DNA of 32,000 nucleotides, from contig NZ_CP043315.1 of NCBI RefSeq assembly GCF_008189285.1, positions 450,001-482,000 of the forward strand, read 5' to 3'. Origin of the DNA: Candidatus Saccharimonadota bacterium. GTDB taxonomy: Bacteria > Pseudomonadota > Alphaproteobacteria > CAJXXZ01 > 1604HC. The translations under genes and the position numbers were made by a program. Positions 1 through 32,000 of the stretch are shown in pieces (the first letter of the stretch is position 1; every line of letters starts with the position of its first letter). The notes below the pieces were generated by a model. It saw only the letters and a list, made by a program, of their open reading frames with translations, had not been told where the DNA came from and ran no database searches.

Positions 1-78
1 TTTCAATTGATAGCAAATAATGGAGAAAATGCTGGCCAAGAAATCTTCCATATGCATTTTCATCTCTTAATTGATTAA
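1..78 (+). CDS. HIT (histidine triad) family hydrolase, C-terminal fragment; the 5' end lies outside the window
   Basis: Frame 1 reads FQLIANNGENAGQEIFHMHFHLLID*. AGQ followed by H-x-H-x-H-x-x is the histidine-triad signature. TAA stop at 76-78. Confidence 0.6.
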   Translation, partial: FQLIANNGENAGQEIFHMHFHLLID

Positions 79-204
79 TATATTTCATATATCAACCGAT
101 GGTTATTGATTGATATATTTCATATATCAACCGATGGTTATTGATTGATATATTTCATATATCAACCGATGGATGTTATTGATTGATATCTTTCATATAT
201 CAAC
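71..204. repeat. Tandem repeat, 35-bp unit x ~4 (third unit has a 3-bp insertion); each unit contains the palindrome TTGATATAT-TTC-ATATATCAA
   Basis: Units start at 71, 106, 141 and 179. The unit ttgattgatatatttcatatatcaaccgatggtta was read directly. It lies between the convergent 3' ends of the HIT gene and tsaD. Confidence 0.9.
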
Positions 205-272
205 TTACCAAATCTAAATGTAAAATCAGAATAATGCTTCGCAAATTTATAACAATAAATCTCTTCTAATAA

Positions 273-1277
273 TTATGCACTTACATCTATTTGATCTATT
301 TTATAATCTGGAACAGGTCTCATATTATAGCTTGAAAACATTCCTTTCTGATAATATAAATATCCAGTATAACCAATCATCATTCCATTATCTCTGCATA
401 ATTTAGGATCTGGAATAAAAATATCTTTGCCATATTCATCGCATAAATCAGTCAAATGGCTTCTTATATATAAATTTGAAGCAACTCCACCGGCAAATAC
501 CCAAGATTTTACTTCATACTTATCCCAAGTGTTTTTCAATCTTGAAGCAATAGATTTTACAATTACTTGCTGCAATCCTAGACATAAATCACTTTTAACT
601 TGCTCAGATTTATCGCTGCTTTCCCAAAATCTCATTGCTGCAGTTTTTAACCCAGAAAATGAAAAATTCATCGATCCATCATTTCTCAAAGGCTCTGTAA
701 ATTTAACTGGATTATTCGAATTTTTAGCACACTGCTCCATATGCGGACCAGCAGGATTTTCAAACCCTAGGCATCGCCCTACCTTATCAAGCATTTCCCC
801 AACTGCATCATCTATTGAATGACCTAAAATTTCATATTTTCCAAATTCTCTTGCCAAAACTATACATGTATGACCTCCAGAAACCAATAAAATTCCAAAT
901 GGAAATTCCAAATTACTGTTCCATTTAGCTATTAACGCATGAGCCTCTAAATGGTGAACTCCTATGAAAGGAATACTTAACCCCCAAGCAAGTGATTTTG
1001 AATACTGAACCCCAACCATCAAGCTTCCCAGTAATCCAGGCCCCTTTGTAGCAGAAATAAAACTCAAATCAGTTAAAGATAAATTGTGTTTATTTAAAAT
1101 ATTATCAAGCAAATTAGGCAAAATAGACATATGTTCTCTAGAAGCATATTCAGGGACAACTCCACCAAAATCAGAGAAATTGTGCGTTACAATTTCATTG
1201 GCTAGGCATTTTTCATTCTTCATAAGAGCTACAGCTGTATCATCACAACTAGTTTCTATTCCAACATAATAAACCAT
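273..1277 (-). CDS. tsaD: tRNA N6-adenosine threonylcarbamoyltransferase TsaD (Kae1/Gcp family)
   Basis: 334-aa ORF. N-terminal VGIETSCDDTAVAL and GVHHLEAHAL metal-binding motifs, plus a C-terminal GGVASN motif, are typical of TsaD. Confidence 0.9.
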   Translation of the reverse strand: MVYYVGIETSCDDTAVALMKNEKCLANEIVTHNFSDFGGVVPEYASREHMSILPNLLDNILNKHNLSLTDLSFISATKGPGLLGSLMVGVQYSKSLAWGLSIPFIGVHHLEAHALIAKWNSNLEFPFGILLVSGGHTCIVLAREFGKYEILGHSIDDAVGEMLDKVGRCLGFENPAGPHMEQCAKNSNNPVKFTEPLRNDGSMNFSFSGLKTAAMRFWESSDKSEQVKSDLCLGLQQVIVKSIASRLKNTWDKYEVKSWVFAGGVASNLYIRSHLTDLCDEYGKDIFIPDPKLCRDNGMMIGYTGYLYYQKGMFSSYNMRPVPDYKIDQIDVSA

Positions 1278-1334
1278 AATTAATCATGATTTATAACTCA
1301 AAAAACATCAACGCTTACATTTAATGCTTGATTT

Positions 1335-1432
1335 AATGAATTTTATGAAATGAAATTTATCTCTAATGAATTTTATGAAATGAAATTTATCTCTAATGAA
1401 TTTTATGAAATGAAATTTATCTCTAATGAATT
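1335..1432. repeat. Tandem repeat, 30-bp unit x 3.3 (aatgaattttatgaaatgaaatttatctct)
   Basis: Perfect copies at 1335-1364, 1365-1394 and 1395-1424, then a partial copy to 1432. It lies between the tRNA-Gly 3' end and the tsaD start on the minus strand. Confidence 0.9.
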
Positions 1433-1508
1433 AAATTCTATGAATTGCTTTCTCGCATAACTGTTATTTATTTTAATTAAATTATTGAAAATTATATTAG
1501 TATAAAAA

Positions 1509-1583
1509 TGGAGCGGGCGAAGGGATTCGAACCCTCGACCCCAACCTTGGCAAGGTTGTGCTCTACCACTGAGCCACGCCCGC
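1509..1583 (-). tRNA. tRNA-Gly (anticodon GCC), CCA end encoded
   Basis: The reverse complement GCGGGCGTGGCTCAGTGGTAGAGCACAACCTTGCCAAGGTTGGGGTCGAGGGTTCGAATCCCTTCGCCCGCTCCA folds as a 75-nt cloverleaf. It has a 7-bp acceptor stem, D arm GCTC/GAGC, anticodon stem CAACC/GGTTG with loop TTGCCAA, and a T arm with loop TTCGAAT. It is a GC-rich island in AT-rich DNA. Confidence 0.92.
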
Positions 1584-1910
1584 TTCATCATTAACTATGC
1601 TATATTTCTAGCAAAAAGTAAATATATTAAGTGGAAAATCAATCAATAATATTAAAAATTCTTTTGCAATTAATTGTTAATTTAAATGATAATCTGTAAA
1701 ATCCCTTCATGCTTAATGGTTGATTTAAAAATTATTTATATAACACTCAAAACAAACTTTAATATACAAATCATGCATTTAAATAAATCTTTCTGAATAC
1801 TTCTAGAATTTTTCTGTTATTTTTTTTGTAATTATATTATCGTATTGCCTAAAATAATTAGATTGCATTTGATTAATTATTGAAAAGCATTGTTAATTAA
1901 TTTAGAAATA

Positions 1911-2753
1911 TTATTCCACTATATATTGATCTATCAATCTTGCTAATTTTTCACAAAACATTTCATCTGGGATTCCAAAATTCTTTGTATATGGGTCAAA
2001 ATGCATTTGAAATGCCTTTATAGCATCTCCTGTTTTACTATCTGCTTTTCCATTTAATGGACAATCGTATCCATATTTATGTAAATAATTCTGAACCCAT
2101 GACACAGAAATCGAACTAGGAATCTCAACTTTATTCAGAGAAGTCTCCATGTCTGGCCACGCTCCAATTCCATGATCATGAATCATTTTCCATGGAAAAA
2201 CAGGGCCTGGATCAAATTTCCTTCCTAAAGCAACATCGCTGTGACCAACTATATTATGAGGCTTGATATCGTACCGAAAAATAATTTCTTTGCAAACAGA
2301 AATAATAGAATCAATTTGACATGCATTGTACGGATGCCACTTCTTTTCGCATGCATATGCGCACTTTTCTATTTCTTTTTCAGAAAAATATTTGAATGAT
2401 TCATCTCTTGTGTATCCAAAATTAGTAATTTCAATGCCGATAGAATGATCATTTATATTTTTAATTCCATTCCAATAACTCACGCCAGCATGAAAAGCGC
2501 TATATTTTTCATCAACAAGTCTAAATATAGTTCCTGCATTTCCTACCAAATAATGAGCACTTGCTTGAGATTTTTTATCGCACATCCAATTCACCGCATT
2601 GTCATTGCATGAAGTAGTATAATGCAAAACCAAAATTCTTGGATTAATTCCTTTTCTATCTCGAAAATTGGGAGATGAATAACTAAAATCATACACAGCT
2701 GAATGCACTCCAATCAAGAAAAAAGAAATAAATAATTTTGCAAAATATTTCAT
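1911..2753 (-). CDS. N-acetylmuramoyl-L-alanine amidase (Amidase_2, AmpD/AmiD type) with C-terminal peptidoglycan-binding domain
   Basis: The ORF runs 1911-2816. I place the start at the ATG at 2753, which gives a signal-peptide-like MKYFAKLFISFFLIGVHSA. Amidase_2 core: ILVLHYT, SAHYLV, AFHAG, HSIGIEI, GHSD. The tail YLHKYGYDCPLNGKADSKTGDAIKAFQ resembles PG_binding_1. Confidence 0.8.
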   Translation of the reverse strand: MKYFAKLFISFFLIGVHSAVYDFSYSSPNFRDRKGINPRILVLHYTTSCNDNAVNWMCDKKSQASAHYLVGNAGTIFRLVDEKYSAFHAGVSYWNGIKNINDHSIGIEITNFGYTRDESFKYFSEKEIEKCAYACEKKWHPYNACQIDSIISVCKEIIFRYDIKPHNIVGHSDVALGRKFDPGPVFPWKMIHDHGIGAWPDMETSLNKVEIPSSISVSWVQNYLHKYGYDCPLNGKADSKTGDAIKAFQMHFDPYTKNFGIPDEMFCEKLARLIDQYIVE

Positions 2754-2794
2754 GTTCAATCGTACCATAAATGAAAAGCAAATCAAAAAATTAG

Positions 2795-3319
2795 TTGATT
2801 GTTGTACAAATGACAACTATAATGGTATCAATTATGAACTTAAAAAATATTCTCAAGATTATACCTAAAGAATACATAAAGCAATTTTCGAAAGATATTA
2901 ATTATATTGTAACCACTAGAAATGCATTGCCAAGCTTATGGAGCTCAATGCCTGTTTCAGGGATAAATGCATTAGATTTGCTTGATTTGTCTAGTTTTTC
3001 TAAGGAAATAATTCAACATATACGCAATTCCTCTACGTGGACAGATTTTAATGAAATAATATCTCAAATAAGCAAAATCGTTCTTAAGGATGAAATAACT
3101 CATGCGCATATTACAATAGCAAGTAAAAATGAAGAGTTAGAATCAGAGCTTAAACAGTACATACTAAGAGCTGACAAAGAGGCAAACATTAAATTTAAGT
3201 ATAAAACAAATATACTTGGAGGATTTTTAATAGACATAGGATCTATCAGAATTGATGGATCTTATGTTAATATGTTGAGTAAATTTATTGGAGAATTGAA
3301 TGAATCGCTTAAATTTTGA
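2795..3319 (+). CDS. atpH: ATP synthase F1 subunit delta (OSCP)
   Basis: The C-terminus NILGGFLIDIGSIRIDGSYVNMLSKF matches the delta/OSCP signature. It lies directly upstream of and overlaps atpA. The start is uncertain: TTG at 2795, or ATG at 2810, 2822 or 2834. Confidence 0.7.
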   Translation: MIVVQMTTIMVSIMNLKNILKIIPKEYIKQFSKDINYIVTTRNALPSLWSSMPVSGINALDLLDLSSFSKEIIQHIRNSSTWTDFNEIISQISKIVLKDEITHAHITIASKNEELESELKQYILRADKEANIKFKYKTNILGGFLIDIGSIRIDGSYVNMLSKFIGELNESLKF

Positions 3320-4816
3320 AGACATCGTAAATGGAATTAAATCTAAAATAGATTCTATGAACACAAATATAGATATATATGAAACTGGAAAAGTTGAAAC
3401 TGCATCAGATGGAATATGCAATATTCTAGGATTGTCTGATGCTATATATGGAGAAGTGGTCATTTTTGAAAACAAGCAAAAAGGATTGATAGTAGAGCTT
3501 CTGGAAGACAGCGCTAAAATTGCAATACTAGACTCTAATCCTAGCGTTAAATCAGGAATGATGGTTTATAGAACAAAAAAGATTTTAAGCGTTAAAGTTG
3601 GACCAGAAATGCTTGGAAGAACTGTAAATGCTTTTGGAGAACCTATAGATGGAAAAGGAGAAATCGAAACCAGCTTGGAAAGAGTGGTTATGTCAGAATC
3701 TCCTCAAATTATAGATAGAAAAAAAGTTACGCAACCTCTTTATACTGGAGTAAAAATGATTGATGCTCTAATTCCAATAGGATATGGGCAAAGAGAGTTA
3801 ATTCTTGGAGATAGAAGAACTGGGAAAACTACAATAGCAATCGGAACTATTTTAAATCAAAAAAAACATTATGAAGAAGGCAATCCTATATATTGTGTTT
3901 ATGTTTGCATTGGTAAAAAAGCTTCTGAAGCAGCAAAGTTAGTTCATTATCTAGAAGAGCAAGGAGCAATGAATTATTCTACATTTGTAGTGGCATCTGC
4001 AGATGATCCAGCAATATTCCAACATTTAGCTCCTTATGTAGGAACTGCTATAGCAGAATATTATAGAGATAATGGAAAACACGCATTGATTATTTATGAT
4101 GATTTATCAAAACATGCCATTGCTTACAGAGAAATCTCCCTATTGCTAAAAAGATTCCCAGGAAGAGAAGCGTATCCTGGAGATATTTTCTTTGTTCACT
4201 CTAGTTTGCTTGAAAGAGCTGCATGTATGAGTGATGAAAAAGGAGGCGGATCTCTAACAGCAATACCTATAATTGAAACATTGGAAGGTGATATTTCTTC
4301 ATATATTTCTACGAATGTTATTTCTATTACAGATGGGCAAATCTTCATGGATAAAAATCTTTTTCTTTATGGTCAAAGACCAGCTATTAATACAAATATA
4401 TCAGTAAGTAGAGTTGGTGGATCAGCTCAAACACAGGCTATGAGAAAAGTTTCAGGAATGCTTAAGTTGGAATTAGCTCAATATGCTGAATTAAAAGAAT
4501 TTTCGCGATTCCTTACAGATATAGATGATACAACTAAAAAAGCATTAAGGAGAGGAGAAGCTGTAACTAAAATATTAAGACAGGGTGCAAGTCAGCTATA
4601 TTCTTTTGAAGATGAAGTTTTGGTTATATTTGCTTGTAATGCAGGTTATTTTGATCATTTTAATCCAGATCATTTGGAAGAAGTTGAGAAGAATTTCTTG
4701 TTAAAATTCAAAAAAGAGCATCCTGAAATAGTAGAAAAATTGATAACCAATAAAGTGATTAACGATGAAATTGATAATACAATTAAAAGATTTATCAAAA
4801 AATCTAAGGAGCAATC

Positions 4817-4820
<4 letters not shown>
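3300..4820 (+). CDS. atpA: ATP synthase F1 subunit alpha
   Basis: 506 aa. Walker A GDRRTGKTTIA, plus YDDLSKHAIAYREISLLLKRFPGREAYPGDIFFVHSSLLERA. GGAGA RBS lies upstream of the ATG at 3300. Confidence 0.97.
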
Positions 4821-7159
<2,339 letters not shown>

Positions 7160-7160
<1 letters not shown>

Positions 7161-7543
7161 TGTTTCTTTCAATACTTTCTGGAAACAATGAAATTATACA
7201 TGAAAGTGTTCATATGATAGGATTTAGCTCTTCTCATGGAATGAGGGCTATATACACAGGTCACCAAAATTTTATAACCTCTATTCCTGCAAATTTATTA
7301 TTTGTGCTTTTTGAAAAAGGTCATAAATTATACTCAATTGGAGATTCTATGATTAAAAAGAAAAAAGAAAATCTTTATGTAATAACAAATTGCATCAATA
7401 AAAATCAAAAGTATAAAATACAAACTTCATTGGAAAAAATCTGGAAAGAAAAATATGATGGATACAAACCCACATGGACAAAAGAAAATTGGTTTGAAAA
7501 AAATATTGACCAAGCCAAAGATTTAGCTAAGAAAATTAGTTAA
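7160..7543 (+). CDS. atpC: ATP synthase F1 subunit epsilon (divergent)
   Basis: TAATG overlap with the atpD stop. 127 aa, which is the expected size and position. GMRAIYTGHQNFITS resembles the epsilon G-x-x-G-I-L-x-G-H motif. Confidence 0.65.
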
Positions 7544-7892
7544 CTTAACATTGATTAAATTAACTAAAATAAAAAACTAAATACAATGCTATCTTAACTT
7601 CTATAATTCAAGAAATAAAATCTAATTACACTTAAAAGAAATCAACTAGATATCTGAAGAGTTATGCATTTTTTTCATTTTAAAATTATTCTTTTAAAAA
7701 TTAGAAACATTGCACTGATGAAAAGTTAAAATATATCACTCTTATGAGAAATTCATTTGAAGAACTAAAATGTATTTGCACCTTTCTCTATTAAAAATTT
7801 ATTCATCAATTATATAACCATATTAAAAACTTTCTTAACATTTTCAAAATGCCTAATTGCTTCATTTGCAAAATATAATTAATATTAGTTAT

Positions 7893-9482
7893 ATGTCCAT
7901 AGTAGACGCAATAAAATCTTCAGTAAAATTATCAGATGTTGTGAAAAGGTACTTTAATATCAATGATCATGGAAAGAAAATGTATATTTCATGCCCTTTT
8001 CATAATGAAAAAAGCCCTTCATGCATTATTCAGGATGATGTAAATCTTTTTCACTGCTTTGGATGCGGAGCAAGCGGAGATATGATTAAATTCGTTGAAA
8101 AAATGGATAACATACCATTTATAGATGCATGCAAGAAAATCGCTGATTGGTTTCATATAAAATACTCTTTCGATAAAAGTAGCAATAAAAAAGATTTCAA
8201 TTTACATGCGATGAAAAATCTATCTACTTGGTTTATGAATAATTTAAACCAACACATGCATGCAATCGAGTATCTAAAAAATAGAGGAATTAATTACCAA
8301 TCTATTCAAAAGTTTCAAATAGGATGGATTCCAAGTACGCATGAAGTGTATAAATTTTGCAGGGCAAATGACATAACTATTAATATAATGGAAAATATAG
8401 GATTCAAGAAAAGTCTATTAAATATATTTCAAAACAGAATAATAATGCCAATATATAATGGAAGTAATGTATGCGCTTTTGGAGCAAGAAAAATCAATGA
8501 TGGATACGGCCCTAAATACATCAATAGCCCTGAGACACAATATTTCAAAAAATCTAAAATACTTTATGGGATGAATTTAATCAATAAATCAAAGCCAATA
8601 ATTTTGACAGAAGGGTATATGGATACAGTTTCGCTTCATCAATATGATATAAATGCCGTTGCATCAAATGGAACTGCAATCTCACATGATCATATCAAGC
8701 AAGTATGCGATATAAATCAAGAATTAATAGTTTGTTTAGATGGAGACAATGCGGGATTAAATGGCATGAGAAGAATAATAGATTTAATATTACCTCATTT
8801 AGATGAAAATTATCTAATTTCGTTTATTATTCTTCCAAATCAAGAGGATCCAGATTCATTCTTAAGAAAAAATGGAAAAGAAAAGTGGAACGAATTAATA
8901 GAAGATAGAATTCCATTAGTGGAAGCATGTTGGAAATTATTCTTCAAAACAAGCAATATACCTGAACTGCAATATAAATATTACAAAGAGTTATTGGATT
9001 TGGGAGACAAGATTAAAAACTATAACATAAAAGAATTGTATAAGAAAAAATGGAAAGATCTTTGGAAACAAGAAGTTATGCAGTATAAAAAATACTCTAA
9101 ACAAGGAAATGCTTCAAATTCAAATCCAAAATTAAATCATACAATTCCAAATATGAAACATGTGTATGAAAAAATATTAATCGCAACTATTTTAAAAAAT
9201 CCAGATGTATATGATGAAATATGTGATGAATTTTTAAAGATAGATTTATCTGAAAATATGAGCAAAATGCATGACTTAATTCCAGAATGGATAAAAAAGA
9301 ATAACAAAAGCCTTGACTTTTTTGATCAAAAAGGATGCACTAGTTTGGTGAAGCTATGCCTTTCTGACAATATAATACAATTAGCTCCTTTCGCATTTTG
9401 CGAAAATAGTAAAGAAAATTTAGTCAAAGCATGGCAATTTATATTTAACAAGCATGGAGAAAACAATGGAACAAACAATTGA
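7893..9482 (+). CDS. dnaG: DNA primase
   Basis: CHC2 zinc finger [11 protein letters not shown]...[16 protein letters not shown] motifs EGYMDT and LDGDNAG. The first ATG is at 7893; the ORF track begins at TTG 7857. Confidence 0.9.
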
Positions 9483-11184
9483 TAATGATTTTTTTCTAAA
9501 CAATGATAATGAGGATAAAAAAGTAGAAGTTAAGCCCAATCCAGAAGAAGAGCTGATTTTTGACGGATTAAAAACAAGCAAAGGCGCGGTAAATGATGAT
9601 CCTGTAAGAATGTATTTGCGAGAAATGGGAAATGTTCCTCTTTTATCAAGAGAAGAAGAAGTAGAAGTTGCAAAGAAAATAGAAGAAGGAAGCGATCTTA
9701 TGATACGCGCTGTATGCGAAAGCACTATCACTATTAAAAGAATTTTAGAGTGGTATGAAGCTATAAAATCAAAAAACATGCACCCATCTGAGTTAATTGA
9801 TGCAGAAGAAACAAGCAGTGAAGAATGCTTTGAAACTACAGATGGCACTACAGATAAATCTGCTGAAGATACAGATAAATCTGCTGCTAAAACTGCAGAT
9901 AAACCTGTTGCTAAAACTGCAGAAAAATCTGCTTCAACTAAATCAGCTACAGCATCTAATGAGGAAGAGGAAGAGGACGAAGCATATGACCTAAAGTCTC
10001 TAGAAAAAAATATGCAAAATCTTCAAAAAGTGCATGGAAAATTTGCTAAAGCTCAAAACAAAAGATTTCAATGCATTAAAGAAGGAAAAGAAGTAGATAA
10101 AAAAATAATACAAGAATATGATAAATTTCACCAAGAATTGGTAGATTGCATCATTAGTTTGAGAATTAGTTACTCATGCATAGATAAATTAATTCATGAA
10201 ATGTATGCACTGAACAAAGAAATAATAAAGCTAGAAATTAACTTAATTAAGCTTGCAGAAAAACAAGGAATAAAGAGAAATATATTTGTGGCTCATATGA
10301 ATAAAACTCCTATTGAGCATGCGAAAGTTAAAGAATTTTTTGAAAAAAATGATGGATTTATAAATGAAAATGAAATGAAAATGAAATGCATTACTAATCA
10401 TATTGATTTGCCATTGCAAGAATTTAAGAGGATAATTAAAAATCTTAGAAAAGGCGAAAAAGTCATGTCTAAGAATAAAAACATCATGGTTTCAGCCAAT
10501 CTTAGACTTGTAATTTCAATAGCTAAGAAATACACAAACAGAGGATTGCAGTTTCTTGATTTAATTCAAGAGGGAAATATTGGTCTTATGAAAGCTGTTG
10601 ATAAATTTGAATACAGCAGAGGATATAAATTCTCTACATATGCTACTTGGTGGATCAGACAGGCAATTACTAGAGCAATAGCAGATCAAGCAAGAACAAT
10701 TCGTATTCCAGTTCACATGATTGAAACAATTAATAGAGTTGTAAAGGCTTCAAGACAGCTAATGCATGAAAATGGAAAAGAGCCAACTGCAGAAGAAATT
10801 GGAGAATATTTGGCTATTCCTGTAGAGCGAGTAAGGCGTGTGCAAAAAATATCCAAAGAACCTGTAAGTCTTGAATTGCCAGTTGGAAGCAGTGAAGATG
10901 GACAGTTAGTTGATTTTATTGAAGATCAAAATGCTGCATCTCCTACTGATGCCATGTTGCAAGCAAGTATCAAAAATGCTATTTCAAAAGCATTCTCTCA
11001 TCTAACAAGTCGTGAAGAAACATTAGTCAGAATGAGGTTTGGAGTAGGAACTAAGAGTGATCATACTTTGGAAGAAGTTGGAGAAAAATTCAAAGTTACT
11101 AGAGAGAGAATCAGACAAATCGAAGCAAAAGCGATCAGAAAACTATTCAGCTCCAAAACATTACGATCACTATATAACAATTAA
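9454..11184 (+). CDS. rpoD: RNA polymerase primary sigma factor (sigma-70) with an acidic, repetitive low-complexity insert
   Basis: Region 2: [54 protein letters not shown]. Region 4: [27 protein letters not shown]. Insert: [29 protein letters not shown]...EEEEEDE, around 9840-9990. It overlaps the dnaG end by 29 nt. Confidence 0.95.
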
Positions 11185-11543
11185 TATTTTCAATATTTCA
11201 TATTTATGGCGATAATTAATGACTGATCATTGAGAAATATCAAATTTCAACAGCTATTCAATAGAATTTAATTGATGGCTTTTATTTAAATTATAATTTT
11301 GTTGAAATCTAATTACTTGATCTCAATTTCACTGCAATGCAATTATTTTACTTAGACTTTTATGCAATTTAATTGCTTTATCTCAATTTCACTACAACCT
11401 ACTGTTTTTTAACTCATAATTTTACATATATCAATTTAATACATGCTTACATTAAACTCATTAATATCAAACTGCAAAATCTAAGTTAGAGCTTATGGAG
11501 AATTGCAGATATATAATTTTACTTCGAACTATTGCGATAGAGG

Positions 11544-12278
11544 TTATTTTTGCGCTTGTGAGCGTTGCTGTGTATGCATTATTCCCTGAACTTGCTGATG
11601 ATGCACTGGAGATTGTGGTTGCGTTGGAAATTGGGATTGACTAGGATTCTGTTGCATCATTTGTTGCTGAGGTTGCATCATTGGAGGCTGTTGATGCTGT
11701 ACATGATGCTGATGTTGATTTAGTTGTGGCGCTGGAGCTGCATATGGGTGTTGCGCTGGAGACTGTGGTTGCGTTGGAAATTGGGATTGATTAGAATTCT
11801 GTTGCATCATTTGTTGCTGAGGTTGCATCATTGGAGGCTGTTGATGCTGCACATGATACTGATGTTGATTTAGTTGTGGCGCTGGAGCTGCATATGGGTG
11901 TTGCGCTGGAGACTGTGGTTGCGGAATCATCTGATTTGGTTGTGCATGTTGATGATTCTGCGATTGTGGTTGCGTTGGAGCTTGGGATTGACTAGGATTC
12001 TGTTGCATCACTTGTTGCTGTTGAGGAGCTATATATTGCGGTTGTGGCATCATTGCAACTGCATACTGCTGATGAGCTTGCTGCTGTGTTGGAACTTGGG
12101 ATTGATTAGAATTCTGTTGCATCATTTGTTGCTGAGGTTGCATCATTGGAGGCTGTTGATGCTGTACATGATGCTGATGTTGATTTAGCTGTGGCGCTGG
12201 AGGCTGTGGTTGAGCTTGCAGTTGTTGATATTGATGAGGTTGAGCTTGTTGAACCCCTATTTGATACTGTTGCTGCAC
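11544..12278 (-). CDS. Gln/Pro/His-rich repeat ORF; probably the severed C-terminal tail of the upstream MBL-fold gene (same frame, single TAA between) rather than an independent gene
   Basis: 244 codons from GTG at 12278. No Shine-Dalgarno sequence upstream; the first in-frame ATG is 44 codons in. The upstream ORF already ends Q-rich (ATQQSQMQQQS*). Composition is much more GC-rich than the surroundings. Confidence 0.35.
   Translation of the reverse strand: MQQQYQIGVQQAQPHQYQQLQAQPQPPAPQLNQHQHHVQHQQPPMMQPQQQMMQQNSNQSQVPTQQQAHQQYAVAMMPQPQYIAPQQQQVMQQNPSQSQAPTQPQSQNHQHAQPNQMIPQPQSPAQHPYAAPAPQLNQHQYHVQHQQPPMMQPQQQMMQQNSNQSQFPTQPQSPAQHPYAAPAPQLNQHQHHVQHQQPPMMQPQQQMMQQNPSQSQFPTQPQSPVHHQQVQGIMHTQQRSQAQK
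11631..12230. repeat. Coding tandem/interspersed repeat, ~150-bp (50-aa) unit
   Basis: The anchor ttgggattga(c/t)tag(g/a)attctgttgcatca recurs at 11631, 11781, 11982 and 12096. Copies 1 and 2 are exactly 150 bp apart and nearly identical. They encode QHPYAAPAPQLNQHQHHVQHQQPPMMQPQQQMMQQN(S/P)(N/S)QSQFPTQPQSPA. Confidence 0.85.
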
Positions 12279-12284
12279 TTGAAC

Positions 12285-14144
12285 TTAAGATTGCTGTTGC
12301 ATTTGACTCTGTTGAGTTGCTTCGCTTCCTATATTCATTCCTCCTGCAAAAAGATCAACCAATCCTTCTTGAGCAGGTTGCGAATTCAATTCTTGACGCT
12401 GACTTTGCTCTGATTGTGATGCAGAATCATCTCTTTTGCTCACTTCTGAAGATACATCTTCAACTTTCCATGCAAATGATCTTTCGATATGATTTTTCAA
12501 ATTATTAGTTGAAATCCAATATGAGCATGATGAATTGCCTCCATCGCGCCCATAACTTGTCAATTGATTCGTAGAAAAATTAAACCTACCATTTGTTGAT
12601 CCATCGCTTGTTGATCCATCGCTTGTTGATCCATCGCTTGTTGATCCATCGCTTGTTGATCTATCATTTGTCATTTTATTCAATTCTGCTAATCTTTCTA
12701 TGATTTTTTTGCTATATTTATCTGTTGGATATTTATCTAAATTGTTTGTAACTTTGCCCACAACATATGCACTAGGAGCTTGGACTCTTTCTCCATGCCC
12801 ATTCGAAGAAATGATTAATGCAGGTTTAAACAAGCTAATCGCAGAACATAATGAGCTATCTGCTCCATGATGTGGCGCAATAATAACTATGTGATGATTG
12901 TCTTTATTGAATTGCATTTCACTATTCATAACTGAATTAAAATTATTGCCAACAATTTGATGCAAAATGCTAGATCTGATTTTACCTTGCAATTCATCTT
13001 CAAAATGCACGTTAAGGGTTCCAATTTCAGACATCATTGCTATTCCTTTACTTTTTGCTTCACCTATCTTGCTCTGTTTTCCCAAATCTCTCTGTTGAGG
13101 CTTATATTCTTTTATAATATCTTCTACATTTTTTACAAATTCTTCACATGATTCCTTGTGAAACTCTTTGTTTATCAGCATTTGCGCAATTGCGTTGTTA
13201 TCTGCATCTCCTGTGCATAGCACTGATACATATTGATCTTGATCAGGAGAGATTTTATGCGTAAATGAGATTAATGGACTAACAACATTTTGCTCATCTA
13301 TATCTGCATATCTTGTATTAGCTGAAACAATATTTACATATCCAGCTAATACGCTATTAACTTCATCAAAAAGACCTAAATAACCTGAATCGCATCCTCT
13401 AGTGAAATTTTTTAAACTGTTTGCATTTTTAGCCAAATCAAATAATTCAGTCAAATTACCACTAAAGAATTGTGGGCTTTCTCCTGCAGCATTTTGCCAG
13501 AAATATGGCTCTGCAACAGGAATATCTCCTGTATTTATCAAATCTTCAGCTCTTTCTATAGAAGTAGGATCTACGCTAGGAACACGAATGGATCCAGGTC
13601 TAGTTTGGCTCAAAGATTTTTTAAAAGACCCCTCAATTCCAGTTTCTTTGCTCCAATCACCAAATGCAAATACTGCAATTTTGATATCGCCTTTGAACTT
13701 TCTATCATCCGTAGCGCTATAATATTTACTCTTTGTTACCACTGCTGCACTTGTTGAATTTTTAGGATATAAAATATGATGCAAGATATTAAAATGATCC
13801 ATATCTGGGTGAGAAAGAAATATAGTCAAATAATCAAGCTCTTTCAGTTTCTCATGAACATTCTCACATAAATCTGGATATTCCTGATCATTAGCTTTAA
13901 AACCATTATGTGTTTTATTCAATCTTGCAGGATATTCACTGCTTCCGCAGTCATACATATATCCAACTTTTTGACTGAGAGAAAAAGCCTCTCCGCTATC
14001 ATCTTTTCTATCACGATCAATTAAATCATAAATCATGATATTGCAGTTGCCCTGCCCTACATCCATGATCCCGAAGTGACTTTCCTCGACTTCAAATACA
14101 CAAAATATTTTAGAAATACATAGTAAGAGTAATTTTTTATTCAT
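12285..14144 (-). CDS. Secreted or membrane-anchored MBL-fold hydrolase, ComEC/Rec2 C-terminal-domain-like (paralog 1)
   Basis: 619 aa with hydrophobic N-terminus MNKKLLLLCISKIFCVF. Ordered motifs: MDVGQGNC, YDCG, FLSHPDMDHFN (H-x-D-x-D-H), CTGDAD, IAPHHGADSS, SSNGHG, YWISTNN. AAGGA RBS lies before the ATG at 14144. Confidence 0.55.
   Translation of the reverse strand: MNKKLLLLCISKIFCVFEVEESHFGIMDVGQGNCNIMIYDLIDRDRKDDSGEAFSLSQKVGYMYDCGSSEYPARLNKTHNGFKANDQEYPDLCENVHEKLKELDYLTIFLSHPDMDHFNILHHILYPKNSTSAAVVTKSKYYSATDDRKFKGDIKIAVFAFGDWSKETGIEGSFKKSLSQTRPGSIRVPSVDPTSIERAEDLINTGDIPVAEPYFWQNAAGESPQFFSGNLTELFDLAKNANSLKNFTRGCDSGYLGLFDEVNSVLAGYVNIVSANTRYADIDEQNVVSPLISFTHKISPDQDQYVSVLCTGDADNNAIAQMLINKEFHKESCEEFVKNVEDIIKEYKPQQRDLGKQSKIGEAKSKGIAMMSEIGTLNVHFEDELQGKIRSSILHQIVGNNFNSVMNSEMQFNKDNHHIVIIAPHHGADSSLCSAISLFKPALIISSNGHGERVQAPSAYVVGKVTNNLDKYPTDKYSKKIIERLAELNKMTNDRSTSDGSTSDGSTSDGSTSDGSTNGRFNFSTNQLTSYGRDGGNSSCSYWISTNNLKNHIERSFAWKVEDVSSEVSKRDDSASQSEQSQRQELNSQPAQEGLVDLFAGGMNIGSEATQQSQMQQQS
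12586..12675. repeat. In-frame 15-bp coding tandem repeat (ccatcgcttgttgat x4 perfect, plus 2 degenerate flanking copies) encoding (STSDG)n
   Basis: Perfect copies at 12601, 12616, 12631 and 12646. The protein reads DRSTSDGSTSDGSTSDGSTSDGSTNG. Confidence 0.9.
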
Positions 14145-14440
14145 ATTATTCCTTTGAAACTTGTTTTACATTTAAAAAAGAAATATATCAATGCTCTAAT
14201 GAATTATGAAAATATATAAATAAATGCTTTTTACTTTACCTCAATTCAGATTCAATTAATTTTTATTTATAAGAATTTAAAGTCATGTATTTTTATTTAT
14301 CACGTTTTAAACTAAATTCACTTTTATTTAAAAATTTATTTAATAAGATTTTAAGTTATTTGATTAAATTGCATTTAACTATACTATTTCTGAAAATGAC
14401 CTCTCTATAAATCAAATTTGCAAAATCTCTCAACGAATTA

Positions 14441-15568
14441 TTAAGAAGCCCATTTATTGAACATTTTTTTTATATTCTCAAAAGAGCTAGCTCCATCTTC
14501 TCCATTAGATGTCAAACTTTCTAATTCACTCAAAGCTTTCCATAATTTCAATTGCTCATTGCTCATTGTTTTTTTATTCGGAATTCTAATTAAAACTTTC
14601 ACATACAAATCGCCTTTGTATCTTCCAGAAATCATACCATGTTGTGGTATTTTTAATTTCTCTCCATATTGAATTCCTGAAGGGATCTGGACAGTAATTT
14701 TCTTATTGCTAATAGATTGTATTTCAACGGACCCTCCATTAACAGCTTGAGCAGGAGAAACATTAACAGCGCAATAAAGGTCTGATTTTACCCTAGTGAA
14801 TATAGAATGATTTAGAACATTTATTCTCACATATAGATCTCCAGGACCTGCTTTTCCATCATTTCCTTCTCCAATTATACGAATTTCCTGTTTATCCAAA
14901 ACTCCTTGAGGAATATTGATATCTATTTCTTTGTCTCTTTGCACATTTCCAGCACCAGAACAACTTTTACATTTGCTCTTTATGCGTTTTCCAGCTCCAC
15001 CACAACTACTGCAAGATTGTTGAAGATTCATAAATCCATGCCTGACAAAAAAAGTTCCTTTACCATGACATTGAGCACAAGTTACTGGAGGCTCTGTAGA
15101 TCCAACACCTTTGCAAGTATCGCATTTAGCTAACTTAGGAATTTTGATTCGTGCTTGATATCCATTATAAGCTTGATCAAGAGAAATATCTAATTCAAAG
15201 CTTAAATCTCTACCTTTTTGAGAAGCAGAGCTTTTACGCCCTCCTCCTCCAAAAAAGCTTGAGAACATATCTCCAATATCCATATCTCCGAAATCAAATG
15301 AGAATCCATCAGATCCACCGCCTGCAAATCCATCAGTTGATCCAGTAAAATCATATTGCTTTCTTTTGTTTTCATCTTTTAAAGTGTCATATGCTTCTGT
15401 GATTTCTTTAAATTTATCTTCAGCTTCTTTTTTTTCTTTCTGCGTGAATTTCTTTCCCGAAAATTTATCAGGATGGTATTTCATAGCTAAAGATCTGTAA
15501 GATTTTGTGATCTCTTTTTGAGTTGATGTTTTGGAAACACCTAATATATCATAATAATTTTTGCTCAT
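14441..15568 (-). CDS. dnaJ: Molecular chaperone DnaJ
   Basis: J domain with YHPDK, a G/F-rich linker, and four CxxCxG-type zinc-finger repeats (only CDTCKGVG, CAQCHGKG and CKSCSGAG are full CxxCxGxG). It lies 18 nt downstream of dnaK. Confidence 0.95.
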   Translation of the reverse strand: MSKNYYDILGVSKTSTQKEITKSYRSLAMKYHPDKFSGKKFTQKEKKEAEDKFKEITEAYDTLKDENKRKQYDFTGSTDGFAGGGSDGFSFDFGDMDIGDMFSSFFGGGGRKSSASQKGRDLSFELDISLDQAYNGYQARIKIPKLAKCDTCKGVGSTEPPVTCAQCHGKGTFFVRHGFMNLQQSCSSCGGAGKRIKSKCKSCSGAGNVQRDKEIDINIPQGVLDKQEIRIIGEGNDGKAGPGDLYVRINVLNHSIFTRVKSDLYCAVNVSPAQAVNGGSVEIQSISNKKITVQIPSGIQYGEKLKIPQHGMISGRYKGDLYVKVLIRIPNKKTMSNEQLKLWKALSELESLTSNGEDGASSFENIKKMFNKWAS

Positions 15569-15586
15569 AATTTCCTTTAATTATAT

Positions 15587-17497
15587 TCAGTCTTTTTTAT
15601 CATCTTCGTTAGTTGTGTATTCAGCATCTCTAACACTTTCCTGCTCAGACTCTTTATTTGCCTCTTCTTTGCTTTCTCCTTCTTTGTTGTTTTTTTCTTG
15701 AGAAGCCTTGTACGCAATTTCTCCTAATTTCATTGCATCATTAGAAAGAGCAGCGATTGAATCTTCTATAACTTTCAAATCATCTGAATCTTTTTTGCTC
15801 TTCAAATCATCCAAAGAAGCTTCAATTTTCTTTCTTGTTTCTTCGTCAAGCTCAGCTCCGTGATCTTTCAAAGCCTTTTCTGTGCTTGTGATTAATGTTT
15901 CAGCTTTATTTTTAATTTCAATTAATTTAACTTTTTGCTTATCATCTTCAGCATGCTGCTCTGCTTCTTTAATTTTTTTCTCAATCTCTTCATCAGACAA
16001 TCCACCAGAATCTTTAATAGAAATTTTATGCTCTTTATTTGTTGCTTTGTCTTTTGCAGAGACATGCACAACTCCATCAACATCAATTTCAAATGTAACC
16101 TCTATTTGAGGGATCCCTCTTGGCGCTGGAGCAATTCCTGAAAAATCAAATTGACCAAGCAATTTATTGTCAGCAGCCATAGATCTTTCACCTTGCAAAA
16201 CTCTAATTGTTACAGAAGTCTGACTATCTATAGCAGTAGAGAATACTTGAGATTTCTTTGTAGGAATAGTTGTGTTTCTATCAATTAATTTAGAGCAAAT
16301 TCCACCTTCTGTCTCAATTCCCAATGACAAAGGAGTAACATCAAGTAATAAGATATCCTTTACATCTCCTTGCAAAACACCACCTTGAATTGCAGCTCCA
16401 CTAGCAACAACTTCATCAGGATTAATTCCTTGATGTGGTTTTTTGTTAAAAATTTCTTGAACTTTTTCTGCAATCTTAGGCATGCGTGTCATACCACCAA
16501 CCAAAAGAACATCATCAATTTCACTAGAAGAAATTCCAGCATCAGATAATGCCATCTTGCATGGATTTACTGTTCTTTCAATCAATTTTTCCACTAAAGA
16601 TTCAAGCTTTGATCTTGTTACTGTAATGTTAAGATGCTTAGGACCAGATGCATCAGCAGTAATAAATGGCAAATTCACATCAACTTGCATAGAAGCTGAA
16701 AGTGAGATTTTTGTTTTCTCTGCTTCAATTTTTAATCTTTGCAAAGCTATCTTATCTTTTTTCAAATCAATTCCATCTGACTTTAAGAATTCGCTAGCTA
16801 AGTAATTTACAATCTCTTGATCGAAATCTTCACCACCCAAGAATGTATCTCCATTAGTTGATAAAACTTCAAAAACTCCATCATTAATTTCTAGAATGGA
16901 AACATCGAAAGTTCCTCCACCAAGGTCATATACAGCAACCTTTCCATTCTTTTTCTTTTCTAAGCCATATGCTAATGCAGCTGCAGTTGGCTCATTAATG
17001 ATTCTTTTTACATCTAATCCAGCAATTTTTCCTGCTGTAATAGTAGCATTACGTTGCGCATCATTGAAATAAGCAGGCACAGTAATGACAGCTTCAGTTA
17101 CAGTTGTTCCTAAGTATTTCTCTGCATCAGATTTTAGTTTTTGTAATACAATAGCACTGATTTCTTCAGGTCTGTATGTTTTTCCATCAACTTCAACACA
17201 TGCATCTCCATTGCAATCAACAATTTTGTAAGAGCTTAAATTAGCGTGATCTTTAGTTGTTTTATCATCGTAACGACGACCAATTAATCTTTTCACAGAA
17301 TAAAAAGTGTTTGATACATTTGTAACAGCTTGTCTCATGGCTTCAGCACCTACAAGTCTATTTGCATCTTTAAAAGCAACAATAGAAGGAGTTGTTCTTC
17401 CGCCTTCGCTATTAGGCACAATGACAACTTTCCCACCTTCAAGAACCGCAACACACGAGTTGGTAGTTCCAAGATCTATTCCAATAATTTTGTTCAT
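15587..17497 (-). CDS. dnaK: Molecular chaperone DnaK (Hsp70)
   Basis: 636 aa. [39 protein letters not shown], and an acidic C-terminal tail. Confidence 0.98.
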
Positions 17498-17570
17498 TTA
17501 ATCTCCCTTCTTAATAAAATGATAATTAATACCAATCTATTAAATTATATATTTAATAAAGCTACTTAAA

Positions 17571-18146
17571 TTAGCCATTAATTCCAGATGAAACAGAAAC
17601 TCTAGAGTGCCTCAAAACTTCATCTTTAATCATGTATCCATTAGATTTCACTTCAATGATTTTATTTTTCTCATATTCAGAGTTATTTTCTTCAATAATT
17701 TCATGCTTTTGAGGATCAAAATCATCTCCAACATTAATCAATTGCTGAGTAACACCCTTACTTTCAAGCAAAGAAAGTGTTTGCTTGTAAATCATTTGAA
17801 TTCCCATATGGATATTCTTATCAGATTCAGCAGCTCTTAGAGCTAACTCTAAATTGTCCACAATTTCTAATACTGACAACATAAAATTGTTGACAACATG
17901 TTTAGCTCTGCTTTCTATGTATTCAGGCATCTTCTCGCTAAGACGTTTTTGCTCAGCTAAAGCAGAAGCCCAATCATTTCTCAGTTTTTTCTCGGAAGAT
18001 TCTAATTCTTCAATTCTAGACTCTTTTTTCTCAATTAAAGATTCATGTTCCTTAACTGCGCCAGACAATTCTTTGGCATAATTAACCAAATTCTCATCAC
18101 TTGAATCGAAATTCTCTTTCTCAAAATCTATCTCTCGAACAGACAT
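17571..18146 (-). CDS. grpE: Nucleotide exchange factor GrpE
   Basis: 191 aa. Coiled-coil N-terminal half and a C-terminal beta domain (FDPQKHEIIEE...GYMIKDEVLRHSRVSVS). GGAGG RBS. It is the first gene of grpE-dnaK-dnaJ. Confidence 0.9.
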   Translation of the reverse strand: MSVREIDFEKENFDSSDENLVNYAKELSGAVKEHESLIEKKESRIEELESSEKKLRNDWASALAEQKRLSEKMPEYIESRAKHVVNNFMLSVLEIVDNLELALRAAESDKNIHMGIQMIYKQTLSLLESKGVTQQLINVGDDFDPQKHEIIEENNSEYEKNKIIEVKSNGYMIKDEVLRHSRVSVSSGING

Positions 18147-18168
18147 TCAACCTCCGAAATTAAAATGC

Positions 18169-18187
18169 ATCTAGCAAAACACTAGAT
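18169..18187. promoter_or_regulatory. Perfect inverted repeat ATCTAG-N7-CTAGAT at the predicted grpE transcription start (operator or leader-hairpin candidate)
   Basis: Read directly. It lies between the -10 hexamer and the GGAGG RBS. It does not match CIRCE (TTAGCACTC-N9-GAGTGCTAA). Confidence 0.3.
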
Positions 18188-18193
18188 ATTAGA

Positions 18194-18222
18194 ATCATAT
18201 CATGAGCAACAAAATCTGTCAA
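18194..18222 (-). promoter_or_regulatory. Sigma-70-type promoter candidate for grpE-dnaK-dnaJ: -35 TTGACA, 17-nt spacer, -10 TATGAT
   Basis: The minus strand reads aatTTGACAgattttgttgctcatgaTATGATtctaat. -35 at 18222-18217 and -10 at 18199-18194, about 48 nt upstream of the grpE ATG. Confidence 0.45.
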
Positions 18223-18305
18223 ATTAAATGAAATTTAAGACTATTAATATAAGTGAAAAAATAACAAACATTTAGCTTAATATAGTTATATGATAATATG
18301 CTTTT

Positions 18306-18797
18306 ATGTCAATTGAAATCAAGCCAGTACCGAAATTTGCGAAGTATTGGAAAATAAACACAAGAAATATTCCTCATACACTGGAAACTGCAGCTGTATA
18401 TTCTGCTAAAAAGGCAATTGGATTCAGAAGAAATATGCATAATCAAGAAGTATACTTGACTATTCATTGTGTAAGCCCAAGATATATGAAGTATTTAAGT
18501 AAAAAACATAGAAATAAAAATACTCTCACTAATGTGCTATCTTTTCCTGCAGATATGTTGCCTGGAGATGTAGAGGGACCTCGTGTTTTAGGGGATATTT
18601 TTCTATGTAACGATGTAATTAAGGCAGAAGCTGAAGAAGCTGAGAAAAGTTTCGAGGCGCATTTCCTGCATTTAGTTGCGCACGGCACATTACACCTAAT
18701 AGGATACGATCATGAAGAGGAAAATGACGCATTGGTTATGGAAGATGTTGAGAAAAAAATCATGAAATCATTCAACATTGCAAATCCATACGCATAG
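18306..18797 (+). CDS. ybeY: rRNA maturation endoribonuclease YbeY
   Basis: HLVAHGTLHLIGYDH matches the YbeY H-x-x-x-H-G-x-L-H-L-x-G-Y-D-H zinc motif. 163 aa. Confidence 0.9.
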   Translation: MSIEIKPVPKFAKYWKINTRNIPHTLETAAVYSAKKAIGFRRNMHNQEVYLTIHCVSPRYMKYLSKKHRNKNTLTNVLSFPADMLPGDVEGPRVLGDIFLCNDVIKAEAEEAEKSFEAHFLHLVAHGTLHLIGYDHEEENDALVMEDVEKKIMKSFNIANPYA

Positions 18798-18814
18798 CCC
18801 TAGTTGATTTATAA

Positions 18815-18860
18815 ATTTACACAATTGTATTTTCAGCATTTACACAATTGTATTTTCAGC
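18815..18860. repeat. Tandem duplication, 23-bp unit x2 (atttacacaattgtattttcagc)
   Basis: Perfect copies at 18815-18837 and 18838-18860, immediately downstream of the ybeY stop. Confidence 0.9.
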
Positions 18861-19197
18861 ATATTATAATTTCTATTACAAATAATAATATTCATATACC
18901 TCATAAATACGATTTTATATACAAATTATATGTTTAAAATCTATGCGAACAGATGATTAATTCAATAAATATTACATTTTCTAGCGCATAATAATTTGCA
19001 TTTATAATTAAATCTTATGCGACTTCAATATAATAATATTAATCCTAATTTCATTCATATGAATTACATTTTCTGAATATAAAATAGCTATTCAAATCAT
19101 AAATAGCATATTTCAAATCCATATAAACTTATACAGCAAATCTATATGTTTGATTTTTGAATAGTTCTTTTTGAGTGATTTTGACAAAAGTTTATTT

Positions 19198-21465
19198 TTA
19201 ACTGACTTGAGGTGGTTGAGATATTATTTCAACACCTTCGGGCTGTTGACTTCCTGCTCGCGCACCATCATGAAGCAATGCACTAGCATCATTTGCAACT
19301 AGGACTGGCTGCATTGATGATGAAACTTGTGAATGAGTATCATTTGCAGCTAGAGCTGATTGCTGCGATAATAAAATATTTTGTATATGATCATTCGCTG
19401 CAACAGCCATAATCGCACTTGCGCTCACAACACAGCGCGTTGCAAGAAGATCTCCTTCTGTAGAGCATGAATATATCTGCCCTCTCAAAACATCAACATC
19501 CAGAAACTCTTGAGAGCCAGAAAATGCATTATACATTGCTAATGGGTTTCTTTCTTCTGAACATGCAATCCTAAGAGATCCATGATCATTTGTAGAGAAA
19601 AGCCATATAGAGCAAGGTCTTTTTTCTCCTTCATCTCCCTTTTTCTGATAAACTGTTATTTTTTTACCCCAAGTAATTTCATCTATATCCTTAACACTAT
19701 ACTGACTTTCAAAGGTAATTTGACTATTTCCTTTAAAAAACTCACCAACAAAATCTAGGCGTGGATTAAAAGCATTGGTCAAATTCTTAAAGAAATTAGC
19801 ATGTATATGAGGCTGCTGACCTCCATGACCATTTGACACATAAAGAATATTTGCACAAAATAATCTAGCTAAACTAATTGCAACTTGCCATTGTTCTTCA
19901 GATCCGTGATGAGGAGCAACTAATGCAACTTTGTCATTTTTGAATCTGCTTGCCACGGAATCAATAATATTTTTTCTGTAATCTGCTCTTGTTACAGGGT
20001 GAGATGCAATTCTTTTTCCCTCGTCTGCAAAAAATTTCATTCTTTCGAACATATCATTTCCACTTGCAGGGTCATTTAATTTTTTCATTTTCTCACATAA
20101 TTCCAACGCTTCTTTCTCATATTTCATTGTTATCAATCCTTGCAACATATCAGAAAAAGTTGAGTCCTCTGCATCTCCAGCGCAAATTACTGAATAAGCT
20201 TTAGATGATCCATCAACTGTTCCTGTAAATGATATTATTGGACTTTGCGCATTTGGATTTCCTGTAGTATTCATGGACCAAATGTAAATATGATCTTTTA
20301 ATTCTTTAATTATCGCATCAAATCCTGAAATAAAACTTTTTTCTGCAACAAATTTACTAAACATAGATTTAATATCTCCTGAGAAGAATTCCGGTAAATT
20401 AAATTCTTGTTTTTGAGCAAATGGCTCAATCAAAATATGAGATCTATATTTCAAGCATTTTAGTATTTGCCCTGCTACACCTGATACCTTTCCCCCTGAA
20501 TCACTCTTACGCCAATCTCCACATAAAATAGACATAATCTTACAATTTTTAAAATCTTCCGCACTATCATTATGCTTATCAGATCTGGATCTAGAGTTAC
20601 ACTCACATCCAAACAATTTGCTTATAAAACTAATATGATCTCCTTCTGGATGAGATAAAATTATAAATAAATAATCCAAATTTTGCAGTTTTACTCTCAA
20701 ATTATGTGCCATAGTAGAAATGGAATGAGATTGATTTGACTTGTCAGATTCTTGCTCTTCTTTCACTAAACTTTGATGATAAATATACCAAGATATTTTT
20801 TTAAGCAATTCTTTTTTGTCTTTGTCAGATAACTTATCAAATTTCTCTCTATTTACTTCTTTCAAAATAGGAAAATACTGATGAATTTTTTTGCATTTAA
20901 GCATTGCTTCAATCAATTTCTCGCCTACTTCTTTGATTTCTTTTTTAATGTTATTCTCACATTCATCTTTACCTAATCTCCATCTTGTATAATCTGCGCT
21001 AATTTCTTTATTACCCCATTCTTTCATTTTATTTTCCCACTCTTCTATCAAGCACAAGAGCTCTCCAATTTTTCCTCTACGTATAGTTTCAATTTTATTT
21101 TGCCGCCCTTTTATCTTAAATTCTACTTCAATTTCTTTATTAACAAACTCCAAAATCCCTTTGCTTGCTTCATCTTCACCCAATTTCGTTCCCAAATTCT
21201 TAGAATATTCAGTTTTTCCACAGTCATATAGGAATGCAACTGTTTTTCTCTCAATTACATCGCACATGCCAAGCAACACCTTGCTTCCATCTTCTCCTAT
21301 TGAATCAATTATTGGCTTTCTGAACTTTGCATCAATAACATACTTCATAATCTGGCAATTACCCTGCCCGACGTCCTCGATTGAGAAATCATATTCAACT
21401 ATCCCAGCGTATATATTCAGAAAGGTAGCTAAATATATAAATGGAATCCTAAAAAACTTATACAT
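19198..21465 (-). CDS. Secreted MBL-fold hydrolase, ComEC/Rec2 C-terminal-domain-like (paralog 2) with a Lys/Glu-rich insertion and an Ala/Ser/Gln-rich repeat tail
   Basis: 755 aa. Signal-peptide-like MYKFFRIPFIYLATFLNIYAG. Motifs: EDVGQGNC, YDCGK, LSHPEGDHISF, CAGDAEDS, VAPHHGSEE, SNGHGG, WLFSTNDHGSLRI. Confidence 0.55.
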   Translation of the reverse strand: MYKFFRIPFIYLATFLNIYAGIVEYDFSIEDVGQGNCQIMKYVIDAKFRKPIIDSIGEDGSKVLLGMCDVIERKTVAFLYDCGKTEYSKNLGTKLGEDEASKGILEFVNKEIEVEFKIKGRQNKIETIRRGKIGELLCLIEEWENKMKEWGNKEISADYTRWRLGKDECENNIKKEIKEVGEKLIEAMLKCKKIHQYFPILKEVNREKFDKLSDKDKKELLKKISWYIYHQSLVKEEQESDKSNQSHSISTMAHNLRVKLQNLDYLFIILSHPEGDHISFISKLFGCECNSRSRSDKHNDSAEDFKNCKIMSILCGDWRKSDSGGKVSGVAGQILKCLKYRSHILIEPFAQKQEFNLPEFFSGDIKSMFSKFVAEKSFISGFDAIIKELKDHIYIWSMNTTGNPNAQSPIISFTGTVDGSSKAYSVICAGDAEDSTFSDMLQGLITMKYEKEALELCEKMKKLNDPASGNDMFERMKFFADEGKRIASHPVTRADYRKNIIDSVASRFKNDKVALVAPHHGSEEQWQVAISLARLFCANILYVSNGHGGQQPHIHANFFKNLTNAFNPRLDFVGEFFKGNSQITFESQYSVKDIDEITWGKKITVYQKKGDEGEKRPCSIWLFSTNDHGSLRIACSEERNPLAMYNAFSGSQEFLDVDVLRGQIYSCSTEGDLLATRCVVSASAIMAVAANDHIQNILLSQQSALAANDTHSQVSSSMQPVLVANDASALLHDGARAGSQQPEGVEIISQPPQVS

Positions 21466-21520
21466 AACTTTATTTCTACACTAAAAATGATTAGCATAAT
21501 AGCTTCTTGTGCATTTTTGA
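21340..21520. repeat. Left arm of an inverted repeat shared with 23635-23815 (5' UTR plus the first 42 codons of paralogs 2 and 3)
   Basis: The reverse complement of 21340-21465 matches 23690-23815 with one mismatch by eye (atagttg vs ataattg). The ~55 nt upstream are also clearly homologous, e.g. ctaatcattttt(a/g)(g/a)tgtagaa. Confidence 0.85.
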
Positions 21521-22227
21521 TACTTATTTCTGTTTTTGCTATTTTTGCTATATATTATTTGTCGATCTCTATAGTTTTTCGCTTCACTATAAATACAATA
21601 ATTTAACTAATCTTCTAATAATCTTATAATAAAGAAATTCATAAATTTTTTAAAAGATTCATTGCTTCTAAGATTTTTGCGATTTAATTACCAAGCGCTT
21701 CCATTGGAATTTTTTATGATTTAATTGCTAAGCATTTCTATTAGAATTTTTTTAGCTTTTTCTTCTCCTATTCTTTTGTTATTTAATAGTTGAGCGCTTC
21801 TGTTAGAATTGAAAATAATAAGATATTTCCACGAAAAATTCAATTGGAATTATTAAAGAAACTTCTTATCAAATTTTGCTTTAAATTATTAATCACATCG
21901 TGCCATTTCTGCTAAAATAAAATTTACGCTATTTTTCCTAAAATAAAATATTTGCATGAAAATTATATGAAAAATATTAATTATAACAATGCCAATAATG
22001 CTTACCTACTTTTCTTTAATTAATACTATGTTTTCATTTTTTTAGCACTTTTCTTTTGAGTTCTATATTTTGCTTTTAAATTATATCATTTTTAGTTTTT
22101 TTTATATTTTTTGATATATTTCTTTCAATATGCCTTTTTAATATATTGTCATATTTTTTAGCGCTTTATTTTAGTAATTTTCACCATGTTTTTTAAATAA
22201 TACTTTGCTTGATTTGGATTTCTTTGA

Positions 22228-23484
22228 TTATTTTAGTGTTTTATAAACTGCATGACATTTTTGTACTTTTCTCATTTCCGCATCTTTCATTTTTTTGTAA
22301 AATGATTTTATCGAATGAGGATGAACAAACTTTCCATTTACTTTAATTTCATAATGAAGGTGAGGAGCTGTAGCCATCCCTGTTTTGCCAACATATCCAA
22401 TTATCTCGCCTTGTTTTACTTTTTGATTTCTTTTTACAATCAGTTTAGTCATATGACCATATCCAGTTGCAATTTTTTTATTATATGCATTATGAACAAC
22501 TTCCACGTAATTTCCATATCCAGCACAGGCTTGAGATTTTGATATAACTCCATCAGCTGGAGAATAAATTGGAGACCCCATTGGCATTCCATAATCTATT
22601 CCAGTGTGCATTTTTCTAACCTTCAAAATTGGGTGAATTCTCCATCCATAATTAGATGTAACCTTTCCTCCATTTATTGGCCTTTTCATTACAGTTATAT
22701 CATTGTAAGAATAATTCTCATTTAGATTGTATATTTTGTTTTCCATAGAAAGAATTGATTCAATTTTTCCATTTTTTCTATGCAACTCTATAAAAGCAAT
22801 TTTTGGTGCCTTGCCTGATTGCGCATGACAAGAATATCCAACATATATATTAGAAATACCAATGGTTGATTTATTAGCTTTTTGCAAAGTATTTAAAATT
22901 TCTTTTACCATAGGATTCGGCAAATTTTTTGATAGAGAAACTGATAGATTGCCATTAATTTTGCTTTGATATATTTCCCTGGAATCTTTTTGCATCCATT
23001 CTGTCATAATATCTCCATGATTTGATTTTAGATAAATTTTAAATCCTCGACCAGAAATATAACATTCGTCAAACTCATATGACCCATTTCTCTCAAAAAC
23101 TTTTGTTGAAATATTAGCATTATAAAGCCATGAAGATGGGATCACTTCATTAATTTTTTTAGTAATTTTAGAGACTTGATCAAGGGATAATCCTTCTTTA
23201 GACAAAGAAATCGACAGACCTTCATTTTCTATTTTATGTTTAATTAACACACTTCTTGAGGGAGCAATTACTTCATGAATAATCGATGTTTTCTGCGGAA
23301 CATGAAGAAATTTTAAAAATAATACACACCCACCTAAGAACATACAAATTCTGAATAAAGATATCAGCTCAAGAAAAACATAAGTAAAATTAAGTGCAAA
23401 AGGAATAAATCTAACAAAGCCAGCAACATATCTGCTCCAAAAACTAATTTCATCTACGAAAAATTTTACTACAATAGATACCAC
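22228..23484 (-). CDS. M23 family (LytM-type) peptidoglycan metalloendopeptidase with N-terminal membrane anchor
   Basis: C-terminal domain MHTGIDYGMPMGSPIYSPADG...GYGHM...GYVGKTGMATAPHLHYEIKVNG carries the HxxxD and HxH motifs. The N-terminus has hydrophobic segments. Start uncertain: GTG at 23484, with an internal ATG at codon 48. Confidence 0.85.
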   Translation of the reverse strand: MVSIVVKFFVDEISFWSRYVAGFVRFIPFALNFTYVFLELISLFRICMFLGGCVLFLKFLHVPQKTSIIHEVIAPSRSVLIKHKIENEGLSISLSKEGLSLDQVSKITKKINEVIPSSWLYNANISTKVFERNGSYEFDECYISGRGFKIYLKSNHGDIMTEWMQKDSREIYQSKINGNLSVSLSKNLPNPMVKEILNTLQKANKSTIGISNIYVGYSCHAQSGKAPKIAFIELHRKNGKIESILSMENKIYNLNENYSYNDITVMKRPINGGKVTSNYGWRIHPILKVRKMHTGIDYGMPMGSPIYSPADGVISKSQACAGYGNYVEVVHNAYNKKIATGYGHMTKLIVKRNQKVKQGEIIGYVGKTGMATAPHLHYEIKVNGKFVHPHSIKSFYKKMKDAEMRKVQKCHAVYKTLK

Positions 23485-23634
23485 GAAAGTATATTACCAT
23501 TTTTTAACTATTAATCTCTAGTGATTATATTGCCGAATGCAATTCATTTGAGCTAACTATTTTATTAAAATAATATATTTTATTCAAAATGCGAAAATAA
23601 TTTTCATAAATTTCTATAAACCTATAAAATTGCA

Positions 23635-23815
23635 TAAAAAATACATAAAAAGCTATACTACTAATCATTTTTGATGTAGAAGTAAAATTATGTATAAGTT
23701 TTTTAGGATTCCATTTATATATTTAGCTACCTTTCTGAATATATACGCTGGGATAATTGAATATGATTTCTCAATCGAGGACGTCGGGCAGGGTAATTGC
23801 CAGATTATGAAGTAT
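23635..23815. repeat. Right arm of the inverted repeat shared with 21340-21520
   Basis: See the left arm. It includes a -10-like TATACT at 23654-23659, where the paralog 2 copy has TATTAT at the equivalent position. Confidence 0.85.
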
Positions 23816-25522
23816 GTTGTGGAATTAAGCACAGTGTCAGAATTTGGGGATAGTCATGGGAAAAAGCAATTTAAAAAAGAAGATGGAAAAGTTGTAGAAT
23901 CAAGTGAGCAGAAGCAATTTGAAAGGAAAATTGAGAGAAAAACAGTTGCATTCCTATATGATTGTGGAAAAGTAGAATTTTCTAAGAATTTGGGAACGAA
24001 GTTGGATGAAGAAACATATAAACTTGCAGAAGAATTGAATAGCAAATTTAAAGAATTGAATAAACAAAAATTCGAATTAAAATCTAATGAAGATAAGATG
24101 ACCAAAGCAGATAATAAGGGGAATTCATCAAAGAACGATGGAACTCCAACTAAAGATTATGCTAGATGGAGTAAAAATATAAAGCAAAATGAAGAAAAAA
24201 TTAAAGAAATAAATAAAGAAATTAAAAAGCTTTCAAAAAATCTTTTTGCATGCAAAAAAATTCATCAGTATTTTCCCATTTTGAAAGAAGTAAATAGAGA
24301 GAAATTTGATAAGTTATCTGACAAAGACAAAAAAGAATTGCTTGGAAAAGTATGCAAATACATCAATGACCAAAATTTAGTGAAAGAAGAGCAAGAATCT
24401 GACAAGACAAATCAACCTTATTCAATTAATACTATGGCGCATAATTTGAGAGCAAAGTTGCAAAACTTGGACTATTTATTTGTAATTTTATCTCATCCAG
24501 ATAAGGATCATATAAACTTTATAAGCAAATTATTTGGATGTGAATGCGCTGCAAACGCAAACGCAGATGATATTGACAAGCACAGCGATTCAAAATATCT
24601 GAAAGATTGCAAGATTATGTCTATTCTTTGCGGATATTGGCGTAAAGGTGATGAAAATTCAGATGAAGGCAAAGAAGATAATTCTAATGTTATGAAGCAG
24701 GCATTAGGATGTCTTAAAAAAAGATCTCATATTTTGATTGAGCCATTTATTACAAAGCAAAAAAACTCTCATTTACCGAAATTTTTCTCTGGAGATATTG
24801 AATCTATGTTTAATAAATTTGTTGCAAAAAAAAGTTTGATTTCAGGATTTGATGCGATAATTAAAGAATTAAAAGATCATATTTACATTTGGTCCATGAA
24901 TACTCCAGGAAATCCAAATGCGCAAAGTCCAATAATATCATTTACAGGAAAAGTGGATGGAGAATCTGATGAGCAAGCTTATTCAGTAATTTGCGCTGGA
25001 GATGCAGAAGATTCAACTTATTCAAATATGGTAACAGAATTAGCAATAAGAGAGCAGAAAAATATAAGATCTGTTCTTGATCTAATAGAAAGCAAATTTG
25101 GAGATAGCAGAATTGCATTAGTTGCCCCTCATCACGGATCTGAAGAGCAGTGGCAGATTACTTTTAATCTAGCAAAATTGTTTCAAGCAAACATTCTTTA
25201 CATATCAAATGGACACGGAGGAATGTATCCCCATATAAATCCAAATTTCTTCAAGAATTTAACTGCTGCGTTTAAAGTATGGCCTGAATCCAGCGAAAAA
25301 TTCTTCTTAGGAGATTGTCAAATTTCTTTTGAAAGCCAATATAATGCTAGAACCATAAATGCAATTAACGAAGGAAAAGAAGTTGATGGGGAAAATGAAG
25401 GAAAGAAAATAACTGTTTATAAGCAAAAAGGTAAAAAGGGAGATAAAAAAGATTGCCCACCATGGCTTTTCTCTACAAATGATCATGGATCTCTTAGAAT
25501 TGTACGCCATTCGCGTTCATAA
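23690..25522 (+). CDS. Secreted MBL-fold hydrolase, ComEC/Rec2 C-terminal-domain-like (paralog 3); has a Lys/Glu-rich insertion but no C-terminal tail
   Basis: 610 aa. The first 42 residues are identical to paralog 2 except one I/V. Motifs: EDVGQGNC, YDCGK, LSHPDKDHINF, CAGDAEDS, VAPHHGSEE, SNGHGG, WLFSTNDHGSLRI. It then stops 6 codons later. Confidence 0.55.
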   Translation: MYKFFRIPFIYLATFLNIYAGIIEYDFSIEDVGQGNCQIMKYVVELSTVSEFGDSHGKKQFKKEDGKVVESSEQKQFERKIERKTVAFLYDCGKVEFSKNLGTKLDEETYKLAEELNSKFKELNKQKFELKSNEDKMTKADNKGNSSKNDGTPTKDYARWSKNIKQNEEKIKEINKEIKKLSKNLFACKKIHQYFPILKEVNREKFDKLSDKDKKELLGKVCKYINDQNLVKEEQESDKTNQPYSINTMAHNLRAKLQNLDYLFVILSHPDKDHINFISKLFGCECAANANADDIDKHSDSKYLKDCKIMSILCGYWRKGDENSDEGKEDNSNVMKQALGCLKKRSHILIEPFITKQKNSHLPKFFSGDIESMFNKFVAKKSLISGFDAIIKELKDHIYIWSMNTPGNPNAQSPIISFTGKVDGESDEQAYSVICAGDAEDSTYSNMVTELAIREQKNIRSVLDLIESKFGDSRIALVAPHHGSEEQWQITFNLAKLFQANILYISNGHGGMYPHINPNFFKNLTAAFKVWPESSEKFFLGDCQISFESQYNARTINAINEGKEVDGENEGKKITVYKQKGKKGDKKDCPPWLFSTNDHGSLRIVRHSRS

Positions 25523-26013
25523 TAAGGTTTGTGATAAGCTGTTATTTAGAATTGCAATGCATCTTTCTAAATTAAAAATATATTTCTATATTTCTTATTA
25601 GAATTTCATAACCTTTGTTCGTTTTTATTTTCTTGTTAATATATAAAATTTTTCATTTTTTAATAGGAGTTTTAAATTACGCAATTTTTTTGTAGCAAAT
25701 TTAACTTTTTCTAATAGGACCTTCAACTTAAATTTATTTTAATGGAAAATTATCATTATAAAGCTGAAGCAAATTAATTCAATCATTAATTCAATTATTT
25801 GTATTTATTCTAGATCAATATTTCACAATTAGAGAAAGAAGTCGCTCAATTGGTATAAACACTACACAGCTGAAATGAGAAATTCATACTTCAATAAATA
25901 AAAAGGCAATTTAAATTTCAATATAGATTATTCAAATTTTATAATGATTCATTTTATTGCTATTGTGCAATTTTATAATTATGCATATATATTATTAATT
26001 CCGATGCAATGTA

Positions 26014-26502
26014 TTATTTAATTCCAATGTAAATATTAAAACCTTCTTTTTCTATAGCTTCAGGTGTTTTGTCATAAATTTCGAAATCTGCAACAAAACT
26101 TCTCTCTCCACCAAGCGAATTAGAATCCATGCTCCAAATTTCCTTCCAAGCATTTATACATATCTCTGGCATTTTTCCTGGAGCAACTTCAAATTTGACA
26201 TATTTTTGTTGAGGAATTGTATGTGTTTTTAGAGTAGAATCAACATTATCAAAAGAAATTACTTCTTCTCCAACAAAGTAAGTGTATTCTCCATTATGAT
26301 CACCTTCATAATCAGCATACACACAATACATTGCTCCTGGATTTTTTCTATTGGAAATCTTTTCGTTAATATTATTACTAAAATACTTATTTATAGTTGG
26401 CATTATTTTTCCTGTATCTGGATTCATTTCTGCTGCATTGTTTGTCTTTACAGAAATTCCAACAAGCTTTATTTCATTTAATTGGTTTTTTGATTTTTTC
26501 AT
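26014..26502 (-). CDS. GyrI-like / AraC-effector-binding-domain (Cass2-like) small-molecule-binding protein
   Basis: 162 aa. The layout IKLVGISVKT...YCVYADYE...YTYFVGEEV...KYVKFEV...W.EIW...ADFEIYD is typical of stand-alone GyrI-like domains. GGGAGA RBS. It lies downstream of fabI on the same strand. Confidence 0.55.
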   Translation of the reverse strand: MKKSKNQLNEIKLVGISVKTNNAAEMNPDTGKIMPTINKYFSNNINEKISNRKNPGAMYCVYADYEGDHNGEYTYFVGEEVISFDNVDSTLKTHTIPQQKYVKFEVAPGKMPEICINAWKEIWSMDSNSLGGERSFVADFEIYDKTPEAIEKEGFNIYIGIK

Positions 26503-26575
26503 ATTTCTCCCTATTACGAGAAAATATACCCTCTTTTGCCTAATTTTTCAAATGATTTAATTGCAATGATTTAAA

Positions 26576-27385
26576 TTATTGTTTAGGAGCTTTATTTTCT
26601 GGACTTCTAACTCCAATTGTATGGTAACCACTATCAACATAAATAATTTCACCAGTTACACCTTTGGATAATTCACTAACCAAGTATGTTGCAGTTCCAC
26701 CAACTTCTTCTATAGTTGTATTTGACTTAATCGGTGAATGAGTTCTATGCCATGAAAGCAATTCAGGAAAGTCTCTTATTGCAGAAGAAGCTAATGTTCT
26801 AATTGGCCCAGCAGAAATACAATTAACTCTTATATTATCAACACCAAAATCATTTGCTAAATACATAACACTAGCTTCCAATGCTGCTTTTGCTACTCCC
26901 ATAACATTATAATGAGGGATGAATTTTTGCGCACCATAATAAGATAATGTAATCATTGATCCGCCATTTTTCATCAAAGGAGCGCATTCTTTAGCTGCTT
27001 CTGTAAATGAATAGCAAGAAATATCCAAAGCTTGCGCAAATGCATCTTTTGTAATATCGGAATATTTGTCTTTCATGTATGTTTTGTCAGCAAATGCAAT
27101 AGAATGTATCAAAAAATCTATATTATCCCATTTTTGACCAACTTTATTGAAAAATGAAGCAATTTCTCCTTCTTTTTCAGCATCGCAGGAGTGCGCAAAA
27201 GAAGCTCCAGTGCTTTCAGCAATCTTCATTGCTCTGCTCTCTAAAGCTGGATGATAACTTATACCAATCTCAGCTCCATGATTAATAAAAGCCTCCGCAA
27301 TCCCGGAAGCTATTGATCTATCATTAGCAATTCCCATGATAACGCCACGTTTTCCTTTTAGTAAATTACTTTTACATTCATCCAT
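26576..27385 (-). CDS. fabI: Enoyl-[acyl-carrier-protein] reductase (NADH), FabI
   Basis: 269 aa. LKGKRGVIMGIANDRSIASGIA N-terminus, SIAFA, YNVMGVAKAALEASVMYLA (Y-x6-K), and NCISAGPIRTLA. Confidence 0.92.
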   Translation of the reverse strand: MDECKSNLLKGKRGVIMGIANDRSIASGIAEAFINHGAEIGISYHPALESRAMKIAESTGASFAHSCDAEKEGEIASFFNKVGQKWDNIDFLIHSIAFADKTYMKDKYSDITKDAFAQALDISCYSFTEAAKECAPLMKNGGSMITLSYYGAQKFIPHYNVMGVAKAALEASVMYLANDFGVDNIRVNCISAGPIRTLASSAIRDFPELLSWHRTHSPIKSNTTIEEVGGTATYLVSELSKGVTGEIIYVDSGYHTIGVRSPENKAPKQ

Positions 27386-27544
27386 TATATTAAACCTCTA
27401 TGGAATTCTATCATCATGAAATATCTAATTCAAGAAAAGCTATAATTATTTATATAAATTCTATATTTATATGAATCATCAACGAAAGCAAAGCATGTCA
27501 AATTTATAACAATATTTATTAATTTTAAGCATTTTTACAATAAT

Positions 27545-28990
27545 TTAAGCAATCCAAACAATTTCATAATCAGACAATTTTTGCTTATTTTGCACAAAAT
27601 TCAATGCATCCAATAATGTTCCTTCTTTGTCAATTAAACGCAATTTTGCAGCATCTTTTCCTGCATAAACCTGACCTAGGCTAATTTGTCTAGAATATTC
27701 AAAAGTAAAACTCCTTCTATCCGCAACTAACTGTCTAAATCTATTCATAGAATCTCTTATGTCTTTAATTAAGTCTTTCTTCAATCTATCATCCAAAGGA
27801 GAATTTCTATTATTTATATCAGGGATATTATGTGAATTAATTGACTCTATATTTACTCCAGGCTCTTTAATATGAGCATGTTTCATATAAACACCTATTG
27901 ATCCAACTACAGAAACAGAAGGGGCAAAAATCTTATCAGCGCTCAATGCAATTAAATATGCTCCAGATGCACATGTATCTGATATTGAAGAGACTAATAA
28001 TTTCTTCGCACTTAACGATTTTAGAATATTATATAACTCATAAGACAAACCTACAGCTCCTCCTCCACTATCTATTCGCAAAATCACAGCCTTTATATCT
28101 TTATTATTTGCAATTTTTTCAATTTTATTCATAAATTCTACACTGCCTAAATAAGATTCATTGCTTATCGTGCCAAAAATATTAATTATTGCAATTTTAT
28201 TTCTAGATGATTTATTAGAATGCATTGATACATACTTATTAATGCTAATTTGTTTTTTGTATTTATTTCTCCATTCAGAAAAACTATTCCCTTTTTTAAA
28301 TGACATTAAATCACATATATAATCATTTTTCCTCAATCCCATAATAGTATCAATATCATCAACTTTCTTAATCAATTTAATTTTATCTATAACGATATCT
28401 GATAAAACTTTTATAAGCTGCTCCAATCCTTCTCTATATTCATCACTCATTTCAGTTCGTGATTCTGGATCAGGATTTTTAAATTCTCCTGTCGCGATAG
28501 TAGTTATATCGATTCCCTTTCTTCTTAAGGCATCACGAGCAAATGGCATATAAACATGTATTCCAGATATATAACTAGATGCACTTTCGCATAAAGTGGA
28601 ATTTACATGAGACGCCAAATACGCTGTTTTAGAATCTAATCCATCAATATATAAATCCACAAATTTATTATTCTTCTTGAATAAATCAAACACATCTATT
28701 AATTCTTCAATAGAAGTTAGAGAATCTCCATTTATGCAAATTCCATTACGATAATTAATGGCAACCCCTCTAATTTTAGAATCATTAGCTGCATTCTTCA
28801 AAGCTAAAATCAACTGATCAAATTGGTAATAATGAACATAAGAATCATTAAACCCATACGTCAAAACTAAATTATTACTCAATTTGCATTTCAATAATTC
28901 ATATGTTGATTTAAAAGAAAGCAACCCCAATAAAACAAACAAAAAATTTCTAATAAATCTCATTAGTTGCATTATATATTGAGTGATCAA
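27545..28990 (-). CDS. sppA: Signal peptide peptidase SppA (peptidase family S49)
   Basis: C-terminal S49 domain: AVILRIDSGGGAVGLSYELY...SDTCASGAYLIALSADKIFAPSVSVVGSIGV. N-terminal membrane anchor. The start is either TTG at 28990 or, more likely, ATG at 28972. Confidence 0.85.
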   Translation of the reverse strand: MITQYIMQLMRFIRNFLFVLLGLLSFKSTYELLKCKLSNNLVLTYGFNDSYVHYYQFDQLILALKNAANDSKIRGVAINYRNGICINGDSLTSIEELIDVFDLFKKNNKFVDLYIDGLDSKTAYLASHVNSTLCESASSYISGIHVYMPFARDALRRKGIDITTIATGEFKNPDPESRTEMSDEYREGLEQLIKVLSDIVIDKIKLIKKVDDIDTIMGLRKNDYICDLMSFKKGNSFSEWRNKYKKQISINKYVSMHSNKSSRNKIAIINIFGTISNESYLGSVEFMNKIEKIANNKDIKAVILRIDSGGGAVGLSYELYNILKSLSAKKLLVSSISDTCASGAYLIALSADKIFAPSVSVVGSIGVYMKHAHIKEPGVNIESINSHNIPDINNRNSPLDDRLKKDLIKDIRDSMNRFRQLVADRRSFTFEYSRQISLGQVYAGKDAAKLRLIDKEGTLLDALNFVQNKQKLSDYEIVWIA

Positions 28991-29078
28991 TTTTATCTAG
29001 CAATCAAATTTCTTGCAAGTCAAACACATAAAAAGAGTCGAATACATTAGTATTTTCATGTAATTTATCACGCAAATC

Positions 29079-29150
29079 GCTTGGTATAAAAATTTATCAT
29101 GGAAAATGCTTGGTATAAAAATTTATCATGGAAAATGCTTGACATAAAAT
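29079..29150. repeat. Tandem repeat, 29-bp unit x ~2.5 (gcttggtataaaaatttatcatggaaaat)
   Basis: Perfect copies at 29079-29107 and 29108-29136, then a degenerate partial copy gcttgacataaaat at 29137-29150. It lies in the divergent sppA/hypothetical intergenic region. Confidence 0.9.
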
Positions 29151-29166
29151 ATTTCATTCATAGAAT
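29139..29166 (+). promoter_or_regulatory. Sigma-70-type promoter candidate: -35 TTGACA, 16-nt spacer, -10 TAGAAT
   Basis: gcTTGACAtaaaatatttcattcaTAGAATgattacaaAGAGAGGtttATG, followed by a good RBS and the ATG at 29185. The -35 lies in the last, diverged repeat copy; the earlier copies read TTGGTA. Confidence 0.45.
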
Positions 29167-29184
29167 GATTACAAAGAGAGGTTT

Positions 29185-29652
29185 ATGTTAAATTTAGTTA
29201 GTAATATTATTCTACATTTAGCTTTTGCAAGTTCAGTAAAAGCTATTGATCCTGGATACCTTAGAGCGAACACTCAAGATCCATGGCAATTGATTTGTGG
29301 GAATGATCACATCTTCAGTGGAACAAGTCATAAAGTATTTGATCATATTATAGGGCCTGTTAGCTTTCATGGGAATTCAGACGCGACGCTTATTATGTCT
29401 TTTAATTCTATTGAAGAAATAAGCGAATTCGAGAAAAATATTGAAAAATTAATCACAAGATTTAAAATAACGCTAAAAAATTATGAAATTTCTAACATTC
29501 ATGTAAATATAGATGAAAATTTATTAATCCATCTAAACAAAAGTTGTAAAATAATTGAGTTGAAAAATGCTTTTCAAAATGCAAAATGGATAATTAATAG
29601 CAATTTAAACAAAAACAACTTAAAGGCAATGCAGCACAAATCCTCTCTATAA
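29185..29652 (+). CDS. Hypothetical protein with signal-peptide-like N-terminus
   Basis: 155-aa ORF with a strong RBS (AGAGAGG) and a promoter-like upstream sequence. N-terminus MLNLVSNIILHLAFASSVKA. No family recognised. Confidence 0.5.
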   Translation: MLNLVSNIILHLAFASSVKAIDPGYLRANTQDPWQLICGNDHIFSGTSHKVFDHIIGPVSFHGNSDATLIMSFNSIEEISEFEKNIEKLITRFKITLKNYEISNIHVNIDENLLIHLNKSCKIIELKNAFQNAKWIINSNLNKNNLKAMQHKSSL

Positions 29653-29704
29653 GAAATTTGCATACAAAGACTTGTTTGCATATAGAGGCTTGTTTTTGAA
29701 AAAT

Positions 29705-30439
29705 CTAAAATGAAATTGATTTCGCAATCGTAATGCAATATACGCCTTTTACTCCAGCATCTTTCAATACTTTTGCGGCTGAATTTAAAGTTGCTCCTGT
29801 AGTTGTAACGTCATCTAGAATCAAAACATTCTTCCCTTTAATTTTATTCTCATGAGCATAGTTAATTTCAAATGCATTTTCCATATTTTTCTTTCTGCCT
29901 GCCTTATTAAATTTGCTCTGACTATATGTCCATTTCGTACGCAATAACCCATCTCGCAAATGAGATATTTTTGCAATCTTTGACAGTTGTTTTGTTAAAA
30001 TCTCAGTTTGATTATACCCCCTCCAAAACAATCTCCAATTATGCAAAGGAATTGGAATTATATAATCCACATTATCGGCCCACTCTTTAATTGAATTATT
30101 CATTAAATTAGCAAAGAAATTAGTCAAATAAAAGCAATTATGATTCTTATAAGACATAATCAATTTCTTGGTATTTATATCATATTTCATAATAGATTTC
30201 GCATAGTCTATATAATATTTCTTATTTTGTATGCATTTTCCACATGAAATTGACTCTCCCATATCATATGAAAAAGGGTTTCCGCATGTCTTGCATGCTG
30301 GATCCTGTATAAATCTAATTTTATTCCAACACTTATGACACAATCCATTCTCTTGCAAAGGAGCATTACATAAATAACATATCTTTGGATAAAATAAATC
30401 AGTAATCTTGTTCATACATTTACTTACAATTGAATTCAT
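29705..30439 (-). CDS. comF: ComF family protein (ComFC-type amidophosphoribosyltransferase-like)
   Basis: N-terminal Cys-rich zinc-finger region: CYLCNAPL...CHKCW...CKTCG...CGKC. C-terminal PRTase motif VLILDDVTTTGATL. Confidence 0.8.
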   Translation of the reverse strand: MNSIVSKCMNKITDLFYPKICYLCNAPLQENGLCHKCWNKIRFIQDPACKTCGNPFSYDMGESISCGKCIQNKKYYIDYAKSIMKYDINTKKLIMSYKNHNCFYLTNFFANLMNNSIKEWADNVDYIIPIPLHNWRLFWRGYNQTEILTKQLSKIAKISHLRDGLLRTKWTYSQSKFNKAGRKKNMENAFEINYAHENKIKGKNVLILDDVTTTGATLNSAAKVLKDAGVKGVYCITIAKSISF

Positions 30440-31078
30440 TTATACCTCAATTGTTTTTTCAATATCTTGATTTATATTTTGTATAATTTGGTTAAATATT
30501 TTCTCTCTACTCAATCTTCCGAAACATAATCCATCAAGAAATCCAATAAATTGCTGGTAATTACTTTCATTTAGCGATCCTCCATAGCAAATTGGCTTAT
30601 TTGTAATTTTCCTAATTTGCATTACTTTATCAGCAATAATATTCGCGCCTGGAGCATCTTTTTTTCCTATATATTCATGTGGCTCATAAACAATTATTCC
30701 ACTTTTAGATAAATTGCTTAATTTCTCAGCTTCATATATATCTCTCACAAAAATAATAGGAATGATATCATTCTCATCGCATGCTTTGATCATACTTTTT
30801 GGATTATAATTACTTTGATAATGATCTGCATGATTGCATAAACAATGCTTAACATTAAATTGCTTTAATAATTCTATAGATATACTTCCAGTTAGTGTAT
30901 TTTGTGTAAAATTCTGAGCACATAATGATATGTTTTTCAAATTAGATAACTTAGATATGGCAAAATAATTTGGCGCAACAATATACTTTACATTCTTCTT
31001 ATGATTATACTCATAAATATTTTCCATAACTGATGCATTTTGAATGCCTTTCCAGTTTGCTATTACGAAAAAACTCAC
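30440..31078 (-). CDS. tpiA: Triosephosphate isomerase (short, divergent); GTG start
   Basis: VIANWKG (catalytic Lys), LCAQNF, TGSISIELLK, CNHADH in place of GHSERR (His kept), VYEPHEYIGK (catalytic Glu), CYGGSLNESN. The stop abuts the comF ATG. Confidence 0.7.
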   Translation of the reverse strand: MSFFVIANWKGIQNASVMENIYEYNHKKNVKYIVAPNYFAISKLSNLKNISLCAQNFTQNTLTGSISIELLKQFNVKHCLCNHADHYQSNYNPKSMIKACDENDIIPIIFVRDIYEAEKLSNLSKSGIIVYEPHEYIGKKDAPGANIIADKVMQIRKITNKPICYGGSLNESNYQQFIGFLDGLCFGRLSREKIFNQIIQNINQDIEKTIEV

Positions 31079-31226
31079 TAACTATTTTAATATATTTTTT
31101 ATCATTTTGTTAGGAATTTTTTCAATTGTTTGGCAATAATGCAATTTATATAAACGCTTCCATATCAAATCATTCAATATGTATGCAGCTCATTTTATAT
31201 TACATTATGATATCATATAATTAAGT

Positions 31227-31925
31227 ATGAAATTCATTAAAGCGCATGGATTAGGAAATGATTTTGTAATGATTTTTGAAGAAATAAATCATAAGCAAAT
31301 ATTAAAAATTAGCGATAGAAAGCTAGGAATTGGATGCGATCAATTAATTCAAAATATTCAAAAAAATGGCAAAAATTATGTAAGATTTTGGAATCAAGAT
31401 GGGTCAGAGGCGAATTTATGTGGAAATGGAATTAGATGTCTAGCTAAATATTACACAAATACTAGAAATAAATTTATCACGAAATCAGGAACAATTAATA
31501 CTGTAAAACTGGAAAATCAAATAGCATTCTCCTTGCCAATTAAGCCAATTATCAATTCTATAAATCACAATAATATATATGATGTAAATATTGGAAATGA
31601 GCATATCGTAATCATTGAAAATAAAGCGCCAAATTGGAATGAAATTACTTTGCAATTTGCAAACTATTTGCAAGATAAAAACATTATGTGCATTTGGAAT
31701 GATGGAAAGTGGAATATTCAGTCATGGGAAAGAGGAGTTGGAAGAACATTAGCATGTGGATCTGGAACTATAGCAGCTGCATGCGCTGGATGGCATAGCG
31801 GTCAAATTTCTCAAAAACAAGTCAAATTTTACACAGAAATAGGTGAATTATGCATTGTTCAAAAAACAAAATTATGGCAAATCGGAGAAGCAAACATAGT
31901 TGCAGAAGGTGATTGGACGAATTGA
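31227..31925 (+). CDS. dapF: Diaminopimelate epimerase (short form)
   Basis: MKFIKAHGLGNDFVMIF, and both catalytic-Cys motifs NLCGNGIRCLAKY and LACGSGTIAAACAG. 232 aa. Confidence 0.85.
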   Translation: MKFIKAHGLGNDFVMIFEEINHKQILKISDRKLGIGCDQLIQNIQKNGKNYVRFWNQDGSEANLCGNGIRCLAKYYTNTRNKFITKSGTINTVKLENQIAFSLPIKPIINSINHNNIYDVNIGNEHIVIIENKAPNWNEITLQFANYLQDKNIMCIWNDGKWNIQSWERGVGRTLACGSGTIAAACAGWHSGQISQKQVKFYTEIGELCIVQKTKLWQIGEANIVAEGDWTN

Positions 31926-32000
31926 TGCTAATTAATTATTTGCAAACTTTGCAGAAGAATAGTTAAACTTATATATCATTTTACTTATCTATCTTGCATT

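Follow-up and report, generated by a model that had tools for sequence, protein, structure and literature searches.

An in-frame TAA codon that may be a recent nonsense mutation separates a predicted metallo-beta-lactamase-fold protein from a glutamine-rich open frame in a diplonemid endosymbiont

On the minus strand of the 32,000-nucleotide stretch of DNA analysed here (the window), a TAA codon lies between the gene of a predicted secreted metallo-beta-lactamase-fold protein, MBL1, and a glutamine-rich open frame that continues in the same register. The window derives from a bacterium related to Candidatus Cytomitobacter primus, which lives as an endosymbiont in diplonemid protists. The locus raises the question of whether the TAA has cut one gene short or marks the boundary between two products. 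We favour, with a probability of about 0.5, a recent nonsense mutation from CAA to TAA in a young low-complexity extension at the C-terminus of MBL1, an event that is most likely ordinary genome decay and not a new mechanism.

The layout described in an earlier note on this DNA was confirmed on the minus strand. The TAA alone splits the 619-codon MBL1 ORF from the same-frame Q-rich ORF, which begins two codons past the stop at a GTG and has its first ATG at its codon 45. MBL1 and the downstream frame (the tail) together span 866 codons with this single internal stop. The MBL1 C-terminus reads ...ATQQSQMQQQS, followed by TAA and then by GTT CAA GTG CAG CAA CAG. The locus contains the following features:

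12285..14144, minus strand: MBL1 ORF and its TAA, 619 sense codons from the ATG at 14144 (ORF listing)
12287-12285, minus strand: in-frame TAA at codon 620, flanked as TCT TAA GTT CAA GTG
11544..12284, minus strand: Q/P/H/M-rich open frame (the tail), 246 sense codons and a TAA (codon table, frame test and shuffles)
12278-12276, minus strand: candidate GTG start of the Q-rich ORF, 6 nt past the MBL1 TAA
11544-12278, minus strand: Q-rich ORF as listed, beginning with GTG, 244 aa
11546-11544, minus strand: terminal TAA of the Q-rich frame
11602..11923, minus strand: in-frame repeat with a unit of 150 bp or 50 codons, 2.1 tandem copies, 96% identity (TRF)
approximately 12087-12200, minus strand: third, more diverged copy of the 150-bp repeat (copies compared codon by codon)
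12288..12497, minus strand: low-confidence segment, residues 550-619, with the onset of Gln enrichment (composition and AlphaFold)
12593..12665, minus strand: 4.9 tandem copies of a 15-bp unit within MBL1, 98% identity, which encode (STSDG)n
14210-14182, minus strand: MBL1 promoter-like site TTCATA-17-TATATT with TG (consensus match only)
within 14150..14210, minus strand: AAGGA motif 6-10 nt upstream of the MBL1 ATG (consensus match only)
11185..11543: spacer of 359 bp that separates the Q-rich frame from the convergent rpoD, AT-rich (24% GC), with no terminator-like site

MBL1 can be divided into a signal-peptide-like N-terminus, a metallo-beta-lactamase (MBL)-fold core (approximately residues 17-549), and a Ser/Gln/Glu-rich end (residues 550-619). 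The motifs DVGQGNC, SHPDMDH, CTGDA, and APHHG are conserved in the family alignments, and the MBL1 residues S-H112-P-D114-M-D116-H117, D313, and H425-H426 are invariant or nearly so. MBL1 itself has no match in Pfam and scores 14 bits against the NCBIfam model 6A-MBL, which has a cut-off of 220. The family profile matches the MBL domain of ComEC/Rec2 with an E-value of 0.013, and one family member matches Pfam Lactamase_B with an E-value of 0.0038. The AlphaFold2 model of MBL1 built with 82 sequences has a pLDDT of 68 and a pTM of 0.74; an earlier model from three sequences (pLDDT 33) was discarded. The top Foldseek matches to the model are CPSF73 (E=6.7e-4, probability 0.87), INTS11, Ysh1, and MBLBt2, and the top seven are all MBL-fold proteins, with TM-scores of only 0.2-0.35. 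Like ComEC/Rec2 and the beta-CASP (CPSF73-type) hydrolases, MBL1 has DVGQGN, H-x-D-x-D-H, the Asp of CTGDA, and PHHGS. Unlike ComEC, it lacks a membrane channel; the protein stands alone, begins with a signal-peptide-like segment, and contains a large helical insert. The family, which comprises about 100 representatives at 50% identity, is apparently uncharacterised; it is fast-evolving, signal-peptide-bearing, predicted to have the MBL fold, and expanded in the Cytomitobacter/Nesciobacter endosymbionts of diplonemids. A word-indexed protein search returned only MBL1 itself for the single sequence, and only one distant JGI protein for the family alignment.

The glutamine enrichment begins upstream of the stop, as the earlier note had stated. 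The final 20 residues of MBL1 contain six glutamines, compared with a maximum of four in 7,807 20-residue windows from the 23 other proteins of the window, and 12 glutamines are present among the last 45 residues before the TAA. The AlphaFold model is confident to approximately residue 549, and its pLDDT is below 50 from residue 550 to 619. Therefore, the stop is located within a predicted disordered tract and not at a fold boundary, and residues 550-619 are probably disordered. Composition is continuous across the TAA, as in a gene split within one frame, which supports the placement of the codon inside a single low-complexity tract.

The 246 codons of the tail encode 92 Gln (37%), 38 Pro, 20 His, and 17 Met, and no Asp or Glu; one Arg and one Lys are both among the final six residues. 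There are no stops in the frame of the tail, compared with 4-36 in the other five frames of the region. In 5000 dinucleotide-preserving shuffles of the tail, the mean number of stops is 5.3 and 0.36% of the shuffles are stop-free (P = 0.0036), and thus the long open frame is beyond chance. The GC content of the tail is 45.5%, compared with 24-26% in the noncoding spacers here and in C. primus. C occupies 63% of first, A 53% of second, and C 3% of third codon positions. The third positions are A/T-rich like those of native genes, the codon set is diverse, and synonymous usage is native to the genome. The high GC content is therefore due to the encoded amino acids and not to foreign origin. A host-derived origin of the tail by horizontal transfer was rejected on the basis of the same third positions. 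From its codon structure, the tail looks like sequence that is, or recently was, coding.

The tail is largely composed of copies of one unit of approximately 45-50 codons. When the internal repeats are collapsed, the probability of an open frame rises to approximately 0.01-0.04, as estimated from the stop rate of the shuffles. It could be argued from this, and from the absence of the tract from C. primus, that a CAA/CAG-rich repeat expanded in the 3' untranslated region of MBL1 and has remained open by accident. We would be surprised if the frame had never been translated, given the strong codon structure with diverse codons in native synonymous usage, a GC content 20 points above that of the spacers, a repeat period that is a multiple of three, and the continuation of the tract into the translated end of MBL1. 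The synonymous and non-synonymous differences between the tandem copies are too few to show selection.

Reading TAA as Gln throughout the genome was rejected, since TAA is a normal terminator that ends 18 of the 25 ORFs in the window, and since the conserved genes atpA, atpD, and tsaD are intact under translation table 11, with profile matches nearly from end to end. Both release factors recognise UAA, which leaks less than the other two stop codons. Readthrough of this one codon, which the earlier note had offered as an alternative, would require decoding of UAA by a near-cognate tRNA-Gln, so that one gene would give a short and a long isoform, and we consider it very unlikely; readthrough stimulated by a local RNA structure found no support. 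The stop context is UAA-G, folding of 161 nt around the codon revealed no significant RNA structure (z = -0.43), TAA terminates 16 of the 23 ORFs other than MBL1 and the Q-rich ORF, and Rfam and tRNA scans of the window detected no suppressor tRNA or recoding element, only a tRNA-Gly. Furthermore, no conserved counterpart of the downstream ORF exists in relatives (C. primus and about 100 family representatives). The intact downstream frame is compatible with readthrough, the insertion of Gln would suit the local sequence, and stops within a frame whose downstream sequence is conserved are reportedly common among prokaryotes, but the leaky cases cited in that report are TGA codons (PMC7918605).

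A CAA ancestor would carry G in place of A at plus-strand position 12287. Since this one substitution restores the frame, and the tail is perfectly intact, the TAA might reflect a mistake in base calling or assembly, or a single allele of a mixed endosymbiont population, in which case the true gene would be the intact 866-codon ORF. This is improbable, because the site is not located in a homopolymer (TCTTAAGTT), the contig is chromosome-sized (628,024 bp), and sister genomes of the lineage are HiFi assemblies of high coverage (PMC13598402).

Two of the earlier arguments for a nonsense split proved correct as observations and weak as evidence. The two ORFs do share a frame; by itself this is not beyond chance (prior 1/3), and tpiA (30440-31078) and comF (29705-30439), which meet as TAA-ATG, share a frame as well. 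Of the stop-to-stop open frames in the window with 150 codons or more, only MBL1 and the tpiA-comF pair had more than 36 open codons past the stop. Similarly, no SD-like motif precedes the GTG of the Q-rich ORF, but this has little weight, since such motifs are present at approximately 12 of the 25 ORF starts in the window, and about half of the ORFs start without one.

The GTG located 6 nt past the TAA is at a normal distance for termination-reinitiation, which makes two products possible. The Q-rich ORF would then be translated separately from the MBL1 transcript, yielding, beside the enzyme of 619 aa, an uncharged Q-rich protein of 244 aa; the split may have been born as a nonsense mutation and may now be maintained. 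Abutting or overlapping genes are routine in this genome, as in the atp operon and tpiA/comF, and the tail retains its GC content and has no second lesion despite its 92 stop-prone codons, with the TAA positioned at the start of the tract. The locus resembles translationally coupled pairs in that the stop and the potential start are adjacent and the Q-rich ORF has no separate promoter or SD sequence. It differs from them in that the compositional tract spans the junction, and in that no independent conserved downstream gene was identified by the protein search, in metagenome contigs, or at related loci. The Q-rich ORF has no match in Pfam or NCBIfam, and none among 5.8 billion protein sequences; as it did not match even itself, gene finders had probably passed it over. 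A search of metagenome contigs gave 306 pattern matches, none of which was confirmed. The reinitiated product would also lack the signal peptide that MBL1 has. Two separate products are conceivable and, in our judgement, doubtful. A tail attached to a secreted protein is more plausible than a lone 244-aa protein that starts at GTG and has neither a signal peptide nor an SD motif.

Comparison with relatives shows that the tail is restricted to this lineage. The gene P0008 of C. primus, located between dnaJ and rpoD, is the only positional ortholog of MBL1 found, and the databases searched contained no closer relative. It encodes 562 aa with approximately 25% identity to MBL1, and its stop is followed by four open codons and separated from rpoD by an AT-rich spacer of 212 bp. 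There is no Q-rich sequence at the P0008 locus, and the C-terminal tail of P0008 is unrelated, from which we conclude that the tract is lineage-specific. Relatives of MBL1 have C-terminal tails of 19-393 aa past the last conserved motif, in line with a tail rather than a stand-alone protein. None of the about 100 family representatives has a Q-rich tail. The Q-rich ORF has no counterpart in C. primus or in the metagenome-assembled genome (MAG) OZ247501, and no other Q-rich frames are present in the window or at the ten related loci (L001-L010). A metagenome scan with DnaJ retrieved only relatives of at most 40% identity, which were of no use for synteny. No remnants of a tail like that of paralog 2 were found downstream of paralog 3. 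The fused ORF that the earlier note had expected in orthologs was not found, and P0008, having no Q-rich tail, is uninformative rather than contradictory. The continuous tract and the coding-like tail agree with the proposal of a former protein of approximately 865 aa, which P0008 and the family representatives, having no Q-rich tail, do not confirm.

The nonsense mutation that we favour could have arisen in the following way. In this lineage, the MBL1 copy downstream of dnaJ would have gained a long, uncharged C-terminal extension rich in Gln, Pro, His, and Met, which grew through in-frame repeat expansion while being translated. Subsequently, a C-to-T transition, the type of mutation most frequent where a genome is AT-biased, would have converted a CAA at the start of the tract to TAA. 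The present product would be the 619-aa protein, and the remaining 246 codons a very young relic that has not yet degraded. What we infer here is that the codon was once CAA, that the events took this order, and that the tail is not translated at present. Each of the 92 CAA/CAG codons of the tail is one C>T step from a stop, and therefore nonsense changes in the tract are expected. Under neutral drift, the frame would probably close by approximately 2-5% divergence, which suggests that the event was recent. A survey of in-frame stops in bacterial genes found that they are widespread and that most do not last long (PMC7918605). Several observations count against the nonsense mutation. The position of the TAA at the very start of the main Q tract has a probability of approximately 12% by chance (an estimate based on approximately 105 Gln codons), the unlesioned downstream frame also fits continued selection, no relative has an uninterrupted version, and the nearby GTG could support reinitiation. 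Additionally, genomes of this lineage are reported to contain very few pseudogenes (10.1101/719211).

If the nonsense mutation is real, the locus captures gene erosion at its very first step, in an endosymbiont genome of 628 kb. That one transition strips a young low-complexity tail from a secreted protein would be biologically unsurprising, and the use of the finding would lie in annotation, where the locus should appear as one gene and a relic, or as a flagged split gene. The split genes of Rickettsia conorii are an example from reductive intracellular bacteria. The MBL1 locus resembles split genes and nascent pseudogenes in its one in-frame stop between two adjacent same-frame ORFs, its small AT-biased endosymbiont genome, and a downstream part that is still intact. 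Unlike in split genes, the part lost is a lineage-specific low-complexity tail and not a conserved domain, the catalytic part is untouched, and there is no intact ortholog of MBL1 with the tail to prove the ancestral state.

The Q-rich product, if made, would be of greater importance, since an obligate endosymbiont would then possess a prion-like protein or domain of de novo origin. We think it unlikely that the arrangement is maintained rather than decaying, with one transcript giving the secreted 619-aa MBL-fold enzyme and a second product. The latter may be a long isoform with Gln at the UAA or the 244-aa protein reinitiated at the GTG, and would include an uncharged, prion-like Q/P/H/M stretch of 246 residues with a de novo origin in this lineage, which possibly acts on the diplonemid host or its mitochondrion. 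The Rho protein of Clostridium botulinum contains a bacterial candidate prion-like (Q/N-rich) domain. Judged by composition only, the tail resembles such domains in being long, uncharged, rich in Gln, Pro, and Asn, and free of acidic residues, and it has a prion-like Q/N-rich, charge-poor composition over at least 60 residues. It is unlike the Rho-type domains in being cut off from its protein by a stop.

The divergence of P0008, with its unrelated tail, illustrates how fast candidate effector proteins of such symbionts gain and lose extensions at the C-terminus. The (STSDG)n repeat indicates that the MBL1 gene is prone to in-frame repeat expansion. To judge from such in-frame repeats and from the MBL1 homolog in MAG OZ247501, which is split into ORFs of 244 and 475 aa at an ATGA overlap, the family is visibly in flux.

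The metallo-beta-lactamase-fold-like (MBL) gene MBL1, located between dnaJ and rpoD, is followed in its own reading frame by a glutamine-rich tail. The split frame and its repeats are organized as follows:

14144-12288, minus strand: MBL1 open reading frame, ATG at 14144, 619 codons, ending ...ATQQSQMQQQS, then TAA at 12287-12285
12593-12665, in MBL1, immediately ahead of the final motif conserved in the family: in-frame (STSDG)n tandem repeat, 15 bp, 4.9 copies at 98% identity
Downstream of MBL1 to TAA at 11546-11544, minus strand: same-frame stretch of 246 open codons (the tail)
Within the tail: 150-bp repeat, 2.1 copies at 96% identity, and an older copy

The codons directly 3' of the MBL1 stop are GTT CAA GTG CAG CAA CAG, and the combined frame has 866 codons with one internal stop. 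The version of the tail that starts with GTG (11544-12278) has its first ATG at codon 45. The ORF ends, TAA position, shared frame, and GTG start described in the earlier note were all correct when re-checked on the sequence. Its proposal that a nonsense mutation of CAA to TAA split the gene is the best available reading, to which we assign a probability of about one half: the Q tract spans the stop and the tail is coding-like, but the reading stops short of proof, since the tail is a novelty of this lineage. The locus is of a well-known event type, the splitting or truncation of a gene during reduction of an endosymbiont genome.

The open length of the tail exceeds chance expectation. Over positions 11544-12284 its frame contains no stops, versus 4, 4, 4, 15, and 36 in the other five, and dinucleotide-preserving shuffles (n = 5,000) had a mean of 5.3 stops, with 0.36% free of any stop. 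Copies of a single 45–50-codon unit make up about 140 of the 246 codons, so we estimate a conservatively corrected probability of openness of approximately 0.01–0.04. With 32 different sense codons in use, the tract is no simple microsatellite. C occupies 63% of first codon positions, A 53% of second positions, and C 3% of third positions, the last being typical of this genome. The GC content of the tail is 45.5%, versus 24% in the adjacent spacer and 26% in the equivalent spacer of Candidatus Cytomitobacter primus. This high GC derives from the encoded Gln, Pro, His, and Ala, combined with a native choice of synonymous codons ending in A/T, which argues for a coding sequence and against a recent foreign origin. 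The codon structure and GC content also disfavour the possibility that the tract is a repeat that was never translated. Several Leu-rich plus-strand ORFs of 52–120 aa (11565-12508) are not credible genes; they mirror CAA/CAG as TTG/CTG.

The AlphaFold model of MBL1 is confident to approximately residue 549, and residues 550–619 have pLDDT values below 50. Gln enrichment begins there: the last 45 residues before the stop hold 12 glutamines, 6 of them within the final 9. The final 20 residues likewise hold 6, versus a maximum of 4 among 7,807 control 20-residue windows from 23 other window proteins. The TAA thus cuts a continuous low-complexity tract, probably disordered, and marks no domain or gene boundary. 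This continuity is the strongest internal evidence favouring the nonsense reading, and it speaks against the synthesis of two products by termination and reinitiation at the GTG 6 nt past the stop. Reinitiation is compatible with the locus, as it suits the compact gene organisation and would account both for the tail being intact and for the stop lying where the main Q tract begins. Furthermore, an SD-like motif precedes only about half of the window ORF starts, which makes the missing Shine-Dalgarno sequence, cited in the earlier note, a weak argument. However, the arrangement has no counterpart anywhere else, and a stand-alone 244-aa protein, signal-less and uncharged, would be odd. The shared frame carries little weight either, having a prior of 1/3. 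The spacer-free TAA-ATG junction of tpiA and comF, also in the same frame (30440/30439; junction 30437-30442), serves as a natural control: genes with no relation to each other can adjoin in this way in this genome.

TAA terminates 18 of the 25 window ORFs, and the standard code leaves the conserved genes intact, which excludes reassignment of this codon. The common use of TAA as a terminator also argues against the alternative of readthrough, as do the UAA-G stop context, the lack of RNA structure nearby (z = -0.43), and the lack of conservation of the tail. In-frame stops in prokaryotes are common and mostly short-lived, and the leaky codon is TGA (PMC7918605). A further, unlikely alternative is that the TAA is an error or polymorphism; the site lies outside any homopolymer.

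The simplest history is growth of a translated Q-rich extension and its subsequent interruption. The in-frame (STSDG)n and 150-bp repeats show that slippage or duplication in frame makes the MBL1 gene grow. The Q-rich C-terminal extension would have expanded while translated, and a later C>T transition would have changed one of its CAA codons to TAA. The 92 CAA/CAG codons of the tail, each one C>T transition from a stop, form a large nonsense target, so that without selection the tract would be short-lived as an open frame. At 2% neutral divergence it would remain open with a probability of 0.48 under equal rates or 0.14 under a threefold C>T bias; these values fall to 0.16 and 0.01 at 5% divergence. 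The intact tail and its high GC thus imply that the event was very recent or that the tail is still under selection.

C. primus and its relatives live as endosymbionts in diplonemid protists. Their genomes, about 0.62 Mb in size with about 30% GC, are reported to be densely packed with genes, to encode many unknown secreted proteins, and to contain very few pseudogenes (10.1101/719211; PMC13598402). Gene order and identities to C. primus (DnaK 82–85%, FabI 84%, RpoD 73%; GrpE, SppA, and M23 peptidase 53–56%) show that the window derives from a relative of this species. A C. primus protein of 562 aa (P0008, locus L091) occupies exactly the position of MBL1, in the order M23 peptidase, MBL paralog, ybeY, grpE, dnaK, dnaJ, P0008, then convergent rpoD, dnaG, and the atp operon. 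P0008 is about 25% identical to MBL1 and has an unrelated, charged C-terminal tail. Its TAA is followed by four open codons, and the spacer up to rpoD is 212 bp long with 26% GC. The approximately 1.1 kb available 3' of dnaJ in MAG OZ247501 yielded no MBL homolog; it comprises an AT-rich spacer of 380 bp and a convergent gene. The Q-rich tract, which adds about 0.9 kb, is specific to the lineage of the window, since neither locus has a counterpart. None of the related loci compared shows a fused ortholog with CAA, and none shows two genes in a conserved arrangement.

Word-indexed protein search with MBL1 matched only MBL1 itself, and no close relative was found by this or by exhaustive profile searches. 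The latter, covering 1.84 billion representatives, yielded about 100 family members, the best with about 25–30% identity; none of these representatives has a Q-rich tail. C-terminal tails past the last conserved motif in the closest relatives span 19–393 residues, many of them low-complexity. When species-representative genomes were scanned, the family turned up in C. primus and two 'Rickettsiales bacterium' MAGs (~620 kb). Pfam and NCBIfam models reached no threshold on MBL1, and curated family models gave no match at cut-off to any of the three window copies. Family alignments retain the motifs DVGQGNC, S-H-P-D-x-D-H, CTGDA, and PHHGS; the family profile matches the MBL domain of ComEC/Rec2 (E = 0.013), and one homolog matches Pfam Lactamase_B (E = 0.0038). 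The AlphaFold model, based on 82 sequences, has a pLDDT of 68 and a pTM of 0.74. Its best seven PDB matches are MBL-fold proteins, including CPSF73, INTS11, Ysh1, and a true MBL, with low TM-scores. The label 'MBL' for MBL1 itself is reasonable, if weakly supported.

The window contains three family copies (12285-14144, minus; 19198-21465, minus; 23690-25522, plus) and C. primus at least seven (L001-L003, L091), clustered in both around grpE-dnaK-dnaJ, the M23 peptidase gene, and fabI-sppA. Paralogs are only 25–36% identical across species, and their C-terminal tails vary greatly (transmembrane repeats, coiled coils, low complexity). The family is one of lineage-specific, fast-evolving, signal-peptide-bearing MBL-fold proteins, and the N-terminus of MBL1 looks like a signal peptide. 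Its members are candidate secreted effectors.

The second and third window copies belong to a large inverted duplication flanking the M23 peptidase gene (19566-21521, 23634-25502), with arms 74–93% identical in patches and 5' ends and upstream regions 93% identical. The second copy has about 120 additional C-terminal residues, of which no remnant was found 3' of the third. In MAG OZ247501 (ERZ25333236, L095), one member occupies two ORFs overlapping at ATGA, 6001-6735 (244 aa, N-terminal) and 6732-8159 (475 aa, C-terminal), the latter carrying on the MBL domain; this may be a pseudogene split by a frameshift or else a gene in two parts. The distant member P0015 (586 aa; L093 2374-7273 and L094 32-4931, Logan SRR22387833 and SRR22388043) lies two genes 3' of a TraG/VirD4-like T4SS coupling protein, which hints that some members may be T4SS-associated. 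P0023 (L092, 8001-9740) lies on a gene-poor, eukaryotic-looking 41.6-kb contig (JGI 3300071567) that also carries a piggyBac-like transposase domain and WD40-repeat genes; this could reflect transfer into a host genome or a chimeric contig.

The window also contains an atpH-A-G-D-C operon (2795-7543). At 249 aa, its gamma subunit is short, and it scores poorly, with 60.8 bits against a cut-off of 194, and no NCBIfam model matched the putative delta and epsilon subunits. These features fit published accounts of an 'ATP synthase without oxidative phosphorylation' in the lineage (10.1101/719211).

Follow-up and report, generated by a model that had tools for sequence, protein, structure and literature searches.

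Three large open reading frames (ORFs) of related make-up lie in a 32,000-nucleotide stretch of DNA (the window) from the 628-kb genome of Candidatus Cytomitobacter indipagum, an endosymbiont of a diplonemid (marine protist). What are these proteins, and what might they do? As discussed below, they are best read as paralogous hydrolases, stand-alone and probably exported, that belong to an undescribed family.

Three paralogous ORFs and their neighbourhood

A first-pass annotation of the window had proposed three large ORFs inserted among housekeeping genes and sharing one ordered motif series. The coordinates and lengths it gave proved exact, all three ORFs are intact, and every motif is present in the proposed order (Table 1). 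The adjoining genes are rpoD, dnaK/dnaJ/grpE, ybeY, an M23 peptidase gene, fabI and sppA. Paralogs 2 and 3 (P2, P3) are 56% identical (BLASTP E 0.0) and paralogs 1 and 2 (P1, P2) are 27% identical (E 2e-19), so the paralogy of the three proteins is far above chance.

Table 1. Positions of the paralogs, their motifs and neighbouring features (nucleotide positions are those of the window; motif rows give amino acid positions)
Feature	Position	Strand	Description
P1, FZC35_01990	12285..14144	-	619 aa; ComEC-type MBL core (aa 17-548) between a signal-like N-terminus and a Q-rich tail; Ser/Thr/Asp/Gly repeat
P1 signal-like segment MNKKLLLLCISKIFCV	14097..14144	-	hydrophobicity; AF2 model (short helix, aa 2-13, immediately followed by strand 1)
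P1 motif II, SHPDMDH	13794..13814	-	ComEC-type H-x-D-x-D-H metal motif; profile alignment, PMC8579336
15-bp tandem repeat in P1	12593..12665	-	x4.9, 98% matches, encodes (STSDG)n
Gln/Pro-rich repetitive ORF	11544..12284	-	244 aa from GTG 12278; same frame as P1
150-bp (50-codon) tandem repeats in Gln/Pro-rich ORF	11599..12213	-	
P2	19198..21465	-	755 aa; MBL core, with a Lys/Glu-rich spacer, behind a signal-like N-terminus; motif II reads SHPEGDH (Asp to Glu); Ala/Ser/Gln-rich tail of 129 aa
P2 spacer, YDCG to SHPEGDH	20656..21216	-	187 aa, 30% K+E
Left arm of inverted duplication	19566..21521	.	P2 + 56 nt upstream of its ATG
M23 peptidoglycan endopeptidase gene	22228..23484	-	between the two arms
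Right arm of inverted duplication	23634..25502	.	56 nt upstream + P3
P3, FZC35_02025, QEK38142.1	23690..25522	+	610 aa; signal-like N-terminus, MBL core with Lys/Glu-rich spacer, almost no tail
P3 spacer, YDCG to SHPDKDH	23969..24490	+	174 aa, 30% K+E
ComF/GntX-family gene	29705..30439		
DVGQGNC	P1 aa 28, P2 aa 31, P3 aa 31		
YDCG	P1 aa 64, P2 aa 80, P3 aa 90		
SHP(D/E)xDH	P1 aa 111, P2 aa 271, P3 aa 268		
C(T/A)GDA	P1 aa 310, P2 aa 428, P3 aa 435		
APHHG	P1 aa 423, P2 aa 517, P3 aa 479		
SNGHG	P1 aa 447, P2 aa 544, P3 aa 506		
W(I/L)(F)STN	P1 aa 543, P2 aa 621, P3 aa 592		

An inverted duplication flanks the M23 gene, with P2 and P3 as its arms; blocks are 74-93% identical between left and right arm. 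This duplication had been missed in the first reading. The synonymous divergence of the pair is mosaic (dS 0.03-2.7 across 50-codon blocks), with gene conversion between the two. The slot that P3 occupies beside the M23 gene is also kept in a related 619-kb genome. Expansion of the family in this lineage, as first suggested, is seen in at least five annotated copies in C. primus and several more in related ~620-kb symbiont genomes, although the family is not restricted to the lineage. It diversifies through local duplication, gene conversion and indels.

It should also be noted that, beyond one TAA (12285-12287), the Q-rich tail of P1 runs on in the same frame, a feature likewise overlooked at first. 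Only this stop plus two codons part P1 from a Gln/Pro-rich ORF whose GC content is 0.455, compared to 0.31 for the window (31% for the genome), and which has no Pfam or PADLOC match. Among its 150-bp repeats, two neighbouring copies are 95-96% identical and two further copies are degenerate. This ORF was probably once the C-terminal tail of a ~866-aa ancestor and is now severed from it (or reached by read-through).

A ComEC-type core without a channel

As single sequences, P1, P2 and P3 have no significant match among Pfam or NCBIfam models, including those for Lactamase_B and ComEC; the family profile does. An exhaustive profile search returned about 140 relatives (representative clusters), mostly metagenomic, and in the PDB a profile built from 73 sequences matched ComEC chains and nothing else (9vcb, E 1.6e-9; also 9vc6, 9vc9, 9ic4 and 30bt; E range 1.6e-9 to 1e-4). 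The same profile matched true ComEC proteins (PF03772+PF00753) in a 5.8-billion-protein database. When aligned to one of these ComEC proteins with hhalign, it covered the whole MBL domain (prob 97.9%, E 3.8e-13), pairing THGDYDH with SHPDxDH, TGDAG with TGDA and HHGSK with PHHGS, and aligning the motif III Asn. TIGR00361 (ComEC_Rec2) is matched by 53 of the 73 members, with a best E of 5e-16. The earlier assignment to the C-terminal MBL (nuclease) domain of ComEC therefore holds at the family-profile level only, and on these profiles the P1-P3 cores are homologous to that domain. As had been claimed, none of the three proteins has the ComEC transmembrane channel: there is no channel domain match, and the N-terminal segment is the sole hydrophobic segment of each, no 19-aa window reaching a Kyte-Doolittle mean above 1.6.

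In the 73 relatives the predicted ligand positions H112, D114, D116, H117, N286, D313, H425/H426, D28 and D65 (P1 numbering) are either invariant or conserved to at least 90%. All of them are present in P1-P3; P2, with Glu in place of D114, has the sole change. A family-specific, partly helical subdomain of ~100 aa, which carries GDW (GYW in P3), EPYxW and FFSG, lies between motifs II and III and probably sits over the active site. In P1 the G-x-G-x-x-HP motif lacks its conserved His (before Pro457).

Outside these positions each protein differs. A Lys/Glu-rich insertion is present in P2 and P3 and absent from P1, with the composition first described, but its size of ~170 aa has to be lowered to about 130-145 aa, since the YDCG-to-SHP spacer of P1 already spans 43 aa. 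Measured from GDA to APHHG, the next variable segment is 108, 84 and 39 aa long in P1, P2 and P3, in line with the earlier range of ~40 to ~110 aa. The tails beyond the last motif (72, 129 and 13 aa) are Q-rich, A/S/Q-rich and nearly absent, also as described.

Possible export, probable function and alternatives

The expected hydrophobic N-terminus was found in all three proteins; the h-region of P1 is interrupted by Lys12 and without a clean AxA site. An N-terminal h-region just ahead of motif I occurs in 50 of 64 full-length relatives, and the species is reported to have 106 signal-peptide proteins, Sec and reduced T2SS/T4P (bioRxiv 10.1101/719211). Judged from sequence, export of P1-P3 is plausible. 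Passage past the outer membrane is unsupported, with only T2SS/T4P remnants in the genome.

Our preferred explanation, held with slightly better than even confidence, is that these are exported binuclear-metal phosphodiesterases, probably nucleases, with a ComEC-type MBL core, and that duplication, gene conversion and insertions have made them diverse. Each chain would start with a short, signal-like N-terminus of Sec type, and the MBL sandwich would follow ~10-16 residues on. The sandwich would open with xDVGQGN (motif I) and close with a W-x-STN-xG strand; in between would come, in order, the YDCG aspartate, motif II (H-x-D-x-D-H), the invariant motif III Asn, the bridging Asp of TGDA and motif V (HHG). 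Paralog-specific insertions and tails would be grafted at loop positions. The ComEC C-terminal domain and Pce suggest by analogy that each protein, once exported through Sec, may bind a pair of divalent metal ions (Mn2+ or Zn2+). The H-x-D-x-D-H form of motif II is a ComEC-specific variant, and a ComEC C-terminal domain with exactly this variant is an Mn2+-dependent nuclease and phosphodiesterase (PMC8579336). Phosphodiester hydrolysis, most probably of nucleic acid, would then take place outside the bacterial cytoplasm (periplasm, surface or host cytosol) and could serve host manipulation and/or nucleotide scavenging in this nucleotide-importing symbiont. Targeting would be set by the variable insertions and tails.

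Host molecules may be the targets of these copies. N-terminal OTU domains score above the Pfam cut-off in two relatives and one relative is without a signal peptide, features that point to eukaryotic targets. The OTU fusions, the amino acid composition of the relatives (that of AT-rich genomes), the expansion in copy number and the presence of one paralog in the D. japonicum transcriptome were all counted in favour of a host-directed role.

Structure prediction placed the MBL fold at the top of the ranking, but the matches were weak. AF2 models of P1 (pTM 0.72 and 0.79) have a core pLDDT of about 90; more than 25% of residues fall below 50, and (STSDG)n is a low-confidence loop preceding the last two core strands. 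The top Foldseek matches (Pce/CbpE, CPSF73, RNase Z, RNase J, MBLBt2, ELAC1) all have the MBL fold, with E values of 4e-3 to 1e-2, never reaching 1e-3, and TM-scores of at most 0.41. The full-length model is best matched by Pce/CbpE, in its phosphorylcholine esterase domain (1wra, prob 0.96, E 3.7e-3, TM 0.34). This closest solved fold is not a nuclease, which counts against the preferred reading, as do GYW in P3 and the missing His in P1. It raises the possibility, rather unlikely in our judgement, that exported proteins of the same fold act on a substrate other than nucleic acid, either as Pce-like phosphocholine or phospholipid-headgroup esterases or as other small-molecule phosphodiesterases, with host or mitochondrial membranes or metabolites as targets. 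The symbionts adjoin, or possibly inhabit, host mitochondria, the ComEC C-terminal domain has general phosphodiesterase activity (PMC8579336), and the subdomain between motifs II and III could redefine specificity. However, the family profiles are nearer ComEC (TIGR00361) than any other model, motif II is not the H-x-H-x-D-H of Pce, and choline-binding repeats are absent.

With the ComEC C-terminal domain as nearest homolog, the proteins could also be periplasmic nuclease modules acting in trans with an MBL-less ComEC during DNA uptake via T4P/T2SS remnants and ComF, the imported DNA serving recombination or as a nucleotide source. Proteobacterial ComEC ancestrally had no Lactamase_B domain and regained it only in some beta-, delta- and gamma-proteobacterial lineages (PMC6299819), and how the non-transported strand is degraded where ComEC has no MBL domain is an open question (PMC8579336). 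The ComF/GntX-family gene in the window and the reported T2SS/T4P remnants (bioRxiv 10.1101/719211) would fit. We nevertheless consider this improbable: three to six fast-diverging copies with differing insertions and tails are unexpected for a conserved machine part, the indications of eukaryotic targets point elsewhere, and the family occurs in only some AT-rich lineages rather than generally among bacteria with an MBL-less ComEC.

Some copies may be decaying, because P1 looks truncated by a stop codon and the overall P2/P3 dN/dS of 0.45 is relaxed. The motif losses in P1 and P3, the degenerate motifs of the C. primus paralog P0007 (SYPNVEN, AGNA, SHRE) and the low-pLDDT residues of the P1 model are compatible with a broader version, in which all are inert surface or structural proteins or incipient pseudogenes kept by drift in a degenerating genome. 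That version, too, we think has little chance of being correct, given that the ORFs stay open over 610-755 codons although stops arise easily at 31% GC, that all inferred metal ligands are retained except for the Asp-to-Glu change in P2, and that P2/P3 dN/dS falls to 0.08-0.26 in blocks with catalytic motifs. Transcription of one paralog and retention of the P3 slot argue likewise.

Finally, parts of an anti-phage system of Avs1a or 6A-MBL type are hinted at by weak 6A-MBL enzyme matches (E 0.02 for P1, 0.002 for P3) and by sub-threshold Avs1a or 6A-MBL matches in 36-38 of the 73 relatives, but this reading is very improbable and effectively refuted by failed thresholds (14-17 bits against a cut-off of 220) and gene context (housekeeping neighbours, with neither a STAND NTPase nor another partner gene among them), with a negative PADLOC result, signal-peptide-like N-termini, an obligate intracellular symbiont as bearer and a ComEC model that matches more members, more strongly.

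Comparison with known systems

RNase J, RNase Z/ELAC1 and CPSF73 share with P1-P3 the MBL sandwich, a capping domain inserted near the active site and, putatively, a nucleic-acid phosphodiesterase mechanism. The paralogs lack their beta-CASP or exosite domain and have a different motif II variant, and the sequence relationship is no closer than superfamily. Avs1a (AVAST type 1, NF041809) and the 6A-MBL enzyme (NF058524) belong to the same ComEC-like MBL branch, but are cytoplasmic proteins that have NTPase or other defence genes as partners. Pce/CbpE of Streptococcus pneumoniae (PDB 1wra, 2bib) is, like the proposed enzymes, an exported stand-alone MBL-fold phosphodiesterase, and it targets host or envelope molecules. 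It differs in having a canonical motif II, a His at motif III and choline-binding repeats, and its sequence similarity to P1-P3 is undetectable.

In contrast to ComEC/Rec2, P1-P3 have no Competence channel domain, DUF4131/OB fold or transmembrane helices; they are stand-alone and multi-copy, each with its own signal-like N-terminus, the extra conserved subdomain and large paralog-specific insertions and tails, and, taken singly, their sequences reach no model threshold. ComEC/Rec2 is still the sole family of solved structure matched by the family profile. Its MBL domain likewise lies outside the cytoplasmic membrane and has the same motifs in order and wording (DVGQG, DxG, H-x-D-x-D-H, N-x-x-S, TGDA and HHGS), together with AG-x-x-x-HP and the terminal T(D/N)xxG strand.

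Profile evidence for a ComEC-type MBL core

Searched singly, P1, P2 and P3, the three ORFs that share an ordered series of MBL motifs, gave only non-significant matches in Pfam, NCBIfam and PDB searches, and none of them matched Lactamase_B (PF00753), the gathering score not being reached. The best single-sequence signals were 14–17 bits to the 6A-MBL model, at SHPDxDH, and E ~2 to ComEC chains, at APHHG. A profile made from the three sequences also gave only non-significant matches in the PDB, and word-indexed homolog searches were nearly blind to the family (1, 3 and 6 matches). The family was brought to light only by an exhaustive HMM profile search of five Cytomitobacter query sequences against 1.84 billion representatives, which returned 140 relatives at E ≤ 1e-3, including 74 at E ≤ 1e-10; most are 500–850 aa long. 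Scanning a contig collection for the family yielded only 7 loci, 4 of them probably other MBL or ComEC proteins.

In a 73-member alignment of the relatives, the conserved motifs are (D/N/S)VGQGN, DxG, SHPDxDH, GDW/F, PYYW, N...N-x-QS, TGDA, PHHGS, AG-x-G-x-x-HP and a final TN-x-x-G strand. The corresponding profile matched ComEC entries only when run against the PDB (9vcb, 1.6e-9; 9vcf, 9vc6, 9vc9, 9ic4 and 30bt). It also matched true ComEC, with PF13567, PF03772 and PF00753, in a database of 5.8 billion proteins (E 2e-9), and hhalign to one true ComEC covered the entire MBL domain (residues 446–678; 97.9%, E 3.8e-13). TIGR00361 was matched by 53 of the 73 relatives at E < 0.01, via its MBL part only (best E 5e-16). 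Fewer matched the Avs1a model (36/73) or the 6A-MBL enzyme (38/73), and only 2/73 matched Lactamase_B, at E 0.0025. Therefore, the ComEC-type MBL assignment made in the first-pass annotation holds for the family profile, and single-sequence profile searches do not recover it.

The P1–P3 family does not belong to ComEC/Rec2. Within P1–P3, the Competence channel domain (PF03772) had no match at E ≤ 1, DUF4131/OB-fold (PF13567) had no match, and a hydropathy scan found no 19-aa window with a mean Kyte-Doolittle value above 1.6. Scores stayed below the curated TIGR00361 cut-off, P1–P3 having no match to this model at E ≤ 1. Since the N-terminus is the sole hydrophobic segment, there is no ComEC-like channel, as had been claimed from the sequence; MBL strand 1 begins at ~aa 17–25 in P1–P3. 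Because both the channel and the OB domain were searched for and are absent, the family lies outside ComEC/Rec2. No description of it was found in the searchable literature. The family is hitherto undescribed, with a core of the known ComEC-type MBL kind.

Putative metal site, signal-like N-terminus and predicted fold

Motif II reads HPDMDH in P1, HPEGDH in P2 and HPDKDH in P3, and aligns with THGDYDH of true ComEC. For motif III, the ComEC type has Asn in place of His, some 25 residues ahead of the bridging Asp. At this position Asn N286 (P1 numbering) is invariant in the 73 relatives, 27 residues before the TGDA Asp D313; by alignment with ComEC it is a putative metal ligand. Motifs IV and V, C(T/A)GDA and APHHG(A/S), are present in P1, P2 and P3, and in the (S/A)xG...HP element HP is replaced by AP in P1 and by PH in P2/P3. 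All inferred ligand positions are retained in P1–P3, the sole change being D114 to E in P2; conserved non-ligand positions differ in P3 (GYW for GDW) and in P1 (loss of the His of the "HP" element). By analogy with the ComEC C-terminal domain and Pce, the family members are predicted binuclear-metal phosphodiesterases.

The N-terminus of P2 and P3 is MYKFFR followed by IPFIYLATFLNIYA/G (slash, putative cleavage site), and that of P1 is MNKK followed by LLLLCISKIFCV. All three combine a basic n-region with an h-region of 12–13 aa. The I-Y-A/G cleavage site is plausible in P2/P3, and the P1 N-terminus is atypical. Of 64 full-length relatives, 50 show a comparable h-region, whose end precedes motif I by a median of 16 residues. 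The P1 model has a 12-residue helix at the N-terminus, with strand 1 directly after it. The genome of C. indipagum is reported to encode Sec, T2SS/T4P remnants and 106 signal-peptide proteins (bioRxiv 10.1101/719211). Because of the h-regions in P1–P3 and their relatives, the modelled helix, and the reported Sec system and signal-peptide proteins of the genome, P1–P3 are likely exported across the inner membrane. A lipoprotein signal was rejected by eye, as Leu, not Gly, Ala or Ser, precedes each early Cys.

AlphaFold2 with the family alignment modelled full-length P1 at pTM 0.72, with core blocks at pLDDT ~90 and a disordered tail, and a construct of aa 17–470 at pTM 0.79. When either model was compared with the PDB by Foldseek, MBL-fold enzymes ranked first, including Pce/CbpE (1wra, prob 0.96), with CPSF73, RNase Z, MBLBt2, RNase J and ELAC1 as further top matches. 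ComEC entries were absent from the matches of both the full and the trimmed model, and trimming brought no gain. Because the MBL matches are weak (E 4e-3 to 1e-2, never ≤ 1e-3; TM at most 0.41), the fold evidence agrees with the profile evidence and is insufficient alone. The numerous insertions probably depress the Foldseek scores. Dozens of weak matches to SSB/PriB OB folds (E 0.1–2, ~52 aa), ranking below the MBL enzymes, were judged non-significant, and probably arise because the modelled N-terminal beta-hairpins are unusually long. Part of the stretch that separates motifs II and III (~aa 205–270 of P1) is confidently modelled and bears conserved EPYxW and FFSG motifs; on the model, we read it as a candidate family-specific subdomain.

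Genomic setting and paralog evolution

The window derives from Candidatus Cytomitobacter indipagum, a holosporacean that lives as an endosymbiont in a diplonemid protist and has a genome of 628 kb and ~30% GC. The three ORFs have the extents first proposed for them, and all motifs of that description occur in P1–P3 in the proposed order. Their neighbours are housekeeping genes, again as first described: ATP synthase subunits, DnaG, RpoD, DnaJ, DnaK, GrpE and YbeY. The same set comprises FabI and SppA, an M23 peptidoglycan endopeptidase, a short triose-phosphate isomerase, and one protein each of the Cass2/GyrI-like and ComF kinds. During DNA uptake, ComF acts together with ComEC. It should also be noted that the ComF/GntX-family gene is kept despite the very small genome, and that a triose-phosphate isomerase gene is found although the genome reportedly lacks glycolysis. 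A scan for promoters and terminators was uninformative: shuffled sequence gave more matches.

Features of the window and of loci carrying relatives (window coordinates unless a locus is named)
Feature	Position	Strand	Remarks
P1	12285-14144	(-)	619 aa; 100% identical to FZC35_01990
P2	19198-21465	(-)	755 aa
P3	23690-25522	(+)	610 aa; QEK38142.1 / FZC35_02025
Gln/Pro-rich ORF	11544-12287 region	(-)	244 aa callable from GTG 12278
(STSDG)x4.9 repeat in P1	12593-12665	(-)	15-bp unit, 4.9 copies, 98% matches
Inverted duplication, P2/P3 arms	19566-21521 and 23634-25502		encloses M23 gene; each arm takes in the 56 nt before the ATG
30-bp tandem repeat	11311-11397		intergenic, downstream of Gln/Pro-rich ORF
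23-bp tandem repeat	18815-18877		intergenic, downstream of ybeY and of P2
37-bp tandem repeat	21674-21752		intergenic, upstream of P2
Cass2/GyrI-like small-molecule-binding protein	26014-26502	(-)	adjoins P3
ComF/GntX-family protein	29705-30439	(-)	double zinc ribbon and phosphoribosyltransferase domain; TIGR00201 E 3e-31, below cut-off
Divergent short triose-phosphate isomerase	30440-31078	(-)	212 aa; E 6e-17, far below cut-offs
C. primus family genes	L001 941-3217, 5962-8121, 8322-11261		three within 10 kb, around fabI-sppA
Large ORFs in P2 slot, related 619-kb genome	L011 2357-4807, 4935-8342	(-)	816 and 1135 aa; between ybeY and M23
P0032, OTU-fused relative	L008 8001-10634		plasmid-like contig with relaxase, Rep3 and transposases
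P0020, signal-less relative	L012 328-2268		basic NLS-like start (…PRKRKFDS…SKKPKA…)

Identity between P2 and P3 is 56% overall and rises to 75% when only conserved core columns are compared; P1 and P2 share 27% identity (E 2e-19). The YDCG-to-SHP spacer is short in P1 (43 aa) and long in P2 and P3 (187 and 174 aa), where it is 30% Lys+Glu. The GDA-to-HHG spacer measures 108, 84 and 39 aa in P1, P2 and P3, respectively. Both patterns had been noticed on first inspection. The C-terminal tails are 72, 129 and 13 aa long in the same order.

The P1 ORF ends in ...QQSQMQQQS-TAA, and beyond the stop (12285-12287) the same frame continues as VQVQQQYQ... for 246 Gln/Pro-rich codons to the next stop. 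This stretch is composed of 150-bp tandem repeats that are 95–96% identical, and has a GC content of 0.455. A single CAA-to-TAA change would probably explain the split of an ancestral protein of ~866 aa; alternatively, the TAA may be a read-through site or a sequencing error instead of a nonsense mutation. The (STSDG)n repeat within P1 could be a contingency or length-variable loop.

Between the arms of the P2/P3 inverted duplication, dS calculated in 50-codon blocks is 0.03–0.11 in codons 1–50 and 373–422 and above 1, up to >2, elsewhere, a patchiness that is a signature of gene conversion. For P2 against P3, dN/dS is 0.45 overall and drops to 0.08–0.26 in the blocks bearing catalytic motifs. 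Two other relatives, P0005 and P0003 (C. primus / D. japonicum transcriptome), are identical at 58 of their first 60 residues and ~40% identical over the remainder. This 5'-end homogenisation resembles that of P2/P3, or may reflect a chimeric Trinity contig.

The sister species C. primus has at least five annotated family copies, one of which is named "MBL fold metallo-hydrolase" by NCBI. Their tails differ again, and the C-termini of two copies, P0006 and P0007, are four-fold hydrophobic repeats that may serve as membrane-insertion tails. In P0007 the catalytic motifs are degenerate (SYPNVEN, AGNA, SHRE), so that it looks like a pseudoenzyme. In a related 619-kb genome, the position that follows the M23 peptidase gene is still occupied by a family member. 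The two large ORFs that this genome carries in the P2 slot have no Pfam match and no kinship with the family, and large proteins specific to a lineage seem to accumulate in the intergenic slot between ybeY and M23. In a rough neighbour-joining tree the family copies cluster by genome, suggesting lineage-specific expansion or concerted evolution. Together with the C. primus copies, this grouping upholds the lineage expansion first proposed.

Possible roles and comparison with known MBL enzymes

Some relatives carry hints to a role. Two distant family members, P0032 and P0074, bear an OTU-like cysteine protease domain at the N-terminus, which scores 25.6 and 24.8 bits (Pfam gathering cut-off, 23.3); when the OTU-fused relative was run by tblastn on plasmid sequences, no match came up. 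The gene of P0020, whose start is NLS-like, adjoins a bacterial dcw cluster (mraZ-rsmH-ftsI-murE-murF-mraY). The amino-acid composition of the relatives is of the AT-rich-genome type (median FYMINK/GARP ratio 2.15), and one paralog was detected in the Diplonema japonicum transcriptome. The OTU fusions, P0020, the composition and the transcriptome paralog indirectly favour a host-directed function.

On balance, we lean towards reading P1–P3 as a probably exported ComEC-like MBL-core phosphodiesterase family. This agrees with the central reading of the first-pass annotation, that of a lineage-expanded, probably exported ComEC-type MBL domain without the channel. A nuclease substrate can be proposed tentatively, and the variable insertions and tails of P1–P3 would act as targeting modules. 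It is conceivable, if rather unlikely, that intracellular bacteria of protists deploy a widespread, undescribed class of exported ComEC-domain-like nucleases against host nucleic acids. In Cytomitobacter, which resides alongside, or possibly within, the DNA-rich mitochondrion of the diplonemid, they would supply a symbiont importing nucleotides from its host and/or manipulate the host.

It is unlikely that P1–P3 are phosphodiesterases acting on substrates other than nucleic acids. We consider it improbable that they supply the missing trans-acting nuclease for ComEC channels without an MBL domain of their own. It is likewise improbable that P1–P3 are inert or decaying copies. Anti-phage defence (Avs1a / 6A-MBL) is exceedingly improbable and was rejected: the 6A-MBL scores of P1 and P3 (14–17 bits) compare with a cut-off of 220, PADLOC found nothing, and there is no adjacent partner defence gene, the neighbours being DnaJ/K, GrpE, YbeY, M23, FabI and SppA.

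In highly reduced protist endosymbionts, a large share of genes encodes secreted 'hypothetical' proteins (bioRxiv 10.1101/719211). Reading P1–P3 as an exported ComEC-like family allows three large genes of a 628-kb genome, and at least five in the sister species, to be assigned to one enzyme family, whose mechanism is predicted to be that of a binuclear-metal phosphodiesterase and whose catalytic residues are clear, providing a testable handle on the interaction between Cytomitobacter and its diplonemid host. This unannotated, Pfam-invisible family numbers ~140 representative clusters, is common to other bacteria of AT-rich composition and is sometimes fused to OTU. The ComEC nuclease domain would lead an independent life as a predicted exported modular enzyme. 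The paralogs also illustrate diversification in a reduced genome through inverted duplication, patchy gene conversion, loop insertions and tandem-repeat tails.

The ComEC C-terminal domain is an Mn2+-dependent nuclease and phosphodiesterase, and two substitutions set it apart from Pce, the closest homolog of solved structure: Asp takes the place of the second motif II His, and Asn that of the motif III His (Silale et al., PMC8579336). Pce/CbpE has the canonical H-x-H-x-D-H and choline-binding repeats. Both are missing from P1–P3, which have H-x-D-x-D-H and no CW_binding match, and the structural match is weak only; membership in the Pce/CbpE-type phosphorylcholine esterases was therefore rejected. 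In contrast, the H-x-D-x-D-H variant of motif II in the ComEC C-terminal domain is exactly shared by the family, and the conserved Asn of ComEC (NNGS / NDQS / DENEDS) aligns with N286.

What the first reader, a model, noticed from the sequence alone, without database searches (positions are those of the whole stretch)
19198..25522. Divergent inverted paralog pair with nucleotide-identical blocks flanking the M23 peptidase gene: mosaic or gene-conversion cassette architecture
Paralogs 2 (minus strand) and 3 (plus strand) face away from each other across 2.2 kb, which holds a non-coding spacer and the M23 peptidase gene. Their similarity is block-wise, not uniform.
- 21340-21465 vs 23690-23815 (signal peptide through GQGNCQIMKYV): 1 mismatch in 126 nt by eye. 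Homology continues ~55 nt into the 5' UTR.
- 20803-20895 vs 24251-24343 (CKKIHQYFPILKEVNREKFDKLSDKDKKELL): 1 mismatch in 93 nt.
- About 20221-20330 vs about 24842-24950 (GFDAIIKELKDHIYIWSMNT.GNPNAQSPIISFTG): 1 mismatch.
- Between these blocks the sequences are strongly diverged and differ in length.

Identity at synonymous sites points to recent gene conversion or recombination rather than purifying selection alone. Because the copies are inverted, crossover at an internal block would invert the intervening DNA. That would create reciprocal chimeras, swapping the variable N-terminal insertions onto different C-terminal halves. This is a potential recombinase-independent variation mechanism.
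Basis: seen in the sequence. Interest (0 to 1): 0.75.

Follow-up and report, generated by a model that had tools for sequence, protein, structure and literature searches.

The report
Gene-converted inverted effector-like paralog pair
Two oppositely oriented copies of a secreted ComEC-like metallo-hydrolase gene in a protist endosymbiont carry three near-identical patches left by recent copy-and-paste recombination; this is a clear but ordinary case of gene conversion, and nothing shows a flip-switch.

Summary
The window comes from Candidatus Cytomitobacter indipagum, a 628-kb endosymbiont of a diplonemid protist. Genes g2 (19198-21465, -) and g3 (23690-25522, +) face outward around an M23 peptidase gene. 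They share three blocks of 129, 94 and 112 nt with one mismatch each. The rest of the genes is about 50-88% identical. Synonymous divergence is 0.016 in the blocks and 0.80 elsewhere (Fisher p = 6e-15).

The sister species C. primus has the same layout: paralog(-), M23(+), paralog(+), ybeY(-), grpE-dnaK-dnaJ, paralog(+), rpoD(-). The inverted pair is therefore most simply ancestral. Yet g2 and g3 group together (100% bootstrap, 76% core similarity) and resemble their positional orthologs only 34-37%. That is the signature of concerted evolution.

The best explanation is repeated short-tract gene conversion by homologous recombination. RecA/RecFOR and MutSL are reported as retained in these endosymbionts.

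The inversion-shuffling idea has no support. M23 has the same orientation in both species, no recombinase gene lies in the window, and no chimeric proteins appear in public data. C. primus paralogs in direct orientation are mosaic too.

The proteins are signal-peptide-bearing, stand-alone ComEC-type MBL hydrolases from an expanded family. I rate this a new member of a known kind, of modest interest.

The parts
19198..21465 (-). g2 (FZC35_02015), 755 aa. It has an N-terminal hydrophobic signal-like segment, a ComEC-type MBL domain with a helical insertion, and a 125-aa A/S/Q-rich tail that g3 lacks. It is the positional counterpart of C. primus Cp1015.
21466..22227 (.). 762-nt AT-rich spacer between M23 and g2. 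It holds a 37-nt repeat in 2.1 copies (21674-21752). It shows no family remnant and no Rfam match. Only its last ~56 nt next to g2 resemble the g3 upstream region, at 80%.
22228..23484 (-). M23 family peptidoglycan endopeptidase gene lying between the inverted paralogs. It is on the same strand as g2, as its ortholog is in C. primus (56% aa identity).
23485..23689 (.). 205-nt divergent intergenic region between M23 and g3. It presumably holds both promoters (inferred; the consensus scan is not informative).
23690..25522 (+). g3 (FZC35_02025), 610 aa. It is a paralog of g2 (56% aa identity overall, 76% similarity over the conserved core). It is the positional counterpart of C. primus Cp671.
23690..23818 (+). 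Conversion block 1 (partner 21337-21465): 129 nt, 1 mismatch. It encodes the signal-like segment through DVGQGNCQIMKYV. dS = 0.
21337..21465 (-). Conversion block 1, g2 arm.
24250..24343 (+). Conversion block 2 (partner 20803-20896): 94 nt, 1 synonymous mismatch. It encodes CKKIHQYFPILKEVNREKFDKLSDKDKKELL, part of an insertion that other family members do not conserve.
20803..20896 (-). Conversion block 2, g2 arm.
24839..24950 (+). Conversion block 3 (partner 20220-20331): 112 nt, 1 mismatch. It encodes GFDAIIKELKDHIYIWSMNTxGNPNAQSPIISFTG. Flanks of 93-97% identity suggest an older, wider tract.
   Evidence: (I2)
20220..20331 (-). Conversion block 3, g2 arm.
23929..24012 (+). Patch of intermediate identity (partner 21173-21256): 84 nt, 92%. 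It encodes IERKTVAFLYDCGK... and is probably an older conversion tract or a constrained strand.
   Evidence: (I6)
12285..14144 (-). g1, the third family member in the window (27-28% aa identity to g2 and g3). It shares no nucleotide-identical blocks with them. It is the positional counterpart of C. primus Cp562.

Best explanation
g2 and g3 are most likely an old inverted pair of paralogous genes flanking the M23 peptidase gene, already present in the common ancestor of C. indipagum and C. primus. Each encodes an exported, stand-alone ComEC-type metallo-beta-lactamase-fold hydrolase, probably a nuclease or phosphodiesterase-like effector; that function is inferred.

In the C. indipagum lineage the two copies have evolved in concert through intrachromosomal, non-reciprocal gene conversion by the homologous-recombination machinery. 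RecA/RecFOR would do the exchange, and MutSL would cut tracts short at mismatches.

An older homogenisation covering most of the gene left the pair about 76% similar in the core, with dS near 0.8. At least three very recent short tracts (94-129 nt, dS about 0.016) were laid over that background, along with a few patches of intermediate age.

The mosaic is a by-product of recombinational repair between nearby homologous sequences. It needs no inversion of the intervening DNA.

Shown here: the blocks, the dS contrast, the conserved synteny and the grouping by species. Inferred: the enzymatic pathway, the non-reciprocity and the protein function.
For: 1. dS is 0.016 in the blocks and 0.80 in the rest (Fisher p = 6.5e-15). 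Runs of identical synonymous codons exceed permutations.
2. The blocks do not follow protein constraint. Block 2 lies in a lineage-specific insertion, whereas the invariant catalytic motifs lie in regions with synonymous changes.
3. C. primus has the same order: Cp671(-), M23(+), Cp1015(+), ybeY(-), grpE, dnaK, dnaJ, Cp562(+), rpoD(-), dnaG(-). Yet g2 and g3 cluster at 100% bootstrap with 0.76 core similarity, against 0.34-0.37 to Cp1015 and Cp671.
4. No third close paralog exists in the protein databases that could have donated the variable parts.
5. C. primus paralogs also show recombination. Informative sites switch from L6626+L10001 (28:10) to L6626+Cp1015 (92:26), with max-chi2 permutation p < 0.002. 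A segmental duplicate carries a ybeY fragment.
6. George et al. (bioRxiv 10.1101/719211) report RecA-dependent RecFOR and MutSL retained and RecBCD absent in these endosymbionts.
7. Assembly collapse is unlikely. The genome is a hybrid assembly of HiSeq reads at 3423x plus Nanopore reads, and the blocks sit inside otherwise divergent sequence.
Against: - Only one genome of C. indipagum exists, so neither the direction nor the non-reciprocity of the exchange can be seen.
- Two sequences cannot tell conversion without crossover from conversion linked to crossover.
- The ancestral-pair argument rests on two species. Independent gain of an inverted copy upstream of M23 in each lineage is unlikely but not excluded, and synteny breaks immediately beyond the 3' end of g3/Cp671.
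- The presence of RecA/RecFOR is taken from the paper; I did not verify it in sequence.
Confidence: 0.72

Rival explanations
1. Inversion-based module shuffling. Crossovers within the identical blocks flip the M23-containing segment and exchange the 5' modules (the variable helical insertion) between the two 3' halves. This would generate chimeric secreted proteins as a population-level variation mechanism, and the near-identity of the blocks would be maintained by heteroduplex repair at the crossover sites.
For: - The geometry allows it. The homologous arms are inverted: 297 nt at 88%, 209 nt at 92% and 190 nt at 93%. They contain exact runs up to 66 nt, and the blocks bracket variable segments.
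- There is a known analogue. The pneumococcal spnIII hsdS locus inverts at 333-, 85- and 15-bp repeats, partly without CreX and without RecA (PMC6620402).
- Family members look modular, with variable C-terminal tails.
Against: - M23 is co-oriented with the ybeY-side paralog in both species.
- The window contains no invertase or integrase gene.
- Both genes are full-length with their own start and identical 5' ends, so there is no expressed-versus-silent asymmetry.
- No chimeric proteins or alternative contigs were found in public data.
- Mosaicism also occurs among C. primus paralogs in direct orientation.
- The inverted C. primus pair Cp671/Cp1015 shares no blocks of 85% identity or more.
Confidence: 0.12
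2. Recent inverted duplication followed by very fast, localised divergence. On this view the identical blocks are untouched relics of a young duplicate, and the variable regions diverged by indels, slippage and positive selection.
For: - The first variable region is K/E-rich, full of indels and has dN/dS of about 0.67.
- The family evolves very fast. Positional orthologs are only about 27-37% similar.
- Segmental duplication does occur in the family.
Against: - Synonymous divergence of 0.7-0.9 extends across the well-aligned, indel-free catalytic core (24344-24838 and 24951-25522). Local protein-level selection cannot produce that.
- The inverted pair around M23 is shared with C. primus, which makes a young duplicate unlikely.
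Confidence: 0.08
3. Nucleotide-level constraint or artefact. The blocks would be conserved because they carry embedded DNA or RNA elements (promoter, sRNA, translation-initiation region), or because assembly or polishing cross-talk between paralogs homogenised them.
For: - Block 1 covers the translation start and the signal sequence, where mRNA-level constraint is plausible.
- Reads were 2x125 bp, similar in length to the blocks.
Against: - There are three separate blocks, two of them deep inside the ORFs.
- There is no Rfam match, and promoter and terminator scans are at background level.
- The upstream non-coding part is less conserved (80%) than the coding block.
- Coverage was 3423x with Nanopore bridging. 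Cross-mapping cannot create identity within sequence that is about 75% identical.
Confidence: 0.05

Closest known systems
Concerted evolution of the inverted tufA/tufB duplicates in Salmonella by RecA-dependent gene conversion (Abdulkarim & Hughes 1996, cited from my own knowledge; Paulsson et al. 2017, PMC5485169)
   Same: Both have two full-length, separately expressed paralogs in one chromosome, with homology ending at the gene borders. Both exchange sequence in non-reciprocal continuous tracts. In tuf, mismatch repair shortens those tracts.
   Different: The tuf copies are about 99% identical over their whole length, are essential, and lie far apart. g2 and g3 are about 75% identical with only short near-identical patches. 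They are fast-evolving accessory genes 2.2 kb apart in a 628-kb endosymbiont genome without RecBCD.
Phase-variable type I R-M hsdS inversion loci (S. pneumoniae spnIII/ivr; PMC6620402, PMC4948785)
   Same: Both have inverted gene copies whose internal identical repeats (333, 85 and 15 bp in spnIII) bracket variable domains, so crossover would create chimeras.
   Different: spnIII has one expressed hsdS and truncated silent copies, an adjacent tyrosine recombinase (CreX/PsrA), and both orientations demonstrated in populations. Here both genes are complete, no recombinase gene lies nearby, and only one orientation is seen, the same in two species.
Segmental gene conversion in multigene families of obligate intracellular alphaproteobacteria (Anaplasma msp2/p44, reported to use the RecF pathway; cited from my own knowledge)
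   Same: Both involve an obligate intracellular alphaproteobacterium with the RecFOR route, and short conserved segments flanking variable segments in a paralogous family of exported proteins.
   Different: msp2/p44 use one expression site plus many silent pseudogene cassettes, and the result is antigenic variation of a surface porin. Here there are two or three intact genes and no cassettes, and any function in variation is unproven.
Concerted evolution of duplicated regions in the reduced endosymbiont Tremblaya princeps (PMC4479817)
   Same: Both show homogenisation of duplicated segments in a highly reduced endosymbiont genome (abstract only).
   Different: The Tremblaya case concerns rRNA-operon-containing duplications kept nearly identical, not patchy conversion of fast-evolving genes for secreted proteins.
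ComEC/Rec2 C-terminal beta-lactamase-like nuclease domain (Baker et al. 2016, PMC5031224; PDB 9vcb, 9vcf)
   Same: The motifs are shared: DVGQG, HxDxDH with the ComEC-specific His-to-Asp change, GD, HHGS, and G..G...HP. The profile matches the ComEC structures.
   Different: There is no competence membrane channel and no OB-fold domain. Instead there is an N-terminal signal-like peptide, a large helical insertion and variable C-terminal tails. The family is multi-copy, with at least 7 genes in C. primus and 3 in this window.

Membership tests
Interlocus gene conversion / concerted evolution of paralogs | Paralogs within a genome are more similar to each other than to their positional orthologs in a related species | tested here: met
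   The layout is shared with C. primus. g2 and g3 cluster at 100% bootstrap, with core similarity 0.76 against 0.34-0.37 to Cp1015 and Cp671.
Interlocus gene conversion / concerted evolution of paralogs | Synonymous divergence is strongly heterogeneous along the alignment, with discrete near-identical tracts | tested here: met
   dS is 0.016 against 0.80, Fisher p = 6.5e-15. Run-length permutation p is 0.001 or lower.
Interlocus gene conversion / concerted evolution of paralogs | Homologous-recombination machinery is present in the organism | not tested
   Taken from George et al. (10.1101/719211): RecA-dependent RecFOR and MutSL present, RecBCD absent. The genes lie outside this window and I did not verify them.
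Interlocus gene conversion / concerted evolution of paralogs | Transfer is non-reciprocal (donor unchanged) | not testable with these tools
   This needs population or time-series data, or more than two informative sequences. No other strain was found.
Invertible-DNA domain-shuffling systems (hsdS spnIII type, shufflons) | Inverted repeats inside coding sequence bracket variable modules | tested here: met
   Inverted blocks 1-3 bracket variable segments 23819-24249 and 24344-24838.
Invertible-DNA domain-shuffling systems (hsdS spnIII type, shufflons) | One expressed gene plus promoter-less or truncated silent copies | tested here: not met
   Both g2 and g3 are complete ORFs with an identical start region and their own upstream DNA.
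Invertible-DNA domain-shuffling systems (hsdS spnIII type, shufflons) | A dedicated site-specific recombinase is encoded at or near the locus | tested here: not met
   Pfam annotation of the ORFs tested returned no recombinase domain. The genes identified are tsaD, amidase, atpAGDC, dnaG, rpoD, dnaJK, grpE, ybeY, Cass2-like, fabI, sppA, comF, tpiA and dapF; some are assigned from their translations or orthology rather than Pfam, and one 155-aa ORF has no match.
Invertible-DNA domain-shuffling systems (hsdS spnIII type, shufflons) | Both orientations or chimeric forms are observed | tested here: inconclusive
   M23 has the same orientation in two species. No chimeric proteins appear in the databases. 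Read-level data were not available.
ComEC/Rec2-type MBL (beta-lactamase-like) domain | MBL metal-binding motifs with the ComEC-specific HxDxDH variant, GD and HHGS | tested here: met
   Invariant residues include H269, D273, H274, D438, H481 and H482. The motif is SHPDKDH in g3 and SHPEGDH in g2. The ComEC His-to-Asp change is described in PMC5031224.
ComEC/Rec2-type MBL (beta-lactamase-like) domain | Significant sequence or structure match to the ComEC MBL domain | tested here: met
   The family profile hits ComEC chains 9vcb and 9vcf at E = 1.4e-6, but only over the C-terminal ~85 residues of the domain. The AF2 model (pLDDT 67) has as best fold hit the MBL enzyme Pce, 2bib, at E = 1.2e-3. 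No Pfam or NCBIfam hit reached the curated cut-off for g1-g3.
ComEC/Rec2 competence protein (full-length) | Polytopic competence channel domain and N-terminal OB fold | tested here: not met
   g1-g3 have no Competence or DUF4131 match. The only N-terminal hydrophobic feature is one short signal-like segment. They are therefore not ComEC orthologs.
Cassette-based antigenic variation (msp2/p44, pilE/pilS, vlsE) | A single expression site plus an array of silent partial cassettes | tested here: not met
   tblastn with the family found no fragments or pseudogene cassettes elsewhere in the window or in the spacers.

The most novel reading that the evidence does not exclude
The identical blocks could be working crossover sites of a homology-driven inversion switch. 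It would act without a dedicated invertase, as in the CreX- and RecA-independent spnIII inversions. It would flip the M23 segment and re-assort the variable helical insertion with different catalytic and C-terminal halves of two co-expressed secreted ComEC-like hydrolases. A 628-kb endosymbiont would thereby gain population-level effector diversity. The evidence does not exclude low-frequency flipping.
Probability: 0.1. Interest if true: 0.65.

Novelty: new member of a known kind. Interest (0 to 1): 0.33.

Why it matters
The locus shows at nucleotide resolution that homologous recombination is still acting inside a highly reduced protist-endosymbiont genome. Such genomes are often assumed to be static. 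The recombination acts on an expanded, fast-evolving family of exported ComEC-like hydrolases, which are plausible host-interaction factors.

It also carries a practical warning. Within-species similarity of these paralogs reflects conversion, not recent duplication, so gene trees of this family will mislead orthology calls.

The mechanism itself, interlocus gene conversion, is textbook biology. Most of the extra value lies in the uncharacterised protein family. It has at least 113 cluster representatives at E < 1e-30, at least 7 copies in C. primus, and a conserved association with an M23 peptidase gene.

Tried and rejected
- **Pseudogene cassettes or family remnants.** I searched the spacers and the rest of the window by tblastn and found none.
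- **Rfam, promoter and terminator scans.** The only Rfam match is a distant tRNA, and consensus sites are at background level.
- **A third close paralog as donor of the variable segments.** Beyond g2 and g3, no protein exceeds 36% identity.
- **Other strains or chimeric junctions in metagenomes.** An exact block-3 pattern and a protein-based scan both returned nothing. C. indipagum itself is not in the genome-contig collection.
- **The C. primus L6626/L10001 shared 5' block.** I first read it as a parallel case of recent conversion and then withdrew that. Its dS is 0.46 against 0.71 with dN of 0.025, so it mostly reflects purifying selection. The statistically supported C. primus evidence is instead the three-way discordance and the segmental duplicate with a ybeY fragment.
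- **Residual positional orthology.** I looked for it in the C-terminal tails (g2 vs Cp1015, g3 vs Cp671) and found no homology.
- **GC-biased conversion.** GC3 is 0.29 in the blocks and 0.22 in the rest. The difference is suggestive, but I did not test it and I do not rely on it.
- **Fold search.** It gave only a weak MBL hit because the model is of moderate quality.

Full report
**What and where.** The window is from Candidatus Cytomitobacter indipagum, a Holosporales endosymbiont of a diplonemid protist with a 628-kb chromosome. The two ORFs match NCBI proteins FZC35_02015 and FZC35_02025 exactly. I call them g2 (19198-21465, minus strand, 755 aa) and g3 (23690-25522, plus strand, 610 aa). 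They are transcribed away from each other. Between them lie a 762-nt spacer, an M23 peptidoglycan endopeptidase gene (22228-23484, minus strand; Pfam PF01551, E = 2e-28) and a 205-nt intergenic region. A third, distant paralog, g1, lies at 12285-14144 (minus strand; 27-28% identity).

**Checking the observation.**
- 23690-23818 vs 21337-21465, 129 nt
- 24250-24343 vs 20803-20896, 94 nt
- 24839-24950 vs 20220-20331, 112 nt

Each has one mismatch. Overall aligned identity is 74.5%. None of 5000 shuffles reached the four longest exact runs (66, 66, 66 and 62 nt).

The key test is at synonymous sites. Among 361 codons that encode the same amino acid in both genes and are degenerate, 75 differ. The runs without a difference are 45, 41 and 23 codons (permutation p = 0.001, <0.0001 and 0.001). 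By Nei-Gojobori, dS is 0.016 in the blocks and 0.80 in the rest. The three non-block regions give 0.88, 0.71 and 0.83. Fisher's exact p is 6.5e-15.

Two details in the finding need correcting:
- The roughly 56 nt upstream of the ATG are only 80% identical, so the near-identity starts at the start codon.
- The segment between blocks 2 and 3 is only moderately diverged.

**Why this is exchange and not constraint.** The blocks do not follow protein conservation. Block 2 encodes part of a helical insertion that only g2 and g3 share. The family-invariant catalytic motifs (LSHPDxDH, TGDA, PHHGS, SNGHG..PH) lie in regions that do carry synonymous substitutions. No RNA family, promoter or terminator signal explains the blocks. 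The genome was closed from 3423x HiSeq reads plus Nanopore reads, so assembly collapse is implausible for short patches inside sequence that is about 75% identical.

**The decisive comparison.** I retrieved the homologous region of the sister species C. primus (loci L001-L003). Its order is:

Cp671(-), M23(+), Cp1015(+), ybeY(-), grpE, dnaK, dnaJ, Cp562(+), rpoD(-), dnaG(-).

The reverse complement of the window reads:

g3(-), M23(+), g2(+), ybeY(-), grpE, dnaK, dnaJ, g1(+), Q-rich ORF, rpoD(-), dnaG(-).

The inverted pair flanking M23 is therefore shared by both species and is most simply ancestral. Yet in a neighbour-joining tree on 339 conserved columns, g2 and g3 group with 100% bootstrap. 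Their core similarity is 0.76, against 0.34-0.37 to their positional counterparts Cp1015 and Cp671. Conserved position together with species-wise clustering is the classic signature of concerted evolution. It implies an older homogenisation of most of the gene, now at dS near 0.8, overlaid by very recent short tracts at dS near 0. No third close paralog exists that could have donated the variable parts.

**What the comparison says about inversion.** In both species M23 is co-oriented with the ybeY-proximal paralog. This gives no sign that the intervening segment flips, although with two species it is weak evidence.
- Pfam returned no recombinase domain for any ORF tested in the window.
- No chimeric g2/g3 proteins, other strains or alternative junctions were found.
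- The inverted pair of C. primus (Cp671/Cp1015) shares no blocks of 85% identity or more.
- Mosaicism in this family does not need inverted geometry. All three C. primus paralogs L6626, L10001 and Cp1015 are in direct orientation, yet they show significant phylogenetic discordance along the gene. Informative sites run 28:10 for L6626+L10001 in the 5' coding part and 92:26 for L6626+Cp1015 in positions 1461-2030 (max-chi2 permutation p < 0.002).
- L6626 also drags along a 140-nt fragment of ybeY, which marks it as a segmental duplicate of the Cp1015-ybeY junction.

My first reading of the L6626/L10001 5' block as recent conversion was wrong. Its dS is 0.46, so it mostly reflects purifying selection.

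**Mechanism.** George et al. report that these endosymbionts keep the RecA-dependent RecFOR pathway and MutSL but lack RecBCD. The Salmonella tufA/tufB system shows that two paralogs in one chromosome exchange continuous non-reciprocal tracts bounded by the homology, and that mismatch repair shortens those tracts.

I infer that g2 and g3 undergo the same process. Gap or break repair uses the nearby paralog as template. Tracts abort quickly in the diverged flanks, which leaves patches of about 100-130 nt. Regions that were converted recently are the best substrates for the next event, so the patches tend to persist. A crossover outcome would invert the segment at 21.3-23.8 kb and make reciprocal chimeras. 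That is physically possible, but nothing here shows it. It would also depend on RecA rather than being 'recombinase-independent'. It uses 333-, 85- and 15-bp inverted repeats and is partly independent of CreX and of RecA. That locus has silent partial copies and a resident recombinase, both of which are absent here.

**What the genes encode.** All family members start with a short hydrophobic, signal-like segment. They carry DVGQGN, YDCGS, LSHP(D/E)xDH, TGDA, PHHGS and SNGHG..PH. The HxDxDH variant is the ComEC-specific substitution described by Baker et al.. The family profile matches the beta-lactamase-like domain of solved ComEC/Rec2 structures (9vcb, E = 1.4e-6). An AlphaFold model (pLDDT 67) places long helices in the variable insertion (residues about 107-237), and its best fold hit is the MBL enzyme Pce. 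No Pfam or NCBIfam model reaches its cut-off for g1-g3.

The proteins lack the ComEC channel and OB domains. They are stand-alone, probably exported metallo-hydrolases, and a nuclease or phosphodiesterase activity is inferred only. The family is sizeable, with 113 representatives at E < 1e-30. It occurs in Caedibacter-like and other alphaproteobacterial MAGs. It is expanded to at least 7 genes in the 622-kb C. primus genome, with variable C-terminal tails that include a trypsin-like protease domain on Cp1015.

**Verdict.** The inversion-switch half is unsupported and somewhat disfavoured. This is a clean new example of a known process, interlocus gene conversion, in an unusual setting. The main open lead is the uncharacterised protein family rather than the recombination mechanism.

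Noticed in passing
window 11544-12287 (-), junction with g1 at 12285-12287: g1 is in frame with the following 244-aa Q/P-rich ORF, which contains 150-nt repeats. A single stop codon separates them ('...QMQQQS*VQVQQQYQIG...'). This could be a recent nonsense mutation, a sequencing error or readthrough. Either way, g1 once had, or still has, a long Q/P-rich tail.
   Followed up: partly
window 12593-12665 (-): A perfect 15-nt tandem repeat in about 5 copies inside g1 encodes (TSDGS)n. It is a slippage-prone tract in a secreted-protein gene.
   Followed up: no
L001 8874-9013 vs L003 13205-13345 (C. primus): A 140-nt fragment of the ybeY 3' end (84% identity) sits just downstream of paralog L6626. 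This shows that L6626 arose by segmental duplication of the Cp1015-ybeY junction with loss of the protease tail of Cp1015.
   Followed up: yes
L003 9971-13018 (+), residues ~696-858 of Cp1015: The C. primus counterpart of g2 carries a C-terminal trypsin-like serine protease domain (PF00089, E = 2e-13). Cp671 and L17382 carry long hydrophobic tails instead. The family is thus an MBL head with interchangeable C-terminal modules.
   Followed up: partly
window 26576-28990 vs L001 12428-14795: fabI and sppA are adjacent in both species, but their order along the coding strand is swapped: sppA then fabI here, fabI then sppA in C. primus. In C. primus they are flanked by family paralogs, and here they lie next to g3. 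This suggests repeated rearrangement around these paralogs.
   Followed up: partly
window 20619-20640 (g2 motif) vs 24494-24515 (g3 motif): The second metal-ligand position of the HxDxDH motif is Glu in g2 (SHPEGDH) and Asp in g3 and g1 (SHPDKDH, SHPDMDH). This may matter for activity.
   Followed up: no
window 70-215 and 1334-1444: Two AT-rich tandem-repeat arrays (35-38-nt units x4 and 30-nt units x3) lie in intergenic DNA flanking tsaD and next to a tRNA gene (1512-1583). Their function is unknown.
   Followed up: no
window 26014-26502 (-): A Cass2/GyrI-like small-molecule-binding protein gene (PF14526, E = 2.5e-23) sits between g3 and fabI. No counterpart was found at the corresponding place in C. 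primus.
   Followed up: no
window 23690-25522, blocks vs rest: Third-position GC is higher in the conversion blocks (0.29-0.30) than in the rest of the genes (0.21-0.23). This could be a hint of GC-biased gene conversion, but I did not test it statistically.
   Followed up: no
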